A stretch of DNA of 64,000 nt from an uncultured Fibrobacteraceae bacterium (GTDB lineage Bacteria; Krumholzibacteriota; Krumholzibacteriia; LZORAL124-64-63). The notes below the pieces were generated by a model. That model was not told the DNA's origin and made no database searches. It was given only the letters and a program-made list of their open reading frames with translations. The position numbers and the translations under genes were made by a program. The stretch covers positions 20,308 to 84,307 of the forward strand of contig CAZTWK010000002.1 of the NCBI GenBank assembly GCA_964617805.1, read 5' to 3'. The number at the start of each line of letters is the position of its first letter. Within the stretch, counting starts at the first letter, position 1. Shown one piece after another: positions 1 to 64,000 of the stretch.

Positions 1-411
1 CCAGGAGGCCAGCGCGTCGCGCGCGGATCCGGCGTCGGTGCGCCAGGCCACGAGGCCGTGGGCGTCCGTGCGGGCAGCGCCGCGGGGCAGGTCGTCGAGA
101 TATCCCTTCAAGACGTCCCAGTCCGCTCCCGCCCGCGCCGCGAGGAAGATCACGTCGTCCCCGGCCGCGTCGAGGCAGGCTGCGGGTCCCACCGCGACGC
201 CCGGCGGCGCCGTTTCCGCCTGCAGGTCGGCCAGCAGGCCGCGCGGGAGCAGTCCGAGAGCGCACGGGTCCTGCGCGCGGGTGGTCAGAAGTTGCACACG
301 CTCGCGCAGGTTGAGCAGCCCGCAGGGCAGCTCGTAGACCGGCAGGCTCCAGGACAGGGGACGGAATTGCTGGGCGGTGTGGTCCTCGAAGAGGACGACC
401 AGTCGGGCCAA
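1..411 (-). CDS. Putative sugar nucleotidyltransferase (GlmU-like N-terminal, NTP_transf_4 type); 5' part only, continues past the left edge
   Basis: Not in the ORF track. Manual translation from TTG at 411 (GAGGAG upstream) gives LARLVVLFEDHTAQQFRPLSWSLPVYELPCGLLNLRERV, resembling the family N-terminus (LFED..F.PL...RPV.ELR.G). Confidence 0.7.
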   Translation of the reverse strand, partial: MARLVVLFEDHTAQQFRPLSWSLPVYELPCGLLNLRERVQLLTTRAQDPCALGLLPRGLLADLQAETAPPGVAVGPAACLDAAGDDVIFLAARAGADWDVLKGYLDDLPRGAARTDAHGLVAWRTDAGSARDALASW

Positions 412-424
412 GACGACTCCTCGC

Positions 425-781
425 TCAATTGAGATTGATCTGCACCATGGCGCCGGCCGGAGCCTCCAGCATGTGGGATGCCAGCGTCGATCCTTCCGGG
501 GCCACCAGAAGGATCGGCACGATGCCGTCCGTTTCGTCGGCGGGCGTCGCCGGCGTCGTGACGGTCTCGCCGTCGGCCAGACAGGCCACGTCCAGGCATT
601 GATCTTGCGTCCCGATCATGGCGAGTGTCTCTGTCCCGGCCGCCGCACCACCGGTGGGGGCCGCGGTGACGGACAGGGACGGAAGGACCGAAACCCGGGC
701 GTCGAACGAGAAATCGGCGCCCAGCACCGGCGTAGACGCCAGAACGGCACAGACGAGCAACGGGCAGGCGATGCGGATCAT
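425..781 (-). CDS. Small secreted protein, possibly a divergent pilin-like subunit
   Basis: ATG at 781 with GGAGG upstream; signal peptide MIRIACPLLVCAVLASTPVLG; ends VQINLN. Confidence 0.6.
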   Translation of the reverse strand: MIRIACPLLVCAVLASTPVLGADFSFDARVSVLPSLSVTAAPTGGAAAGTETLAMIGTQDQCLDVACLADGETVTTPATPADETDGIVPILLVAPEGSTLASHMLEAPAGAMVQINLN

Positions 782-1002
782 GAGGCGACCTCCCCCGGTG
801 GATGGCGTTCCGCTGCGTGGGCCGCAAGTCATAACATGATGCCAGTCTGGCGCATACGCGGGCAAAATGCACCCAAAAAACTGTAAAGCCGGGTGTCCGG
901 CGGTCGATGACTAGCACGAGCGAGGCATCCGGAGCAAGGCACACCAAACGTCTCGACAGTTTTTCCGGGTATGGAGACCACCGTTTCACAAGGAGTTGAA
1001 TC

Positions 1003-1500
1003 ATGCGGAAACACCTCATCCTGACCTTGGCGGCCCTGCTCGTCGCCACTCCCTTCACGCAGGTCGCGGCCCTGGATTCGCCCCAGGACGGCGTCGTCGA
1101 CGTGTTCATCGCGTTGGCCGTGGCCGAGACTGTCGAGATGGACTTCGGCGCCGTGATCGACGCCGACGGTACCGTGACCCTGGACACCAGCGACACCATC
1201 GCCGCTGATCCCAACGCCATCCACCAGGGCGGCACCGTGGCCAGCGGCCTGTACACCATCACCGGTCAGCCGAGCACGGCGGTGGACGTGGACATCACGC
1301 CCCAGAACGCCAACGGTCTGCTGCTGTCCAACTTCACCACCGACGTGGGCGGCGGCGTGTTCCCGCTCGTCGCGGCGATGATCGACGGCGTGGGCGACCT
1401 GGCCATGGCCCTCGGTGCGGACCTCGAGGTCCAGAGCGGCGTGGCCGCTCCCGGCGCCAACCAGCCCCTGGCCTTCACCATCACGGTGACCTACAACTAG
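1003..1500 (+). CDS. DUF4402-family secreted pilin-like protein
   Basis: AAGGAG RBS, signal peptide, MDFG motif, beta-rich, C-terminal FTITVTYN. Confidence 0.8.
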   Translation: MRKHLILTLAALLVATPFTQVAALDSPQDGVVDVFIALAVAETVEMDFGAVIDADGTVTLDTSDTIAADPNAIHQGGTVASGLYTITGQPSTAVDVDITPQNANGLLLSNFTTDVGGGVFPLVAAMIDGVGDLAMALGADLEVQSGVAAPGANQPLAFTITVTYN

Positions 1501-1518
1501 TCTCCACCCGGGACTGGT

Positions 1519-1548
1519 GGGGGGGCCTCCGGGCCTCCCCTTCTTCTT
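1519..1548 (+). terminator. Intrinsic terminator after the first pilin gene
   Basis: GGGGGGGCC-TCCG-GGCCTCCCC stem (one G:U pair) followed by TTCTTCTT. Confidence 0.7.
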
Positions 1549-1570
1549 GCCCGCCACCGGAAGCCGCATC

Positions 1571-1586
1571 TGGCACGCCCCTTGCC
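1571..1586 (+). promoter_or_regulatory. Sigma54 (-24/-12) promoter for the second pilin gene
   Basis: TGGCACG-CCCC-TTGCC, near-perfect match to TGGCACG-N4-TTGCW, ~45 nt before ATG 1630. Confidence 0.7.
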
Positions 1587-1629
1587 GAAACATCTGCGAG
1601 TCCAAACGGATAACCGGGGAGACCCGTAG

Positions 1630-2115
1630 ATGAATCTGCTTGCAGGACAAGTGGTTCGCCCATTTCGCGGGCGAGTCCTCTCGAGCGTGTTGCTCCTGGC
1701 GCTGCTACAGGCCATACCGGCCGGCGGCGCGGATCTGAGCATCTTCGAGACGGTCGAACTCGATTTCGGCTCCGTCGTCGACGGCGACGGGTCGGTCGTG
1801 CTCGGCCTGGCCGACGCCATCACGTCCGATCCGGCTGACATCCACGTGGCGGGTCCCGTCGCCACGGGCCGCTACACCATCACCGGCGATCCCTTCGCCG
1901 CCTTCAGCCTGTCCATCGCCGGCTTCACGGCCGCGGGGCTGAACATCGGCGACTTCGAGACCAGCGAGGGCACCCCGCCCCTGCTGAGCGTGGCCCTGGA
2001 CGGCTCCGGCGAACTGGATCTCAGCCTGGGCGCCACCCTGACCGTGGATTCCAACGTGGCCGCGCCGGGCCTGAACCAGCCCCTCATCTACATCATCACC
2101 ATCGACTACAACTAG
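1630..2115 (+). CDS. Second DUF4402-family pilin-like protein, paralog of 1003..1500
   Basis: Signal peptide; LDFGSVVDGDG vs MDFGAVIDADG, YTITG, NQPL, ends ITIDYN. Confidence 0.8.
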   Translation: MNLLAGQVVRPFRGRVLSSVLLLALLQAIPAGGADLSIFETVELDFGSVVDGDGSVVLGLADAITSDPADIHVAGPVATGRYTITGDPFAAFSLSIAGFTAAGLNIGDFETSEGTPPLLSVALDGSGELDLSLGATLTVDSNVAAPGLNQPLIYIITIDYN

Positions 2116-2147
2116 CGTCTTCCGTTGATCTTCCGCTTTCGCGCCGG

Positions 2148-2163
2148 TGGCATGGCCGTTGCG
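2148..2163 (+). promoter_or_regulatory. Sigma54 (-24/-12) promoter candidate for the chaperone-usher genes
   Basis: TGGCATG-GCCG-TTGCG with exact GG-N10-GC spacing, intergenic, ~80 nt before ATG 2244. Confidence 0.6.
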
Positions 2164-2243
2164 TTGCTGCCCTCCCGGATGTCCGCGCGGAGCCCGGATC
2201 CGCCGGAATCCCCGGCGATATTTGCCTGCAAGGAGGATGTCTT

Positions 2244-3113
2244 ATGGTTTGGTCGTGGTTGCGTCGCGCTTCCCTACTGGGACTATGGTCGGCAATCGTC
2301 CTGTGTGGCGGCGTTCTGGACACCCTGGCCAGCGGCCTGTCCATCGCGCCCATCCGGCTGGTCTTCGACGGCCGGTCGCGGGTGGCCACCGTCTATCTCA
2401 CCAACAAGAGCGACGAGGCGTCGACCTACCGCATCCTGGTGCGCGACAAGCGCATGCTCGAGAGCGGCCAGATCGTCGACGCGGAGGAGGCCTGGCCGGG
2501 CGAACGCTTCGCCAGCGAACTGCTGCGCTTCTCCCCCCGCCGCGTCGTGCTGGCGCCGGGCGAGAGCCAGACCGTGCGCGTCATGCTGCGCAATCCCAGC
2601 GAGGGACGCCTCGAGCACGGCGAGTACCGCACTCATCTGATCTTCCAGTCGGTGCCCAACGCGCCCACGCCCGAGGAGGCGGCGCGCCAGGACGGCCACA
2701 CCGTCGCCCAGGCCATCATCGAGACCAGCATCCCGGTGATCATCCGGCGTGACAACCCCGACGCCGCCGTCAGTTTCGCCGAGGCGGCCCTGGACACCGC
2801 CCGCACCCCCGACGGCCGTCCCCTGCTCGAGCTGGTGCTGGCCCGTGAGGGGGACCGCTCGGTCTACGGCGACATCACCGTGGACTGGATCGACGACAAC
2901 GGCCGCGGCCAGCCCGTGGCCAAGATCGTGGGCATCGCCGTCTACCATCCCACGCCGCGGCGTCAGATCAAGCTGCCGCTGGCGGTCTCCGACCCGAACG
3001 TCCTGAGCGAGGGGCGTCTGTACGTGCGCTTCGAGGAGAGCCCCCTGGGTCGGGGCGACCTGTGGACCGACACGACGGTGAACCTGGCCGCGGGGAGGAT
3101 CTTCGACCGATGA
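2244..3113 (+). CDS. Periplasmic fimbrial chaperone (PapD-like N-terminal domain)
   Basis: AAGGAGG RBS, signal peptide, LSIAPIRLVF, RFSPRRVVLAPGESQTVRV, GEYRTHLIF motifs. Confidence 0.8.
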   Translation: MVWSWLRRASLLGLWSAIVLCGGVLDTLASGLSIAPIRLVFDGRSRVATVYLTNKSDEASTYRILVRDKRMLESGQIVDAEEAWPGERFASELLRFSPRRVVLAPGESQTVRVMLRNPSEGRLEHGEYRTHLIFQSVPNAPTPEEAARQDGHTVAQAIIETSIPVIIRRDNPDAAVSFAEAALDTARTPDGRPLLELVLAREGDRSVYGDITVDWIDDNGRGQPVAKIVGIAVYHPTPRRQIKLPLAVSDPNVLSEGRLYVRFEESPLGRGDLWTDTTVNLAAGRIFDR

Positions 3114-5821
3114 AGCGCCTGCGGTACTGGACGGGATCCCCGGGCAACACGCTGTGGCTGGTGACGGCCCTGCTGTGCGGGTTGCTCTTCCTGGCCGGTG
3201 CCGCCGAAGCCCAGTCCCCCGCCGCGGCCGACCATCTCGGCGACGAGGACCTGGTGATCCTCGAGGTGCGCCTGGGCAACGAGGTCGTCAGCCCGGGCCT
3301 GATCGCCTTCCAGCATCCCGGCGGTGTCCTGATGCCCCTGGGCGCCCTGACCGACCTCCTGGAATTCGCCATCGACGTCCGGCCAGACCATGGCCGGGCC
3401 ACGGGGTGGTTCATCGACGAGTCGCGCCGCTTCGAGCTGGACCTGAACGCCGGCACGGTCGTCAGCGACGGCGTCACCGGGACCTGCGGCGCCGCCGACT
3501 CGGCCGCCGATATCGACGACATCTACGTGGACACCGTCCGCCTCGCGGAGTGGTTCCCCTTCGAGCTCGAGGTCTCGGTCATCCAGCTCCTGGCCAAGAT
3601 CTCGCCCAGCGAGACCCTGCCCCTGCAGAGCCGCCTCAAGCGCGAGGCCATCCGCTCACGCTCGCTGGAGAGCGAACTGCTCGCCGAACGCCTGCCCCTG
3701 CAGAAGGCCGACTACAGCATGTTCACCTGGCCGCTGGTGGACGCGAACCTGGAGTACCGGGGACGCGGGAACGACAGGGCCCCGCGCTTCTCCATCCAGA
3801 GCAGCGGCGACCTGGGCACCCTGGCCACCGACGTCTTCGTCACCCACACCGACGGCGCCAAGCTCATCAACGCCACGCGCCTGCGGGCCGGCCGCACCGA
3901 CGCCTACGGCGACCTGCTGGGGCCCCTGTGCGCCACGGAGTTCGCCTTCGGCGATCTCTACGCCCCCAGCACACCCCTGGTCCTGCGCGGCAAACTCGGC
4001 CGGGGTGTGATGCTCTCGAACCGTCCCCTGCGCCGCCCCGACCGCTTCGACAGTACCGAGATCAGCGGAGACGGACCACCCGGCTGGGAGGTCGAACTCT
4101 ACGGCAACAACGCCCTGTTGGACTTCGCCACCATCGACGAGACGGGCCGCTACCTCTTCACGGAGGTCCCCCTGGCCTTCGGCCGCAACGTCTTCCGCAC
4201 GGCGCTCTACGGCCCCCAGGGCCAGACGCGCGAGTTCACACGGGTGATGAACGTCGGCACCACCATGATCGCGCCCGGCAAGATCGAATACCGCCTGTTC
4301 GGGGTGCAGGACGAGCGATTCCTGATCACCGGCGACCAGCTCTTCGACGACACGCCCGACCGCGGTCGCTGGACCGGCCACCTCGAGGCGGGCTACGGCC
4401 TGGGCAAGCGCGTCTCCCTGCTCGGCGGCTACACGCGCCAACCCCTCGCGGGCGTGGACCGGGACTACCTGAGCCTCGTCGCCGACGGCAGCCTGAAGGG
4501 CTACCAGATGCAGGCCGTGGGCGTGCGCGCCCTCGCCGGCGGCAGCGCCGCCAGCTTCTCCATGCGGGGCGAGTTCCTGGGCCGCACCCTGACGGCCGAG
4601 CAGTTCATCTACAACGACTTCGTGAGCGACGCCAATCCCTTCGAGCAGCAGCGCACCTCGGAGACGCGGGTGCGCGTCGGGGGCAACACCCTCTGGAGCG
4701 GCCGCCACCTCGCCTACGACCTGCAGGTACAGACCACGGGCTTCATGGGCCGGGGCATCACCCGCCAGGATCGCGTGCAGCTGCGTGGGGCCACCCTCTG
4801 GCGCGGGTTGCAGGTGAGTTCCAAGCTGGACTTCCGCAACAGCAAGTCCGTCCTCGGCACCTACGACCAGCTCTTCGTGGACCAGCTGGCGCGCGGGGTC
4901 TGGGGACCGCTGATGCTGCGGGGCTCGGCCAGCGTGAGCATGAGACCGGAGACGGCCCTGAAGGCCGTCTCGGGCAGCGCCTACTGGAATCCGGTGGGAC
5001 GCATGCGGATGGGCGCCCACGCCACACACCGTTTCGACGACGCCGTGCCGACGACCGTCGGCGGCTCGCTCGGGTTGTTGATGGACACCTTCAGCGTGTC
5101 CGTGAGCGCCAGCGCCGCGGGCGACCAGTCGCCCTACTTGAGCGTCGCCATCTCCACCTCGATGACCAAGGTGCCCGAGACCATGCGCATGCACGTGCAG
5201 CGCCAGCGCATGTCGGCCGGCTACGGCGCCACCGCTCGCGTCTTCCTGGACCGCAACGCCAACGGCCACTGGGACGACCAGGACGACCCCCTGCCCGAGG
5301 TGCGCATCACCGGCGCCGGCGCCTGGAACGAGGGCGTCACCGGCGACAACGGCATCACCTATCTGGCCGGGCTGCCGGCCCACCGAGAGCGCGACCTGTC
5401 GGTGGACCTGGCCTCGCTGCAGGATCCCTTCCTGCTGCCCGCTCTGGAGGGTCTGCGGGCCACCGGTCACCCGGGTGGGCATGTGACACTGGAGTTCCCG
5501 GTCACCTTCTCCGGAGACATTGAGGGCACGGTCTACGCCCGCACGACGGCCGGCGACGTCCCCCTGCGCAACATCGGTCTGGAACTGGTGGATCTGAGCC
5601 AGCGCTCGATCCGCAAGACGGTGAGCGAGTTCGACGGATACTACCTGTTCCAGGAGATCCCGCCGGGCTGGTACGAGATCCACGTGATCCCGGAGACCCT
5701 GACGCGCAAAAACCTGCGCCTGCCGCCGCCGGTGGCCGCAGTCGTCCCGCCCGAGGGCGGCGTCTCCGACGGCAACGACTTCCTGCTGCGCTTCCAGGCG
5801 GGGCAGCGCGCGTCACGCTGA
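3110..5821 (+). CDS. Usher-like outer-membrane protein with C-terminal SdrD-B/carboxypeptidase-regulatory-like Ig domains
   Basis: ATGA overlap with the chaperone stop; signal peptide; ISGDGPPGWEVELYGNNALL plug-like motif; amphipathic beta-strands; VFLDRNANGHWD and SEFDGYYLFQEIPPGWYEI motifs. Confidence 0.75.
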   Translation: MKRLRYWTGSPGNTLWLVTALLCGLLFLAGAAEAQSPAAADHLGDEDLVILEVRLGNEVVSPGLIAFQHPGGVLMPLGALTDLLEFAIDVRPDHGRATGWFIDESRRFELDLNAGTVVSDGVTGTCGAADSAADIDDIYVDTVRLAEWFPFELEVSVIQLLAKISPSETLPLQSRLKREAIRSRSLESELLAERLPLQKADYSMFTWPLVDANLEYRGRGNDRAPRFSIQSSGDLGTLATDVFVTHTDGAKLINATRLRAGRTDAYGDLLGPLCATEFAFGDLYAPSTPLVLRGKLGRGVMLSNRPLRRPDRFDSTEISGDGPPGWEVELYGNNALLDFATIDETGRYLFTEVPLAFGRNVFRTALYGPQGQTREFTRVMNVGTTMIAPGKIEYRLFGVQDERFLITGDQLFDDTPDRGRWTGHLEAGYGLGKRVSLLGGYTRQPLAGVDRDYLSLVADGSLKGYQMQAVGVRALAGGSAASFSMRGEFLGRTLTAEQFIYNDFVSDANPFEQQRTSETRVRVGGNTLWSGRHLAYDLQVQTTGFMGRGITRQDRVQLRGATLWRGLQVSSKLDFRNSKSVLGTYDQLFVDQLARGVWGPLMLRGSASVSMRPETALKAVSGSAYWNPVGRMRMGAHATHRFDDAVPTTVGGSLGLLMDTFSVSVSASAAGDQSPYLSVAISTSMTKVPETMRMHVQRQRMSAGYGATARVFLDRNANGHWDDQDDPLPEVRITGAGAWNEGVTGDNGITYLAGLPAHRERDLSVDLASLQDPFLLPALEGLRATGHPGGHVTLEFPVTFSGDIEGTVYARTTAGDVPLRNIGLELVDLSQRSIRKTVSEFDGYYLFQEIPPGWYEIHVIPETLTRKNLRLPPPVAAVVPPEGGVSDGNDFLLRFQAGQRASR

Positions 5822-5860
5822 TCCCCCACGCACCGCGACGCGCCCTCATTAAGCAGAATA

Positions 5861-5905
5861 TTGACTTTGAATACTAATACAAACTATATTGGTATGTGTT
5901 ATGCA
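5861..5905 (+). promoter_or_regulatory. AT-rich promoter region of the cytochrome gene
   Basis: TTGACT-N18-TATATT (5861-5890) and TGGTATG-TGTT-ATGCA (GG-N10-GC, 5890-5905), with inverted repeats overlapping both. Confidence 0.5.
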
Positions 5906-5956
5906 CATTCACCCGGAACCGCTCGTCAATCACGCCAGACATCCAGGAGATCGAAG

Positions 5957-6334
5957 ATGACCACTTGCCAAGGCCTGCTCCGTCCCGTGCTGATCGTGGC
6001 GGCTCTGCTGATCGTCGCGTTCCCGGCGACGGGCTACGAGTTCTACAACGGCACCAACGCCTGCGTCCAGTGCCACGACGGCTTCGTGGGCGGCTTCGGC
6101 GCGGAACTCCACGACAGCCACAACGAGATCGCCCAGAATTGCGCGACCTGTCACGCATCCATCGGCGACAACCCTCTCATAGAGAACTGCGCGTCCTGCC
6201 ACTTCCCGGAGCCCCTGTGGAATCTCCACAACAGCGCGCCCGCGGACGGGAACGGACTGAAATGCAACGCCTGTCACACGTTCACCGCCAACGACATGCA
6301 CACCTGGGGCGAGACGAAGTCCTTCTTCCGCTAG
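5957..6334 (+). CDS. Secreted tetraheme c-type cytochrome
   Basis: AGGAG RBS, signal peptide, four CxxCH motifs (CVQCH, CATCH, CASCH, CNACH), C-terminal TWGETKSFFR. Confidence 0.85.
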   Translation: MTTCQGLLRPVLIVAALLIVAFPATGYEFYNGTNACVQCHDGFVGGFGAELHDSHNEIAQNCATCHASIGDNPLIENCASCHFPEPLWNLHNSAPADGNGLKCNACHTFTANDMHTWGETKSFFR

Positions 6335-6364
6335 CGAACGCGACGTCTACGCCGCAACGAAGAA

Positions 6365-6395
6365 AGGACATGCCACGAGGCAGGTCCTCTTCTTT
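6365..6395 (+). terminator. Probable intrinsic terminator after the cytochrome gene
   Basis: AGGAC-A-TGCC-ACGA-GGCA-G-GTCCT hairpin followed by CTTCTTT. Confidence 0.5.
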
Positions 6396-6462
6396 GGGGT
6401 TCAGGCACCGATAGCGGGAAGAACCGGCCCCTCGTCGGCATGCCTGCCAAAGACGAGCGGGA

Positions 6463-6675
6463 TCACTTCAGCAGCGTCATTCTCCGACTCAGCTCCGTCC
6501 CGCCACCGGCGATCCGACACAGGTAGATCCCCGAGGAGAGCGGCTCGCCTCGATCCCCGCGGCCGTCCCAGACGAGATCGTGCTGCCCGGCCGGGAGCCG
6601 GGCCAGCATGAGTTGCCGGACACGACGCCCCCGCGAGTCAAAGATGTCGGCTCTCACCTCGCCGCTTCGCTCCAT
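6463..6675 (-). pseudogene. Truncated gene remnant: FlgD-like Ig / secretion C-terminal domain only
   Basis: GEVRADIFDSRGRRVRQL..LPAGQHDLVWDGRGDRGEPLSSGIYLCRI..RRMTLLK; in-frame TAA directly before the ATG, no signal peptide, no RBS seen. Confidence 0.65.
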
Positions 6676-6706
6676 TTACAGTTCGGTGCAGTGGGGGGAT
6701 CGAAGA

Positions 6707-6735
6707 CGGGGAGCCGCGACTTACGCAGCTCCCCG
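6707..6735 (-). terminator. Hairpin downstream of tRNA-Ala
   Basis: CGGGGAGCCGCG-ACTTA-CGCAGCTCCCCG imperfect inverted repeat. Confidence 0.5.
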
Positions 6736-6752
6736 GTCATCAGGAACTTGGG

Positions 6753-6828
6753 TGGTGGAGCCAAGGGGGATCGAACCCCTGACCTCATGACTGCCAGTCA
6801 TGCGCTCTCCCAGCTGAGCTATGGCCCC
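6753..6828 (-). tRNA. tRNA-Ala(GGC)
   Basis: 76 nt GGGGCCATAGCTCAGCTGGGAGAGCG..CATGA-CTGGCAG-TCATG..GGTTCGATCCCCCTTGGCTCCACCA; encoded CCA. Confidence 0.97.
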
Positions 6829-6894
6829 ACCGAGCCGACATAATATGGGTCAACCGCTACGGACTGTCAAATGGGTTTCGGGGACCCGGTTGCC

Positions 6895-6923
6895 TTGACG
6901 CAGCCCCTTCAGCGACTTATCAT
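6895..6923 (+). promoter_or_regulatory. Sigma70 promoter of tRNA-Leu
   Basis: TTGACG-N17-TATCAT, 11 nt before the tRNA. Confidence 0.7.
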
Positions 6924-6934
6924 GACCGACCGGT

Positions 6935-7021
6935 GCCGGAGTGGTGGAATTGGTAGACGCGTCGGACTCAAAATCCGGTGGCCTTCGGGTCGTGTGGGTT
7001 CAAGTCCCACCTCCGGCACCA
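6935..7021 (+). tRNA. tRNA-Leu(CAA)
   Basis: 87 nt with long variable arm, anticodon arm TCGGA-CTCAAAA-TCCGG, GGTTCAAGTCCC T-arm, ends ACCA. Confidence 0.97.
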
Positions 7022-7036
7022 TGCAGGCGAATGACG

Positions 7037-7068
7037 AAGGGGCGGCCCTCGGTGGGCCGCCCCTTTTC
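7037..7068. terminator. Terminator between convergent tRNA-Leu and pruA
   Basis: AAGGGGCGGCCC-TCGGT-GGGCCGCCCCTT followed by TT. Confidence 0.75.
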
Positions 7069-7083
7069 CCGTCCCCCCCGTGA

Positions 7084-8718
7084 CTACTTCTTGGCCATGA
7101 AGGGATAGCGGTAGTCGTGCGGCGGGTCGAAGGTCTCCTTGATGGTCCGCGGGCTGCACCAGCGGATCAGGTTCAGGTAGGACCCGGCCTTGTCGTTGGT
7201 GCCCGAGGCGCGCGAGCCGCCGAAGGGCTGCTGGCCGACCACCGCGCCGGTGGGCTTGTCGTTGATGTAGAAGTTGCCGGCCGTGCCCACCAACTCGGCG
7301 CGTGCCTGCTGGATCGTGGCCCGGTCCTGGGCGAAGACGGCGCCGGTCAGGGCGTAGGCCGAGCCCCCGTCGCAGAGGCGCAGGGTCTTCAGCCAGTCCT
7401 TCTCGTCGTAGACGTAGACCGTCAGCACGGGTCCGAAGATCTCCTCGCGCATGGTCAGGAAATCCGGCTTGTTGGCCTGGATCAGCGTGGGCTCGATGAA
7501 GTAGCCCTTGCTGTCGTCGCAGCCGCCGCCGGCCAGGATCTTGGCGCCGCTGCCGCGCTTGCGGGCGGCGTCGATGTAGCCCTTGATGCTGTCGAAGGCG
7601 TGGCGGTCGATGACCGCGGCCATGAAGTTGGTGAAGTCGGCGGGATCGCCCATCTTGATGCTTTCGATGTCCGCGAGCAGCGCGGGCTTGATCCGCTTCC
7701 AGAGCCCCTTGGGGATGTAGGCGCGGCTGGCCGCCGAGCACTTCTGTCCCTGGTACTCGTAGGCGCCGCGGACCAGGGCCGTCACCAGGGCGCCGGGATC
7801 AGCCGATTCGTGCGCGACCACGAAGTCCTTGCCGCCGGTCTCCCCCACGATGCGAGGGTAGCAGCCGTAGGTGTCGATGTTGCGGCCGATGGTCGACCAC
7901 ATGCCGTTGAACACGGCCGTGCTGCCGGTGAAATGCACGCCGGCCAGATCCGGATGCTCCATGACGGGGTTGCCCACCTGGCCGCCGCTGCCGGGGATCA
8001 GGTTGATGACGCCGTCGGGCAGGCCGGCCTCCTTCAGCAGTTCCATCAGCCAGTAGGCCGCGTATACGGCGCTCGAGGCCGGCTTCCAGAGCACGGTGTT
8101 GCCCATCAGCGCGGGGGCCGTGGGCAGGTTGCCGGCGATGCTGGTGAAGTTGAAGGGGGTCACCGCGAAGACGAAGCCGTCCAGAGGCCGCTGCTCCAGC
8201 ATGTTCCACATGCCGGGCGCCGACTCGGGCTGCTCGCCCATGATGTCGTAGTAGAAGGACACGTTGTAGCGCCAGAAGTCGATCAGCTCGCAGGCGGCGT
8301 CGATCTCGGCCTGGAAGCAGGTCTTTGACTGGCCCAGCATGGTGGCGGCGTTGAGGGTGCTGCGCCAGCGGCCGGCCAGCAGGTCGGCGGCCTTAAGGAA
8401 GATGGCCGCTCGGGCCTCCCAGGGCATGTTCGCCCAGTTCTTGCGGGCCTTGCGGGCCGCGCTCGCGGCGGCCTTCACTTCCTTGGGACCGGCCTTGTGG
8501 TAGGTGCCCAGCAGGTGCTTGTGGTCGTGGGGGACGCGGCATTCGCCCAGGTCGCCGGTGCGGATCTCCTTGCCGCCGATGATCACGGGGATCTCGACCG
8601 TCTGCGCGGCCAGTTCCTTCACCTTGGCCTTCAGTTCGGCGCGCTCCGGGGAACCGGGCAGGTAGCCGAGCACCGGCTCGTTCACGGGCACGGGGGGAAT
8701 GGGCAGCATGTTGGGCAT
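7084..8718 (-). CDS. pruA: L-glutamate gamma-semialdehyde (P5C) dehydrogenase
   Basis: Start MPNMLPIPPVPVNEP with GGAGG RBS; PFNFT, GETGGKDF, YQGQKCSA, EEIFGPV, GQQPFGGSRASGTNDKAG. Confidence 0.93.
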   Translation of the reverse strand: MPNMLPIPPVPVNEPVLGYLPGSPERAELKAKVKELAAQTVEIPVIIGGKEIRTGDLGECRVPHDHKHLLGTYHKAGPKEVKAAASAARKARKNWANMPWEARAAIFLKAADLLAGRWRSTLNAATMLGQSKTCFQAEIDAACELIDFWRYNVSFYYDIMGEQPESAPGMWNMLEQRPLDGFVFAVTPFNFTSIAGNLPTAPALMGNTVLWKPASSAVYAAYWLMELLKEAGLPDGVINLIPGSGGQVGNPVMEHPDLAGVHFTGSTAVFNGMWSTIGRNIDTYGCYPRIVGETGGKDFVVAHESADPGALVTALVRGAYEYQGQKCSAASRAYIPKGLWKRIKPALLADIESIKMGDPADFTNFMAAVIDRHAFDSIKGYIDAARKRGSGAKILAGGGCDDSKGYFIEPTLIQANKPDFLTMREEIFGPVLTVYVYDEKDWLKTLRLCDGGSAYALTGAVFAQDRATIQQARAELVGTAGNFYINDKPTGAVVGQQPFGGSRASGTNDKAGSYLNLIRWCSPRTIKETFDPPHDYRYPFMAKK

Positions 8719-8901
8719 GTCTCTCCTCCAGGGATCCGGCTTAGCGGGAATGGCGGACGCGGCGTCGCCGAGTACAGGCGAACAATGCGCAACCGGACCC
8801 GACTTGGCAACCCCAATCCGGCGCCATCGGAACTCGCCAGGAGGGCCCCGAACTGCTACATTGGGGCCCCGTATCCACAAAACCCCGGAGGAGAGATAGA
8901 G

Positions 8902-9930
8902 ATGGCACAAGCCGGCAACATCATGAACGTCGAAGCGCACATCCTGGACCTGCAGCGTCTGCATCCCAGCGCCAGCGGCGATTTCACGAGCCTGCTCAAC
9001 GATATATCCTTCGCGGCCAAGATCATTTCCCGCGAGGTCGGACACGCCGGACTGGTGGAGGACATCCTCGGCTCGACCGGCGAGCAGAACGTGCAGGGCG
9101 AGGTCGTCCAGAAGCTCGACGAGTACGCCAACCGCACCATGCTGCGCTGCCTGGGCGGACGGGGGCAGTGCTGCCTGCTCGCTTCGGAGGAGATGGAGAA
9201 GCCCGTCCTGAAGGAGATGGGCAGCGGCAGCGGCAACTACGTGGTCGTCTTCGATCCCCTGGACGGATCCAGCAACATCGACGTGAACGTGAGCATCGGC
9301 ACCATCTTCTCCATCTACCGACGGCGGTCCCTCGACGGGCTACCGGGCGACGAGGACCTGCTGCAGCCGGGCAGCGAGCTGCTGGCGGCCGGCTACGTCA
9401 TCTACGGCTCCTCGACCATGTTCGTCTACACCACGGGCCACGGCGTGCACGGGTTCACCCTGGATCCGGGCATCGGCGAGTTCCTGCTGAGCCACGAGAA
9501 CATCACCATGCCTTTCACCGCGAACATCTACTCCGTGAACGAGGGGAACGAGCCGCGCTGGTCCCCGGCGGTGCGCGAGGTGGTGCGGCGTCTGAAGTAC
9601 GGTCGCGACGACGACTCGACAGGCCTCACCGCCCGCTACATCGGGTCGCTGGTGGCCGACTTCCACCGCAACCTGCTCAACGGGGGGATCTTCCTATACC
9701 CGGCCCAGGACGAACGCCCCGACGGCAAGCTGCGGCTGCTCTACGAGGCCGCGCCCCTGGCCATGATCGCCGAGCAGGCGGGCGGTTACGCCAGCGACGG
9801 CCGCGGCCCGATCCTGGAGATCGAACCCGAGGACCTGCACCAGCGCGTTCCCCTGTACATCGGCAGTCGCGAGACGGTGCTCTGGATCGAGAAAATGCTG
9901 GCCGACCCCACGCTGGAGGCCGGCCTCTGA
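8902..9930 (+). CDS. fbp: Class 1 fructose-1,6-bisphosphatase
   Basis: GEVVQKLD, FDPLDGSSNIDVNVSIGTIFSIY, RYIGSLVADFHRNLL.GGIFLYP, KLRLLYEA.P; ATG 8902 with GGAGG RBS. Confidence 0.95.
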   Translation: MAQAGNIMNVEAHILDLQRLHPSASGDFTSLLNDISFAAKIISREVGHAGLVEDILGSTGEQNVQGEVVQKLDEYANRTMLRCLGGRGQCCLLASEEMEKPVLKEMGSGSGNYVVVFDPLDGSSNIDVNVSIGTIFSIYRRRSLDGLPGDEDLLQPGSELLAAGYVIYGSSTMFVYTTGHGVHGFTLDPGIGEFLLSHENITMPFTANIYSVNEGNEPRWSPAVREVVRRLKYGRDDDSTGLTARYIGSLVADFHRNLLNGGIFLYPAQDERPDGKLRLLYEAAPLAMIAEQAGGYASDGRGPILEIEPEDLHQRVPLYIGSRETVLWIEKMLADPTLEAGL

Positions 9931-9957
9931 GATGTGCGGTGATGCGGGGCGGACGAG

Positions 9958-10281
9958 CTACTCGCGTCCCTCGATCTGGAGTCCCTTGGTCTCGGTGACC
10001 AGCGCCAGCGCCATGTTCTTGCAGCGCGGCCGGTGCGGCGTACCGGCTGGAACCAGCACGGCCTCCCCCTGCTTGACCGTCACCGTCTCACCGTTGAGCT
10101 CGATGTCGATCATGCCTTCCATGATGTAGATGAACTCGTCGGCGGTGTGGCTGTGGGCGATGTAGTCGCCGCTGTAGCGCACTATGAAGGTGTGGTAGGC
10201 GCCGTCGAGCTCAGAGATCTCCACGGGGCGAAAGGGCTGGGACAGGTCGCGCGCCATCTTCAGGACAGGGATCTTCTTCAT
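9958..10281 (-). CDS. Cupin domain protein
   Basis: HSHTADEFIYIMEG and GEAVLVPAGTPHRP cupin motifs. Confidence 0.85.
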   Translation of the reverse strand: MKKIPVLKMARDLSQPFRPVEISELDGAYHTFIVRYSGDYIAHSHTADEFIYIMEGMIDIELNGETVTVKQGEAVLVPAGTPHRPRCKNMALALVTETKGLQIEGRE

Positions 10282-10312
10282 CTCGTCTCCGTTCGGGACC
10301 CGACAGGTCCGG

Positions 10313-11089
10313 TCACTCTCTCGACAGCTCGGCCTCGGCCAGGGCGGCCTGCTCCGAGGCGGGGTAGTCGGTCTGCAGCAGCGACAGGAATCCGCGTGCC
10401 GCCGCGTCGTCGCCTGCCGCCTGGGCCGCGAAGACGGCCTTGAGCAGGGCGTCGGGGCGCCTGTCCACGTCGCGCGGGCCGTCGATCACGGCCTGCAGGT
10501 GGGATAGGGCCTGCCCGTACTCACCGTCGGCGTAAGCCATCTCGCCCAGCCAGTAGCCCGCGTCGTCGGTCAGCTCGGAGCGGCCGTAGCGGTCCAGGAA
10601 GGCCTGGAAGCCCTCGGCGGCCGCCTCCATGTTGCCGCGGTCGCGGTCCAGCAGGGCGGCGTTGAACAGGGCGCGGCCCTCCTCGGGCAGCGCGTCCAGC
10701 TCGTCGCCGTCGCCCTCGACGGTCTTGTACTCGCCCAGGGTCGGCAGGCCGAGACGGGTAGCCAGCAGGTCGACCCGGGCCGACAGGTTGCGCATGAACT
10801 CGTTGTTGTCGTCTAGCTTGTGGTCGATGCGGTCCATCTTGACCAGGATCTGGGCGATCTTGGCCTGCAGCACCGCCGACGACTCGCTGCCGGTGCCCTG
10901 GTCCGAGCGCAGCAGAGCGCCGAGGCTCTCCACCTCCTGGCGCACCACCATCTGCTCGTCGCGCATCAGGCGGATCTCGTCGCGGTTGCGCTCGACGGCG
11001 GATTCGATGTGCTCGAACTGCGGGCTGCAGCCCGCCACCAGCCAGAGGACCGGCAGCAGGCTCGCAACCCGGCGTACGACTCCGTGCAT
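10313..11089 (-). CDS. cpoB: Tol-Pal-associated coiled-coil/TPR lipoprotein (CpoB/YbgF)
   Basis: Lipobox LVAGC, coiled coil, TPRs (DDAGYWLGEMAY), directly after pal. Confidence 0.8.
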   Translation of the reverse strand: MHGVVRRVASLLPVLWLVAGCSPQFEHIESAVERNRDEIRLMRDEQMVVRQEVESLGALLRSDQGTGSESSAVLQAKIAQILVKMDRIDHKLDDNNEFMRNLSARVDLLATRLGLPTLGEYKTVEGDGDELDALPEEGRALFNAALLDRDRGNMEAAAEGFQAFLDRYGRSELTDDAGYWLGEMAYADGEYGQALSHLQAVIDGPRDVDRRPDALLKAVFAAQAAGDDAAARGFLSLLQTDYPASEQAALAEAELSRE

Positions 11090-11098
11090 CACGGTCTC

Positions 11099-11635
11099 CT
11101 AGGGCCGCGAGAAGTGGCCCCGGCGATTCAGGGCCCAGGCGCTCTCGTTGCTGCCGAAGGCGAAGGGGCGCTCCTCCCCGTAGGACGTGACGCGCAGCTG
11201 GCCCGAGGACACGCCCAGGGACACCAGGTAGTCGCGCACGGCCACGGCGCGCTTCTCGCCCAGGGCCAGGTTGTACTCGACGGTGCCGCGCTCGTCGCAG
11301 TGACCCTCGATGACGTAGGTCAGGTCGGAATGCTCGCGGATGATCCGGGCGTTCGCGTTCAGGGTGTTCATGGCCTCGTCCGACAGGCCGTACTCGTCGA
11401 AGGCGAAGAAGACGTCCTCGATGCCGTACTCCTGGGGCGCCATGCCCGCGTAGTCGATGGCCACGGGGGCGTCGTCGACCACGTCGGTCTCCTCGGCCAC
11501 GGGCTCTTCCTGGATGGGCTCCGTGACGACCGGCGTGGGATCGTCCACCACGGGGGGCTCTTCCTTCGAGCCGCAGCCTGCGATCATGAGCAAGGCGGCC
11601 AACATGATACTCACCATCACCAATGTCCGGTTCAT
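11099..11635 (-). CDS. pal: Peptidoglycan-associated lipoprotein
   Basis: Lipobox IAGC; VFFAFD, IEGHCDERGTVEYNLALGEKRA, SYGEERP, NRR. Confidence 0.93.
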   Translation of the reverse strand: MNRTLVMVSIMLAALLMIAGCGSKEEPPVVDDPTPVVTEPIQEEPVAEETDVVDDAPVAIDYAGMAPQEYGIEDVFFAFDEYGLSDEAMNTLNANARIIREHSDLTYVIEGHCDERGTVEYNLALGEKRAVAVRDYLVSLGVSSGQLRVTSYGEERPFAFGSNESAWALNRRGHFSRP

Positions 11636-11706
11636 GATGACGAGACTCCTTTCCAGCAAACGCTGTAATGGTCGGTACGGTTACCCGCAAAATCTAACAC
11701 GCGACG

Positions 11707-13002
11707 TCAATGAGACCAATCAGGAGTTTTATCCGACTCCTCGCCAAAGGTCAACTGGCGGCTGCTGCCGTCGCGCACGTCCATCACGTAGAGCTTGAAG
11801 ACCCCCGTGCGGTCCGAGGCGAAGACGATGTGCCGCCCGTCCGGCGCCCAGCTCGGGTCCTCGCAGTTGCGCCAGGAGGCGTCGGTCAGGAAGCGCCGGT
11901 TCTCCCCGTGGGCCTCGATCAGCACGATCTGGGTGATGTTGTTCTCCCGGCAGGCGTAGATGATCTGGTCGCCGCCGGGCGACCAGTCGGCGGCGTCGTT
12001 GTAGCGGCCCTCGAAGGTGAGGCGGCGGCGCCCGGAGCCGTCCGCGTCCATGACGTAGAGCTGGGGCGTGCCGGTGCGGTCGCTGGTGAAGATCACGTCG
12101 CGGCCGGTGGGCGACCAGGAGGGCGAGATCTCGATGGCCGGCGAGACCGTCAGGCGGCGGATGACCCGGCCGCCGAGATCGAGGCGGTAGATCTCGTGCT
12201 GCCCCACCTTCGAGAGCGAGGCCAGCAGCTCCTCCCCCTGCGGGTGCCAGGCGGGCGCCAGGTTCGAGCCCACCGACTCGTTCACCAGCCCCACCTTGCC
12301 CGTGCGGGTGTCCAGCAGGTAGATGCCCTGCTGTCCCTCCCGGTAGGACATGAAGGCCACGTGCTTGTCGTCGGGCGACCAGGCGGGAAAGAGGTTCAGG
12401 GTACGGTTGGCCGTCAGGCGCAGCAGGTTCTCGCCGTCGTAGTCGACGCAGTAGATGTCGCGCCGCTCGCCGGTGCCGCGGGCGAAGACCACCTTGGTCA
12501 GGCTGATGCCCGCCTCCATGTTCAGGAACAGGTGCAGCTCGTTGACGAAATGATGAGCGGTGGCGCGCAGGCGGTCCCAGGTCGGTCGGTAGCGCTTGCT
12601 CAACAGGAGTTGCCGACCGGGATACGCCACGAGCTTCAAGGTCAACAGGGGCGCGCGTTCCTCTGCCGTGACGCCCGTGCCGGGCAACCGCCCCTCCAAC
12701 AGGCCTTCCACGGCGTACTGGACCTGTGTGGTGTCGCTCATGTCGTCGACGGATAGCGCCTTGAAGAAACCGCTGTAATCCAGATCGACGCGGATCACGG
12801 AATCGATCAGCCAGGCTGCCTCCTGGGCCTCGGTTCCGCCCGAGACCACCTCCAGCGGTTGCACCAGCATGTCGAGACGCTCGGCTCCCACGCGTGTGGT
12901 GCCGAGGTTTATTTCCGGGTCGATCGCCCGGGCCGGCGACGCGGCGATGAACAGCGCGGCCGTTAGCATTATCAGCAGGAACATCCTGTCGGGTCGGCTC
13001 AT
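11707..13002 (-). CDS. tolB: TolB beta-propeller protein
   Basis: Repeated P.WSPDG/PD40 motifs, DLDYSGFF N-domain, tol operon context. Confidence 0.9.
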   Translation of the reverse strand: MSRPDRMFLLIMLTAALFIAASPARAIDPEINLGTTRVGAERLDMLVQPLEVVSGGTEAQEAAWLIDSVIRVDLDYSGFFKALSVDDMSDTTQVQYAVEGLLEGRLPGTGVTAEERAPLLTLKLVAYPGRQLLLSKRYRPTWDRLRATAHHFVNELHLFLNMEAGISLTKVVFARGTGERRDIYCVDYDGENLLRLTANRTLNLFPAWSPDDKHVAFMSYREGQQGIYLLDTRTGKVGLVNESVGSNLAPAWHPQGEELLASLSKVGQHEIYRLDLGGRVIRRLTVSPAIEISPSWSPTGRDVIFTSDRTGTPQLYVMDADGSGRRRLTFEGRYNDAADWSPGGDQIIYACRENNITQIVLIEAHGENRRFLTDASWRNCEDPSWAPDGRHIVFASDRTGVFKLYVMDVRDGSSRQLTFGEESDKTPDWSH

Positions 13003-13006
13003 GGTG

Positions 13007-13690
13007 TCAGTTCCCGGAGGTGAGGGTGAAGGTGTAGGTCACGCCCAGCGCGTTGTCGGCCAGCCCGCGGGGCAGGGGCATGAAGTGCCCCACGGTGCGC
13101 ACGGCCTTCAGGGACTCGCGGTCCATCAGGGGCACGCCCGAGGATTCGACCACCGTCTCGCGGGTGATCAGGCCGTTCTGCTCCACGTGGAAGTGGATCC
13201 GGCAGACGCGGGTCGAGGAGGTGCGGAAGCCGAGCTGCTTGGGATGCCAGTTGCGCGCGACGCGGGCCTCGAGCAGGTCGATGTAGTACTTGAAGCGGGG
13301 CGGCACGACCACGTCGGTGCCCACCACGGCTTGCTCTTCGGCCGCGGCGTCGGTCACCGTCTGCTCCGTGGGCGCGGCCGTCTGCGGCTCCTCTTGGGCC
13401 ACCACGGGCTCGGGCGTCTCGGGCTCGACGCGCTGCTCCGGTTCCTCGGGCACCACCGCCGGCGCCTGCTGTTCCTCGGGACGTTCCTGGATCTCGGGCG
13501 GGGGCGTCTCCTGCTCGATCACCGGCTCCGTCCGCTCGACCACGGGCTGCGGCCGCGGCAGGGTGGCCATGCGCACCGAGATGGTGCGCTGCCGGGGGAT
13601 CACCTGGCGGGAGACGTGGGCGCCGAACCAGAGGATCAGCGCCAGCACCAGCACGTGGCCGGCGAAGGAGGCCGGGAAGGCGCGTGTCAC
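13007..13690 (-). CDS. TolA/TonB-family energy transducer
   Basis: N-terminal TM with S..H, Pro/Glu-rich linker, TonB C-terminal domain (ESSGVPLMDRESLKAV). Confidence 0.8.
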   Translation of the reverse strand: MTRAFPASFAGHVLVLALILWFGAHVSRQVIPRQRTISVRMATLPRPQPVVERTEPVIEQETPPPEIQERPEEQQAPAVVPEEPEQRVEPETPEPVVAQEEPQTAAPTEQTVTDAAAEEQAVVGTDVVVPPRFKYYIDLLEARVARNWHPKQLGFRTSSTRVCRIHFHVEQNGLITRETVVESSGVPLMDRESLKAVRTVGHFMPLPRGLADNALGVTYTFTLTSGN

Positions 13691-14100
13691 GGCCGGTCCC
13701 CGGGCAGTTCCTGGTCGGCGACCAGGCTGAGGTTGGCGAAGCCCATGCGCTCGATGGCGGCCATCACCTGCAGGGCGAAGCCGTAGGGCACCTCCGCGTC
13801 GGCGCGCAGGTAGACGGGCAGCTCGTCGCGCTGGTCCAGGAAGGCCGACAGCCGGTCGGCCAGGCCGTCCATGTCCACGGGATCCTCGTCGAAGTAGATC
13901 TCCCGCGCCTTGGTGACGGTGACGATGGGCCCCTCCTCCATCACGACCTCGCGGGTCTCGGTGCGCGGCAGGTCCACCTCGACGCCCCCCTGGATGTAGG
14001 GCGCGGTGAGCATGAAGATGATCAGCAGGCAGAGCGTGACGTCCACCAGCGAGGTGATGTTGATCTCCGAGAGGCTGCGGTAGGCCGAACGGCCCTTCAT
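13687..14100 (-). CDS. tolR: TolR/ExbD biopolymer transporter
   Basis: EINITSLVDVTLCLLIIFMLTAP; YLRADAEVPYG; ATGA overlap with tolQ. Confidence 0.88.
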   Translation of the reverse strand: MKGRSAYRSLSEINITSLVDVTLCLLIIFMLTAPYIQGGVEVDLPRTETREVVMEEGPIVTVTKAREIYFDEDPVDMDGLADRLSAFLDQRDELPVYLRADAEVPYGFALQVMAAIERMGFANLSLVADQELPGDRP

Positions 14101-14819
14101 CTGATCCGCTCCTTCTCGTGCGTATCGGGCCGACGCGCCGGGCGGTTGCGGTCGGTCGAGCGCGCGTGCTCGGGCGCCGCCTCCTCGAGCACCGTGCGCA
14201 GACGCTCCATCTCGTTGCCGATCAGGTCGATCTTGCGCACGAACATGTTGTAGAAGACCACCGCCGGGATGGCCGCCGAGAGGCCGGCGATGGTGGTGAT
14301 CAGCGCCTCGGCGATGCCCGGCGCCACCACCGTGAGGTTGGCGCTGCGCATGGTCGACATGTCCCAGAAGGCCTGCATGATGCCCCACACGGTGCCCATC
14401 AGGCCGAGGAACGGCGCGATGGTGACCGTGGTCGACAGGATGATCAGGTAGCGCTCGAGTCCCTCCACCTCCGCGTAGGCCACGCGCTCGGCGGCCCGGC
14501 GCACCGCCGGCGGTGTTCGCTGGCGGCGACCCTCCACCCAGAGGTTGGCCAGGGGCAGGTCCTCGCGCGAGGCGCACCAGGTGTCCAGTTCGGGGGATTC
14601 CCCGCCGCGTTCCAGCCAGGCGTCGCAGCGGCGCCAGAAGTCGGCGTGTCCCCGGCGGATGGACGACAGGGCGCGGGCCTTGTCGATCATGACCGCCCAG
14701 GAGAGGACCGACAGCAGGAAGAGGATGAGCAAGACGAGCTTGCCCAGCAGCGTGGTATCGCGCAGGAGGCCCAGCAGCTCGGAAGCGCCGAGCGAGGCCA
14801 GGAATGCGGTATGGACCAT
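14097..14819 (-). CDS. tolQ: TolQ/ExbB (MotA family) proton channel
   Basis: TIAPFLGLMGTVWGIM, VAPGIAEALITTIAGL.AAIPAV. Confidence 0.9.
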   Translation of the reverse strand: MVHTAFLASLGASELLGLLRDTTLLGKLVLLILFLLSVLSWAVMIDKARALSSIRRGHADFWRRCDAWLERGGESPELDTWCASREDLPLANLWVEGRRQRTPPAVRRAAERVAYAEVEGLERYLIILSTTVTIAPFLGLMGTVWGIMQAFWDMSTMRSANLTVVAPGIAEALITTIAGLSAAIPAVVFYNMFVRKIDLIGNEMERLRTVLEEAAPEHARSTDRNRPARRPDTHEKERIR

Positions 14820-14867
14820 GTCAGCTCCTTCTGGCAGGGACGGCCCGTGCGGCGGTCCGTCTCCTGC

Positions 14868-14895
14868 AATGTACCACCCCGGCCCCGGGCTTCAA
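14868..14895 (-). promoter_or_regulatory. Sigma70 promoter of the tol-pal operon
   Basis: TTGAAG-N16-TACATT with extended -10 TGn. Confidence 0.5.
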
Positions 14896-14960
14896 GGGCG
14901 GATTGGGGCGGCCTCGCCATGATACGACGGCGGGGCCGTGGAGTTCCCGGCGCCCGCGGC

Positions 14961-16094
14961 TCAGCGCGCGGCCAGCACGCGGTCGTAGAGCTGCACGTAC
15001 TGCTGTATCACGCAAGGGGTTCCGAAGCGGGCCACCGCGTCACGCAGCCCGTCGTCGGCGATCTGGCGGTAGAGCGGCTCGTCCGTGAGCAGGCGCACGG
15101 CCGTCTCGATCCAGGCCCCGAGATCCTCGGGATCGTGCAGGAAGCTGTTGTGGCCGGTCTCGATGAACTCGGCCGTGCCGCCCACGTCGGTGGCGATCAC
15201 CGGCGTGCCGCAGGCCATGGATTCCAGGGCCACCAGGCCGAAGGACTCGTGCTGCGAGGGCAGCAGGGAGAGGTCGGCCACGGCCAGCAGGTCCTCCAGG
15301 GTCTCCACCTGGCCCAGGAAGGTGACGCGGTCGCTCACGCCCAGTTCGGCGGCCAGGCGCTCGGCGGGCCCCCGCTCGGGCCCCTCGCCCAGCAGCAGCA
15401 GGCGGCTGGGCACGGCCGCGGCGATGCCGGCGAAGATGCGCAGCACGTGGGGGATGTTCTTCACCGGTCGGAAGTTCGAGGCGTGCAGCACGATCCTCTC
15501 GTCCGGCGCGGCGTAGGCGGCGCGGTCGAGGTCGATGCGGGGCCGGAAGCGGCGGGGATCCACGAAGTTGGGGATCACCTCGATCCCGTTCCCGCAGCCG
15601 AAGACCCGGCGGGTCTCCTCGCGCAGGCTGGTGCTGACGGCGGTCACCGCGTCGCTCTCGGCGATCAGGAAGCGGGTCATCTCGAAGTAGGAGGGCTCCT
15701 GGCCCACCAGGGTGATGTCGGTCCCGTGCAGGGTCGTGATCATGGAGATGCGCTCGCGACCCAGCATGCTGCGGGCCAGGTAGGCACTCGCGGCGTGGGG
15801 GATGGCGTAGTGCACGTGCAGCACGTCCAGGTCGTGGTGGCGGGCCACCTCGCACATCTTGGTGGCCAGGGCCAGGGTGTAGGGCGTGTGCCGGAACACG
15901 GGATAGGAGACGGCCTCGACCTGGTGGAAGAAGATGTTCCGCTCGTAGCGTTGCAGGCGCACCGGCATGGCGTCGGTGATGAAGTGCACCTCGTAGCCGC
16001 GCCGGGCCAGGTTCAGGCCCAGTTCGCTGGCCACGATGCCGCTGCCGCCGGCGGTCGGGTAGCAGGTGATGCCGATGACGGGCAGGCGGTTCAC
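14961..16094 (-). CDS. bshA: N-acetyl-alpha-D-glucosaminyl L-malate synthase (GT4)
   Basis: IGITCYPTAGGSG, HVHYAIPHA, TTLHGTDIT, ESFGL; GTG start overlaps the bshB1 stop. Confidence 0.92.
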   Translation of the reverse strand: MNRLPVIGITCYPTAGGSGIVASELGLNLARRGYEVHFITDAMPVRLQRYERNIFFHQVEAVSYPVFRHTPYTLALATKMCEVARHHDLDVLHVHYAIPHAASAYLARSMLGRERISMITTLHGTDITLVGQEPSYFEMTRFLIAESDAVTAVSTSLREETRRVFGCGNGIEVIPNFVDPRRFRPRIDLDRAAYAAPDERIVLHASNFRPVKNIPHVLRIFAGIAAAVPSRLLLLGEGPERGPAERLAAELGVSDRVTFLGQVETLEDLLAVADLSLLPSQHESFGLVALESMACGTPVIATDVGGTAEFIETGHNSFLHDPEDLGAWIETAVRLLTDEPLYRQIADDGLRDAVARFGTPCVIQQYVQLYDRVLAAR

Positions 16095-16858
16095 GACCAG
16101 CGCTCCCCCGGCAGATCCCGGTAGACGGGCGCGCCCTCCACGTGCAGGGCCTCCGCCAGCTCCACGCCCGCCCGGAAGCCCCAGCTGCGGGCCCAGCGCT
16201 CGACCTCCTGCAGGAAGACCGGATCGTTGATCATGGTGGCGCGCGCACCGGCGCCGGGCTCGAACTGGCTGGCGTAGCAGCGCAGGGCCGCCACCTTGGC
16301 CGGCCAGACATCGCTCACGTCGAAGTAGACGTCGGGCTGCTCGGCGGGCAGGCAGACCGTGCAGACCGCCTCGCATTCCCAGCGCTCGGCCGCCTCCTGC
16401 AGGGTGGCGTCCCCGGGCCAGATCCGGGGCGCGGGCGTCGCGGGCCGCCAGGCGGCCAGGCGGGCCATGAAGGCGCCCTTGTGCACCAGGGCGGGAATGG
16501 CCCTGTGGTCGGGGTGGCGGTTGGGCATGGGGGCGGCCACCACCCAGCGGGGCCGCAGGCGCCGGATCACGTCGGCCACCACCGCCACCTGCTCGCTGTC
16601 CTGCTCGGAGATGAAGCCGTCGGGCAGGTCGAACTGGAGTCGGCCGGTGATGCCGAGGGCCTCCCCCGCGTCGGCCGCTTCGCGCCACCGCACCTCGGGG
16701 GTGCCGTTGGAACCCAGCTCGCCGCGGGTCAGGTCGCAGAGCCAGACCGTGCGGCCGGCCGCGGCCAGCCGGTGCAGGGTGCCGCCCAGGGCGATCTCCG
16801 CGTCGTCGCTGTGGGGCGAGATGCAGAGCAGGTCGCAGGTCGTCGCACCGTCGTTCAT
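16091..16858 (-). CDS. bshB1: Bacillithiol biosynthesis deacetylase (PIG-L family)
   Basis: PHSDDAEIALGGT, DLTRGELGSNGT, RHPDH, KVAALRCYASQF; lies between bshC and bshA. Confidence 0.88.
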   Translation of the reverse strand: MNDGATTCDLLCISPHSDDAEIALGGTLHRLAAAGRTVWLCDLTRGELGSNGTPEVRWREAADAGEALGITGRLQFDLPDGFISEQDSEQVAVVADVIRRLRPRWVVAAPMPNRHPDHRAIPALVHKGAFMARLAAWRPATPAPRIWPGDATLQEAAERWECEAVCTVCLPAEQPDVYFDVSDVWPAKVAALRCYASQFEPGAGARATMINDPVFLQEVERWARSWGFRAGVELAEALHVEGAPVYRDLPGERWS

Positions 16859-18402
16859 GAGCCGTCCTTTCCGCTGTCGACCAGGATGCGCCACTCGGTC
16901 CAGTCGCCCGCCGCGCCGGCGTCCAGGTGGGCGCGCGCCGCCGCCAGGGCGGCGGACACCAGGGAGTCGCCCCAGAGGGCCGCGGCCCAGTGCGTGGTCA
17001 GCGCGCGTTCCTGGCGTCCCTTGCCGGGCGCGTGCCAGGCCGGGCGTTTCGACTGTGTCGCGCGTGGCCGGGCCAGGCGCTCGAAGAGTCCCCGGTTGGC
17101 CGCCGACCAGCGCTCGAGATTGGGCGCGGCGAGGGCACGGGCCTCGTCCGGGGCGAGCCGGAAGAGGTCGCGCAGGGCGGCGTGCAGCGCGTCGGCCGCC
17201 GTGGTCTCCACCGTCGCGAGCGCCTCGTCCATGGCCTCGCCCAGGACGATGTCCTGGCCCGCCGCGCCGAGTGCGGCGTCACGCAGGTCGCAGAAGAGCC
17301 GCGGCAGCAGGGGCGGACGCGGCAGGTCCAGGGCCGCGTACACGGGTTCCGTCTGCTTGAGATAGGCCACCTCGGCCGGTCCGGCCACCACGCCGGCCGG
17401 CCGGAACAACCAGTCCTGGACCGGGGAGCGCAGCAGCACGCCGGGCCGCAGGGCCGACGGATCGTCCGGGGGCGCGTCCGCCGCGCCCAGACGTTGCCGT
17501 CGACCGTCCGTGGAGATGCTGAAGGGATTGGCCAGGGAGGCGTCGCCGATCTGGGCGTGGTAGCCGTCGGCGGCGAGACGCTCGCCGCGCTCGGTGGCAG
17601 CGTGGGCCAGGGCGCCGGTGTCGGCCAGCATACGCGCGTAGAGGGGACAGGCCACGGCGTGCAGCCGGGGATCGTCGCCCGAGACGACGAGCAGTCCGCG
17701 TCCGCCGAAGAGGCGCAGCAGGGCGCGTCTCTGGGTACGTGCCCAGGTCGTGCCCGCAGCCCGGGCCTCCGTCCAGATGCGCGCCAGGTCGCCGGCCAGG
17801 CCGTTGTGCGCCGCCTGCTCCGCGAGCCAGGCGGCCTCCCCCGCACCCGCCGACGCGGCCGGCAGGGCGCCCACCGAAGTGCCGGGCGGCGCCGCTGGGG
17901 GCACCGCGCGCAGCAGCGACCCGCGCCGTGGATCGTAGAGCCGGGGAGCGAAGGCCTCGCGCAGGTCGTCGTCGTCGTCGCCGGACCAGAACAGCGGCAC
18001 CGTGGGACGCCCGGCCTCGCTGCGGGCCTCGGCGGCGGCGATGCAGGTGGCCGCCTTGTAGAGGGTGTAGAGGGGACCGCCCAGGAAGCCGGGCTGCTGG
18101 CCGGTGACGATCACGTCGGCCTCGCCGGCGGTCAGGGCAGCCACGTTGGCGCGGCAACGCTCTGTCGCAACGGCGTCCGGCAGATCGGCCGCGAAATCCG
18201 TCCACCAGGCCTCGCGCCAGGCGTCGTCGGACCAGGCGGGCGCCGGTCCGTCCGGAGCCGGGGCCGCCAGGCAGGCGCGCCAGGACTCGGCCGCCGAGCC
18301 CAGGGGGCCGTCCCCCGCCAACCAGTCCCGCATCAGGGGGGGCAGGTCGGGGGCATCCGGCAGGGAGCCGCCGGGGGCAATGGGATGGACGTCGTCGCTC
18401 AT
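16855..18402 (-). CDS. bshC: Bacillithiol cysteine-adding enzyme
   Basis: IVTGQQPGFLGGPLYTLYKA, LRPGVLLRSPVQDWLF, GPAEVAYL.Q, QER motifs. Confidence 0.85.
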   Translation of the reverse strand: MSDDVHPIAPGGSLPDAPDLPPLMRDWLAGDGPLGSAAESWRACLAAPAPDGPAPAWSDDAWREAWWTDFAADLPDAVATERCRANVAALTAGEADVIVTGQQPGFLGGPLYTLYKAATCIAAAEARSEAGRPTVPLFWSGDDDDDLREAFAPRLYDPRRGSLLRAVPPAAPPGTSVGALPAASAGAGEAAWLAEQAAHNGLAGDLARIWTEARAAGTTWARTQRRALLRLFGGRGLLVVSGDDPRLHAVACPLYARMLADTGALAHAATERGERLAADGYHAQIGDASLANPFSISTDGRRQRLGAADAPPDDPSALRPGVLLRSPVQDWLFRPAGVVAGPAEVAYLKQTEPVYAALDLPRPPLLPRLFCDLRDAALGAAGQDIVLGEAMDEALATVETTAADALHAALRDLFRLAPDEARALAAPNLERWSAANRGLFERLARPRATQSKRPAWHAPGKGRQERALTTHWAAALWGDSLVSAALAAARAHLDAGAAGDWTEWRILVDSGKDGS

Positions 18403-18417
18403 ACCGTCTGTCTCACC

Positions 18418-19206
18418 TCACCGGGTCTTCTCGTAGATCAGGATCCAGCGCTCCGCGCTGTCCGCTGCGAAGGGACGCCCGTCGTAGCCGCCGAGGGCGC
18501 CGCGCCGGGTCAGTCCGGTCCGGCCCGCCAGGGCGTCGAGCTCCTCGGGCTCGAAGAGGGCCACGGCCTCGGTGTAGTCGAGGCCCTCGGGCGGCACGCC
18601 GCGGGCGGCCGCCTCGTCCAGCCGGTCCGGCAACGGATCGATGCGGACTCGCTTGAGGATGCGCGATCCGTCCGGATCCAGGCGCTTGGTCTCGCGCACC
18701 CGGCAGGGGCCCACCTCGCGCGCGGGGGTTTCCGCCGGTCGCGCCAGGTCCCGCCGGACCCGCCGGCCGTTCAGGTAGTCCAGGCTCCAGGTCCCGCCGG
18801 GTGCCAGCACGCGGGCGATCTCGGCCAGCAGGCCGCCGTGGGCGTCGAGGTCCCCGAAATAGCCGAAGGCCGTGAACAGGGACACCACGTTCGCGAAGGC
18901 CGCGTCGGCCAGCGGCAAGACCCGCATGTCGGCCCGCAGCAGACCCACCGGGGGCTGTCCGGCCGTGCGCTCCCGCGCGCGGCGCAGCAACGGGGCCGAG
19001 AGGTCCACGCCGACGAGGCCGTGCGCCGATCTCGCGGCCAGCGGGGCCAGGTGGCGCCCCTCGCCGCAGCCCAGGTCCAACACGCGCCCGGCCGCGAAGT
19101 CGACGATCCGCGCCAGGGCCGCGACGCAGGCGTCGGCCTCGGCCTCGTCGCGGTGGGCGTAGAGCCAGACGTAGTGCGCGCCGAAGGCGGTCTCGTACCA
19201 GGTCAT
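18418..19206 (-). CDS. Class I SAM-dependent methyltransferase
   Basis: VLDLGCGEGRH, GVDLS, RADMR, SLFTAFGYF; N-terminal WYETAFG.HY..LYAHRD. Confidence 0.88.
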   Translation of the reverse strand: MTWYETAFGAHYVWLYAHRDEAEADACVAALARIVDFAAGRVLDLGCGEGRHLAPLAARSAHGLVGVDLSAPLLRRARERTAGQPPVGLLRADMRVLPLADAAFANVVSLFTAFGYFGDLDAHGGLLAEIARVLAPGGTWSLDYLNGRRVRRDLARPAETPAREVGPCRVRETKRLDPDGSRILKRVRIDPLPDRLDEAAARGVPPEGLDYTEAVALFEPEELDALAGRTGLTRRGALGGYDGRPFAADSAERWILIYEKTR

Positions 19207-20855
19207 GCGCCCGCGGCTCCGTCCGGAGTGTCGGCCAGCAGACCGCTGTCGGCCCCGATCAGCGTGTCCTCGACGGCCGGGGCCTTGGCGGGATGGTCCA
19301 GGGTGTAATGCAGCCCCCGGCTCTCCCGCCGCTCCCGGGCGCAGAGGACGATCAACTCGGCGTTCAGCGCGATGTTGCGCAACTCGACCAGGTCCGGGCT
19401 GGGCACCGCGGCCTGGTAGGCGGTCTCCACCGTGGCGCGGATGTTGCGGATGCGGTCCAGGGCGATGTCCAGCCGGTGGCGCGTGCGGACGATGCCCACG
19501 TAGTCCCACATGACCCGCCGCACCACGTCCCAGTCGTGCTCGAGGATCATGGCCTCGGGACTCATGTCCACGCCGGGGTGGCCTTCCACCCGCAGGTGGC
19601 CCGAGCCGGCGGCGTCGGTCACGTCCGTGTCGAGCTCGGCGGCGGCCCGCGAGGCCTTCTCCGCGAAGTAGACGGCCTCCAGGAGCGAGTTGCTGGCCAG
19701 GCGGTTCGCGCCGTGGACGCCCGAGCAGGCCACCTCGCCGATGGCCAGCAGGCCCATGAGGTTGGAGCGGCCCCCGGCGTCGATGCGCACGCCCCCGCAC
19801 ATGTAGTGGGCGGCCGGCACCACGGGCACGGGGTCGCCCGCCATGTCGATGCCGAAACGGCGGCAGGTCTCGGTGAGGTGCGGGAAGCGCTCCTCCACGA
19901 AGTCCCGGTCCAGGTGGCGCAGGTCCAGGTGAACGCAGGGATCGCCGGTCAGCTTCAGTTCCTGGTCGATGGACCGCGCCACCACGTCCCGCGGTGCTAG
20001 CTCCAGCCGGGGATCGTAGCGCGGCATGAAGCGCTCGCCCCGCCCGTTGACCAGGTGCGCGCCCTCCCCCCGCACGGCCTCGGAGATGAGGAAGCTCTTG
20101 GCCTCGGCGTGGTACAGGCAGGTGGGATGGAACTGCACGAATTCCAGGTTGGCCAGCAGGGCGCCCGCCCGGTAGGCCATGGCCATGCCGTCGCCGGTGG
20201 CGATGTCGGGATTGGAGGTGTAGGCGTAGACCTTGCCGCAGCCGCCGGTGGCGAGCACCACCACGTCGGCCAGGTAGGGCGTGGTGGCCAGGATCTGACG
20301 GTCCAGCACCCAGCAGCCCGCCACCCGTTCGGGGGGCAGCCCCGCGCCGTCCAGATCGCAGCCCTTGATCAGGTCCAGGCCCACGTGGTTCTCGTCCAGC
20401 CGGATGCGGGGATGGTCGCGGCAGGCGGTGAGCAGGCACTTCTCCAGCTCGCGCCCGGTGAGGTCGGCGGCGTGGACGATGCGGTTGCGCGAGTGGCCGC
20501 CCTCGCGGCCGAGGGCCCAGGCCTCGCCGTCCTTGGCCCGGGTGAACTCCACCCCGTAGGCCAGCAGGCGGTCGATCAGGCGCGGCGCGGAGCCCACCAT
20601 GTCGCGCACGACGGCCTCGTCGCAGAGGCCGTCCCCGGCCACCAGGGTGTCCTGCACGTGGAACTCGAAGTCGTCGAGGGGCGAGAGCACGGCCGCGATG
20701 CCGCCCTGGGCGTAGTTGGTGTTGGACTCGAAGGATTCCTTCTTGGTGACGACGCGTACGTCGCCCTGCTCAGCGGCCAGGAGCGCGTACTGCAGGCCCG
20801 CGATGCCGGACCCGACCACCAGATGACGCGAGACGTTCGGTGCGCTGCGAGTCAC
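19203..20855 (-). CDS. nadB: L-aspartate oxidase
   Basis: VGSGIAG, YAQGGIA, REGGHSRNRIVH, EFVQFHPT, VPAAHYMCGG, GVHGANRLASNSLLE. Confidence 0.95.
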   Translation of the reverse strand: MTRSAPNVSRHLVVGSGIAGLQYALLAAEQGDVRVVTKKESFESNTNYAQGGIAAVLSPLDDFEFHVQDTLVAGDGLCDEAVVRDMVGSAPRLIDRLLAYGVEFTRAKDGEAWALGREGGHSRNRIVHAADLTGRELEKCLLTACRDHPRIRLDENHVGLDLIKGCDLDGAGLPPERVAGCWVLDRQILATTPYLADVVVLATGGCGKVYAYTSNPDIATGDGMAMAYRAGALLANLEFVQFHPTCLYHAEAKSFLISEAVRGEGAHLVNGRGERFMPRYDPRLELAPRDVVARSIDQELKLTGDPCVHLDLRHLDRDFVEERFPHLTETCRRFGIDMAGDPVPVVPAAHYMCGGVRIDAGGRSNLMGLLAIGEVACSGVHGANRLASNSLLEAVYFAEKASRAAAELDTDVTDAAGSGHLRVEGHPGVDMSPEAMILEHDWDVVRRVMWDYVGIVRTRHRLDIALDRIRNIRATVETAYQAAVPSPDLVELRNIALNAELIVLCARERRESRGLHYTLDHPAKAPAVEDTLIGADSGLLADTPDGAAGA

Positions 20856-20859
20856 GCTC

Positions 20860-21930
20860 TCATGCCTCCAGGTGCTCCAGGACGGCGCGCGCGGGATCGG
20901 CTCCGTCGCGCCAGGCCAGGTCGAGCCCCACCTCGTGCAGGGGCGGGGCGTGCGCCGGCCACAGGGACGCCAGCTTCACGCGATCCTTGGCCGTGGTCAG
21001 CCAGGCCCCCAGGCCCGCGGCCTCCCCCGCCGCCAGCACGTCGGCGACGTCGCCGCGGTCGTAGGCGGCGTGGTCGTCGAAGCGGGCGGCCAGCGCCGGC
21101 GCCGGACCGCACAGGGACGTGCAGGCCGCCTCGAATCGTTCCGGCGCGGCGATACCGCACACCACACCGTACGGCATATCCAGGGGTGTCGCCACGCCTT
21201 CCGGCAGGGCGACGCGGCGCTCGAAGCCCAGGAGCGTCGGGCCCGTATCCGGCTGGGACGGCAGCGTTTCGCCAGGCGCCAGCGGGAGCAGCCACACCGC
21301 CGCGCGCGCCGCCCCCGACGCGCCTTCGCGGTAGGGGCCCCAGGGCAACCGCAATCCCGTCTCGGGCACGACGCCGCCCGGCGTCCCGCACCAGCGGTCC
21401 AGAATCAGCAGGTCCAGGTGTCGTCCCTGGCCGGCGCACTGGTGGCCGTCCTCGAGGATCACGAGGCCGGGCGCATCCGGCAGCGATCGCAGCAGATCCA
21501 GGCCCGCCCGTCGGTCGCGCGCCTGCACGACCTTGGCGCCGGGCAGGCGTGCGGCCAGCAGGCGGGCCTCGTCTCCGCAGCAGGCGTCGCGAGCCTCGAC
21601 CCGAAGGGGGCCGCGATCGGCGGAGCCGTAGCCGCGGGTGACGACGGCGACGCCTCGTCCCGCGTCCAGCAGACGCGCGGCCAGGTCTAGCACCACGGGT
21701 GTCTTGCCGCTGCCGCCGGTGGCCAGGGCGCCCACCGAGATCACCCGGGGCGAGGGCGGCGGCGCCGCGCGGCCGGACAGACGGCGGCGCAGATCGGCGG
21801 CGGCGACGGCCGTGGTCAGCGGAGTCAGCAGGGAGAGCCAGCGGGGCGGCGCAGCGTCCCAGCGGCGCCAGAGCTCCTGGACGCCCCGGCCGAGCCGGCC
21901 ACGGCGTTCGAGCACGCGGGTCCCGCTCAC
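20860..21930 (-). CDS. lpxK: Tetraacyldisaccharide 4'-kinase
   Basis: VISVGALATGGSGKTP, TRGYG, GDEA.LLA, ILEDGHQ, F.DH..Y, TTAKD.VKL; GTG start at 21930. Confidence 0.88.
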   Translation of the reverse strand: MSGTRVLERRGRLGRGVQELWRRWDAAPPRWLSLLTPLTTAVAAADLRRRLSGRAAPPPSPRVISVGALATGGSGKTPVVLDLAARLLDAGRGVAVVTRGYGSADRGPLRVEARDACCGDEARLLAARLPGAKVVQARDRRAGLDLLRSLPDAPGLVILEDGHQCAGQGRHLDLLILDRWCGTPGGVVPETGLRLPWGPYREGASGAARAAVWLLPLAPGETLPSQPDTGPTLLGFERRVALPEGVATPLDMPYGVVCGIAAPERFEAACTSLCGPAPALAARFDDHAAYDRGDVADVLAAGEAAGLGAWLTTAKDRVKLASLWPAHAPPLHEVGLDLAWRDGADPARAVLEHLEA

Positions 21931-22535
21931 GACGCGGCCTCCGGCGCCAGGAGCGAGGCCGCCAGCCGGCGGGCCCAGTCCGCGATCTGCGCCTCCCCCG
22001 CGTCGGGGGGCACGACCAGGGCCTCGCCCTCCGCCACGGCGATGCGCGAGAAGGGCAGGGGCAGGACCGTGCGGTCCCAGTTGCTCAGCGCCAGGTGCCG
22101 GCCCGAACGACGCGTCAGGGGCACGATGGGCGCGCCCGTCAGGCGGGAGAGCTGGACCACGCCGTCGCGCACCACGCCGAAGGGTCCGCGGGGCCCGTCC
22201 ACGGCGATGCCCACGGCCGTGCCGCGCCTGAGCGCGCCCAGCAGTTCGCGGAAGGCCCGGCCGCCCTCCTTGCCGGTGGACCCGCGCACGAAGGCGTAGC
22301 CGTCCCGGCCCAGCGTGCGGATCAGGATGTCCCCGTCGGGGCTGCGGCTGACCAGCAGGGCGGGCCGGGCGCCCTTGACGTGCAGGATGGCGGGTATGAT
22401 GTCCCGGTGCAGGCAGGCGAAGATGACCGGTCCGTCCCCGGGACGCCGGGGCGTACCTCCGCCGTCGAGCCGGATGCTCGCGTTGAACATCCGGTAGAGC
22501 GGGGGGGCGAACCACATTTTGAGCCGGCCCAGCAT
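21927..22535 (-). CDS. DUF374 lysophospholipid-acyltransferase-superfamily protein (LpxJ-like)
   Basis: SRSPDG, VRGST, VDGPRGP, QLSRLTGAPIVP, SNWDR..LPLPFSR. Confidence 0.8.
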   Translation of the reverse strand: MLGRLKMWFAPPLYRMFNASIRLDGGGTPRRPGDGPVIFACLHRDIIPAILHVKGARPALLVSRSPDGDILIRTLGRDGYAFVRGSTGKEGGRAFRELLGALRRGTAVGIAVDGPRGPFGVVRDGVVQLSRLTGAPIVPLTRRSGRHLALSNWDRTVLPLPFSRIAVAEGEALVVPPDAGEAQIADWARRLAASLLAPEAAS

Positions 22536-22536
22536 C

Positions 22537-23703
22537 TCACTCCCGGGGAACTAGGGACATGGCGGCCTCGGCGGCGCGCGTCCACACGCCCGGCGGGCCG
22601 AGGGCCTCGCGCAGGGCGTCCACGCCCGAGGCGTAGCGGGCCCGGCGCGTCCCGTCCTGCAGCCAGTCGGCCAGGTCGTCGGCCAGGACCGCCGGCGCGG
22701 CGGCGTCCTGCACGAACTCGCGGACCAGGTCGCGGCCGAGGATCAGGTTCGCCAGGCCGATGCGCTCGATGCGCACCAGCCGGCGCGCCACGAAGTCGTT
22801 GAAGCCCGAGGTCCGGTACGCGACGGCGTGGGGGACGCCGGCCAGGGCCGCCTCCAGCGAGGCCGTGCCGCTGCAGACGAGAGCCAGGTCCAGCTCCCGC
22901 AGCAGCCGGTCCAGGGGCGCGTCGGAAACCTCGACCCCGGCGGCCGTTGCCGGGGCCAGCGCATCGTCGTCCACACCCGGGGCGCGACTGACGACACACC
23001 TGAAACTACGGCCGCCGGCCGCGTTCTTCAACCGGGCGGCCGCGTCCAGCAAGACCGGCAGCAGGCGCGCCAGCTCCTGGCGGCGGCTGCCCGGGAGCAG
23101 GCCTACGGTGAGTGTCGCCGCCTCGTCGTTGAGGCGCGCCTCCCGCGCGGCCCGGTCGCGGTCCGCGTCCGCCTTGCGGTAGACCTCGCGCAGGGGGTGG
23201 CCGAGCCAGGCCGTCGGCACGCGGCGCCTGGCGAAGAAGTCCGGCTCGAAGGGCAGCACGACGCCCAGCAGATCCACCGCGCGTCGCAGCTTGCCCGCGC
23301 GCCAGGCGCCCCAGGCCCAGAGCTGGGGGGCCACCAGGTAGAAGACGGGGATGCCGCGGCGCCGGGCGAAGGTGGCGAGGCCGAGGTTGAAGCCGGGGGC
23401 GTCCACGGGCACGAAGAGGTCGACGGCCGCGTCGGCCAGGTGGCGGTGCAGGGCGCGCCGGGCGCGCCAGACCGCGGGCAGCGCGCCCAGGGCCTCGCCG
23501 AAGCCCATGACCGACAGGGGCGCGCGGTCGTGGACGATCTCCACGCCGGCGTCCGCCAGGATCTCCCCGCCCAGGGCCGAGAACCGCGCGCCGGGATGGC
23601 GCGCCCGCAGGGCGCGGACCAGCTCCGCGCCGTAGCGCTCGCCGCTGGCCTCGCCGCAGGACAGGAATACGTGCAGGGATGGGGAGGCCGGCTTATCCGA
23701 CAT
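22537..23703 (-). CDS. lpxB: Lipid-A-disaccharide synthase
   Basis: SCGEASGE, VDAPGFN, APQLWAW, LLPGSRRQE, CSGTASLEAAL, IGLANLI. Confidence 0.92.
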   Translation of the reverse strand: MSDKPASPSLHVFLSCGEASGERYGAELVRALRARHPGARFSALGGEILADAGVEIVHDRAPLSVMGFGEALGALPAVWRARRALHRHLADAAVDLFVPVDAPGFNLGLATFARRRGIPVFYLVAPQLWAWGAWRAGKLRRAVDLLGVVLPFEPDFFARRRVPTAWLGHPLREVYRKADADRDRAAREARLNDEAATLTVGLLPGSRRQELARLLPVLLDAAARLKNAAGGRSFRCVVSRAPGVDDDALAPATAAGVEVSDAPLDRLLRELDLALVCSGTASLEAALAGVPHAVAYRTSGFNDFVARRLVRIERIGLANLILGRDLVREFVQDAAAPAVLADDLADWLQDGTRRARYASGVDALREALGPPGVWTRAAEAAMSLVPRE

Positions 23704-23751
23704 GGCGCGGCTCCTCGAGGATGGTCGGCGGCCCGGTCCGGGCCGCCCGGA

Positions 23752-24558
23752 TCAGCGGACGATGCCCCGCTCGGAACGGCGGATGAAGGCCATCAGCTCC
23801 TCGAGATGCGTGTCGAGCTGGCAGACCAGCGCCATCTGCTCCAGCGCCTGGCTGACGTTCAGGCCGCTGCGGTAGAGGAGCCGGTACGCCTTCTTCAGGT
23901 TGACCAGGGCTTCCTCGCTGAAGCCGCGCCGCTTCATGCCCACGCTGTTGAGCCCGCAGACCTCCACGGGGCTGCCGGCCACGCGGACAAACGGCGGCAC
24001 GTCCTGCGCGACCCGGCTGCCGCCGCCGATGAAGGCGTGGGCGCCGATGCGGACGAACTGGTGCACGGGCGTCATGCCGCCCAGGATCGCCCAGTCCCCG
24101 ATCTTGACGTGGCCCGCCAGGTTGACGGCGTTGGCCAGCACGAGGCTGTCGCCGAGGACGCAGTTGTGCGCGATGTGCACGTAGGCCATCAGCAGGTTGT
24201 TGTCGCCGATGCGCGTGGTCTCGTTCTCGCCCGAGGCGAGATGGACGGTGACGTACTCGCGGATCGTGTTGTGGTCCCCGATCTCCACGTAGCTGACCTC
24301 GTCGGCGTACTTGAAGTCCTGGGGGGGGAGACCGATCACGGCGCCGGGAAAGATCTTGTTGCCGTTGCCGATGGTCGTGCGGCCGTCGATGACCACCGAG
24401 GAGGCGATCTCGCAGTCCGCGCCGATGGTCACGTTGGGCCCGATCAGCGTGAAGGGGCCGATCTTGACGTTGTGACCGATCCGGGCGTCGGGGTGTACGA
24501 CCGCGGTCGGATGGATATCCGGCTTGCGCACGGGACGCAGCTTGGACGCCCGCTTCAT
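23752..24558 (-). CDS. lpxA: UDP-N-acetylglucosamine acyltransferase
   Basis: IHPTAVV hexapeptide repeats, PQDFKY, IREYVTVH, HIAHNC, VHQFVRIG, GLNSVGMKRRGF; a TTG start at 24570 is also possible. Confidence 0.93.
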   Translation of the reverse strand: MKRASKLRPVRKPDIHPTAVVHPDARIGHNVKIGPFTLIGPNVTIGADCEIASSVVIDGRTTIGNGNKIFPGAVIGLPPQDFKYADEVSYVEIGDHNTIREYVTVHLASGENETTRIGDNNLLMAYVHIAHNCVLGDSLVLANAVNLAGHVKIGDWAILGGMTPVHQFVRIGAHAFIGGGSRVAQDVPPFVRVAGSPVEVCGLNSVGMKRRGFSEEALVNLKKAYRLLYRSGLNVSQALEQMALVCQLDTHLEELMAFIRRSERGIVR

Positions 24559-24592
24559 GTTGGCAGACAAACTCTCCTCCTCGGTCTGGCTC

Positions 24593-25906
24593 TCAGCGGT
24601 CCACGATGGTGGACATGAGATCCGCCTCGGCCACTTTTTCACCGTCCACGTAAGCCACGCCGCTCATCTTGCAGATGGGACCACGCAGCTTGACCAGTTC
24701 CAGCTCGAAGCGGATCTGGTCGCCGGGTGTGACGGGTTTCCGGAATCTTGCGCCATCGATACCGCTGAAGTAAACAAGTTTCGACTCTGGGTTGTCGACG
24801 CTGCTCATCAGCAGAACCCCCCCCACCTGCGCCATGGCCTCGGTGATCAGCACGCCGGGCATGATCGGGTGGTCGGGGAAGTGCCCCTGGAAGAAGGGCT
24901 CGTTCACGCTCACGTTCTTGATGCCCACCACCCGCTTGCCGGCCTCGAACTCGATGATGCGGTCCACGAGCAGGAAGGGATAGCGGTGCGGCATGACCTT
25001 CATGATGGACGAGATGTCCCAGTAGGTCGGATTGCGCGGCGGATAGATGCGCGAGGCCTTGCGTTCCTTGCGCGCCATCAGCCGGGTCAGCGCCAGGTTG
25101 CCGTCGTGACCGGCGCGGCGCGCGATCACGTGCCCCTGGATGGGCATGCCCAGCAACGCCAGGTCGCCGATCAGGTCCAGCACCTTGTGGCGCACGAACT
25201 CGTCGGGGAAGCGCAGGGTCAGGTCGTTCACCAGCTCGCCGTTCTCCACGATCAGGGCGTTCTCGAGGGTGCCCCCCTGCCCCAGGCCCATGGAGTGGAG
25301 CTTCTCGACGTCGTTGCGCAGGGCGAAGGTCCGGCAGGGCGCGATCTCGCGCTTGTAGATCTCGGGGCGCACCTCGCAGCCGAACTCCTGGACCCCGATC
25401 AGGGGGTCGTCGTAGGCGATCTGGCAGGTGACGCGGAAGGTCTCGCAGGGCTCCACGCGCAGGGAGACGTCCCCGTCGCTCCAGGAGATCGGCTGGTCGA
25501 CGTGCAGGTAGTTGCCGGGCAGCCCCTGGCTGACCACGCCCACGGACTCGAGCAGCTCCACGTAGTCGACGGTGCTGCCGGCCTTGGGCTCGGGCGGTTC
25601 GGGACCGTCGAGCTCCACGTAGCAGTTGGTGACGCCCAGGCCCGTCAGGGCCGAGAGCACGTGCTCGACGGTCTGGATCTCGGCGCCGCCGGCGGCCAGC
25701 TTGGTGTTGCGCAGGCCGCCGTGGTCCTCGGGCACGTTCTCGATCAGCGCGGGCACGTCCACCCGTCCGTCGGCCGTGGCCACCCGGAAGACGATGCCGG
25801 TGTTCACCGGCGCCGGCAGGAAGGCGACGGTGACGGGAGCGCCCGAATGGAGGGCGGTGCCCGTCATCTCGGCCCGGTCGCCCACGGTCCTCTGCAGGTA
25901 CAGCAC
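24593..25906 (-). CDS. lpxC-fabZ: Bifunctional LpxC deacetylase / FabZ dehydratase
   Basis: [29 protein letters not shown], then [31 protein letters not shown]. Confidence 0.95.
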
Positions 25907-25907
25907 G

Positions 25908-26936
25908 TCAGCTCTCCTCGTCCTCGGCGTCCACGATCCGTTCCAGGCGCGTCAGCCGCTGCTGGAAGTCCGGCAGGCGGTGCGTCAGCGCCACCAGCCT
26001 GAAGGCGCGTTTGAATTCCACGGCGGGCGTGCCGAAGACCGTCTCGCCGTCCGACAGGTCGCGCGTGACCCCGGATTGTGCCGCCACCTTCACGCCGTCG
26101 CCAACAGTTAAATGGTCGCCCATGCCCACCTGGCCGCCCATGACGACGCCGTCGCCGATGACGGAACTGCCCGAGATGCCCGTCTGGGCCGAGATGGCCG
26201 TGTTGGCGCCGATGCAGACGTTGTGGGCGATCTGGACCAGGTTGTCGATCTTCGTGCCGGCCTTGATGCGCGTCACGCCGGTGGTGGCGCGGTCGACGCA
26301 GCTGTTGGCGCCGATCTCCACCCGGTCCTCGAGCACCACGACGCCGATCTGGGGGATGCGCACCAGCCCCGCGGGGCCCGGATGGTACCCGAAGCCGTCG
26401 CTGCCGATCACCACCCCGGAGTGCAGGATCACCTCGCAACCCAGGCGGCAGCGTTCGCGCACGGTGACGTGGGCGTGGAGCACGCTGCCGGCGCCCACCT
26501 CGGCACCCGCCTCGATCACGACGTGGGCGCCGACGCGCGCGCCGTCGCCGATCTTCGCCCCGTCGCCGACCACGGCGTAGGGGCCCACCGAGGCCACGTC
26601 GCCCAGCCGGGCGTTCTCGTGGATCACGGCGGTGGGATGGATGCCGGGCGCGAAGACCGCGTCCGGGTCGGGCGCGAAGAGTTCCAGGATACGCGCGAAC
26701 ACGGCGCGGGGATCGTCGGCCTGCAAGGTCGGCAGATGGCAATCCACGCCCGGTCCCACCACGGCGGCCGCGGCCCCGCAGTCCGCCAGGTCGGCGGCGC
26801 GGCGGGCGTCCTCGGCGAAGGTGATGTCGCCGTCGCCGGCGTCGGCGATACCGGCCGCACCGCGGATCTCCGGATCCGCGTCACCGTCGCGGGACACGCC
26901 CAGCCTCGAGGCCAGCTCGCTCAGCCGGTAAGCCAT
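25908..26936 (-). CDS. lpxD: UDP-3-O-acylglucosamine N-acyltransferase
   Basis: [40 protein letters not shown]. Confidence 0.95.
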
Positions 26937-26937
26937 G

Positions 26938-27480
26938 CTACTCTTCCACGCCTCGCACGAGCGCCGCCAGGACGCGGTCCGTGAGGTCCACGTCGGGGTC
27001 TATGTACACGGTGGTCAGGGCGGCGGTGTCGATGATGATGCCGAAACCCTCTTCCTTGCCGACGCGCTCTGCGATGAGCTTCACCTGATCGATGATGGGC
27101 TGGATCTTGTCCTTGTACTCGTTCTCGGCCTTGGTATCCAGACCCTCGCGGAAGGTGAAGTAGTCGCTCTTGAGATCCTCGAACTCCTGCATCTTGGTGG
27201 CCAGGGCGTCCTCGCCGAGCAGCATGCGCTGGCTCTCGATCTCCTCGGCCATGCGCTGCAGTTCCCGCTCGCGGTCGGCGATGTCCTGCTCGAGCTCCTG
27301 CAGGAACTCCTGGTACTGGGTCTGGGCGTCCTTGGCCGCGCCGTACTCCTGGACGATCCGCTCCGAATCTATGACGCCGAGGGGCTTGGCGTCGGCGGCG
27401 GCCGCCGCGGCCGGCATCAGCGCCAGCAGGGCCGCCAGGACCGTCGCCGAGACGGCCTGGATCTTCGGTAGTCTGTTCAT
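26938..27480 (-). CDS. skp: Skp/OmpH periplasmic chaperone
   Basis: Signal peptide, GVIDSERI, coiled coil, DLTDRVL; lies between bamA and lpxD. Confidence 0.88.
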   Translation of the reverse strand: MNRLPKIQAVSATVLAALLALMPAAAAAADAKPLGVIDSERIVQEYGAAKDAQTQYQEFLQELEQDIADRERELQRMAEEIESQRMLLGEDALATKMQEFEDLKSDYFTFREGLDTKAENEYKDKIQPIIDQVKLIAERVGKEEGFGIIIDTAALTTVYIDPDVDLTDRVLAALVRGVEE

Positions 27481-27528
27481 CGTTGACTCCTCGCAATGAG
27501 GCGCTGCCGCTGCGTGCGAGCGGCGCCG

Positions 27529-29841
27529 CTAGAAGAAGGTGCCGAAATTGAAATGCGGCTCCCAGCCGGGACCGCCGGCGCGATCGAAACCGTATCCGTA
27601 GTCGAATCCGATGGTCCCCATCATGGGCACTTCGACGCGTATGCCGAACCCGGCGCCCTTGCGCAGGTTCGTGAAGTCAGCTTCGCCGAAACTGTTCCAG
27701 GTATCGCCCTGGTCGACAAAACCTAGCAGTTGGACCGCCTGCGTCAAGGGATACAGGATCTCGGTACTCATGATGGTGTAGAAGCGGCCGCCGATGAAGC
27801 CCGGGTTGCCGCGGGGCACGACCTCCAGGTCGCGGTAGCCGCGCAGGGGGTAGATGCGGTTGCCGCCGAGACGGAACTTCTCGTAGTCGGGCACGCCGTC
27901 GGGATCGTCCAGGCCGTGGATCAGCCCCATGGCGGTCTTCATGTGCAGGGCGAAGCCGGCCGGCAGCTTCTGGAAGTACGAGTGCTTGAAGAGGTGCTTC
28001 TGGTACTCGATCTGGCCGCCGAAGGGACCGCCCGACAGCTCCACGCTGTAGCTCGAGCGCGAGCCGGCCGTCGGGAAGAAGGGGTTGTCGGTGGAGTTGC
28101 GCGAGAAGCTGAGCGTGACGGCGCTCTTGGTGCGCGGCCAGTCCACCTCGTCCAGGCGCTCGAACTCCATGTCCTCGACGCCCACCTGCTGCTCCAGGCT
28201 GTCCAGGTAGTCGATGTAGCCGAAGCTGAAGTTGGACAGGCGCGTCTCCGACAGCTCGTAGCGCAGCCCGACGCGGCTGTAGCGCGTGCCGGGGATGCGG
28301 CGGCCGAGGCGCAGGGCCAGGCCCTTGATCCGGCTCTCGTAGAAGTCGTCGAAGTTGTACTGGTAGCGGTCGAAGAGATCGGCGCCCACGAGCATGGGGT
28401 GGCCCATGAACCAGGGCTCGGTGAAGTTCAGGTCCACGTAGCGCTGGCGGCTGCCGAACTGCCAGGCGACGCCGATGTTCTGGCCCTTGCCGCGGAAGTT
28501 GGTCTCGGCGACCTGGATGAAGCCGGTGGCGGAGGTCTGGGCGCTGTAGGCCATGCCGAAGCTGAACTGGCCCGTCTGCTTCTCCTTGACCTTCATGACC
28601 AGGTCGATGTCGCCGGCGGTGTCGGCCGGGCGGAAGTCGACCTGCACGTCGTCGAAGTAGCCGAGCTGGAAGATGTCGCGCTGGGACAGGCCCACCAGGG
28701 AGTTGCTGAAGAGGTCGCCGGGGAAGACGTGCATCTCGCGCAGGATCACGCTGTCGTAGGTCTTCAGGTTCTCCACGATGGCCACGTCGCGCACGCGGGC
28801 CGGTTCGCCCTCCTGGAAGCGGAAGGTCACGCCCACGGTTTCCTCGCGGATGTCCCGCTCGGGCTCGATGGTGATGTAGATGTAGCCGCTGTCCCAGTAG
28901 AGCGAGTGCAGGGCCTGCATGGTCTCCTGGTAGTCGCCCTCGCGGAAGATGTCGCCCTTCTCCAGCAGGATCAGGCGCGCCACGTCGATGTCGTCGTAGA
29001 CCGTGTTGCCTTCCCAGTTGATGGTGCCCACGGTGTAGAGCGGCCCCTCCTCCACGTGGATCAGCAGGTCCAGCCGCTCGTTGTTCTCCACGAAGGTCAT
29101 GTCCACGTCGGTGACCGCGGCGTCCAGGTAGCCGTGGTCCTTGTAGTGGATGACGAGGCGCTGCTTGTCCTCCTCGAACTGCTGCTTCTTGAAGGTGGCG
29201 CTCTTGAGGAAGCCGCCGGTGCTCTGCTTCATCTCGTCGCGCAGCTCTTCGTCGCTGAAGACCGTGTTGCCCGCGAAGGCGATGGTGCGGGCCTTCACCT
29301 TGCTGCCCTCGTCGACGGTGACGACAAGGTGCTGGAGGTTGCTGGCGTCCACCACGGAGGAGTCGAGATGGGCCGACATGTTGTAGTAGCCCTTCTCCTG
29401 GTACAGCTCGCGCAGGGGCGCCAGCTCGCGCACCATCACGGCCGGGTTGGCGAACTGGCCCACGTCGGGGCCGAAGGCCTCGGCCAGGTCGTCCGCCTTG
29501 ACCTTGTCGTTGCCCTGGAAGCTGATCTGCCTGATGCGGGGGAATTCGCGCAGGTTGAAGATGACGCGCACGCCGCCGGGCTCGTCCTGCCGGTAGACGA
29601 AGACGTCGGCGAACTTGCCCGTGTCGAAGAGGTTGCGTATGGCGGCGGCCACGGCCTCGCCCGAGAAGACGTCGCCCTCGCTCAGGCCGGACCAGGCCTT
29701 GACCTGGCGGGCGCCCACGGTGCGGGCGCCGACGACGTCGACGGCGGTGACGGTCTGCTCGACCGTCTGGGCGCAGAGTGACCCGGCCATGACAAGCAGC
29801 AGGAGCCACGGCATCGCACGCTGGAAGCTCTTTGGTATCAT
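27529..29841 (-). CDS. bamA: Outer membrane protein assembly factor BamA
   Basis: POTRA repeats, LGYFDDV, ETNFRGKGQ, LRGY (VRGF-like), VPMMGTIGFDYGYG, C-terminal FNFGTFF; start taken as MIPKSF. Confidence 0.93.
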   Translation of the reverse strand: MIPKSFQRAMPWLLLLVMAGSLCAQTVEQTVTAVDVVGARTVGARQVKAWSGLSEGDVFSGEAVAAAIRNLFDTGKFADVFVYRQDEPGGVRVIFNLREFPRIRQISFQGNDKVKADDLAEAFGPDVGQFANPAVMVRELAPLRELYQEKGYYNMSAHLDSSVVDASNLQHLVVTVDEGSKVKARTIAFAGNTVFSDEELRDEMKQSTGGFLKSATFKKQQFEEDKQRLVIHYKDHGYLDAAVTDVDMTFVENNERLDLLIHVEEGPLYTVGTINWEGNTVYDDIDVARLILLEKGDIFREGDYQETMQALHSLYWDSGYIYITIEPERDIREETVGVTFRFQEGEPARVRDVAIVENLKTYDSVILREMHVFPGDLFSNSLVGLSQRDIFQLGYFDDVQVDFRPADTAGDIDLVMKVKEKQTGQFSFGMAYSAQTSATGFIQVAETNFRGKGQNIGVAWQFGSRQRYVDLNFTEPWFMGHPMLVGADLFDRYQYNFDDFYESRIKGLALRLGRRIPGTRYSRVGLRYELSETRLSNFSFGYIDYLDSLEQQVGVEDMEFERLDEVDWPRTKSAVTLSFSRNSTDNPFFPTAGSRSSYSVELSGGPFGGQIEYQKHLFKHSYFQKLPAGFALHMKTAMGLIHGLDDPDGVPDYEKFRLGGNRIYPLRGYRDLEVVPRGNPGFIGGRFYTIMSTEILYPLTQAVQLLGFVDQGDTWNSFGEADFTNLRKGAGFGIRVEVPMMGTIGFDYGYGFDRAGGPGWEPHFNFGTFF

Positions 29842-29905
29842 TCCGTCTTTCCGGTTCCTCTGGCGACGGCTGGCGGGTCCCGCGGGGGCCCGTTCGAGCC
29901 GGGGC

Positions 29906-29934
29906 ATGGTAACAAAGGGTCCTGCGCCTGGCAA
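29906..29934 (-). promoter_or_regulatory. Sigma70 promoter of the bamA-lipid A operon
   Basis: TTGCCA-N17-TACCAT with extended -10 TGn. Confidence 0.6.
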
Positions 29935-30026
29935 CTCCGTGACGCGCGGCCCTTGTACGCGGACGGTTAACCGGGGGTTCCCGGCCGGAAGTGGATAACG
30001 ATGCTGTAAATAGCGGGGGAATGCAA

Positions 30027-30052
30027 GGACGGGACGCCGTGGCGTCCCGTCC
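30027..30052 (-). terminator. Terminator after clpC
   Basis: GGACGGGACGC-CGTG-GCGTCCCGTCC perfect 11-bp stem, followed by TTGCATT on the minus strand. Confidence 0.7.
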
Positions 30053-30076
30053 GGTGAATCGTCGTTCAGGCCAGGC

Positions 30077-32563
<2,487 letters not shown>

Positions 32564-32724
32564 GCTGTCGCGCCTCCATTCGCCTTGTCGGTCGGCAGTC
32601 CGCGGCGGGGGCCGTAAGGCTGCCGATAATATACGGCACGCCCGCGGCAACGACCACCGGCCGGGCGGCATCATACCATAGTATCGTTCAACTGGGCAGC
32701 AACTTGAGGAATCCTGCGCTCCGC

Positions 32725-33414
32725 TCAGCCGTCGGGGGTTTCGGGCACGAGACGGCCGTTTTCGAGGCGCAGGCAGCGATGGGCGCGCCCGGCGAGGGCG
32801 TGGGAGTGGGTCACGACGATCAGGGCGCTGCCGAACTCGGCGGCGAGTTCGAAGAGGGTGTCCGCCAGTTCGGTGCCCAGGCGGCGGTCCAGGTTGCCGG
32901 TGGGTTCGTCCGCCATGACCACCGCCGGCTCGTTCATGAAGGCCCGCGCCACGGCCACCCGCTGCTCCTCGCCGCCGGAGAGTTCCCCCGGCAGGTGCTC
33001 CAGCCGGTCGGCCAGGCCCATGCGGCCCAGCAGGTCGCGCGCCCGGGCCTCGGTCGCGGCTCCCAGGCGTCCCGCCATGCGCACCGGCAGCAGCACGTTC
33101 TCCAGGGCCGTGAAGTCCGGCAGCAGGAAGTGGAACTGGAAGACGAAGCCCACGTGCTCGCGGCGCCAGTCGCTCCAGACGCCCGGCTTGGCGCCGCTCA
33201 GCAGGCGGCCGCGGTACGCGATCTCGCCCGCGGTGGCCTCGTCCAGGCCGCTGAGCAGGTTGAGCAGGGTGCTCTTGCCGGCCCCGCTGGCGCCCATGAC
33301 GGCGACGCTCTCCCCGTCCGCCAGCTCGAAGTCGCAGTCGTGCAGGACCGCCAGGTCTCCCCCCGCGCGGGGGAACACCTTGCCCAGTCCTCGACACGAC
33401 AGCAGCTTCGACAC
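32725..33414 (-). CDS. lolD: Lipoprotein-releasing ABC transporter ATPase
   Basis: GASGAGKST, FVFQFHFLLPDFTALENV, LSGGEEQRVAVARA, ADEPTGNLD. Confidence 0.9.
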   Translation of the reverse strand: MSKLLSCRGLGKVFPRAGGDLAVLHDCDFELADGESVAVMGASGAGKSTLLNLLSGLDEATAGEIAYRGRLLSGAKPGVWSDWRREHVGFVFQFHFLLPDFTALENVLLPVRMAGRLGAATEARARDLLGRMGLADRLEHLPGELSGGEEQRVAVARAFMNEPAVVMADEPTGNLDRRLGTELADTLFELAAEFGSALIVVTHSHALAGRAHRCLRLENGRLVPETPDG

Positions 33415-33425
33415 GGCGGCTCCGA

Positions 33426-34676
33426 TCAGGTGTAGCGGATGATGTCCATGGGCCGCAGCCGGGCGGCCTCGGCGCTCGGCAGCAGCGTGGCCAGCAGGGT
33501 GATGCCCATGGCCACCGCGCCCACCAGCAGGAAGTCCGTGGCGTGGGCCACCACCGGCACGCGGTCCACGAAGTAGACGTCGCCCGGCACCGAGATGCCC
33601 ACGCGGTCCAGGTACAGGAAGCCCAGGTAGCCCAGCAGGCTCCCGAGCAGGGTGCCGACGGCGCCCACGCAGAGGCCGTCCAGCACGAAGATGCCCTCTA
33701 TCTGACGACGGCGCGCGCCCATCGAGAGCATGATGCCGATCTCGCGCCGGCGCTCGCCCACCATCATGGTCAGGATGCCCACGATGTTGAAGGCGGCCAC
33801 CAGGATCACCAGCCCCAGCAGCAGGAACATCAGCACCTTCTCGACGCTCACCCACTGGAAGAGATTGCGGTTGAGGTCGATCCAGTCGTTGCAGTGGTAG
33901 GCGTAGCGGCCCAGGGCGGTCTCGATGTCGTCGGCCACCTGCGGCGCGCGCATCATGTCGTCCACCGCCACGCCGATGCCGGTGGCGCCCTGCGGGCCGT
34001 AGCCGAAGAAGTCGCGGGATTCGTCCAGGGCCATGTACACGAAGCGGGCGTCGAAGTCGTAGAGGCCCGTGTCAAGGAAGCCGTCCACCACGAAGCGGCG
34101 GCTCTCGGCCTCCAGGTCCTGCAGGTCGAGGTCGCCGCTCGGCGCGGTGACGGTCACCGTGTCGCCCAGGCCGGCGTAGAGCGAGGCGGCCAGTTCGGCC
34201 CCGAGCACGAGGCCCGGGAAGTCGCCCTCGCCGCGCAGCCCCCGCAGGGCGCCCTCGCGCGGGAAGATCAGGTGCGACAGCGGGGTGACCGATTCCTGCA
34301 GATCGGGATCCACGCCCCAGACCACGCCGGCCCGGTGCTGGGTCGGCACGGCGCGTCCGCGCGAGGTGACCACCACCTCCTGGCGCACGAAGGGCGCCAC
34401 GCCGATCACCTCGGGCACCTCCCCGATGCGGTCGACGGTGGCGCCGAGGTCGGTGAAGCCCGCCGGCTTGCTGGTCACCACGGTGACCATGGGCATGTTC
34501 TCGATGAAGGTGCGGCGCAGTTCCTCGTGCAGCCCGTTCATGATGGCCAGGGTGAGGTCCAGCACCATCACGCCGAGGGTGATGCCCGCCACGGCGGTCA
34601 CGGTCACCCGGTTGACCAGGCGCGAACCGCCCCGGTTGCGCAGATAGCGTCCGGCGATATAGGCCGCGAAGCGCAT
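33426..34676 (-). CDS. lolC: Lipoprotein-releasing ABC transporter permease (LolC/E type)
   Basis: GITLGV..L..TLAIMNG, NRNLF.W...EK..MFLLL.L.ILVAAFNI, VPGDVYFVD. Confidence 0.88.
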   Translation of the reverse strand: MRFAAYIAGRYLRNRGGSRLVNRVTVTAVAGITLGVMVLDLTLAIMNGLHEELRRTFIENMPMVTVVTSKPAGFTDLGATVDRIGEVPEVIGVAPFVRQEVVVTSRGRAVPTQHRAGVVWGVDPDLQESVTPLSHLIFPREGALRGLRGEGDFPGLVLGAELAASLYAGLGDTVTVTAPSGDLDLQDLEAESRRFVVDGFLDTGLYDFDARFVYMALDESRDFFGYGPQGATGIGVAVDDMMRAPQVADDIETALGRYAYHCNDWIDLNRNLFQWVSVEKVLMFLLLGLVILVAAFNIVGILTMMVGERRREIGIMLSMGARRRQIEGIFVLDGLCVGAVGTLLGSLLGYLGFLYLDRVGISVPGDVYFVDRVPVVAHATDFLLVGAVAMGITLLATLLPSAEAARLRPMDIIRYT

Positions 34677-34713
34677 GTGTCGCCTCCGACGGTCCCGGGG
34701 GACCGTCCCTCGC

Positions 34714-36192
34714 TCAGCTCTCGGGACGCAGGGCCGGGAACAGCACCACGTCGCGGATGGAATGGCAGTCGGTCAGCAGCATGACGATGCGGTCCAGCCC
34801 CACGCCGAGGCCGCCGGTGGGCGGCATGCCGGTCTCCAGGGCTTCCAGGTAGTCCTCGTCCAGCACCTGGGCCTCCTCGTCGCCCTTGGCCTTCAGGTCC
34901 ATCTGCTCCTCGAAGCGCGCCCGCTGGTCGCGCGGGTCGTTGAGCTCCGAGAAGGCGTTGCAGATCTCGAAGCCGGCCACGAAGGCCTCGAAGCGCTCCA
35001 CCAGCTCGGGGTCGTCGCGGTGGCGCTTGGCCAGGGGCGAGAGCGCCAGCGGGTGATCGACCACGAAGGTGGGCTGGATCAGCTCAGGTTCCACCAGGGC
35101 GCTGAAGAGCTCGTCGAGGATCTTGTCGACGCCCATGGCCGGCTTGACCTCGACCTCGTGCTCGGCCGCCACCGCGGCCACGGCGTCGCGGTCGAGACCG
35201 CGGAAATCCACGCCGGTCTTCTCGCGTAGGCCGTCGAGGAAGGGCAGCCGCCGGAAGCCGCCGGAGAAGTCGACGACGTGGTCGCCGTAGGTGATCTTGC
35301 CGTCCTCGCCGAAGCGGTCGACCAGCCTGAGGACCATGCGCTCGAAGAGGTCCATGACCTGGGTGTAGTCCCAGTAGGCCGCGTAGCACTCCATCATGGT
35401 GAACTCGGGGTTGTGGGTGCGGTCCATGCCCTCGTTGCGGAAGTCCTTGCAGAACTCGAAGACCTTCTCGAAGCCGCCCACGATCAGGCGCTTGAGGTAG
35501 AGCTCGTCGGCGATGCGCAGGTAGAGGGTCTGGTCCAGGGCGTGATGGTGGGTCTTGAAGGGGCGGGCCGTGGCGCCGCCGTAGAGGGGCTGCAGGACGG
35601 GCGTCTCCACCTCCAGGAAGTCCTCGGCCTCCAGGAAGCCGCGCACCTCGGCCAGGATCGCCGAGCGGCGCCGGAAGCGCTCGCGCGACTCCAGGTTCAT
35701 GATCAGGTCCAGGTAGCGCTTGCGGCTCTTGAGCTCCAGGCTCATGTCGTGGAACTTCTCGGGCAGCGGGCGCAGGGCCTTCGCCAGCAGCTGCCAGGCG
35801 GCCACCTGCACGGTCAGCTCGCCGGTCTTGGTGCGGAAGAGCGTGCCCTCGACGCCGATGATGTCGCCCACGTCGAGATTCTTCTTGAAGAGCGCGAAGT
35901 CCTCCTCGCCGAGGTCGTCGCGGCGGGCGTAGATCTGGATCTTGCCCGGCCCGTCGTAGAGCGGCAGGAAGATGGTCTTGCCGGCCTTGCGCTTGGCCAT
36001 GATGCGCCCGGCGATGCGCACGACCGTCTGCGCGTCGACCAGGGCCGTCTCCTGGGCGTGCAGATCGGCGCTGGTGTGGGTGCGATCGTAGGCGTGGGGA
36101 TAGAGGGGCCCGCGGGCGGCCAGGGCCTCCAGCTTGCCGAGGCGTTCCTCCACCAGGCGGTGTCGCTGTCGCTCGTTCTCGTTCCCGGACAC
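34714..36192 (-). CDS. lysS: Lysine--tRNA ligase (class II)
   Basis: YLRIADELYLKRLIVGG, FRNEG.DRTHNPEF, GMPPTGGLGVGLDR. Confidence 0.96.
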   Translation of the reverse strand: MSGNENERQRHRLVEERLGKLEALAARGPLYPHAYDRTHTSADLHAQETALVDAQTVVRIAGRIMAKRKAGKTIFLPLYDGPGKIQIYARRDDLGEEDFALFKKNLDVGDIIGVEGTLFRTKTGELTVQVAAWQLLAKALRPLPEKFHDMSLELKSRKRYLDLIMNLESRERFRRRSAILAEVRGFLEAEDFLEVETPVLQPLYGGATARPFKTHHHALDQTLYLRIADELYLKRLIVGGFEKVFEFCKDFRNEGMDRTHNPEFTMMECYAAYWDYTQVMDLFERMVLRLVDRFGEDGKITYGDHVVDFSGGFRRLPFLDGLREKTGVDFRGLDRDAVAAVAAEHEVEVKPAMGVDKILDELFSALVEPELIQPTFVVDHPLALSPLAKRHRDDPELVERFEAFVAGFEICNAFSELNDPRDQRARFEEQMDLKAKGDEEAQVLDEDYLEALETGMPPTGGLGVGLDRIVMLLTDCHSIRDVVLFPALRPES

Positions 36193-36202
36193 GGGGTCTC
36201 CT

Positions 36203-37310
36203 TTAGTCGGCCGCCGCCTGGCTCGTCTGGCGCAGGTAGGCCTCGATGAAGGCCTCCAGGTCGCCGTCCAGCACGGCGGTGCTGTTGCCCGTCTCGTGCT
36301 CGGTGCGGTGGTCCTTGACCTTGGTGTAGGGGTGCAGCACGTAGGAGCGGATCTGGCTGCCCCAGGCGATCTCCATCTTGCTGTCCTCGATCTCCTGCCG
36401 CTTCTTGCGCTCCTCCTCCAGGACCTGCATGTAGAGCTTGGCGCGGAGCATCTTCATGGCGCTCTCGCGGTTGCGCAGCTGGGAGCGCTCGCTCTGGCAC
36501 TGGACCACGATGCCCGTGGGCTCGTGGGTCAGCCGCACCGCGCTGTCGGTCTTGTTGACGTGCTGGCCGCCGGCGCCGCTGGCGCGGTAGGTGTCCATGC
36601 GGATGTCGGCCTCGTTGATCTCCAACTCCACGTCGTCGTCCACCAGGGGGAAAACGAAGACCGAGGCGAAGGAGGTGTGCCGCCGCTTCTGGGCATCGAA
36701 GGGCGAGATGCGCACCAGCCGGTGCACGCCCGACTCGCTTTTGAGATAGCCGTAGGCGAAGTCGTGCTTCACCTCGATGACGGCGCTCTTGATGCCGGCC
36801 TCGTCGCCGCCCTGCAGGTCCAGCACGCTGTGGGTCATGGTGTTGCGTTCGAGGTAGCGCTTGTACATGCGCAGCAGCATCTCGGCCCAGTCCTGGGATT
36901 CGGTGCCGCCGGCCCCGGGGTGGATCTCCAGCAGGGCGCCGCGCGCGTCGTCGGCGCCGCTGAGCATGAACTGGGATTCGAGCCGGTCGAGGGCGTGCGC
37001 GAGCTCGGTCACGCCGGTCGCCACCTCCTCCGCGGTCTCGGGATCGTCCTCTTCGCCGGCGAGCTCGGCGAGCACGTCGAGGTCCTCGCAGCTCTGGTCG
37101 GCCGCGGCGACGGGGTCCAGCCAGCGCTTGAGGCGGCGGATGCGCCCGTGCACGGCCTCGGCCGCCTCGCGGTCGTCCCAGAAGCCGGGCTCGGTCTGGC
37201 GCTCGACGAGCTGCTGGTGTTCGGCGTTCAGTACAGGGAGGTCAAAGACCCTCCTTGAGGCGGGTCAGTCGCGCCTTCTGCTCGGCGAGGGCTTCGAGAT
37301 GCTCCTTCAT
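36203..37310 (-). CDS. prfB: Peptide chain release factor 2 with programmed +1 frameshift
   Basis: ATG 37310, 22 codons, then AAGGAGG-GT-CTT-TGA-C; the +1 frame continues [18 protein letters not shown]; SPF and GGQHVN motifs. Confidence 0.96.
37241..37256 (-). promoter_or_regulatory. RF2 +1 frameshift site (internal SD plus CTT-TGA-C)
   Basis: Minus strand reads AAGGAGGGTCTTTGAC. Confidence 0.93.
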
Positions 37311-37311
37311 A

Positions 37312-37944
37312 TCATCCTCCCGGGGAATCCCCGTTGGCATGTCTGTCGTGCAGGGCCGCGACGGCGCGTTTCAGATCCTCGGCGGTGCCGGCGTTGTCGA
37401 GGACCACGTCGGCCCGCGCGAAGTCCGCCAGCATGTCCGCCTGGGCCTCGATGCGGGCCCGGGCCTCTTCCGGTTCCAGGCGGCCCGAGCGGGCCAGGCG
37501 CGCCGCCCGCTGTTCGGCCGGCGCGGTGACCGCGATCACCAGGTCCACCGGCCCGAAGGACGGTAGCAGAAAGTACACGGCGGCCTCGACGACTGCAAGG
37601 CCGGGCTGGTCGGCCGCCCGCTCCAGGGCGTCCAGCCGCTCGGCCAGCCGCGCGCTCAGCCGGGGGTGGGTGATGCGGTTCAGGCGCTCCAGGGCCCCGG
37701 GATCCGCAAAGACGATCTCGGCCAGGACCGGCCGCAGCACACCGCCGTCGGCCACGCAGCCGGCCCCGAAGGCCGCGGCGATCTCCGCCACGACTTCCGG
37801 ATCGCGCAGCAACGCGTGGCCCTCGGCGTCGGCGTCCACGACACCGGCGCCGAGTTCCGCGAGGGAGGCGGTCACCAGGCTCTTGCCGGCGCCGACCGGG
37901 CCGGTCACGACCCACCTGCGCAAGCGGCGTTCGCGCTCAGTCAT
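37312..37944 (-). CDS. coaE: Dephospho-CoA kinase
   Basis: VTGPVGAGKS, DAD..GH, LNRITHP, EAAV, RIEAQ. Confidence 0.92.
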   Translation of the reverse strand: MTERERRLRRWVVTGPVGAGKSLVTASLAELGAGVVDADAEGHALLRDPEVVAEIAAAFGAGCVADGGVLRPVLAEIVFADPGALERLNRITHPRLSARLAERLDALERAADQPGLAVVEAAVYFLLPSFGPVDLVIAVTAPAEQRAARLARSGRLEPEEARARIEAQADMLADFARADVVLDNAGTAEDLKRAVAALHDRHANGDSPGG

Positions 37945-40705
37945 GGGCTTCCGCCCAGTTGGCGCCGGTGTGGACGTCCACCACCAAGGGCACGTCGAGG
38001 GGATGCACGCCGGACATGGTGTCGCGCACGAGTTCGCCCACCGCCGCGGCCTCGCCCGCGGGGGCCTCCAGCAGCAGCTCGTCGTGGACCTGGAGCAGGA
38101 GCATGGCCTCCAGCCCGGCCCCGGCCAGGCGCGTCTCCACTTCCAGCATGGCCAGCTTGATCAGGTCGGCCGCGCTGCCCTGGATGGGCGTGTTGACGGC
38201 CACCCGCTCCGAGAAGCTGCGCACGCGGTTGTTGTCGGACAGGATGTCGGGCAGGGCGCGACGGCGGCCGAAGATGGTCTCGGTCGCCCCCGTCTCGCGG
38301 GCGCGCTCCCGGCAGTCGGCGATGTAGGCCTTCACGCCGGGGTAGGTGCGGAAGTAGCCCTCGATGAAATCGGCGGCCTCGCGGGTCTTGATGCCGAGTT
38401 GACGGGCCAGGGCCCGCGCCCCCATGCCGTAGATGACGCCGAAGTTGATGGCCTTGGCCCGGCCCCGCATGCCGGAATCCACGTCCGACTCGTCGACGCC
38501 GCCCACCAGGGCGGCCGTGCGCCGGTGCACGTCGCCGCCGGCGCGGAAGGTCTCGATGAGCGTCGCGTCCCCCGAGAGGTGGGCCAGCAGCCGCAGTTCG
38601 ATCTGGGAGTAGTCGGCCGAGATGATCACGCGCCCCGGGGCGCGGGGCACGAAGGCCCGCCGGATCCGACGTCCCCGCTCGGTGCGGATGGGGATGTTCT
38701 GCAGGTTGGGATCCGAGGACGAGAGTCGCCCCGTGGCGGCCACCGCCTGGTTGAAGGAGGTGTGGATGAGGCCCGAGTCCGGGTTCACCAGCTCCATCAA
38801 ACTGTCGACGTAAGTGCCAAGCAGTTTTGCGAGTTGCCTGTGCTCCAAGACCAGCTCCGGCAGGGGGTGCTGCTCGGCCAGGGCGGTCAGGACCGACACG
38901 TCGGTGCTCCAGCCCGAGGCGGTCTTCTTGGTAGGTTTGAGGCCCAGGTCCTCGAAGAGCACCGTGGCCAGTTGCTGGGGACTCTGCACGTTGAACTCGC
39001 GGCCCGCCTCGGTATGGATCCGGCCCTCCAGGTCCCGTAGCTCCTCGCGGAAGGTGGCGCCCAGCTCCTCCAGGAAGGGTCGGTCCAGGGCGATGCCCCG
39101 TTTCTCCATGGCGTAGAGCACCGCGGTCAGGGGCGTCTCCATGGTCTCGAAGAGGGAGGCCAGGGGCGGCTGCGCGGCGAGCTGCGCCGCGAAGACCTCG
39201 TGGAGCCGCCAGGTGGCGTCGGCGTCCTTGGCGGCGTAGACGGCCAGGCGCTCGGGCGGCACGTCGAGGATGTCCTTGCTGCGGTCGCCGTCCGTGAAGA
39301 GGTCGCCATAGGAGATCATCTCGAGGTCGAGGAGTTCCCGCGCCAGCTCGTCCAGGCCGAAGCGCGGGCGGCCCGGGTCCAGCACGTAGGCCGCCACCAT
39401 GGTGTCGAAGACGCGCTCGCCGAGGGACAAGCCGTGGCGCTCCAGGATCCAGTGGTCGAACTTGAGATTCTGCCCCACCAGCAGCCGGCCGGGATCGGCC
39501 AGGACCGGAGCCAGCAGGGGCGCGATCCAGTCCAGGTGGGAGGTGTCCTCGCCGGGGAAGAGATCGCCCTGGGCGGCGTTCTCACGCTCCAGGACGGGGA
39601 TGTAGACGCCCTCCCCCGGACGCGCGCAGAGGGAGATGCCCACCAGGCGGGCGGTGTCGGGACGCAGGCCGTCGGTCTCGGTGTCCACGGCCAGGGGAGC
39701 GTCGGCCGGCAGGTCGCCCAGGTAGGCCGCGAGGTCCCCGGGCTCGGCGAGGCGGCGGTAGCCGCTGGCCGCGAGATCCCAGCGCGTCTCCTCGGGCGAG
39801 GGCGTGTCCGCCGCGGGCGTCGGCGCCTCCCCCGCCTCGGCGGCGAGCTTGTCGATCAGGGCCAGCACCTGGCGCAGGCCGAGCTCGTCGAGCAGCGCCC
39901 GCACCTCGGGACCCGTGGGCAGGCGCGTGCCCAGGTTCTGCCAGTCGACCTCGATGGGCACGGCCTCGTCGATCCGCACCAGGTCGCGGGAGAGGAAGAC
40001 CTGGCCGCGGTTCTCGCCCAGCACGCGCTCGAGCCGCGGGGTCAGGCCCGCCGACGCGAGGTCCGCGTAGAGGGCGTCCAGGGTGCCGTGCTCGAGGATG
40101 AGCTTGGTGGCCGTCTTGGCGCCCACGCCGGGCGCGCCGGGGATGTTGTCGCTGCTGTCGCCGGAAAGGGCGTAGACGTCGAGCAGGGCGGGCGGTTCGA
40201 GGCCGAACTGGCGGCGCACGTCGTCGGCCGTGAACTCCGACGTCTCGGTGTTGCGGCGGCCCGGTTTGAGCATGCCGGTGCGCGCGTCCAGCAGTTGCAT
40301 GAAATCCTTGTCGCCGGTGTAGAACCAGACCTGGTCGGTCACATCCGTGGAGGCCCTGGCGAGGGTGGCCATGATGTCGTCGGCCTCGTAGCCGGCGAGG
40401 CTCAGCACGGGCACGCCCCAGGCGGCGAGCAGCTCGTGCAGGCGGGGCAGCTGGGCCGCCAGCTCTTCTGGCATAGGTTTGCGGTTGGCCTTGTACTCCG
40501 GATACATGTCGTGGCGGAAGACCTTGCCCTTGACGTCGAAGACCACCACCAGCTGCTCTGGTTTGCGCTCGTCGATCAGGCGCAGCAGGCTGTTGAAGAA
40601 GCCGAAGACCACCGAGGTGGTCTCGCCGCCGGGCGCTGTGAGGGGGCGCTTGATGAAGGCGTAGTGGGCGCGGTAGACCAGGGCCGAGCCGTCCACCAGG
40701 ATCAT
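37937..40705 (-). CDS. polA: DNA polymerase I
   Basis: MILVDGSALVYRAHY, YKANR, DTET exonuclease motif, GRLSSSDPNLQNIP, ADYSQIELR, KAINFGVIYG, QVHDEL. Confidence 0.97.
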   Translation of the reverse strand: MILVDGSALVYRAHYAFIKRPLTAPGGETTSVVFGFFNSLLRLIDERKPEQLVVVFDVKGKVFRHDMYPEYKANRKPMPEELAAQLPRLHELLAAWGVPVLSLAGYEADDIMATLARASTDVTDQVWFYTGDKDFMQLLDARTGMLKPGRRNTETSEFTADDVRRQFGLEPPALLDVYALSGDSSDNIPGAPGVGAKTATKLILEHGTLDALYADLASAGLTPRLERVLGENRGQVFLSRDLVRIDEAVPIEVDWQNLGTRLPTGPEVRALLDELGLRQVLALIDKLAAEAGEAPTPAADTPSPEETRWDLAASGYRRLAEPGDLAAYLGDLPADAPLAVDTETDGLRPDTARLVGISLCARPGEGVYIPVLERENAAQGDLFPGEDTSHLDWIAPLLAPVLADPGRLLVGQNLKFDHWILERHGLSLGERVFDTMVAAYVLDPGRPRFGLDELARELLDLEMISYGDLFTDGDRSKDILDVPPERLAVYAAKDADATWRLHEVFAAQLAAQPPLASLFETMETPLTAVLYAMEKRGIALDRPFLEELGATFREELRDLEGRIHTEAGREFNVQSPQQLATVLFEDLGLKPTKKTASGWSTDVSVLTALAEQHPLPELVLEHRQLAKLLGTYVDSLMELVNPDSGLIHTSFNQAVAATGRLSSSDPNLQNIPIRTERGRRIRRAFVPRAPGRVIISADYSQIELRLLAHLSGDATLIETFRAGGDVHRRTAALVGGVDESDVDSGMRGRAKAINFGVIYGMGARALARQLGIKTREAADFIEGYFRTYPGVKAYIADCRERARETGATETIFGRRRALPDILSDNNRVRSFSERVAVNTPIQGSAADLIKLAMLEVETRLAGAGLEAMLLLQVHDELLLEAPAGEAAAVGELVRDTMSGVHPLDVPLVVDVHTGANWAEAHD

Positions 40706-41298
40706 CGACACGGCGCACCTCCTCCGCCGTCGGCGTAGAGGCCGTGGTCGCGGATGTAATCCAGGACCGGCGCCGGCACCAGGTCTTCGGCCGCCTCCCC
40801 GGCGGCCAGGCGGCGGCGTACATCCGACGATGAGACCGTCACCCGGAAGTCCTCCAGCAGGCTCACGGGCGGGCGCAGGCTCGCGGGATCGGGGTCGCTG
40901 CCCTCCCGGGGAAAGACCAGCACCCGGGCGAGTTCCAGGACGCGGTCGGGATCGCGCCAGGCCCGGAAATCGCACCAGGCGTCCGAGCCCACCACCAGCA
41001 GCCAGTCGTCGTCGGGATGGAGTCTTGCCAGCTCGGCGAGGGTGTCCACCGTGTAGCTCGGTCCGGGACGCCGCAGCTCGAGGTCCATGACCGTGACCTC
41101 GGCCCGGCCGCCCGCGCCGAGCAGCGCCATGGCCTCGCGGTGCCGGCCGTCGGCCACGGGCTGTGTCTTGCCCGGCGAGAGGGTCGCCGGCATCAGCACG
41201 ATGCGGTCGCAGAGGTCGCGGTCCTGGAGCGCCCTGACGACGGCGAGGTGTCCGTTGTGGAACGGATCGAAGGAGCCGCCGAAGAGCGCCCGTCTCAT
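40702..41298 (-). CDS. nadD: Nicotinate-nucleotide adenylyltransferase
   Basis: FGGSFDPFHNGH, SYTVDTL, VGSD, VSSSDVR. Confidence 0.92.
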   Translation of the reverse strand: MRRALFGGSFDPFHNGHLAVVRALQDRDLCDRIVLMPATLSPGKTQPVADGRHREAMALLGAGGRAEVTVMDLELRRPGPSYTVDTLAELARLHPDDDWLLVVGSDAWCDFRAWRDPDRVLELARVLVFPREGSDPDPASLRPPVSLLEDFRVTVSSSDVRRRLAAGEAAEDLVPAPVLDYIRDHGLYADGGGGAPCR

Positions 41299-42068
41299 GG
41301 TCCGCTCGCGGTCGGGAGGTCGGCCAGCAGATCGTTCGCGCGCGCGGCGTCGTCGGTATCCGGGTACTCGGTCGCGATGCGGCCGCAGAGGTCGCGGGCG
41401 GTGCCCGGGTCTTCCATCTCCCAGGCCAGGCGGGCCCGGCGCAGCATGACGTCGGAGCGCAGCCGGCTCGCCGGTTCCTGCTCGATGAGGCGATCCAGGG
41501 TGATGGCCATGGCGTCGCGCTTGCCCAGCCGCCTGTAGACCGCGAGCTGGTCGAGACGCTTGCGCACGATCAGGTCGCTGATCTCCACCAGGTGATGCCG
41601 CGCCTCCGGCACCAGGGAGGAAGCGGGATAGGCGTTCATGAAGGCGTCGAAGCGGAGACGCGCGTCGTAGGCGGGCGAGATGTCGCGCTCGGTCCGCCCC
41701 ACCTGCAGGTAATAGGCGCGGGCCTCCTCGAAGACGGCCTGCTCCACCAGCGGACTGGTCGGGTACTCCTGGCGCAGGATCTGCAACTCCACGGCGGCCA
41801 GGGGGTACTCCTCCTCGGAGATGTAGCTCAACGCCTTCTCGAACTGGGCCAGGGCCGCCAGCGAGTCGGTGGGGCTGCGCCGCAGGAAGGCGGCGTAGGC
41901 GTCGATGGCTTCCCGGTGCTTGCCGTGCTCGCGATAGGCGGCCGCGCGTTCGTAGGATCCCGGCGGGTGGGGATTGTGGGCGCCGCAGCCGATCAGTCCG
42001 GCCGCCAGCAGCAGCACGGCCGCGAGGACGGGGGCGAGAACTCGCCGGGGGGGGATTCTTTCAGTCAA
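41295..42068 (-). CDS. bamD: Outer membrane assembly lipoprotein BamD-like (TPR)
   Basis: TTG start with GGAGG, lipobox LIGC, TPR repeats, ERDISPAYDA..F..F...YP.S. Confidence 0.78.
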   Translation of the reverse strand: MTERIPPRRVLAPVLAAVLLLAAGLIGCGAHNPHPPGSYERAAAYREHGKHREAIDAYAAFLRRSPTDSLAALAQFEKALSYISEEEYPLAAVELQILRQEYPTSPLVEQAVFEEARAYYLQVGRTERDISPAYDARLRFDAFMNAYPASSLVPEARHHLVEISDLIVRKRLDQLAVYRRLGKRDAMAITLDRLIEQEPASRLRSDVMLRRARLAWEMEDPGTARDLCGRIATEYPDTDDAARANDLLADLPTASGP

Positions 42069-42106
42069 GGCACACCTCCGGCGCCGGGTATGAAACGGCG
42101 CCACGA

Positions 42107-42802
42107 TCAGTTGCCGGTGTTCGCGAAGTAGATGGCCACCAGGCCCGTCAGGGCGCCGATCACCACCAGTTCCTCCATGATGGTCCGGATGCCGCCCTCG
42201 GCCGGGTCGGCGAACGTGAAGGCGTAGGTCGTCGCCTCGACGCTGTCCAGGTGCCCCGCGGGCACGCGGTCGTTGAAGCGGCGTTCGACGCGGTCGTCCA
42301 GGAGCAGGCGCCCGGTGGCCAGCTCGACGACGGCGACCAGGGTGCTCACCTCCAGCTCGCGGTCGATCCAGTTGCGCCACAATCCGAAGCGGCGCCCCAC
42401 GGCGGGATAGTCCAGCTGGCAGGTCTCGAGCTGGTAGCGGATCTCGTAGTCGGTCTCGACGGGCGTGATGGGCGCGTCGGCATCGCTGTCGTCGGTCTCG
42501 TCGAGATAGGCCCGGTGCCCGGCGTCCTGCAGGGCCGCGTAGAGGGCCGTCTCCAGCAGCGGCTGGGCGTCGTGGGACCCACGGGCGCGCAGGGAGACCC
42601 GGCGGCCCGATCCGGGGACCGCCGCGACGACCTCGCGGGCGACGTCCGTGAACAGGGCCCGGGCCACCCAAAGGTTGGTGCGGACCGTGTCCGCCGCCGC
42701 CGGCGCGAAGGCGGGCGTGTCCGACGGGACGTCGGCGTCCTGGGCCGCCGCACAGGCGGACAGGGCCAGGAGCAGGCAGGCAAGCGCGAGGCTGATACGC
42801 AT
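42107..42802 (-). CDS. Hypothetical exported protein/lipoprotein with C-terminal hydrophobic helix
   Basis: LALSAC lipobox-like signal; C-terminal EELVVIGALTGLVAIYF. Confidence 0.75.
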   Translation of the reverse strand: MRISLALACLLLALSACAAAQDADVPSDTPAFAPAAADTVRTNLWVARALFTDVAREVVAAVPGSGRRVSLRARGSHDAQPLLETALYAALQDAGHRAYLDETDDSDADAPITPVETDYEIRYQLETCQLDYPAVGRRFGLWRNWIDRELEVSTLVAVVELATGRLLLDDRVERRFNDRVPAGHLDSVEATTYAFTFADPAEGGIRTIMEELVVIGALTGLVAIYFANTGN

Positions 42803-42818
42803 CTCGGGGTCCTTCCGG

Positions 42819-44243
42819 TCAGCCGTCCTCGGGCAGCGGCTGGGACAGGGTATCGTAGGGCGTCACCGCCACGGTGCGGGCCCGCACCCAGCGTCCGGGG
42901 GCCAGTCCCCGCGCCGGCATCAGGATCACGCCGTCGACGTCGTAGGCCTGGGCGCTCCCGCGGGCCACCGCCACCGTGCCACCCGTGAGCAAACGCTCGG
43001 GGGACGGGGACGGTTCCGCCTCTTGCTCGATTCGTGCGGCGTCGTCGCCGCAGAGGTCGTCGGCCAGTTCGCGCCAGTCGCCGGCTTCGGCGATCTCGTC
43101 GACCACGACCTCCTCGACGCGGCCGAGCCGGGCGCTCTGGCGCTCCAGCGAGATGTCGCGCTGGAGGTCCAGCAGGCGGGCCTCGCGGTCGGCGACCTCC
43201 TCGGGATCGGGCGCGTCGTCGAAGGTCGCGCCGGCCGTGCCCGCCTCAGGAGAATAACGGTAGGTTCCCACGTGGTCAAACCGGATACGCGCCAGGAAGT
43301 CGGCGGCGAGTTCCACGTCCTCCTCCTCCTCCCCCGGGAAACCCAGCAGGAGGGTCGTGCGCAGGACCAGGCCGGGCCGCTCGTCGCGCAGGCCGAGGAA
43401 GGAACGTTCCAGGGCCGCCACGTCGAAGGGGCGGTTCATGCGCTTCAGCACGCGCGGCGAGGCGTGCTGCACGGGCATGTCCACGTAGGGGACGATCCCG
43501 GGCGCGTCCAGGACGCGCCGGAAGCGATCCTCGCGGATCAGACCCGGGTAGAGATAGTGCAGGCGCACGCGCCGCAGCCCCTCGACACCGCCGAGACCCT
43601 CGGCCAGGTCCAGCAGGTCCTCGCCGCTGCCCCGCCCGTAGTCGCTGGTGTTCTGGGAGACGAGCATGATCTCGCCGACGCCGCGCGCGGCCAGGCGCGT
43701 GGCCTCGTCGACGATCTCCGCCACCGGACGCGAGCGTTGGTCGCCCCGGATCAGGGGGATGCGGCAGAAGGCGCACCGGAAGTTGCAGCCCTCGCTGATC
43801 TTGACGAAGGCGAGGTGGGGCGGCGTCAGCAGGGGCCGGTCCGCCAGGCCGTCGTAGCGCGCGTCGTCGGGCCGGCCGATGGGCACGCGGTCCGCGCGCG
43901 CGTCCAGGGCCTCGAGGATCCGCTCGAAGTTGCCCACGCCGCTCACGAGGTCGATCTGCGGGAAACGCTCGCGCAGGGCGTCGCCCTGCTCCTGGGACAG
44001 GCAGCCGGTCACCACCAGGGTGCGGTCCCCCTTGCGGTCGCAGAGATCGGCGATGGCCTCGTAGCTGTCCAGGCGGGCGGCCTCGATGAAGCTGCAGGTG
44101 TTGACGACGAGGACGTCGGCGGCGTCCGGATCGTCGGTGAGGACCGTGCCGCGCGCGGCGAAGCACCCCAGCAGGGCCTCGGAGTCGACGAGGTTCTTGT
44201 CGCAGCCGAGGGTGGCGATGAAGACGGAGCGGCGTCCCGTCAC
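42819..44243 (-). CDS. rimO: Ribosomal protein S12 methylthiotransferase
   Basis: TLGCDKNLVDSE, VNTCSFI, KISEGCNFRCAFC.IP, GFPGE; GTG start overlaps the ftsK stop. Confidence 0.93.
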   Translation of the reverse strand: MTGRRSVFIATLGCDKNLVDSEALLGCFAARGTVLTDDPDAADVLVVNTCSFIEAARLDSYEAIADLCDRKGDRTLVVTGCLSQEQGDALRERFPQIDLVSGVGNFERILEALDARADRVPIGRPDDARYDGLADRPLLTPPHLAFVKISEGCNFRCAFCRIPLIRGDQRSRPVAEIVDEATRLAARGVGEIMLVSQNTSDYGRGSGEDLLDLAEGLGGVEGLRRVRLHYLYPGLIREDRFRRVLDAPGIVPYVDMPVQHASPRVLKRMNRPFDVAALERSFLGLRDERPGLVLRTTLLLGFPGEEEEDVELAADFLARIRFDHVGTYRYSPEAGTAGATFDDAPDPEEVADREARLLDLQRDISLERQSARLGRVEEVVVDEIAEAGDWRELADDLCGDDAARIEQEAEPSPSPERLLTGGTVAVARGSAQAYDVDGVILMPARGLAPGRWVRARTVAVTPYDTLSQPLPEDG

Positions 44244-46678
44244 GGGAGGTCTTCCCCGTCCGCGGCCTCGAGGGCGTCGAGCACGTCGGGCTTCATCAGC
44301 ACCTCGCGGGCCTTGCTGCCGATGAAGGGGCCCACCACGCCCGCCTGCTCCAGCAGGTCCATCAGGCGGCCCGCGCGGGCGTAGCCCACCTGCAGTTTGC
44401 GCTGGAGCATGGACGTGGACCCGTGCTGCGACAGCACGACGATCTCCCGCGCGCGCTCGAAGAGGGGATCCGCCTCCAGCTCGATGCCCGAGAGGTCGTC
44501 CCGCTCCTCGGCCAGGGCGATGTGCCGGGTCGTGTCGCTGTAGGCGCGCCAGTGGGCGGCGATGGCCTCGCATTCGACCACGTCCAGGAAGGCCCCGTGC
44601 AGTCGGATGGGCTGGGCGCGCCCGGGCTGCAGGTAGAGCATGTCCCCCTTGCCCAGGAGCTTCTCGGCCCCGTTGGCGTCGAGGATGGTGCGCGAGTCGT
44701 TCTTCTGGATCACGCGGAAGGCGATCCGGCAGGGGACGTTGGCCTTGATGACGCCCGTGAGCACGTCCACGCTCGGTCGCTGCGTCGCCAGCACCAGGTG
44801 GATGCCCACCGCACGCGCCTTCTGGGCCAGCCGCGTGATGGGCAGCTCGATCTCCTGGCCGAGCTGGACCATCAGGTCGGCCAACTCGTCCACGATGCAC
44901 AGGTAGTAGGGCATGGGCTCGGTGACCGCCTCGCCGTCGTCGCCCACGACCAGCCCCGCCGCCACCTTCTGGTTGTAGCCCTCGATGTTGCGCACGCTGT
45001 GCCGCGAGAGCCGCCGGTAGCGGTGGTCCATCTGCGCCTCCATCCACTTCAGCGCGCGCAGGGCCTCCTTGGGATCGGTCACCACGGGCGTCAGCAGGTG
45101 GGGCACGTCGTTGTAGACGTTCAGCTCGAGCATCTTGGGATCGATCAGCAGGAAGCGCACGGTGGAGGGATCGCAGCGCAGCAGCAGCGAACAGATCATG
45201 GCGTTGATGCAGACGCTCTTGCCGCTGCCCGTGGAACCGGCCACCAGCAAGTGCGGCTGGTCCGCCAGGTCGATGGACACCGGATCGCCGAAGACGTCGC
45301 GGCCCAGCACCACGCTCAGGGGCTTCTCGAGCTGGCCGTCGGCGAGGGTGAAGACCTCCTTCATGGACACGATTTCCTGGATGGGATTCGGGATCTCGAT
45401 GCCCACGGCGGCCTTGCCCGGAATGGGCGCCTCCATGCGGATCGAGCGCGCCTTCATGGCCAGGGCCAGGTCGTCCGAGCGCTGCACGATGGCGTTGACC
45501 TTGATGCCCGAGGCGGGTTGGTACTCGAAGGTGGTCACCACCGGACCCGGCCGCACGTCCTTGACGGTGCCCTCGACGCCGAAGGAACGCAGGGTGGCCT
45601 CCAGCAGGTCGGCCGAGGCGTGGAGGTCGTCGGTGGTGACCTGCGCCACGGCGGCGGGGGGTTCGTGAAGCAGCGAGAGGTCGGGCAGGGGGATGGCGGC
45701 GCCGGGCTCCACCAGGCCGCCGTCCTCCTCGGGGAACTCGCCCTCGGCGGCCGGCGCGCCGCGCACGGCGGTGCTGACCGAGCCGCCGCCGCGGGTGTTG
45801 CGCGTGACCACGGTCGTGTCGGGTTCCGTCGTCTCGCCGGTCGCGGAGGTGGCCGGCTCGGGCGCCGGATCCCTCCTGTGCACCTTGCGCGGAGCGGCAG
45901 GCAGGGCCTGTTCGGCGCGCACCGCGGGGGACGCCGCGACGGGCTCGGCGCCCACGGGTTCGTCCTGCCGGCGCTTGTCGCGCCAGCGGGCCATGTCGCC
46001 GCCGACGCCGCGCCACAGGGTCCACAGCCCCTTGATCGCACGCACGGGCAGGGCCAGCAGCCACCAGGCGGCCCGGCCGACGGCGGCGAAGAAAGCCCCC
46101 ACGGCCGCGGCCAGCGGCGCCAGGCCGTCCAGCAGCGATCCCAGCCAGGGGCGCGCCACCAGCAGCAGGGCCGAGAGCACGAAGAAGGTCAGGAAGATCA
46201 GGCCGCCCCAGCGCCCGAAGAGGGTGTGGAAGCCGCTGGCCAGGTACCAGCCCGCGGCACCGCCCCAGCGTGCCGCCTGGTCGGTGGCCAGGGGCCACAC
46301 GGGCTGGGCGAGCCAGGCGGCCGAGGCCAGCCAGAGGGGCAGCAGCCGCCCGCCCATGGGCAGCAGGGGCGACTGTCCGCGCAGCAGGAGCCGCGCGCCG
46401 CGCCACAGGAACCAGGCGGGCACGGCCCAGCACCAGAGCAGGCCGCAGAGGACCCGGCAGGCGAAGGCGAGGCCCGAGCCGACCGGTCCACCGGGATGGT
46501 CGAACCTGAAGAGGTCCTCGGTGGGGCCTCCGGCCAGCACGTCGCCCCAGTGGGGGCCGGCGCCGGTCAGGGCCAGGATGGTGTAGAGTCCGAGCGCGAG
46601 GTGCAGCAGGCCGCCCAGGCGGGGCGACTGCCACCAGCCGGTATTCGTCTTGCCCTTAGGCTTCTTCCGCGATGACAC
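44240..46678 (-). CDS. ftsK: DNA translocase FtsK
   Basis: N-terminal TMs, [37 protein letters not shown], gamma domain [14 protein letters not shown]. Confidence 0.95.
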
Positions 46679-48041
46679 GAGCTTCGATCGCCTCCTTGAG
46701 ACCGTCCATCTCGCGATCCAGGAACTTGGTGGTGGCCTCGCCCCGCCGGAACGTGTCGTTCCGCAGGACTTCCAGGTGGAAGGGAATGGACGTGGGCACG
46801 CCCTCGATCACGCATTCCTCCAGCGCCCGCTGCATGCGCAGCAGCGCCTCCTCCCGGTCCCGTCCATGGGTGATGATCTTGGCCAGCAGGGAATCGTAGT
46901 AGGGGGGCACGCCGTACTCGGAGTAGACGTGGCTGTCCACGCGCACCCCGGGGCCGCCGGGCGCGTGGAAGAAGAAGATGCGCCCGGGGCAGGGCATGAA
47001 GTCCCGCGCCGGATTCTCGGCGTTGATGCGGCACTCGACGGCGTGTCCCTGGATCACGACGTCGTCCTGGACGAAGTCGAGGGGCTGGCCGGCAGCCACG
47101 GCGATCTGGTACTTCAACAGGTCGATGCCCGTGACCATCTCGGTGACCGGGTGCTCGACCTGTATGCGGGTGTTCATCTCCATGAAGTAGAAGGAGCCGT
47201 CCTCGTCCAGCAGGAACTCGACGGTGCCGGCCGAGTCGTAGCCCACCACCGAGGCCAGCTTGACCGCGGCCTCCCCCATCCGGCAGCGCAGATCCTCGTC
47301 CACGGCGGGCGAGGGCGCCTCCTCGATGAGCTTCTGCAGGCGGCGCTGTACCGAGCAGTCGCGCTCGCCCAGGTAGACCGCGTGGCCGTGCTTGTCACCG
47401 AGGACCTGGATCTCCACGTGCCTCGGGTTCTGCAGGAACTTCTCGACGTAAACTCCATCGTTGCCGAACGATGCGCCGGCCTCGGAACGGGCCGTGACGT
47501 AGCCGGCGCGGAGATCCGCCACATCGTGCGCCACGCGCAGGCCCTTGCCGCCGCCGCCGGCGGTGGCCTTGATGATCACGGGGTAGCCGATCTCCGCGGC
47601 GAAGGCCTCGGCCTCCTCCACGGTATCGATGAGCCCGGGGCTGCCGGGCACCGTGGGCACGCCCGCCTCGCGGGCCGTCTCGCGGGCGACGGCCTTGTCG
47701 CCCATGCGGCGGATGACCTCCCCCGGCGGACCGATCCAGGTGAAGCGGTCCTCGGCGCAGATCTCGGCGAACTCGGCGTTTTCGGCCAGGAAGCCGTAGC
47801 CGGGATGGATGGCGTCGGCACCGGTGATCTCGGCGGCGGCGATGATGTTGGGGATGTTGAGGTAGCTCTCGCTGCTCTGCTTCTTACCCACGCACACCGA
47901 CTCCTCGGCGTACTTGACGTGCAGGGATTCCGCGTCGGCGCTCGAGTGCACCGCCACGCAGGAGATGCCCATCTCGCGGCAGGCCCGCATGATGCGCAGC
48001 GCGATCTCGCCGCGATTGGCTATGAGGATCTTCTTGAACAT
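46656..48041 (-). CDS. accC: Acetyl-CoA carboxylase biotin carboxylase
   Basis: [52 protein letters not shown]. Confidence 0.95.
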
Positions 48042-48092
48042 CAATTACTCCCAGGTAACAGCATCGGGAATGCCGAGGCGATCCATGCTGGC

Positions 48093-48121
48093 ATTGTCCG
48101 CCGCCGGGCGGGAAATGGCAA
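48093..48121 (-). promoter_or_regulatory. Internal sigma70 promoter candidate for accC
   Basis: TTGCCA-N17-GACAAT in the accB-accC gap. Confidence 0.5.
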
Positions 48122-48142
48122 GCCCCAACCACGTCGTACAGG

Positions 48143-48170
48143 GACGCGCTCCCCTTGCGAAGAGCGCGTC
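48143..48170 (-). terminator. Stem-loop after accB (GNRA loop, no U-tract)
   Basis: Minus strand GACGCGCTC-TTC-GCAA-GGG-GAGCGCGTC. Confidence 0.45.
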
Positions 48171-48190
48171 AGGACTGGATTCCTCTGCGG

Positions 48191-48640
48191 TCAGGCGGGT
48201 TCCACGAGGAAGAGGACCGCCTCGGCCTCGCAGGGGCTGGCGTTCTCCACGGAGATCTCCTTGATCACGCCGCCGAACTCGGCCTCGATCTCGTTCATGA
48301 CCTTCATGGCCTCGATGATGCAGAGCGTCTGCCCCGGCGAGATGGCGTCGCCCACGTTGACGAAGTCGGGCGACTCGGGGGATGGCGCACGGTAGAAGGT
48401 GCCCACGATGGGCGACCGGATCTCCTTCCACTTGGCCCGCTCGGGATTCTCGGCGGGCGCCGCCGCGGCCTCGGGGGCGGCCGGCACCGGCATCGGCGCG
48501 GCGGGCACGGTCGCGGCCACGGCCGGTTGCGCGGCGTGCTTCTGGATCCGGATGGTCGTGTCGTCGCTCGAGACTTCCAGCTCGTCGATCAGGCTCTCCT
48601 CGACCAGCTTGACCAGTTCGCGAACCTTGTCGAGATCCAT
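48191..48640 (-). CDS. accB: Biotin carboxyl carrier protein
   Basis: [24 protein letters not shown]. Confidence 0.95.
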
Positions 48641-48665
48641 GGTGTCGTCCCTTCCGGTACGGGTC

Positions 48666-49223
48666 CTAGCCGCGTCCCAGGTACTTGCCCGTGCGGGTAT
48701 CGATCTTGAGCACTTCGCCCTCTTCGATGAACAGCGGCACCAGCACGACCAGGCCCGTCTCCATGGTCGCGGGCTTGGTGCCGCCCTGGGCGGTGTCGCC
48801 GCGGACGCCGGGATCGGTCTTGGCGACCTGCAGCTCGACCGTCTGCGGCGGTTCGACGGTCAGGGGATTGCCCTCCTGCAGGAGCATGCTGACGGTTTCG
48901 CTCTCCTTGACGTACTTGGCCAGGTCGCCGAGCGTGTCGGTGGGCAGCGAGATCTGTTCATAGGTCTCCAGGTTCATGAAGGTCATGAACTCGCCGTCCA
49001 CGTAGAGGAACTGGTAGTCCCGGCGCTCGAGACGTACCTCCTCCACCTTCTCCCCGGCCCGGAACGTCTCGTCGACGACCTTGCCGGACTTGATGGCCTT
49101 GAGCTTGGTCCGCACGAAGGCCGGCCCCTTGCCGGGCTTCACGTGCTGGAACTCGACGATGGCCCAGAGGTTGTTCTTGTGGCTGAGCACCATGCCGGTG
49201 CGGAAATCGCTCGTATCTGCCAA
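48666..49223 (-). CDS. efp: Elongation factor P
   Basis: [33 protein letters not shown]; TTG start inferred. Confidence 0.95.
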
Positions 49224-49301
49224 GTCTGCCTCGCTTGTTGCTGTCCGGCTTCCGAGAACGCCAATTGATAACACGACGCGGGGGTCTTGGCAATGCCGGG
49301 C

Positions 49302-49742
49302 TCAGTCCAGGAGCGACTTGAGCCCCTCCAGGGCCAGGCCGTAACCGCCCGGTCCGAAGCCCGCCACGCGCGCGGCGACCACGTCCGCGATCAGGTTCGT
49401 GCGCCGGAACGCCTCCCGGGCATCCGGATTGGAGAGATGGATCTCCACCACCGGCACCTTCACGCAGAGCAGCGCGTCCCGCACCGCCACCGAGGTGTGG
49501 GTGTAGGCCGCGGCGTTGATCAGCAGGCCGTCGCTCTCGGCGGCGCTCTCATGGATCAGGCGCACCAGGTCGCCCTCCCCGTCGGTCTGGCGGCACCGCA
49601 CCGCGAGGTCCAGCTCGCGCCCCCGCTCCACGCAGTAGCGCTCCAGCGCCTCGTAGCTGGACTCCCCGTAGTGCTCGCTCTCGCGCGTCGCGAGCTGCGC
49701 CAGATTGGGACCGTTCAGGACGGTGACGCGGCGTGTCGGCAT
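49302..49742 (-). CDS. aroQ: Type II 3-dehydroquinate dehydratase
   Basis: VLNGPNL..L..RE..HYG, INAAAYTHTSVA.RDA, EIHLSN...RE.FR. Confidence 0.93.
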   Translation of the reverse strand: MPTRRVTVLNGPNLAQLATRESEHYGESSYEALERYCVERGRELDLAVRCRQTDGEGDLVRLIHESAAESDGLLINAAAYTHTSVAVRDALLCVKVPVVEIHLSNPDAREAFRRTNLIADVVAARVAGFGPGGYGLALEGLKSLLD

Positions 49743-49744
49743 GC

Positions 49745-50461
49745 TCAACCCTCCCTGTCCTGTTCCGAGACCCAGGCGTCGAAACGGCTGCGGTTGAGGT
49801 CCTCGGGGGACGCGTCCTCCGACTGCGCGGGCGCATCAGCCGCCGCTTCGAGGTCCTTGATGCGGGTCACGATGTCCTCGCGGTCCGGGTGGGCCTCCAG
49901 GACCTGGTAGAGAATGCGCAGGGCCTTGTCCCGGTGGCCCTGGGCGAGATAGATGTCCGCCAGCGTGCGCGTCACGAACATGGACGGTACCGCGTCGGCG
50001 CCCGGCGCGTCCGCCTCGGCGACGACGGGGATGTCTTCGGTCGTCGCGGCCTCGACGGCCACCGGTTGCGGCGCGATCTCCGGCTCGGGCGCCGCCTCGA
50101 CGACGGGCTCCGGCTCGGGCGCCGCCTCGACGGCGGGTTCGGGCTCGGGCGCGACCTCGGGGACATCGCCGCGGCAACACCGCTCCAGGGCCTTCGCGGC
50201 CAGGGCGTGACCGGGGTCCTGTTCCAGCACCTGGCCGATCAGCTCGGCCGCGTCGTCGAAGGACTCCCGCGCCAGCAGGCACTGGCCGAGCAGCCAGCGT
50301 GCCGATACCGAGTCGGGGCAACGGTCCAGCCCGGCGCGCAGCAACCCGATCGCCGTGCCGTGGTCGCCGTTGCGGCGCCGGAGGTCGGCAAGGGCGATGA
50401 AGTGCCGGCCGCGCGGGTTGCGCTCGTGTTGCATCTCGAAGTACCTGATCTGTCGTTCCAC
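49745..50461 (-). CDS. TPR-containing protein with Pro/Glu-rich linker; start uncertain (50500, 50461 or 50434)
   Basis: NPRGRHFIALAD..R, TPR helices, FVTRTLADIYLAQGH. Confidence 0.75.
   Translation of the reverse strand: MERQIRYFEMQHERNPRGRHFIALADLRRRNGDHGTAIGLLRAGLDRCPDSVSARWLLGQCLLARESFDDAAELIGQVLEQDPGHALAAKALERCCRGDVPEVAPEPEPAVEAAPEPEPVVEAAPEPEIAPQPVAVEAATTEDIPVVAEADAPGADAVPSMFVTRTLADIYLAQGHRDKALRILYQVLEAHPDREDIVTRIKDLEAAADAPAQSEDASPEDLNRSRFDAWVSEQDREG
50081..50160. repeat. 30-bp coding tandem repeat, about 2.7 copies (EPEP[A/V]VEAAP)
   Basis: cggctcgggcgccgcctcga recurs at 50081 and 50111, degenerate at 50141. Confidence 0.8.
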
Positions 50462-50525
50462 CGGACGTGTCCGCCTTTCTCGTGAGCCTTGGGGGAACAA
50501 GTCTAGTTGCGCGCGCCGCGGCCCG

Positions 50526-51221
50526 TCAAGACAACAGGCCCAGCCAGTCGCCCAGCAGGTGCTGGAAACGCCCTATGAGCAGGGCCACGCGGGCCATCAC
50601 CGCCGAGCCGAAGGAGGCCCCGAAGGTCACCAGCATGAAGAACAGGCCCAGCCGGGCGACACCCCCGTAGGCGCCGCGGTGCTGCCGCGTGTTGATGAAG
50701 TAGACGATGCCGCTGAGGGTGCCGACCAGGATCAGCAGGGCCGCCAGGGATTCCTGCCACAACCAGCGGCCGTCGACCGTCGGCACCAGGCCGTGGCCGA
50801 CGGTGGCCCGGATCTGGTAGATGAAGTCCGAGCGGATGTAGCGTACCAGCCCGTAGCCCGCCGTGGTGCCGATCACGAAGGCGGTGGGCCAGCGCCCCAG
50901 CCAGGCCCAGGACGGCACCAGCCGGCAGAGCATGAGCAGGCCCAGGGCCAGGGGGATCAGGGCGGTGGGATCGACCGTGCCCGGCGCGGCGTCGGGATGG
51001 GTGACGCGGCCGGCCGCGGGCGCCAGCTTCAGGATCACCTGGGGCCAGAGGGTCGTCCAGAAGCCGACCACCATCCAGTAGGCCGCGCTGACCCCCACGA
51101 AGACGTGCTCGGCGATCTTGTAGAGGGGATTGTCCCGGTAGAGGAAGGAGAAGACCATCAGGGTCAGCAGGGCGCTCACCCAGACGGACAGTTCGGTGCT
51201 CAGGTGCACGGCCGCGATCAT
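50526..51221 (-). CDS. Multi-pass membrane protein of unknown function (module gene D)
   Basis: About 6-7 hydrophobic helices; SFLYRDNPLYKIAEH.FVG; ATGA-coupled to the upstream gene. Confidence 0.8.
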   Translation of the reverse strand: MIAAVHLSTELSVWVSALLTLMVFSFLYRDNPLYKIAEHVFVGVSAAYWMVVGFWTTLWPQVILKLAPAAGRVTHPDAAPGTVDPTALIPLALGLLMLCRLVPSWAWLGRWPTAFVIGTTAGYGLVRYIRSDFIYQIRATVGHGLVPTVDGRWLWQESLAALLILVGTLSGIVYFINTRQHRGAYGGVARLGLFFMLVTFGASFGSAVMARVALLIGRFQHLLGDWLGLLS

Positions 51222-52087
51222 GCCCCCTCCTTCCGCCGCCGCGCCAGCCACAGGCCCAGGTTGCCCAGCAGGATGAAGGCCACGATGACCACGTGGGCCA
51301 CGGCCTGGGGGCCCATGCCCTGCGTGGCGCGCTGCACCCGGGGTACGGCCTCGGGGTAGCCCGCCGCCAGCGCCGCCTCGTACTCGGCCGCGCCTTTCAG
51401 GGCGCCCATCAGGCCCACCAGCTGCAGGGGGTAGTAGGGGAAGAACTGGGGCGCGCCGACGCCCGTGCAGCCGCCCGCCACGGGCACCTCCAGCACGTCG
51501 CCGGCGTAGAGGATCCACTCCTTGAGGCCCGGCATGCCCGCCGAGAGGCTCACGATCAGCCCGAAGTCGCCCAGCCCCCGCACGTCGCTCAGGGCTGGCA
51601 GCGAGGACAGGGACGCACCGCCCATGTCCGTGGCGTAGCGCGCCGTCAGCGAATCGCGCAGGGAGTTGATGAACATCTCGCCGCCGGCCTGGAAACCGAG
51701 ACGCACCCAGTCGCGTCCCTCCGCCGCCTCGGGGAACTCGGCCTCGCAGATCCGGGTGACCACCCGGGCGATCATGTTGTTGCCGGTGGGCCACAGGGAG
51801 ACGTAGCAGACCGGGTGTCCCGTCAGCAGCAGGTGGCGGGTCAGGGCCTCCGCCATGGGCTCCAGCTCCGGGGCCGAACTCGGCGAGTAGTCCAGGGACA
51901 TCAGGACGGGCGTGCCGGCGGGCAGGGCCTCGATGTGGTCGTAGATGGGGCGCACCACATCGCTGGGCCGGTCGGGGAAATAAAGACCCGAGAGCAGCGC
52001 CGCGCAGACCGACGCGGCCAGGACCAGGTAGATCCAGCGCCTGTCCAGCGCCTCGGCGCGCACGAGGATGTCGGCCACGCGCCTCAT
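51218..52087 (-). CDS. Membrane-anchored alpha/beta protein of unknown function (module gene C)
   Basis: N- and C-terminal TMs around a soluble domain; SLDYSP..APELEPM, GLMGALKGAAEYE, GMGPQ..AH. Confidence 0.8.
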   Translation of the reverse strand: MRRVADILVRAEALDRRWIYLVLAASVCAALLSGLYFPDRPSDVVRPIYDHIEALPAGTPVLMSLDYSPSSAPELEPMAEALTRHLLLTGHPVCYVSLWPTGNNMIARVVTRICEAEFPEAAEGRDWVRLGFQAGGEMFINSLRDSLTARYATDMGGASLSSLPALSDVRGLGDFGLIVSLSAGMPGLKEWILYAGDVLEVPVAGGCTGVGAPQFFPYYPLQLVGLMGALKGAAEYEAALAAGYPEAVPRVQRATQGMGPQAVAHVVIVAFILLGNLGLWLARRRKEGA

Positions 52088-52806
52088 TCGCCGGACCTCC
52101 CCCCCTGCCCCTTCTCGACGCCCATGATCAGGCGCATGGCCATGGCCACCACGCCCAGGGCGATGCCGATCATGATGGCCCGCTGTCCGGCGGTGTTGGG
52201 CACCTTGAGGATCCACAGGGAGAGTTCCTCCATGCGCAACAGCGCCAGGGGTGCCGGCAGCCAGGAGGTGACGGTGGCGCCGAGGGGGATGCGGCCCAGC
52301 AGCACGATCAGCGCCGACACGAGCAGGATGGTCGATTCCACGCTGCGGGCCCGAAAGGCCCGGAACGACGCCGAAGCGATGTAGAAGGCCAGCAGGGCGT
52401 AGAGGGTGGCGTGCAGGGGGCTGAGCACCGTCTCGAAGATCCCCGTCAGCCAGCCGTCCGGGGCCGTGGCGGCGCCCTGCAGTCCGGGCGGACCGCCGAG
52501 CTTGACCATCCCGACCACCAGCACGGTCACGAAGCTCACCAGCGTGATCAGGGAGTAGCGCCAGTCGGCGGCGCGCGCGCTCACCTTGCGCCAGTGGGTG
52601 CGCATGAGGTTGACGCCGCCGAGGGTGAAGGCGAAGACGGCCAGCACGCTGAACCACACGGAGAAGTGCTGGTCGCAGAAGGCCAGCAGGCGCGTCACCC
52701 CGGGGGCGCCGGGCCCGTCGGGACGCGCGACGAAGGCCGAGGCGACCAGCAGCAGGGCCACCGTGCTCAGGATGATCTGCCCGATCCGCCGGCGCATGCC
52801 GCTCAC
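52084..52806 (-). CDS. Multi-pass membrane protein of unknown function (module gene B)
   Basis: About 6 TMs; PLHATLYALLAFYIASASFRAFRARS, VPNTAGQRAI.IG.ALG. Confidence 0.8.
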   Translation of the reverse strand: MSGMRRRIGQIILSTVALLLVASAFVARPDGPGAPGVTRLLAFCDQHFSVWFSVLAVFAFTLGGVNLMRTHWRKVSARAADWRYSLITLVSFVTVLVVGMVKLGGPPGLQGAATAPDGWLTGIFETVLSPLHATLYALLAFYIASASFRAFRARSVESTILLVSALIVLLGRIPLGATVTSWLPAPLALLRMEELSLWILKVPNTAGQRAIMIGIALGVVAMAMRLIMGVEKGQGGRSGE

Positions 52807-53615
52807 CCCGCCCGGAAGAGGTCGAAGAAGAGATCGCGCAGCCGCGCGAACACGGGCGCGCCGCCCAGGTCTGCCACGGTCACGACCAGCACGCCGGCCA
52901 GGATGAAGGCGATGGCGACGACCTTGCCCAGGTCCTGGCCCCGCAGGCTGCCGAGCATGGGCCGGTCACGCGCCAGCGAGGCGCCGGCCGCGAAGAACTC
53001 CTCCCCGATGAGCGTGTGGTCGCAGGCGGCCACGAAGAAGGGCAGCTGGACCGGACTGGCGGTGCCCGCGATCTGCACGGCCCCCACGTGCTGCCCGCCC
53101 TCGGCGAGCAGCAGGGACTCCGACGCGAAGTAGCCCATGAAGAGGCAGAGCCCGGGGCGCTGTCTTTCGATCAGGCCGTCGACGCGGGCCACGAAGCCGA
53201 GCTGGTCGTCGGAGATGTAGCTCACCTGGTCCTCGTCCCAGAGATCCTCGCGGCCGGCCTCGGCGTAGGCCGTGCGGCAGATGTCGCGGGCGGCCTCCAT
53301 GACCATGCTGCGGCTGGTGGGCACGAAGAGGCGGCCCCCGCCCCGGGCCACCTGGGCCGCCACGGGTGCCAGGACCGAGAGGGCGGCCACGGTCTGCATG
53401 TTGTCGAGGTCGCGGACGCCCGGCACGAAGAAGACGGGCCGACCGGCCGCCACGGCCTGCGCCACGGCCGCCTCGATGGCGTCCAGGGCGGCGAAGTCGC
53501 GCAGACCGCTTCCGCGGCCCCGACGCGCGCGCAGGATGGACCAGGCGATCAGGCCGCAGAGCACGAGCGTCATCAGCAGCACGTTGCCGGTCTGGGTGTC
53601 GAGATAGGAGCTCAC
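52803..53615 (-). CDS. DUF6754-like membrane-anchored protein (module gene A)
   Basis: TM-domain-TM; GYFASESLLLAEGG..VGAVQIAGT, QLPFFVAACDHTLIGEEFFA, GSLRGQD.GK. Family recalled from motifs, not searched. Confidence 0.72.
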   Translation of the reverse strand: MSSYLDTQTGNVLLMTLVLCGLIAWSILRARRGRGSGLRDFAALDAIEAAVAQAVAAGRPVFFVPGVRDLDNMQTVAALSVLAPVAAQVARGGGRLFVPTSRSMVMEAARDICRTAYAEAGREDLWDEDQVSYISDDQLGFVARVDGLIERQRPGLCLFMGYFASESLLLAEGGQHVGAVQIAGTASPVQLPFFVAACDHTLIGEEFFAAGASLARDRPMLGSLRGQDLGKVVAIAFILAGVLVVTVADLGGAPVFARLRDLFFDLFRAG

Positions 53616-53968
53616 GGCGCGGCCGCCTCCCGCCGCGGGGCCGGACCGCCGGTCTCAAGACGGTGCAGCAGCCGGTCCAGGTTCGCGCGGGATTCCAGCA
53701 GACGGGCCAGGCGCCGGTGCCCGTCCCCGTCGACCATGACGTCCATCAGGGGCGTAGCCAGGTGCAGGAGCTGGGAGCCCAGGAAGGAGAGCGGGCGCAG
53801 GCTCGCCAGCCAGAGGACGGCCGCCGGGGCGAGGCCGGCCGTGCGCAGGCGGTCGGCGAGACCGTCCAGGAACCGGGCGTCCGCGGCCGAAAGCGAAGGC
53901 GCCCCCTCCGCGCCGGTGGCGGAGGGGGCGGGTCCGTGCGGCTGACGGGTGCCGGCCGGGCGACTCAT
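53612..53968 (-). CDS. Small hypothetical protein (module gene E)
   Basis: LASLRPLSFLGSQLLH..P..LLESRANLDRLL; 4-nt overlaps with both neighbours. Confidence 0.7.
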   Translation of the reverse strand: MSRPAGTRQPHGPAPSATGAEGAPSLSAADARFLDGLADRLRTAGLAPAAVLWLASLRPLSFLGSQLLHLATPLMDVMVDGDGHRRLARLLESRANLDRLLHRLETGGPAPRREAAAP

Positions 53969-55623
53969 CCCGCCTGCCGCTTGATGTGGGCCATGACCGC
54001 GGCCATGTCGTCCAGGCGGCCCGCCTGGGCCGTCAGCGATTCGGCCGAGGCGATCTCGGCGGCGAAGGTGCCGATCTCGGACAGGGCCTCCGCGTCACCG
54101 GGGTCGGCCGGGCCGGTGAGGCAGGCGACGATGCCCGCGCCCACGTCGGCCAGGATGCTGCGGGCCTGCAGGCGGCTCATGGCGGCGTAGGCCTCGGCAT
54201 CGCCCTCGCCCGCCTCGGCGCGGGCGGCGGCACGGCGGCAGAAGGCGCCCGACACCTCGCAGGCGGTCATCATGTCGGCCAGGGCGAACTGGATGGACTG
54301 GCGCGTGGCCGTGCGCTTGCGGTGGCAGAACTGGATCGCGGCGTTGAGATCGCGCGTGGCGTCGGCGACCATCTCGGCGCCGAGATCGCCGTGCGCCTCG
54401 TGCAGGGTGTCCAGGTCCGCGGCGAGAGCCTCGTACCAGCCGCCCTTCGAGCGCACCGTCTCCTTCCAGCGGAACATGCCGATGATGCTCTGCAGGATCT
54501 CGCTGGTGCCCTCGTAGATGGTGGTGATGCGTACGTCGCGCTTGATCTTCTCCACGATGTACTCGCGCGTGTAGCCGTAGCCGCCCAGGGCCTGGATCGC
54601 GTCCTCGGCCGCCTTGTTGCCCCGCTCGGTGCACCAGTACTTGGCGACGGCGCCCTCCACCTGCAGGCCCTCCTCGCCCGAGTCCAGGCGCAGGGCGATC
54701 TCCTCGGCGTAGGCGCGTCCCGCCTCCAGAGCCACCCAGTTGGGCACGATCAGCTTGGCGCAGTAGCCTTCCTTCTCGATGAGCGGCGACCCGAACTGGA
54801 TCCGCTCCTTGGCGTAGCGTACCGCGCGGTCGAGGGCCGCCTTGCCGGCGCCCAGGCCGAAGGCGCCCACCATCAGGCGCGTGTAGCCGAAGACGGCGTT
54901 GGCCTGCTTGAGGCCCTGCCCTTCGACGCCGCCGATGAGCTGGTCGACGGGGACCTCCACGTCCTCGAGGATGACGCCCGCGGTGTCGGAGGCGCGGATG
55001 CCGTGCTTCTCCTCGTGACGGCCGGCCGACAGCCCCGGCGTGTCGCGCTCGACCACGAAGAAGGTGGGACCGTCGGGCGTCTTGGCCAGGATGGTGTAGA
55101 TCTCGGCGAAGCTGCCGTTGGTGATGAACTGCTTGGTGCCGTTGATGCGGTAGCCGGTCAGGTTGCCGTCGGCGTCCATGACGCGCTCGGCCACCGTCTG
55201 CAGCGACGCCACGTTGCTGCCCGCGGCGGGTTCGGTGACGCCGTAGGCCACGATCTTGCCCTCGGCGATCTTGCCCAGCCACTTGGCCTTCTGCTCGTCG
55301 GTGCCGCCGACGATGATGGGGTCGGTCCCCAGGCAGATGGCCAGGAACGAGGTCGCCAGGCCCAGGTCGATGACCGCCATCTCCTCCGAGACGCGGCACA
55401 CGTCCAGGGCGCCGCCGCCCAGGCCGCCCACCGATTCGGGGAGGAAGATGAGGTGCAGGCCGACGTCCGGCGAGAGCAGGGTCCGGATGAACTCCAGGGG
55501 GAACTCGTCCTTGGCGTCGAGGTCCAGCTGGCGTTCCTCGGGCATGTCCCGCAGGCACACCTGTCGCATGGCCTCGATCATCATGTCGCGCATCTCTGGG
55601 CTGAGCCCGGCTGTCTTGGTCAT
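53965..55623 (-). CDS. Acyl-CoA dehydrogenase with C-terminal extension
   Basis: YGVTEPAAGSNV, GTKQFITNG, EEKHGIRASDT, RIQFG, QALGGYGY, TIYEGTSEI. Confidence 0.92.
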   Translation of the reverse strand: MTKTAGLSPEMRDMMIEAMRQVCLRDMPEERQLDLDAKDEFPLEFIRTLLSPDVGLHLIFLPESVGGLGGGALDVCRVSEEMAVIDLGLATSFLAICLGTDPIIVGGTDEQKAKWLGKIAEGKIVAYGVTEPAAGSNVASLQTVAERVMDADGNLTGYRINGTKQFITNGSFAEIYTILAKTPDGPTFFVVERDTPGLSAGRHEEKHGIRASDTAGVILEDVEVPVDQLIGGVEGQGLKQANAVFGYTRLMVGAFGLGAGKAALDRAVRYAKERIQFGSPLIEKEGYCAKLIVPNWVALEAGRAYAEEIALRLDSGEEGLQVEGAVAKYWCTERGNKAAEDAIQALGGYGYTREYIVEKIKRDVRITTIYEGTSEILQSIIGMFRWKETVRSKGGWYEALAADLDTLHEAHGDLGAEMVADATRDLNAAIQFCHRKRTATRQSIQFALADMMTACEVSGAFCRRAAARAEAGEGDAEAYAAMSRLQARSILADVGAGIVACLTGPADPGDAEALSEIGTFAAEIASAESLTAQAGRLDDMAAVMAHIKRQAG

Positions 55624-56558
55624 GGGTCTCTCCTGGTCATCAGTTCCGGGTCGAAGGTGATCCGGCCTTCGCCGATGCTCACGCAGTGGCCGCCGACGTG
55701 GATGGAGACGGCCTTGCCGTCCTCCACGTCGGCCTCGACGAAGAGGCGGCTGGGGCGGCCCATCTCCAGTCCCTGCTCGCAGACGATGCGGGCCCGCGGG
55801 CCCGAGGGGACGAGCCGGTGCTTGATCATGTAGGCGATCAGCGCGCCCACGGCGCTGCCGGTGGCGGCGTCCTCGGGAATCCCGAAGCCGTGGGCGAACA
55901 TGCGGCAGTGGACGTCGGTGTCCTCGCTCGCCGTCTCGCAGGTGAAGACGAAGAGGTCGCCGAAGCCGAGGTCGTTGACGATCTCGCGCGCGGCGGCGCG
56001 GCTGAGCTTGATGCCCCGCACCGTGTCCAGCGAGGCCAGGGGCACGATGTGGATGGGCAGGCCCGCCGAGACGATCTCGCAGGGCATGCCCGTGATGGCG
56101 ATGTCCTGCTCGGCGAGGCCCAGGGCGCGCGCCACCTTGCCGCGCTGGTAGTATTGGCCGATGAACTCCGCCGGTTCGTGGGCCATGCTGAAGAGGGTGT
56201 CGCCGTTCTCGTACCTGAGGGTCACGGGATGGAAACCCGTCTCGGTCTGCCAGGTGAAGGTGGTCTCGTCCTCGTCGCGCGGGATCAGGCCGCGCGCGTC
56301 CAGGGCGCAGGTGGCGCCGACCACCGAGAGGCCGGACAGGGGCACCTCGGCCGAGGGCGTGAAGATGCGCAGGCGGCCCTGGCTCGACGCCGCGTCGCCC
56401 CGCGTCACGAAGGCCGTCTCGGGCGTGCCCATCTCGTTGGCGATGATCTGCATCATGTCGGTGGACAGGCCGCCGCCCTCGGGAAAGAGGGTCAGGCGGC
56501 TGCCGCCGAAGGGCACCCGCGTGAAGACGTCGATCAGTACGTAGTCGCGTTCGACCAA
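55620..56558 (-). CDS. PhzF-family (DAP-epimerase fold) isomerase-like protein
   Basis: DVFT..PFGG, ETAFV, RIFTP..E, RMFA..FGIPEDAATGSA, QGLEMGRPS; TTG start inferred. Confidence 0.85.
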   Translation of the reverse strand: MVERDYVLIDVFTRVPFGGSRLTLFPEGGGLSTDMMQIIANEMGTPETAFVTRGDAASSQGRLRIFTPSAEVPLSGLSVVGATCALDARGLIPRDEDETTFTWQTETGFHPVTLRYENGDTLFSMAHEPAEFIGQYYQRGKVARALGLAEQDIAITGMPCEIVSAGLPIHIVPLASLDTVRGIKLSRAAAREIVNDLGFGDLFVFTCETASEDTDVHCRMFAHGFGIPEDAATGSAVGALIAYMIKHRLVPSGPRARIVCEQGLEMGRPSRLFVEADVEDGKAVSIHVGGHCVSIGEGRITFDPELMTRRDP

Positions 56559-56615
56559 GGCCGTCGCACCTCGGAGATGATGATGGACTCTCGACCAGGG
56601 ACGGGAAGCTGACGC

Positions 56616-56644
56616 ATGGTAGCGTTTCGTCCGGGGCAATTCAA
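56616..56644 (-). promoter_or_regulatory. Sigma70 promoter of the phzF-like / ACAD / membrane-module operon
   Basis: TTGAAT-N17-TACCAT in the acpS-phzF gap. Confidence 0.6.
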
Positions 56645-56672
56645 GGGGTCACTGGGGGTTCTTGCGCGGCTT

Positions 56673-57044
56673 TCAGTCCAGCACGACCACGGCCATGGCG
56701 TGCTCGCGCTCGTGGCTGAGGCTGAGCAGGACGCGTCCGGCGCCGGTGGCCTCGCAGGCCGCCCGGGCCACGCCGTGCAACGCGAGGGCGGGCACGCCGT
56801 CCTCGCCGCGGACCACCTCCACGTCGCGGTAGGGCACCCCCGCCGAGCGGGGGCCGAGGGCCTTGACGAAGGCCTCCTTGGCCGCCCAGCGCGCGGCCAG
56901 GGTGGCGGCGCCGGCGAGGCCCCGGCGCTGGGCCAGTTCGATCTCCCCGGGCCGGAAGCAGCGCTGCAGGAAGCGGTCGCCGTGGCGCTGCACCGCCTCG
57001 TCGATCCGGCGCACCGAGACGATGTCGCAGCCCAGGGCGCGCAT
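56673..57044 (-). CDS. acpS: Holo-ACP synthase
   Basis: LGCDIV, RWAAKEAF.KALG, LSLSHE; TGATG overlap with the upstream gene. Confidence 0.92.
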   Translation of the reverse strand: MRALGCDIVSVRRIDEAVQRHGDRFLQRCFRPGEIELAQRRGLAGAATLAARWAAKEAFVKALGPRSAGVPYRDVEVVRGEDGVPALALHGVARAACEATGAGRVLLSLSHEREHAMAVVVLD

Positions 57045-57745
57045 CAGTAGGCGCCCTTCCGCTCGATGACCGCCGGGATCGTCCTCGACAGCACCCACAG
57101 GTCGAAGCGCAGGCTGCGCTGGCGGACGTAGGCCAGGTCGAGGGCCATCCACTCGGTGAAGTCGAGCTGGCTGCGTCCGGAGACCTGCCACAGGCAGGTC
57201 AGCCCCGGCTTGACGAGCAGGCGGCGGGCCTGGGCCGGCGTGTACTCCGCCACCTCGCTGGGGATCTGGGGGCGCGGGCCCACGATGGACATGTCCCCCT
57301 TCAGCACGTTGAGCAGCTGGGGGAACTCGTCGAGGCTGCTGCTGCGAATGAAGCGTCCCACGCCGGTGATGCGCGGGTCGTCCTGGATCTTGAAGGCGGC
57401 GCCCGTCGCCTCGTTGAGGTGGCCGAGCTCGGATTTGCGCGACTCGGCGTTCCGTTCCATGGAGCGGAACTTGAAGCAGAAGAAGGGACGCCCCCGGTAG
57501 CCCACGCGCTCCTGCTTGAAGAGGATGGGTCCCGGCGAGTCCAGCTTGATCATCAGGATGAGGAAGGGCAACAAGGGCAGGATCAGGAGCAGGCCCACCA
57601 CCGCGCCCACGATGTCTATCACGCGCTTGACCAGGCCGTAGAGGCGCGATTCGAAGGGGACCGGGCCGGTCTCGTCGGCGGCGATGAAGGCCGCGAAGCC
57701 GCCGGCGGCGGCGAACACTTCCGACTCCCTGGGCGCTTCGCTCAC
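57044..57745 (-). CDS. Sugar transferase (stand-alone monotopic phosphoglycosyltransferase domain, WcaJ/PglC-like)
   Basis: KRVIDI, FKFRSM, DDPRITGVGRFIR.SSLDEFPQLLNVLKGDMSIVGPRP, KPGLTC.WQVSGR. Confidence 0.92.
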   Translation of the reverse strand: MSEAPRESEVFAAAGGFAAFIAADETGPVPFESRLYGLVKRVIDIVGAVVGLLLILPLLPFLILMIKLDSPGPILFKQERVGYRGRPFFCFKFRSMERNAESRKSELGHLNEATGAAFKIQDDPRITGVGRFIRSSSLDEFPQLLNVLKGDMSIVGPRPQIPSEVAEYTPAQARRLLVKPGLTCLWQVSGRSQLDFTEWMALDLAYVRQRSLRFDLWVLSRTIPAVIERKGAY

Positions 57746-59352
57746 GGGGCCTCCTCGGGCTCGGTCGTCGTGGTCGTGTCCGGCGCAGCGCGTACGACAC
57801 GCAGCAGGCGCACGCCGGGGAATGAGCGGTCCGTGTCCACGCGCCCCAGCTCGCCCAGGGCCGCGTCCAGATGATGGCCCGGGTCGAGGGCCTCGCTGCG
57901 GCTCAGCACCAGCCAGGCGCGCGGCGCGTCGCCCACCCGCTCGCTCACCAGCGCGCGGGCCGTGTCCAGGTCGTCCACGTGGGGGCAGCGCCAGAAGTCC
58001 CGCACCGCGCCCTCGCCGTCATAATAGAGCCCGAAGACATCGGTCACCACCGGTACCAGCACCGCATCGCCGGGCCGGTCGTGGTCGGCGACCCAGCGGG
58101 CGGCCGCCCGCACGTCGTCGCGGGCGTAGCGGTCGGCGAGATGGTAGTTCCCGGTGGACCAGAGGGTCAAGGCGAGCAAGGCCACGCCGGCCACGGCGCC
58201 CGCGCGGCGGGGCAGCCGGGCGACCCCCACCGCCGCCAGGCAGACCAGCAGGGGCAGCAGGGTGGCCAGGTAGCGCGGCGTGAAGGTCTTGACGTCCGCC
58301 AGGCGCAGGAGCGTCAGCACGCCCACCGGCACCAGCACCCAGACGGCCAGGGTCAGGCGCGTGCGCGACGGCAGTCGGGCCAGTCCGTACAGGAGCAGTC
58401 CCCCGGCCAGCAGGCCGGCGGGAGCGAGCAACGGCAAGGCGGTCCTCACCAGCTCCATCCGGTCCGGCCGGTGGAGTTCCGCCAGCGTGGGCCCGAGGGT
58501 GAAGCCGTAGAACATGGCGTAGACCGTGAAGGGATAGACCCACACGTTGAGGCTCGTGCTGCCCACCGGCTGGAGGCCGCCGCCCCCGCCCGGGGCCAGC
58601 CGCCCCACGTACCAGTAGCCACTGGCCTGGAGCAGCCAGGGCATAGACACCAGGGCCACCAGGCCGAAGGCCGTCAACCAGCCGCGCCGCTGCTCCGGCC
58701 GCCAGGGACGGGCCAGGACCAGCACCGCGATCCCCTGCGCCACGCAGAGGAAGAGGGCCGACATGTTGCTCAGCACCGCCAGCGCGGAGAGCAGCCCGTA
58801 GGCCAGGCCGCTCCGCACGGTGGCGCCTTCGCGGAGCATGCGCACCAGCACCAGCGTGGCGGCCAGGCTGAACAGAACGAGGAAGGCGTAACCCCGTGCC
58901 TCCTGGCTGTACCACACGTGGAAGGGATTGACGGCCAGCAGCAGGCCGGCCCAGGCCCCGCTGCGGGCGTCGCCCAGCTCGCGGCCCAGGCGCATGACCA
59001 GGGACACGGCCGCCACACCCGCCAGCGCGGCGGGCAGGCGGAGCAGGAACTCCGACAGGTTGTCGCCCACGAAGGGCCAGAGCACCGCCAGGTAGAGGGG
59101 GCCCTGGATGTTGTCGCGAAACTGCTCCCAGAAGCCGTGGCCCGGGGGCGGATTCACGTTGAACCAGGTGAAGTACTCGTCGATCCACAGGCCGTCGGCG
59201 CCCAGGCGGTAGAACCTCAGCACCACCGCCAGCAGGATCACCAGCAGGACGAAGCGACGCCCGGGCGCGTCGTCGGACGTGCCCGCGTGGCCGCCGAGCC
59301 AGGGGTTGGCCGCGGGCCGGGGTGAGAGACTGCCGTCGCGCGGCTCGGTCAT
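57742..59352 (-). CDS. GT-C fold membrane glycosyltransferase (GT39/ArnT-like)
   Basis: LWIDEYFT, PLY, NPFHVWYSQEARGYA, many TMs, C-terminal periplasmic domain. Confidence 0.82.
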   Translation of the reverse strand: MTEPRDGSLSPRPAANPWLGGHAGTSDDAPGRRFVLLVILLAVVLRFYRLGADGLWIDEYFTWFNVNPPPGHGFWEQFRDNIQGPLYLAVLWPFVGDNLSEFLLRLPAALAGVAAVSLVMRLGRELGDARSGAWAGLLLAVNPFHVWYSQEARGYAFLVLFSLAATLVLVRMLREGATVRSGLAYGLLSALAVLSNMSALFLCVAQGIAVLVLARPWRPEQRRGWLTAFGLVALVSMPWLLQASGYWYVGRLAPGGGGGLQPVGSTSLNVWVYPFTVYAMFYGFTLGPTLAELHRPDRMELVRTALPLLAPAGLLAGGLLLYGLARLPSRTRLTLAVWVLVPVGVLTLLRLADVKTFTPRYLATLLPLLVCLAAVGVARLPRRAGAVAGVALLALTLWSTGNYHLADRYARDDVRAAARWVADHDRPGDAVLVPVVTDVFGLYYDGEGAVRDFWRCPHVDDLDTARALVSERVGDAPRAWLVLSRSEALDPGHHLDAALGELGRVDTDRSFPGVRLLRVVRAAPDTTTTTEPEEAP

Positions 59353-60164
59353 CGGCGGCTCGCTTCCATTAGAGGTTCGCCCAGTGTGAACTTCTTCAGG
59401 GACGCGTCGATGGCCCCCACCTTGACCTTGGTCTTCATCAGCACCGGCAGACGGCGGTCGTCGGCGGTGAGCCAGATGGTCAGCTTGCCCTCGAACTGGA
59501 ACAGGCCCTCGCCGAGGATGACCGGTTCCACCCGGTAGCAGTCGAAGATCCCGGCGGGCACCTTGATGGTCTCGCGCTCGTGCACGATCACTTCCAGGTC
59601 GTAGTTCTTGTGGGAGCTGTGAGTATTGATGAAGGCGCTGGTCCCCGGCACCAGGTCCATGCAGCGCACGAAGTAGAAGGCCGAGAGGATGTCGTGCACG
59701 CCGGCGGGGATCTCCAGCTCCCGCTCGTCCGCGTAGCGGGCCAGGCCCGCCGCGTGGTCGAAGCGGATGGCGATGTTCTTGCGGTAGTCGCCCTCGCGCA
59801 GGCGCTTGCTGAAGTAGCGGGTGTAGAGGGTCTCCGTGTCGATGTGGGAGACCACCTTGTCGCGCACCATGTAGAAGGCCGAGAAGAAGCGGTTCGAGCG
59901 GGCCTTGCTCTCCACGCGGTAGCAGGTGTGGCCGGCCGAGTCGATGACGTCGCGCACCTCCAGCGAGGCCTCCCCCGCGTTGACCGGGCCGTAGTCGATG
60001 GAAAAGAGCAGGAACTCCCCGGGGGCGTAGGGCACCGCCACGGGGGTCGATTTCGGATCAGAAACGGTCGAATCCGTGGCAGCGCTGCCGTCCGCCACGG
60101 CGGGCGCCGCGGCCAGGACCAGCCAGCCGCACGCCATCAGACACGATGCAAGACGTCCATTCAT
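59349..60164 (-). CDS. DUF3108 exported protein
   Basis: Signal peptide; GE.L.F.I.YG..NAG.A.L, Y.VRD...S, DILSAFYF.R, WLTAD.RRLPV. Confidence 0.8.
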   Translation of the reverse strand: MNGRLASCLMACGWLVLAAAPAVADGSAATDSTVSDPKSTPVAVPYAPGEFLLFSIDYGPVNAGEASLEVRDVIDSAGHTCYRVESKARSNRFFSAFYMVRDKVVSHIDTETLYTRYFSKRLREGDYRKNIAIRFDHAAGLARYADERELEIPAGVHDILSAFYFVRCMDLVPGTSAFINTHSSHKNYDLEVIVHERETIKVPAGIFDCYRVEPVILGEGLFQFEGKLTIWLTADDRRLPVLMKTKVKVGAIDASLKKFTLGEPLMEASRR

Positions 60165-60176
60165 GAAGTATTCCGA

Positions 60177-61226
60177 TCAATTGACGGGTGCGGTCCCGGG
60201 TCGTGAGACATCCAGGACGGGACGCACCGCCTCCGCCACCATCTCCGCGCCCAGTTTCGTCATGCACGGGTGATCGGGCAAGGGGCACACTGTAAAATCG
60301 CACGGGGAACAGTCTTCGCCCGTCCGCACCCCAACATGCAAGGGGTGTTCCGGGTTCCAGCCCCCCGGATCGGTGGGGCCGAAGAGGGTGACCGTCGGCA
60401 CGCCCATGGCCGCCGCCAGGTGGCGCGGACCGCTGTCCGTGGCGACCAGGACGTCCAGGCGGCCGATCAGGTCGGCCAGCTCGCGCAGATCCGTGCCGGG
60501 GGGACAGGCGACCTCCGGCACGGCCTCGCGCAGTGGCTGCAGGGCGGGGGCCTCTCCCGGCGCCGGCAACAGCACCACCGCGGCCCCGCGGTCGCGCAAC
60601 GTGCGCGCCAGCTCGATGGCCGAGGTGAGGGGCCAGGCCTTGGCCGGCCAGGTGGCGCTCAGCACCAGGCCCACGCGGGGGCGGTCCCGCGCCGCCAGCT
60701 CCGTCCGCCAGTCCAGGTAGGACGCCCCGAGCTGTTCGTCCGCGAAGGTGAAGCGCTCGCGGGGCAGCCAGGGCGGCAGGGTCAGGCCCAGGGCGCGCAG
60801 GGGGTCCAGGAAGCTCTCGCCCGCGAACTGGCGCAGGGCGCGGCTCCGGTCCCGGTTGCGCGGTACGCGCACGTTGTAGGCCCAGCGCCGCCAGCGCAGG
60901 TCGTAGCCCACGCGCAGACGGGCGCCGCTCAGCGCCGTCCAGAGGGCCGTCCGGGGCGTGCTCAGATAGTCGATCACCAGGTCGTAGCGGCGGGCCCGCA
61001 GGCGGCGCAACCCGGCGGGACCATCCCGCCAGGGTAGCACGTTGATGCGCGCGCGGTCCGCGAAGAGCGGCGCCAGGTGGGGATCCACCAGCAGATCGAG
61101 CTCGGCCGCGGGATAGGCCTCGCGAAGCAGGCGCACCGCGGGCAGGGTCACCAGGGCGTCGCCCAGGGCCCGGCGCCGGATCACCAGGATGCGGCGGGGG
61201 GCGTCGCGGGTGGGCGTCACGCTCAC
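60177..61226 (-). CDS. GT9 family heptosyltransferase
   Basis: RRALGDALV, ATWPAKAWP, TDSGPRHLAAA, LFGPT. Confidence 0.88.
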   Translation of the reverse strand: MSVTPTRDAPRRILVIRRRALGDALVTLPAVRLLREAYPAAELDLLVDPHLAPLFADRARINVLPWRDGPAGLRRLRARRYDLVIDYLSTPRTALWTALSGARLRVGYDLRWRRWAYNVRVPRNRDRSRALRQFAGESFLDPLRALGLTLPPWLPRERFTFADEQLGASYLDWRTELAARDRPRVGLVLSATWPAKAWPLTSAIELARTLRDRGAAVVLLPAPGEAPALQPLREAVPEVACPPGTDLRELADLIGRLDVLVATDSGPRHLAAAMGVPTVTLFGPTDPGGWNPEHPLHVGVRTGEDCSPCDFTVCPLPDHPCMTKLGAEMVAEAVRPVLDVSRPGTAPVN

Positions 61227-62368
61227 GGACCGCTCCCCTCGCCGGGACGGAGATCCGCCACGGTCTCCAGGACCCGCTCCGGGGACAGGTCCGGCAGGCA
61301 GACGAAGGCGTCACAGTGGTGGAGGTCGCAGGGATGGCAGTCCGGACGCGTGCAGAGGGCGCGGTAGGGACCGAAGCCCGCGTAGGGGAACCAAGGTTCC
61401 GGATCCGTCGGTCCGAGCAGGGCGACGGTGGGACGGCCCAGCGCCACGGCCGCGTGCATCAGCCCCCCGTCCACGGTCACGACGAGATCGCAACCCGCCA
61501 CCACCGACAGGGCGTCGGCCAGAGGCAGCGGCGGCAGGCAGCCTGCGCCGGACAGGGCCTCGCGATACGCGGCGCCCCCGTCGGGGGGCGGGAGCATGAC
61601 CACCGGCGCGTGGCCGGCCGCGGGCAGCTCGGTGGCCAGCCGGCCCCAGTGCACCGCCGGCCAGGCCTTGGACGGCCAGGTCGCGCCCGGCAGCAGCAGG
61701 GTGTAGCCCTCCCCCGGCGCCACACCCAGGGCGGACAGGGCCCGGCTCGCGGCCGGCGTCGGTGCGGCCGTGGCCAGCCGGGGCGCAAGGCCCTCGGGAA
61801 AGGTGTCCAGGTACCAGTCGCGGAAGGAAAGGCCGCTCGTTGCGTGACGCAGCGGGAACAGCCGTCCCAGGTGCTCGCCGAGTCCGCCGGGCGCGGCGTG
61901 GCAGAAGTCCGGGTCCGTCCCGGGCGCGGGGGCGTTCACGGGATGTGTGAAGAGCCGGCGGCGCCAGCCCCGGTCGCCGCCGATGCGGTAGCGGCAGCCG
62001 GAGAGGCGCATCAGCCAGGCGCTGCGTGGATTGAAGAGCAGGTCCACGCCCAGGTCGTAGCTGTGGCGGCGCAGTTCGCCGGCCCGGGTCCAGAAGCCGC
62101 CTCCGGAACCCGGTACACCGTCGGCGTCGCGCCGGGCGGCGGCGTCCGATCCGCGCCGACGGCTGTCCAGCACGTGCAGGCGCGAGAGGTCGGGATGGCC
62201 CGCGAGCAGGGGGGCGCCCGGGCGTTCGCAGAGGAAGCCCAGGTCCAGGTCGGGATCGCCGCAGCGCAGGACGCGCAGCACCACCGTCGACATGACGATG
62301 TCGCCCAAGTAACGCAGGCGGGTCACCAGCGCCGAACGCAGGGGCGTGCCCTCGAGGGTCCAGCTCAC
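61223..62368 (-). CDS. GT9 family heptosyltransferase
   Basis: RYLGDIVM, PGATWPSKAWP, DGGLMHAAVA, LLGPT. Confidence 0.88.
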   Translation of the reverse strand: MSWTLEGTPLRSALVTRLRYLGDIVMSTVVLRVLRCGDPDLDLGFLCERPGAPLLAGHPDLSRLHVLDSRRRGSDAAARRDADGVPGSGGGFWTRAGELRRHSYDLGVDLLFNPRSAWLMRLSGCRYRIGGDRGWRRRLFTHPVNAPAPGTDPDFCHAAPGGLGEHLGRLFPLRHATSGLSFRDWYLDTFPEGLAPRLATAAPTPAASRALSALGVAPGEGYTLLLPGATWPSKAWPAVHWGRLATELPAAGHAPVVMLPPPDGGAAYREALSGAGCLPPLPLADALSVVAGCDLVVTVDGGLMHAAVALGRPTVALLGPTDPEPWFPYAGFGPYRALCTRPDCHPCDLHHCDAFVCLPDLSPERVLETVADLRPGEGSGP

Positions 62369-64000
62369 GTCGCCAGCCCCCCCAGGATGCGGTCCACGGC
62401 CCCCGCCAGGTCGTCGACGACCGTCACGCCCGGGCGGGGTTCCAGGTCCGCGGCCGTCTTGTGGCCCTGCCCGGTGCGCACCAGGTAGGCGTCGAGGCCG
62501 AAGTGTCGGCCCAGGTCCAGGTCCGAACGCTTGTCCCCCACCATCCAGGCGCGCCGGGAGTGCCAGCGCAGGCGGCGGCCGGCCGCGTCCAGCATGCCGG
62601 GGCGGGGTTTGCGGCAGTTGCAGTCCGCGTCGGGCCCATGGGGGCAGTAGTAGACGGCGTCCACCCGCACGCCGGCCTCTGCCAGCAGCTCGTCGACGCG
62701 GGCCTGTACGGCGGCGAAGTCCCGCTCGGTATAGAAGCCCCGCCCGATGCCCGACTGGTTGGTCACGACCACCAGGCGCAGCCCGGCGGCGGCGGCCCGG
62801 GCCAGGGCCTCGGGGGCGCCCGGCAGGAGCCGGACGGCCGCGGGATCGCTGATGTACTCGGTGTCCTCGATGATCACGCCGTCCCGGTCCAGGAAGAGGA
62901 CCGGCGCGTCGGGCGCCTCCGCGGGGGGCTCGCGTTGGCAGGAGGGGCCGGCCGCGACGCCGTCCAGCAGAGCCTCGGCCGCCCGGGCCGCGCGCCGCCC
63001 GCCGATGCTGTCCAGGCAGAAGCGGTCCTGATCGCAGTCCGTCCTGAAGCAGGGCTGGCAGGTGAAGCCCTCGGCGCGCACGGATGTGGCGCGGGCTCCG
63101 CGCGGGCGGGTCCAGGCGGTGCTGGAGGATCCGTACAGGCCGACGGTGGCCGTGCCGAGCGCGGCGGCGAGATGCATCAGGCCGCTGTCGTTGCCGACGA
63201 AGGCCTCGGCCCCACCCAGCAGCGACGCGATCCCGGCCAGCGACGTGCGGCCCACCAGGTCGTAGGCCCCGGGGCTGTCCGCGAGCTCATCCGCCCAGGG
63301 GTGGTCCACGAGGTCCCGCACCCGCTGCGCCGTCGCGCGGGCCACGGCGTCTCCCACCAGGACCACGCGGATGTCGCCGCGCGCCAGCAGGAGCTCGACC
63401 AGTTCCGCCTGGCGCCGGGGCGGCCAGGACTTGGCGTCCCCGTAGGTGGCCCCCACCGAGAGCAGCCAGAGGGCGGGGCCCTCGTGCAGGGCCTTGTCCG
63501 GGAGCGCCAGTCGCGGCGCCGGCGCCGGCCGGTGGGGCGGCACCTCGACGCCCGCGCAGCGGCGCGCCCAGGTCCGGTAGAGCTCGTCCAGTTCCTCGGT
63601 GTAGTGGAGGGCGCCGCGTTGAGGACGGACCACCGGATCGGTGAGCAGCGGCGTGCGGGCATCGCCCCGGAACCCGATGCGCGACGGGATGCCAGCCAGG
63701 CGGGCCACGGCCGCCGCCCGCAACGAAGGCGGCAGGAGCATCACGGCGGGATAAGCGCCGCGCCGCCAGTCCCGGCCCTGGCGCCAGGCGCCGCGCCAGC
63801 CGGCGTGACGGCCGCGCCAGGCATAGGGCACCAGGCCCGACAACCGGGGATCGTCCGCCAGCAGGGGACGCCAGAGGTCGCGGACCGAGAGGTGGAGTGC
63901 GGGTGGCGGCGGGTCGGCATCCCCCCCGTCGCCGGCGAAGCGTTCCAGCAGGGAGGTGGCCATGACGAGGTCGCCCAGCCAGTTCGGCGCCGCGATCAGC
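62365..64000 (-). CDS. WaaF-like heptosyltransferase II fused to GmhB (D,D-heptose-1,7-bisphosphate phosphatase); start lies beyond the right edge
   Basis: Open frame from the edge: LIAAPNWLGDLVMAT, GATYGDAKSWP, NDSGLMH, then FLDRDG, TNQSGIGRG, CPH..CNCRKP, MVGDK.SD. Confidence 0.88.
   Translation of the reverse strand, partial: LIAAPNWLGDLVMATSLLERFAGDGGDADPPPPALHLSVRDLWRPLLADDPRLSGLVPYAWRGRHAGWRGAWRQGRDWRRGAYPAVMLLPPSLRAAAVARLAGIPSRIGFRGDARTPLLTDPVVRPQRGALHYTEELDELYRTWARRCAGVEVPPHRPAPAPRLALPDKALHEGPALWLLSVGATYGDAKSWPPRRQAELVELLLARGDIRVVLVGDAVARATAQRVRDLVDHPWADELADSPGAYDLVGRTSLAGIASLLGGAEAFVGNDSGLMHLAAALGTATVGLYGSSSTAWTRPRGARATSVRAEGFTCQPCFRTDCDQDRFCLDSIGGRRAARAAEALLDGVAAGPSCQREPPAEAPDAPVLFLDRDGVIIEDTEYISDPAAVRLLPGAPEALARAAAAGLRLVVVTNQSGIGRGFYTERDFAAVQARVDELLAEAGVRVDAVYYCPHGPDADCNCRKPRPGMLDAAGRRLRWHSRRAWMVGDKRSDLDLGRHFGLDAYLVRTGQGHKTAADLEPRPGVTVVDDLAGAVDRILGGLAT

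Follow-up and report, generated by a model that had tools for sequence, protein, structure and literature searches.

A probable deeply divergent branch of the chaperone-usher superfamily built on DUF4402 subunits

Do four adjacent genes in the 64-kb stretch of DNA analyzed here (the window) encode a machine for assembling surface fibers and, if so, how does it relate to the chaperone-usher systems already described? A sequence-only reading had proposed that DUF4402 proteins are the subunits of a chaperone-usher-like locus, and this is borne out by Pfam, by the usher-fold barrel, and by the PapD-like chaperone. In our view, the locus probably encodes a chaperone-usher type machine for fiber assembly that represents a deeply divergent branch of the superfamily. 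Its four open reading frames (ORFs; Table 1) are not chance products of high-GC sequence, because each gene has many homologs and the gene order recurs. As the same reading had it, S1 and S2 are paralogous secreted proteins (48% identity) that match DUF4402, carry zero cysteines, and end in Y-N. The ATGA coupling of chaperone and usher is likewise present, with the chaperone stop TGA (3111-3113) overlapping the usher ATG (3110-3112) in the context cgATGAag.

Table 1. Features of the locus, in window coordinates.
Feature	Coordinates	Strand	Basis or remark
Divergent small ORF, upstream of S1	425..865	-	Position kept in relatives
S1 (DUF4402, 165 aa)	1003..1500	+	ORF, Shine-Dalgarno AAGGAG, DUF4402, homologs
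Terminator or attenuator hairpin and T-rich tail	1519..1550	+	After S1, kept in relatives
Sigma-54-type -24/-12 element TGGCACGCCCCTTGC	1571..1585	+	45 nt upstream of S2 start
S2 (DUF4402, 161 aa)	1630..2115	+	ORF, DUF4402, homologs
Second sigma-54-type element TGGCATGGCCGTTGC	2148..2162	+	~80 nt upstream of chaperone start
PapD-like periplasmic chaperone (289 aa)	2244..3113	+	PapD_N, hhalign
Outer-membrane usher (903 aa from ATG)	3110..5821	+	Model, Foldseek, hhalign

The divergent ORF keeps its place and orientation in the related loci L001-L005 and L048. Its probable product of ~118 aa, starting from MIRIACPLL, has a signal-peptide-like N-terminus and belongs to no family in Pfam or NCBIfam; its resemblance to the DUF4402 N-terminus is weak and confined to the N-terminal segment (hhalign probability, 6%). 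It is a possible accessory component whose membership in the system is uncertain.

The largest protein has the fold of an usher. Its model (pLDDT 86) comprises, by secondary structure, a signal peptide, an N-terminal domain (~48-166), a helix (171-194), ~24 barrel strands (209-687) broken by a plug (~315-382), and two C-terminal beta domains (~694-790 and 791-893), the last of which is SdrD_B / CarboxypepD_reg-like. Its homologs are likewise 903 aa long and align from residue 1. The ~900-aa usher-like barrel proposed earlier is thus a beta-barrel in the model, and the top 18 Foldseek matches in the Protein Data Bank (PDB) were all FimD or PapC (E 2e-26 to 5e-14). Pfam detected SdrD_B and CarboxypepD_reg only, both at the C-terminus, with no match to Usher (PF00577) at E ≤ 1, a model that gave 761 bits for FimD as the positive control. 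Among 36 relatives, four showed a sub-threshold PF00577 signal (best E 0.028). The missing Usher match, together with a PDB sequence search that returned no match, would fit an unrelated outer-membrane porin or transporter lying beside small secreted proteins and resembling ushers through fold convergence. We regard this explanation as very improbable, and a porin or transporter identity is effectively refuted by Foldseek, hhalign, and gene linkage. Full-length fold matches were to ushers only; the first match other than FimD or PapC came at 1e-8, six orders of magnitude behind, and the best other barrel was nine orders behind. Profile comparison with five E. coli ushers (hhalign 95.8%, E 7e-9, 479 columns) aligned residues 277-797 with FimD 260-791, a span that takes in the barrel, the plug, and the first C-terminal domain, at ~14% identity over aligned columns. 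A family-invariant PPGWEVELY motif sits in the plug, and TD..G.A.L..L..YR....D..TL.D aligned to the FimD C-terminal motif. Furthermore, in the fetched loci whose flanks are long enough, a PapD-like chaperone gene is linked to the usher gene, and here the two are translationally coupled.

The chaperone is homologous to known fimbrial chaperones, in agreement with its earlier designation as PapD-like. It matched PapD_N at 25.6 bits (cut-off 23) and aligned with five E. coli fimbrial chaperones over 143 columns (hhalign 92.6%, E 4e-7), and its homologs carry the public names 'fimbria/pilus periplasmic chaperone' or 'PapD'. PapD and CupB2 were its best PDB sequence matches and the sole PDB matches of its profile at E ≤ 10. 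An invariant R38 aligned to PapD Arg8, and the Lys112 column of classical chaperones aligned to an invariant P164. Lys112 is part of the classical carboxylate anchor, and with Pro in its place the way in which subunits are captured may not be the classical one.

DUF4402 (PF14352) was recognized on S2 at 28.6 bits against a cut-off of 25.2; for S1, the match is borderline, with 25.0 bits for the precursor and 25.7 for the mature form. Across the family, 113 of 115 aligned relatives matched DUF4402 (best E 2e-33), whereas none of the 115 matched spore-coat-protein-U (SCPU; PF05229) at E ≤ 0.1. Pfam Fimbrial was not matched by S1, S2, or family members. The mature part is cysteine-free in 92 of 117 relatives, and the penultimate residue is Tyr or Phe in 88 of 117. 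In searches by sequence, neither the usher nor the subunits were tied to solved pilus proteins. The S1 model (pLDDT 96.9) found, as its top 43 fold matches, all but one chaperone-usher pilins or archaeal donor-strand cannula subunits, with FimG, FimA, PapA, the PapG pilin domain, CfaB, and CsuA/B among those named; these Foldseek scores are weak (E 3.6e-3 at best, TM 0.35-0.48). The C-terminal strand aligned end to end with E. coli pilins in a profile comparison, at a probability of only 59% over 35 columns.

These subunit data, with those for the chaperone, bear on whether the locus is simply a member of the archaic (sigma) class, DUF4402 being a diverged SCPU subunit domain. Archaic systems are the most widespread chaperone-usher class and occur outside Proteobacteria (PMC4654587), CsuA/B is among the fold matches, and the classical Lys112 position is not conserved in this chaperone. 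We nevertheless consider membership of the archaic class unlikely, given the complete lack of SCPU matches in a family that matches DUF4402 almost throughout. CsuA/B (E 0.046-0.11, TM 0.25-0.29) ranks below the classical pilins; the PDB matches of the chaperone profile are to classical PapD and CupB2 only; and the chaperone retains an equivalent of the classical Arg8, which is missing from archaic chaperones (PMC4654587). This comparison covers subunits and chaperone.

The two subunits differ at their N-termini. After a signal peptide of ~23 aa, S1 carries a 15-residue extension, LDSPQDGVVDVFIAL, ahead of a pilin-like domain ending TVTYN; family-wide, this extension has alternating hydrophobic positions at 7/9/11 and 15/17. 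S2 begins straight at its first core strand, DLSIFETVELDFG, after the signal peptide, and a TAG immediately before its ATG means that the N-terminus cannot be longer. The chaperone-proximal subunit gene of most multi-subunit loci likewise lacks the extension. The earlier assignment of S2 as a minor subunit therefore appears sound: S1 has the extension and is the predicted major polymerizing subunit, and S2, which does not, is probably the fiber tip. Natural tandem fusions (P0276, P0373, and P0381) consist, in order, of an extension-less domain, a linker of 10-14 residues, an extension, and a second domain, a layout that engineered donor-strand-complemented pilins also have. In the S1 monomer model, the extension is confident yet given no strand assignment, so an open groove is neither shown nor excluded.

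Some chaperone-usher systems make capsule-like or coat material instead of rigid pili, examples being Caf1 of Yersinia and protein U of the Myxococcus spore coat. DUF4402 proteins might similarly be exported as a non-filamentous surface layer, capsule, coat, or monomers, and neither S1 nor S2 contains an adhesin or lectin domain in Pfam. Such a product seems quite unlikely to us in place of a discrete pilus, because subunits joined head to tail in a fixed order are what one would expect from the conserved extension, the partner without one, and the tandem fusions. Caf1 and protein U are, moreover, themselves donor-strand-linked polymers that share the same mechanism.

Elements around the genes are conserved as well. 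The hairpin after S1 (1519-1540) has a 9-bp stem with eight G-C pairs, GGGGGGGCC-TCCG-GGCCTCCCC, and a T-rich tail. Hairpin and T-run are shared by L001-L005 and L048 with differing loops, and in L005 a change at the stem base is matched on both sides. L007, whose usher is just 33% identical, has a 13-bp hairpin and T-run at the same place. The conserved hairpin and its compensating change agree with the suggestion that a terminator follows a major pilin gene. So do RNA contigs from four metatranscriptomes, whose coverage (942-1422 only) falls within the locus on S1 only, although this evidence is skewed, as no other gene is as conserved as S1 and the mapping admits relatives. Upstream of S2, TGGCACGCCCCTTGC is the sole exact match to TGGCAC-N5-TTGC in the window, and a matching -24/-12 element occupies the corresponding position in L001, L002, L003, L005, L048, L007, and L008. 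The element upstream of the chaperone, TGGCATGGCCGTTGC, has one mismatch to TGGCAC and recurs at the equivalent place in L001-L005, L048, L007, and L008.

Hundreds of bacterial species from several phyla carry this gene set. At least 589 species-level genomes or loci match the usher, and the subunit family has 622 cluster representatives at 50% identity. Gene order was examined in 80 fetched loci, and subunits, chaperone, and usher are clustered in essentially all of those with enough flank. The closest relatives are labeled Fibrobacteraceae, Krumholzibacteria, and Latescibacteria, which fits the FCB-like host that had been suggested. The idea of a non-proteobacterial specialty did not hold, since Alpha-, Beta-, and Gammaproteobacteria commonly carry the operon, with cultured Massilia, Halomonas, Marinobacter, and Pseudomonas tumuqii among them. 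The window also codes for BamD/YfiO-like, TolB-like, and heptosyltransferase genes, which indicate that the host has an outer membrane. In the literature collection that we searched, no paper mentions DUF4402, PF14352, or IPR025514; the fiber class, described beforehand as uncharacterized, thus appears unstudied.

We propose that S1 and S2 would be exported by Sec and captured in the periplasm by the PapD-like chaperone, whose G1 strand would fill the subunit groove. The usher, with its predicted 24-stranded barrel, plug, N-terminal domain, and two C-terminal domains, would recruit the chaperone-subunit complexes. Because S2 lacks an extension, it could accept a strand and could not donate one, and so would enter first and end at the distal tip. 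S1 would then polymerize, each new subunit placing its extension (hydrophobic 7/9/11) in the groove of the one added before it. From the genes and models, the predicted product is a thin, disulfide-free surface fiber, whose most likely use in marine sediment is adhesion or the formation of biofilms. S1 may have its own transcript, ending at the conserved terminator, and sigma-54-type elements before S2 and before the chaperone-usher pair could keep the major subunit in large excess over the machinery.

The DUF4402 locus is probably a deeply divergent and apparently unstudied branch of a known machine. If our interpretation is correct, a widespread domain of unknown function is assigned a role, and a chaperone-usher paradigm that has been studied almost wholly in enteric pathogens extends to environmental phyla. 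Pilus surveys that rely on the Pfam Usher model, which does not detect this usher, would miss DUF4402 loci. Testable variations on donor-strand exchange are offered by subunits without a disulfide, a changed chaperone anchor, and a predicted single-domain tip that has no extension, and cultured carriers (Massilia, Halomonas, and Marinobacter) make experiments practical.

How, then, does the locus compare with the known classes? Like classical (Fim/Pap) systems, it runs from the predicted major subunit through a hairpin and the predicted minor subunit to chaperone and usher. The usher has the classical parts (N-terminal domain, 24-strand barrel, plug, and two C-terminal domains), the chaperone has the classical N-terminal domain (PapD_N, PF00345) with an Arg8 equivalent, and the subunits share a C-terminal strand whose penultimate residue is aromatic and an N-terminal extension in which hydrophobics alternate. 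Unlike classical ushers of the PapC_N/PapC_C type, the usher here goes unseen by PF00577 at ~14% identity, and its last C-terminal domain is SdrD_B / CarboxypepD_reg-like. The subunits are DUF4402 rather than Fimbrial (PF00419) proteins and are without the conserved Cys pair that E. coli pilins carry as a disulfide; the predicted tip subunit is a single domain without a lectin domain; and Pro in place of Lys112 leaves the Arg8 + Lys112 anchor incomplete.

With the alternative class (EcpA-E; CS1/CFA-I), the locus shares an usher missed by PF00577, as EcpC also is, and a CarboxypepD_reg-like signal in the EcpC C-terminal domain, a region that hhalign of our usher family profile against EcpC aligns weakly. 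In contrast, the subunit family is different, and the window usher has neither CooC_C nor TcfC, both of which are present in the EcpC control; TcfC appears sub-threshold in 2 of 36 usher relatives. Pairings with EcpC and with EcpB as single sequences gave low probabilities (1% and 18%). The archaic class (Csu of Acinetobacter and CupE of Pseudomonas) resembles the DUF4402 systems in spreading beyond Beta- and Gammaproteobacteria (PMC4654587) and in a thin-fiber architecture from small subunits, here predicted from genes. It differs in having SCPU subunits, in that the S1 model matches CsuA/B less well than classical pilins, and in lacking the Arg8-type chaperone residue.

We tentatively suggest, as a joint reading that we hold to be plausible but somewhat short of probable, that DUF4402 systems could form an ancient fourth major chaperone-usher lineage beside the classical, alternative, and archaic ones. 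This lineage would span Fibrobacterota/Krumholzibacteriota-like bacteria, Acidobacteriota, Myxococcota, Desulfobacterota, Verrucomicrobiota, and Proteobacteria. It would be set apart by its own disulfide-free subunit fold variant, a hybrid carboxylate anchor that keeps an Arg8-like residue but has Lys112 exchanged, a single-domain extension-less tip subunit, and sigma-54-controlled machinery genes.

The sequence-only reading had described four genes, namely two secreted subunits with Y-N ends and no cysteine, a PapD-like chaperone and a usher-like protein joined to it by an ATGA overlap, and this description is correct as written. The two DUF4402 subunits, S1 (subunit 1, the predicted major polymerising protein) and S2 (subunit 2, the predicted minor, tip protein), share 48% identity; each ends in Y-N and lacks cysteine. 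The G+C content of the locus region is 68 to 71%, and a Shine-Dalgarno-like sequence lies upstream of each of S1, S2 and the chaperone gene. The usher gene starts inside the chaperone stop codon (cgATGAag), with GGGGAGGA upstream. We place its start at the ATG at 3110 and not at the GTG at 3062, because the 903-aa homologues all align from residue 1.

Features of the locus and its flanks (window positions)
Feature	Position	Strand	Remarks
Small divergent ORF	425-865	-	upstream of S1; signal-peptide-like N-terminus
S1	1003-1500	+	165 aa
Hairpin with T-rich tail	1519-1540	+	3' of S1
Sigma-54-type -24/-12 element	1571-1585	+	just 3' of hairpin, 5' of S2
S2	1630-2115	+	161 aa
Second sigma-54-type element	2148-2162	+	5' of chaperone gene
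Chaperone	2244-3113	+	289 aa
Usher	3110-5821	+	903 aa
Sigma-70-like promoter match	5861-5890		intergenic, 3' of usher
Cytochrome c	5957-6334	+	four CXXCH motifs; probable start 5957
70-aa ORF	6463-6675	-	FlgD Ig-like domain only (43 bits); just before tRNA genes
tRNA-Ala(GGC)	6753-6828	-	
tRNA-Leu(CAA)	6935-7021	+	

The 903-aa protein is an usher. It has no match to the Pfam Usher family (PF00577), its only Pfam matches being SdrD_B and CarboxypepD_reg at about residues 804-860, and PF00577 is reached by four of 36 usher relatives, with E 0.03 or worse. None of the four proteins has an NCBIfam match. Searching PDB sequences with the usher itself found nothing, and its family profile matched only SdrD-type domains there, at the usher C-terminus. 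The structure model, built from 36 diverse homologues (mean pLDDT 86), runs from a signal peptide through a beta-rich N-terminal domain (about 48-166) and a long helix (171-194) to six long strands, a six-strand insert (about 315-382), eighteen further long strands ending at about 687, and two more beta domains after the barrel. The model reads as 24 barrel strands around a plug. When it was compared with the PDB using Foldseek, FimD or PapC accounted for every one of the top 18 matches (E 2e-26 to 5e-14), with several alignments exceeding 900 columns; the best hit after these (E 1e-8) covered the C-terminal SdrD-like domain only.

Profile comparison gave the same assignment. The usher family profile matched an E. 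coli usher profile with 95.8% probability (E 7e-9, 479 columns), the reference profiles being small and built from five E. coli K-12 fimbrial operons. Usher residues 277-797 were aligned with FimD 260-791, which covers the barrel strands immediately preceding the plug, the plug, the remaining barrel and the first C-terminal domain. The PPGWEVELY motif, invariant in the usher family, is located in the plug, and the motif TD..G.A.L..L..YR....D..TL.D lines up with the corresponding FimD C-terminal motif. Single-sequence hhalign of usher, chaperone and subunit against FimD, FimC and FimA gave sensible positions with weak statistics; for usher and chaperone, significance was reached only with the small E. 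coli family profiles.

The 289-aa protein scores 25.6 on PapD_N (cut-off 23), and public names of its homologues are 'fimbria/pilus periplasmic chaperone' or 'PapD'. Its sequence alone found nothing among PDB sequences; its profile reached PapD and CupB2 only, and matched the E. coli fimbrial chaperone profile with 92.6% probability (E 4e-7, 143 columns). In classical systems, Arg8 and Lys112 are the two residues that grip the subunit C-terminal carboxylate. The invariant R38 (motif IAPTRIVF) falls in the column of PapD Arg8, and the invariant R168 in that of the Arg in the classical YYRP motif. The Lys112 column is occupied by an invariant proline, P164, in the chaperones of DUF4402 loci.

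DUF4402 scores 28.6 bits on S2, and on S1 25.0 for the precursor and 25.7 for the mature form, against a cut-off of 25.2. An exhaustive search with the subunit profile returned 622 cluster representatives. Among aligned relatives, 113 of 115 match DUF4402 and none of the 115 matches SCPU, the archaic-pilin domain. A penultimate Tyr or Phe is present in 88 of 117 full-length DUF4402 relatives, and the mature part is cysteine-free in 92 of the 117, whereas the Cys pair of E. coli pilins is nearly invariant. The S1 structure model (115 sequences) has very high confidence (pLDDT 96.9). Of its 43 best PDB matches, all except one are chaperone-usher pilins or subunits of archaeal donor-strand cannulae, including FimG, FimF, FimA, PapA, the PapG pilin domain, CfaB and, placed lower than the classical pilins, CsuA/B; the fold scores are weak (best E 3.6e-3, TM 0.35-0.48). 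The subunit profile reached only 59% against the E. coli pilin profile, with the C-terminal strands aligned end to end, and PDB sequence searches with S1 and with the family profile returned noise only. By fold and profile homology, the locus is a chaperone-usher system.

We infer that this system uses donor-strand exchange. After its signal peptide, S1 carries a 15-residue extension (LDSPQDGVVDVFIAL) that leads into the first core strand. Extension positions 7, 9 and 11 hold a small or hydrophobic residue in 73%, 97% and 96% of 115 relatives, and these are followed by a Pro/Ala/Gly break at 14 and hydrophobic core-strand positions at 15 and 17. S2 begins right at the first core strand (DLSIFETVELDFG), and a longer form is excluded by a stop codon just 5' of its start. 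In about three-quarters of related loci with at least two subunit genes, as judged by reading the listed subunit sequences, the extension is present on the promoter-proximal subunit and absent from the chaperone-adjacent one (for example, QQITLSNARGLDFG in Massilia). Under the accepted model of assembly, an extension-less subunit can accept a strand and cannot donate one. Because such a subunit can only enter first, S2 would occupy the distal tip. Furthermore, three independent natural two-domain relatives (P0276, P0373 and P0381) have the extension-less domain first, then a linker of 10-14 residues past its last strand, then an extension and the second domain, the same arrangement as in engineered donor-strand-complemented pilins. 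The S1 extension pattern, the extension-less S2 and these tandem fusions favour donor-strand exchange.

The hairpin after S1 recurs in six relatives with differing loops, and in one of the related loci (L005) a change at the stem base is matched on both sides. It is also found in a Krumholzibacteriota locus with an usher of only 33% identity. The 63-nt stretch that follows S1 has an ordinary fold energy for its GC content (z = -0.83); the case for a terminator comes from conservation and not from fold energy. The element that follows, TGGCACGCCCCTTGC, is the only exact TGGCAC-N5-TTGC match within the 64-kb window; the consensus TGGCAC/T-N5-TTGC covers both it and the second element, TGGCATGGCCGTTGC. 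Counterparts occur at equivalent positions in close and distant relatives, down to 33% usher identity. Both elements look like sigma-54 promoters. A search of ten larger window ORFs turned up no sigma-54 activator gene. In four metatranscriptomes of sediment or marine origin, short contigs fall on 942-1422 only (S1 leader and coding region). These fit S1 being the abundant transcript; as evidence they are weak, because S1 is also more conserved than the other genes and absence cannot be read from low-depth contigs.

The divergent ORF upstream of S1 is kept at the same place in six related loci (L001-L005 and L048) and falls into no known family; a weak resemblance to the N-terminal extension of DUF4402 proteins is seen at its N-terminus (ADFSFDARVSVLPSLSV). 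On the other side, the intergenic sequence from 5822 onward is AT-richer. We rejected the cytochrome c as a member of the pilus system: it is conserved beside the usher in only one related locus, L002, and is thus probably not part of it. The two tRNA genes form a divergent pair about 1 kb 3' of the usher gene. The window, which comes from a marine metagenome, also holds outer-membrane genes of the host (BamD/YfiO-like, TolB-like and heptosyltransferase).

Scanning one genome per species for usher relatives gave at least 589 loci. In the 80 that were fetched, usher and chaperone genes are adjacent, one to five DUF4402 genes are present wherever the flank suffices, and the commonest order is subunits, chaperone, usher. 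An extra DUF4402 gene lies 3' of the usher in L007 (11324-11872), L008 (11207-11821), L011 (4742-5302), L054 (6519-7061) and L028 (9289-9801). In L010, L014, L017 and L043, the chaperone and one subunit gene are on the strand opposite the usher, and the Krumholzibacteriota loci L012, L015, L016 and L078 have a subunit with an N-terminal region of 50-60 residues. Among the matches listed, the closest relatives are labelled Fibrobacteraceae or Fibrobacter and Krumholzibacteriota; other labels are Myxococcota, Acidobacteriota (Thermoanaerobaculia, Holophagales), Desulfobacterales and Akkermansiaceae, together with many Alpha-, Beta- and Gammaproteobacteria. Cultured carriers include Massilia, Halomonas, Marinobacter denitrificans, Pseudomonas tumuqii, Novilysobacter and Rhizobacter. 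Given these many proteobacterial labels, cultured genera among them, the system is not confined to non-proteobacterial hosts.

Automated annotation is partial: the chaperone is named, and the usher is mostly 'carboxypeptidase regulatory-like domain protein' or 'hypothetical'. The literature searched contained no mention of DUF4402, PF14352 or IPR025514, and nothing on the DUF4402 system turned up in connection with chaperone-usher systems of other phyla or novel ushers. We conclude that the locus belongs to a deeply diverged branch of the chaperone-usher superfamily that appears to be unstudied.

By sequence criteria, the locus falls outside all three described classes. It differs from the classical class (Fim/Pap) in having no PF00577 or Fimbrial match, disulfide or Lys112 equivalent, from the archaic class (sigma; Csu, CupE) in the absence of SCPU from its subunits, and from the alternative class (EcpC, CooC/CfaC) in the absence of CooC_C and TcfC matches from its usher. 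Note that EcpC shares with our usher both the missing PF00577 hit, which is therefore not unique to DUF4402-locus ushers, and a CarboxypepD_reg-like last domain. EcpC of E. coli K-12, the common-pilus usher (L086, 2811-5333, minus strand), matches CooC_C, TcfC and, weakly, CarboxypepD_reg. The DUF4402 system may be a fourth lineage in its own right, or it may have branched remotely from the archaic or alternative class. In archaic and alternative chaperones, neither classical anchor residue has an analogue, and a two-domain anchor is used instead (Pakharukova et al. 2015, PMC4654587). The chaperones of DUF4402 loci retain one residue of the classical anchor, the Arg8 equivalent, and not the other, Lys112.

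What the first reader, a model, noticed from the sequence alone, without database searches (positions are those of the whole stretch)
14961..19206. Complete bacillithiol operon headed by a SAM methyltransferase: candidate N-methyl-bacillithiol pathway
Seen: methyltransferase > bshC > bshB1 > bshA, contiguous, with a 15-nt gap and then 4-nt overlaps. Established: BshA/B/C make bacillithiol, and Chlorobiaceae N-methylate it using the SAM methyltransferase NmbA. Inference: this enzyme is an NmbA-like or other BSH-modifying methyltransferase, extending modified-BSH chemistry to this lineage. A fully clustered bshCBA set is itself notable because these genes are often scattered.
Basis: partly seen in the sequence, partly recalled or inferred. 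Interest (0 to 1): 0.62.

Follow-up and report, generated by a model that had tools for sequence, protein, structure and literature searches.

The report
NmbA-like methyltransferase in bacillithiol operon
An uncultured marine bacterium, probably Krumholzibacteria-like, carries a tightly packed four-gene set predicted to make the antioxidant thiol bacillithiol and N-methylate it; this is a sound annotation and a modest extension of a pathway already predicted in more than 1,700 species.

Summary
On the minus strand lie a 262-aa class I SAM methyltransferase (19206-18418), a 15-nt gap, then bshC (18402-16855), bshB1 (16858-16091) and bshA (16094-14961), joined by 4-nt overlaps.

The methyltransferase belongs to the NmbA family, in a divergent subclade. 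Its best solved-structure match by sequence is Chlorobaculum tepidum NmbA (9RI2): E 2.5e-19, full length, ten orders of magnitude ahead of the next hit. A profile built only from Chlorobi, Ignavibacteria and Bacteroidota-type NmbA homologues scores it 150 bits end to end. Generic methyltransferases score 75 bits or less, over the Rossmann core only.

In 36 of 66 NmbA-like loci from other genomes the methyltransferase is immediately followed by bshC. These span about ten phylum-level lineages, and many carry the full MT-bshC-bshB-bshA cassette.

- The cluster is not headed by the methyltransferase here. nadB overlaps its start by 4 nt, and genes are tightly packed from ompH and lpxD down to bshA.
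- A clustered bsh set is common among these loci, so it is not unusual.

The most likely product is N-methyl-bacillithiol. This is a new member of a known kind. The conserved nmbA-bshC linkage is absent from the four NmbA papers I read.

The parts
18418..19206 (-). nmbA-like gene: 262-aa class I SAM-dependent methyltransferase, predicted bacillithiol N-methyltransferase
   Evidence: Pfam Methyltransf_25/11; no NCBIfam hit reaches its cutoff. Best PDB sequence hit is 9RI2 CtNmbA, E 2.5e-19, residues 3-257 against 16-258. Classic-NmbA HMM gives 150 bits end to end, and this is the only ORF in the window that hits it. AF2 model pLDDT 94.9, Rossmann core plus beta-strand Cap.
16855..18402 (-). bshC: cysteine-adding enzyme, 515 aa, divergent
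   Evidence: PF10079 138.6 bits. TIGR03998 164 bits, below its cutoff of 265.8. The only PDB hit is BshC 4WBD, E 1.5e-15, with the GQQxGxxGGPLYTxxK motif aligned. No CC_BshC (PF24850) hit, unlike the homologues in L084 and L085.
16091..16858 (-). bshB1: GlcNAc-malate deacetylase, 255 aa
   Evidence: TIGR04001 185.6 bits (cutoff 182.5); PF02585 PIG-L. 4-nt overlap with the bshC stop.
14961..16094 (-). bshA: GT4 N-acetylglucosaminyl-L-malate synthase, 377 aa, GTG start
   Evidence: TIGR03999 491 bits (cutoff 273.7), full length. 4-nt overlap with the bshB stop.
19203..20855 (-). nadB: L-aspartate oxidase, 550 aa. Immediately upstream; its stop overlaps the MTase ATG (ATGA)
   Evidence: NF006567 638.7 bits (cutoff 629). 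Overlap read directly. nadB sits immediately upstream of the MT in 13 of the 14 closest loci; the exception, L009, is a 4.2-kb contig with only about 1.1 kb upstream.
20860..21930 (-). lpxK, ending 4 nt before nadB. It is the last gene of the tightly packed lipid A run (ompH-lpxD-lpxC/fabZ-lpxA-lpxB-DUF374-lpxK) that leads into nadB and the thiol genes
   Evidence: Gene calls and Pfam hits on identical contigs L081-L083, converted to window coordinates.
14820..14960 (-). 141-nt intergenic spacer between the bshA stop and the tolQ start. It is the first sizeable gap downstream, so it is the likely 3' end of the unit
   Evidence: Sequence read; gene calls; no terminator-like site found there.

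Best explanation
The region encodes a complete pathway for N-methyl-bacillithiol. From established pathway knowledge:
1. BshA condenses UDP-GlcNAc with L-malate.
2. BshB1 removes the acetyl group.
3. BshC adds cysteine to give bacillithiol (BSH).

The 262-aa methyltransferase is a divergent member of the NmbA family. It is inferred to use SAM to methylate the alpha-amino nitrogen of the cysteine of reduced BSH, giving N-Me-BSH as this organism's main low-molecular-weight thiol.

The four genes form a conserved cassette, MT-bshC-bshB-bshA, with overlapping stop and start codons, which suggests translational coupling. In this lineage, probably Krumholzibacteria-like, the cassette sits directly behind nadB at the end of a long co-directional lipid A gene run.

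Shown here: gene identities, boundaries, family membership by sequence, and conservation of linkage. Inferred: co-transcription, enzyme activity and the product.
For: (1) Sequence.
- CtNmbA (9RI2) is the top solved-structure match: E 2.5e-19, covering both the Cap and Rossmann parts. The next hit is at 2.3e-09 and covers the core only.
- blastp against CtNmbA gives 29% identity over 243 aa, E 4.5e-23. Intermediate homologues from Gemmatimonadota and Calditrichota that sit next to bshC are 36-39% identical to CtNmbA.

(2) Profile. An HMM built only from CtNmbA plus Ignavibacteria, Bacteroidota, Chlamydiota and Vicinamibacterales homologues, with none bshC-linked and none from this clade, scores the window protein 150 bits over positions 6-247 of 249. 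Unrelated class I MTases score 30-75 bits over positions ~37-157 only.

(3) Family-specific residues are conserved in the window protein: W3, F8, Y12, Y16, H18, R19, D20, R51, R95, F111, F114-G-Y-F117 and K185. These correspond to Ct W16, F21, Y26, Y30, H32, R33, D34, R70, R114, F129, F132-F135 and K198. W16, R70 and K198 are among the binding and entry-site residues listed in PMC12719100, and Y134 and F135 are its proposed adenine-stabilising residues.

(4) Genomic context. The MT is directly followed by bshC in 36 of 66 NmbA-like loci. Lineages include Krumholzibacteria-like, Calditrichota, Anaerolineae, Gemmatimonadota, Eisenbacteria, Lentisphaerales, Zixibacteria, Holophagae, Aminicenantia, Hatepunaea and Planctomycetaceae. 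L084 carries the same cassette with 4-nt overlaps.

(5) A rough NJ tree puts CtNmbA inside the ingroup, next to Ignavibacteriaceae.

(6) The AF2 model (pLDDT 94.9) matches the same structural neighbours that PMC12719100 lists for CtNmbA: CypM 7WZG, 3D2L and 9RI2 itself. Other top matches, CcbJ and TylM1, are amine N-methyltransferases.

(7) CtNmbA and P. polymyxa NmbA methylate BSH in vitro, and deleting CT1040 abolishes N-Me-BSH (PMC12719100, PMC6282198).
Against: - Identity to the only structurally characterised NmbA is low, at 29%. That is below the 35% floor used for the NmbA sequence-similarity network in PMC12719100.
- Two of the five pocket and entry residues named there are not conserved. 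Ct W20 is Ala in this whole clade, and Ct H31 is Ala here, although H31 varies across the family.
- The clade has a roughly 12-19 residue insertion in the Cap region, predicted as a helix at 193-201.
- Fold search does not separate NmbA from other small-molecule N- and C-methyltransferases: CypM ranks first and 9RI2 fourth.
- BshC falls below NCBIfam's equivalog cutoff.
- No biochemical, metabolite or transcript data exist for this organism. RNA runs from the same study hold none of the sequence.
- The NJ tree has no support values.
Confidence: 0.8

Rival explanations
1. The methyltransferase works in the bacillithiol pathway but makes a different product from classic NmbA. Candidates are N,N-dimethyl-BSH, methylation of an intermediate such as GlcN-malate, or methylation of another atom. 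The cause would be an altered Cap pocket in this clade.
For: Ct W20 is Ala in all 15 clade members, while most other family members keep Trp. There is a clade-specific Cap insertion. Identity to CtNmbA is only 29%. PMC12719100 reports that NmbA can methylate a secondary amine in a by-product, so further methylation is chemically within reach.
Against: All other family-specific Cap and pocket residues are conserved. The match to the classic NmbA profile is end to end. Linkage to bshC, the last BSH step, is what a BSH-modifying enzyme would show. There is no positive evidence for another product.
Confidence: 0.1
2. The cluster makes a bacillithiol-like thiol that is not BSH, because the divergent BshC adds a different moiety or is not a true BshC. 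The methyltransferase would then act on that variant thiol.
For: BshC scores 164 bits against a 265.8-bit equivalog cutoff and has no detectable CC_BshC C-terminal domain hit. BshB1 only just clears its cutoff.
Against: BshA is a strong equivalog at 491 bits. The only PDB relative of the BshC is B. subtilis BshC, with the conserved GQQ...GGPLYT motif aligned. BshC is generally divergent outside Bacillota, and homologues in the same syntenic position across phyla join one jackhmmer family with scores of 275-602.
Confidence: 0.05
3. The methyltransferase is a generic class I enzyme unrelated to thiol metabolism. It would sit there by chance, or serve nadB or lipid A functions, since it is translationally coupled to nadB.
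For: Only generic Pfam methyltransferase domains hit, and no NCBIfam match reaches its cutoff. The ATGA overlap with nadB is conserved in the clade.
Against: MT-bshC adjacency holds in 23 loci outside this clade, of which only L022 has a nadB nearby. In L084 the MT follows a 65-nt gap and starts the cassette. The full-length NmbA-specific match stands.
Confidence: 0.03

Closest known systems
NmbA (CT1040) of Chlorobaculum tepidum, N-methyl-bacillithiol synthase; PDB 9RI2 (Hiras 2018, PMC6282198; Hammerstad 2025, PMC12719100)
   Same: Similar length (262 against 266 aa). Class I SAM MTase with an N-terminal plus inserted beta-strand Cap. Full-length homology. Conserved W..F...Y...YxHRD N-terminal motif, VLDxxCGxGRH motif I, RxDMR, FxxFGYF, and the Cap lysine (Ct K198). 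Occurs in a genome with bshA, bshB and bshC.
   Different: 29% identity. Ct W20 becomes Ala. The Cap loop is longer, with a predicted helix. In Cba. tepidum the named pathway genes carry widely separated locus numbers (nmbA CT1040, bshB CT1419, bshC CT1558), whereas here all four are contiguous. Activity is unproven here.
MT-bshC(-bshB-bshA) cassettes in MAGs of Gemmatimonadota, Acidobacteriota (Holophagae, Aminicenantia), Anaerolineae, Planctomycetaceae, Calditrichota, Zixibacteria and others, found here (L015-L045, L084, L085)
   Same: Same gene order and strand, often with the same 4-nt overlaps. Their MTases are 33-43% identical to the window protein and 32-40% identical to CtNmbA.
   Different: In L084 the MT follows a 65-nt gap and begins the cassette; upstream context of the other loci was not examined. 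Here and in the closest relatives nadB is fused on upstream. In the Gemmatimonadota, Calditrichota and Zixibacteria loci only MT-bshC is linked.
Bacillus subtilis bsh genes (bshB1-bshA in one operon, bshC elsewhere; from my own knowledge of Gaballa et al. 2010)
   Same: Same three enzymatic steps to BSH. bshB1 and bshA are adjacent.
   Different: No nmbA there, so BSH is not methylated. bshC is unlinked. Gene order differs.
CypM (7WZG), CcbJ, TylM1 and DesVI: natural-product N-methyltransferases
   Same: Closest folds to the AF2 model (TM 0.65-0.76). All are SAM-dependent and methylate amines.
   Different: Sequence similarity is limited to the Rossmann core (E 1e-5 to 1e-9). The substrates differ: a peptide N-terminus, or amino sugars.

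Membership tests
NmbA (BSH N-methyltransferase) | Class I SAM MTase core with motif I (VLDIAxGxG in CtNmbA) and aromatic motif IV/V residues (Ct Y134, F135) | tested here: met
   Window has VLDLGCGEG at 42-50 and Y116/F117 aligned to Ct Y134/F135. Pfam Methyltransf_25 70.6 bits.
NmbA (BSH N-methyltransferase) | Full-length homology to a validated NmbA, including the Cap segments, and closer to it than to any other characterised MTase | tested here: met
   9RI2 is the top PDB hit, E 2.5e-19, residues 3-257 against 16-258; the next hit is 2.3e-09 over the core only. Classic-NmbA HMM gives 150 bits over 6-247 of 249, against 75 bits or less for outgroups.
NmbA (BSH N-methyltransferase) | Substrate and entry-site residues named for CtNmbA (W16, W20, H31, R70, K198) | tested here: inconclusive
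   W16, R70 and K198 are conserved as W3, R51 and K185. W20 is A7 in the whole clade. H31 is A17, but that position varies across the family.
NmbA (BSH N-methyltransferase) | At least 35% identity to NmbA homologues (the SSN criterion of PMC12719100) | tested here: inconclusive
   29% to CtNmbA itself. 36-43% to bshC-linked homologues of other phyla, which are in turn 32-40% identical to CtNmbA.
NmbA (BSH N-methyltransferase) | Co-occurrence with bshA, bshB and bshC in the same genome | tested here: met
   All three lie directly downstream.
NmbA (BSH N-methyltransferase) | Catalyses SAM-dependent N-methylation of reduced BSH | not testable with these tools
   Needs an enzyme assay or thiol metabolite analysis.
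NmbA (BSH N-methyltransferase) | Crystal-type narrow 'molecular basket' Cap topology | not testable with these tools
   PMC12719100 reports that AlphaFold mispredicts this topology even for CtNmbA. The model here resembles CypM and 3D2L more than 9RI2 (TM 0.76 against 0.66).
BshA (TIGR03999) | Score above the equivalog cutoff, full length | tested here: met
   491.2 bits against 273.7, residues 7-374.
BshB1 (TIGR04001) | Score above the equivalog cutoff | tested here: met
   185.6 bits against 182.5, a marginal pass. BshB2 scores 45 bits and MshB 34 bits.
BshC (TIGR03998 / PF10079) | Score above the curated cutoffs | tested here: inconclusive
   Pfam N-terminal domain 138.6 bits against 27, met. 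NCBIfam equivalog 164.1 bits against 265.8, not met. The only PDB relative is BshC 4WBD.
Operon (single transcription unit) | Co-transcription of MT, bshC, bshB and bshA | not testable with these tools
   4-nt overlaps, a 15-nt gap and conserved order suggest it. No RNA reads are available. The promoter and terminator scan was uninformative.

The most novel reading that the evidence does not exclude
The Krumholzibacteria-like NmbA subclade may have a remodelled substrate basket: 29% identity to CtNmbA, Trp-to-Ala at the Ct W20 entry position, and an extra Cap helix. It could therefore make a thiol not yet described, for example N,N-dimethyl-bacillithiol or a methylated BSH variant. Its translational coupling to nadB might reflect coordinated control of NAD and thiol redox pools.
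Probability: 0.08. Interest if true: 0.6.

Novelty: new member of a known kind. Interest (0 to 1): 0.3.

Why it matters
It gives a firm functional annotation to a protein that databases call only 'class I SAM-dependent methyltransferase'. It predicts that N-methyl-bacillithiol is the redox-buffer thiol of an uncultured marine lineage, probably Krumholzibacteria-like.

The by-product of the check is more useful than the single locus. nmbA is physically linked to bshC, and often to the whole bshCBA set, in about ten phylum-level lineages. This is independent genomic-context support for the NmbA function, which so far rests on one knockout, two enzyme assays and gene co-occurrence. None of the four NmbA papers I read mentions the linkage. 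It could serve as a simple rule for annotating NmbA in MAGs.

It does not open a new kind of biology.

Tried and rejected
- A locus search with a 17-sequence alignment that included CtNmbA failed, because no stretch was conserved enough. It was repeated with 9 closer sequences.
- The genome-contig hits did not include Chlorobaculum, Polaribacter or Paenibacillus. No validated NmbA other than the 9RI2 sequence fragment (recovered from the alignment) could therefore go into the tree. A true reciprocal best hit against the Cba. tepidum genome was not possible.
- The Foldseek search confirmed the fold but could not discriminate NmbA from CypM, CcbJ or TylM1.
- The promoter and terminator scan found nothing above shuffle expectation and nothing relevant near the cluster.
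- Sequencing-run search gave only marine DNA metagenomes holding the sequence. The metatranscriptomes of the same study hold 0.00 of the words, so co-transcription could not be tested.
- I looked for other BSH-system genes (Bdr/YpdA, bacilliredoxins, DinB-type S-transferases) with Pfam scans of the larger ORFs in the rest of the window and found none. The ORF-poor gaps noted under 'noticed in passing' were not scanned.
- I rejected recent horizontal transfer as the explanation for the raised GC, because nadB-MT-bshCBA is conserved throughout the clade.
Full report
**1. What is there**

The window is high-GC (66-75%). From about 7 kb to 64 kb nearly every gene lies on the minus strand. In the flagged interval, in-frame start and stop positions and independent gene calls on three metagenome contigs that carry the identical protein agree on these boundaries:

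| Gene | Coordinates (minus strand) | Length | Junction with the next gene |
|---|---|---|---|
| Methyltransferase | 19206-18418 | 262 aa, ATG | 15-nt spacer |
| bshC | 18402-16855 | 515 aa | 4-nt overlap |
| bshB1 | 16858-16091 | 255 aa | 4-nt overlap |
| bshA | 16094-14961 | 377 aa, GTG | 141-nt gap to tolQ |

**2. Identity of the BSH genes**

- BshA is a clear equivalog: TIGR03999, 491 bits against a cutoff of 273.7.
- BshB1 passes narrowly: TIGR04001, 185.6 bits against 182.5.
- BshC passes Pfam PF10079 (138.6 bits) but not the NCBIfam equivalog cutoff (164 bits against 265.8). Its only relative among solved structures is B. subtilis BshC (4WBD, E 1.5e-15), with the GQQxGxxGGPLYT motif aligned. 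I read it as a divergent but genuine BshC.

**3. Identity of the methyltransferase**

Curated libraries see only generic class I domains (Methyltransf_25/11), and no NCBIfam match reaches its cutoff. Against all PDB sequences, the best match is 9RI2 chain A (E 2.5e-19), aligned over residues 3-257 of 262. The next match is at 2.3e-09 and covers only the Rossmann core. 9RI2 is the crystal structure of Chlorobaculum tepidum NmbA, the enzyme shown to N-methylate BSH (PMC12719100; genetics in PMC6282198).

Direct blastp of the 9RI2 sequence fragment gives 29% identity and E 4.5e-23 to the window protein. It gives 32-40% identity and E values down to 1e-47 to homologues from other phyla.

I then built an HMM from 'classic' NmbA-type sequences only: CtNmbA plus Ignavibacteriaceae, Bacteroidota, Chlamydiota and Vicinamibacterales homologues. 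None of them is bshC-linked and none comes from this clade. The results:
- The window protein scores 150 bits over profile positions 6-247 of 249.
- It is the only ORF in the 64-kb window that hits.
- Unrelated class I MTases score 30-75 bits, over positions ~37-157 only.

Residues specific to the family are conserved:
- the N-terminal Cap motif W3, F8, Y12, Y16, H18, R19, D20;
- R51, R95, F111 and F114-G-Y-F117;
- the Cap lysine K185.

Two differences stand out. Ct W20, one of the entry-site residues named in PMC12719100, is alanine in all 15 members of this clade. The clade also carries a longer Cap loop.

In a rough NJ tree without support values, CtNmbA sits inside the ingroup next to Ignavibacteriaceae, and the window protein sits in a clade with L001-L014.

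**4. Structure**

**5. Neighbourhood conservation**

A scan of one genome per GTDB species gave 80 loci. I searched them with the window's NadB, BshA, BshB and BshC by tblastn and jackhmmer. Sixty-six loci (L001-L066) carry an NmbA-like match, and almost all of these matches are full length.

In 36 of the 66, bshC follows the MT directly:
- **Closest relatives (13 loci, 45-62% identity).** Records are labelled Krumholzibacteriia, 'bacterium' or, probably wrongly, Fibrobacteraceae. Twelve show nadB-MT-bshC-bshB-bshA; the thirteenth, L009, is a short contig with neither end of the cluster. A fourteenth close relative, L013, ends 234 nt after the MT.
- **Other lineages (23 loci).** These are Calditrichota, Anaerolineae, Gemmatimonadota/Longimicrobiales, Eisenbacteria, Lentisphaerales, Zixibacteria, Holophagae, Aminicenantia, Hatepunaea, Planctomycetaceae and unclassified MAGs.

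Within the 23, the extent of linkage varies:
- The full MT-C-B-A cassette appears in nine loci, from Anaerolineae (two), Lentisphaerales, Holophagae, Aminicenantia, Hatepunaea, Planctomycetaceae and two unclassified MAGs.
- Only MT-bshC is linked in the Gemmatimonadota, Calditrichota and Zixibacteria loci.

Two further contigs with precomputed annotation show MT-bshC-bshB-bshA with 4-nt overlaps, preceded by a 65-nt gap (L084), and MT-bshC-bshA (L085).

The classic NmbA groups (Ignavibacteriaceae, Bacteroidota, Chlamydiota) lack the linkage. This matches the widely separated locus numbers of the pathway genes in Cba. tepidum (CT1040, CT1419, CT1558).

**6.

- **'Headed by a methyltransferase'.** The nadB stop overlaps the MT start (ATGA), and lpxK ends 4 nt before nadB. 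From ompH through lpxD, lpxC/fabZ, lpxA, lpxB, DUF374, lpxK, nadB and the MT to bshA, no intergenic gap exceeds about 50 nt. The first real gap is the 141 nt before tolQ. The cassette is thus embedded at the end of an envelope-biogenesis gene run. Whether it has an internal promoter is unknown.
- **'A clustered set is notable'.** The clustered set is common among these lineages.
- **'Extending the chemistry to this lineage'.** NmbA plus BshABC had already been predicted in 1,765 RefSeq species across Chlorobiota, Bacteroidota, Bacillota, Balneolota, Gemmatimonadota, Rhodothermota and others. One more uncultured lineage is incremental.

**7. Mechanism proposed**

BshA, BshB1 and BshC make BSH. 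The NmbA-like enzyme then transfers a methyl group from SAM to the cysteinyl amine of reduced BSH by SN2 attack, giving N-Me-BSH. Overlapping stop and start codons suggest stoichiometric co-expression. Confidence is about 0.8.

The main rival is that the same pathway yields an altered product because of the W20A change and the Cap insertion (about 0.1). The remaining rivals are a variant thiol made by the divergent BshC (about 0.05) and an unrelated methyltransferase (about 0.03).

**8. Novelty**

This is a new member of a known kind. The four NmbA papers in the library (PMC6282198, its 2017 preprint, PMC6336425 and PMC12719100) contain no mention of an operon, adjacency, neighbourhood or clustering of nmbA with bsh genes. 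No paper in the library combines Krumholzibacteria with bacillithiol. The conserved nmbA-bshC linkage is therefore a small, apparently unreported, supporting observation.

**9. Source**

The sequence is held by marine metagenome DNA runs. No transcript data were found.

Noticed in passing
window 37241-37310, minus strand: prfB (release factor 2) carries the classic programmed +1 frameshift site. The ATG at 37310 opens a 22-codon frame that ends AGG GGG... GGT CTT TGA C. The PCRF domain ORF (37153-36203) continues in the +1 frame, and its Pfam match starts only at profile position 30.
   Followed up: partly
window 16001-24000: GC content is 74-75.5% here, against 66-70% on both sides. The stretch covers bshC, bshB, the MT, nadB, lpxK, DUF374 and lpxB. 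Because the gene order is conserved across the clade, this is probably not a recent transfer, but the cause was not examined.
   Followed up: no
window ~7000-64000: Roughly 45 consecutive genes all lie on the minus strand. They include the run bamA-ompH-lpxD-lpxC/fabZ-lpxA-lpxB-DUF374-lpxK-nadB-nmbA-bshCBA-tolQRA-tolB-pal-cpoB. This is an unusually long co-directional, tightly packed block.
   Followed up: partly
window 24593-25906, minus strand: A single 437-aa product carries both LpxC and FabA/FabZ-type dehydratase domains, i.e. an lpxC-fabZ fusion.
   Followed up: no
window 1003-5821, plus strand: The only plus-strand cluster: two DUF4402 proteins, a PapD-like chaperone and a 919-aa protein with weak SdrD_B/CarboxypepD_reg hits. 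It looks like an archaic chaperone-usher (Csu-type) pilus locus.
   Followed up: no
window 60177-63963, minus strand: Three consecutive GT9 heptosyltransferase-family genes. The last (532 aa) is fused to a HAD phosphatase domain, possibly GmhB-like.
   Followed up: no
window 16855-18402; L084 7741-9378; L085 6083-7564: The window BshC (515 aa) gives no hit to the BshC C-terminal coiled-coil domain (PF24850). The syntenic BshCs in L084 and L085 do hit it.
   Followed up: no
L022 5940-7445 and 8001-8708: A Gemmatimonadota locus also has nadB about 550 nt upstream of its NmbA-like gene. The nadB-nmbA association may therefore not be confined to the Krumholzibacteria-like clade.
   Followed up: no
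window 30077-33397, minus strand: The ClpC/ClpB-type AAA+ ORF is 1,106 aa when read from the first start codon, but the best Clp_N match lies at residues 372-422. The true start is probably well downstream, or the protein has an unusual N-terminal extension.
   Followed up: no
window 40975-42107, 42802-44240, 50500-52084: A GC3-based ORF filter picked no clear minus-strand gene in these stretches. The 231-aa (42107-42802) and 240-aa (52084-52806) ORFs nearby have no Pfam hit.
   Followed up: no
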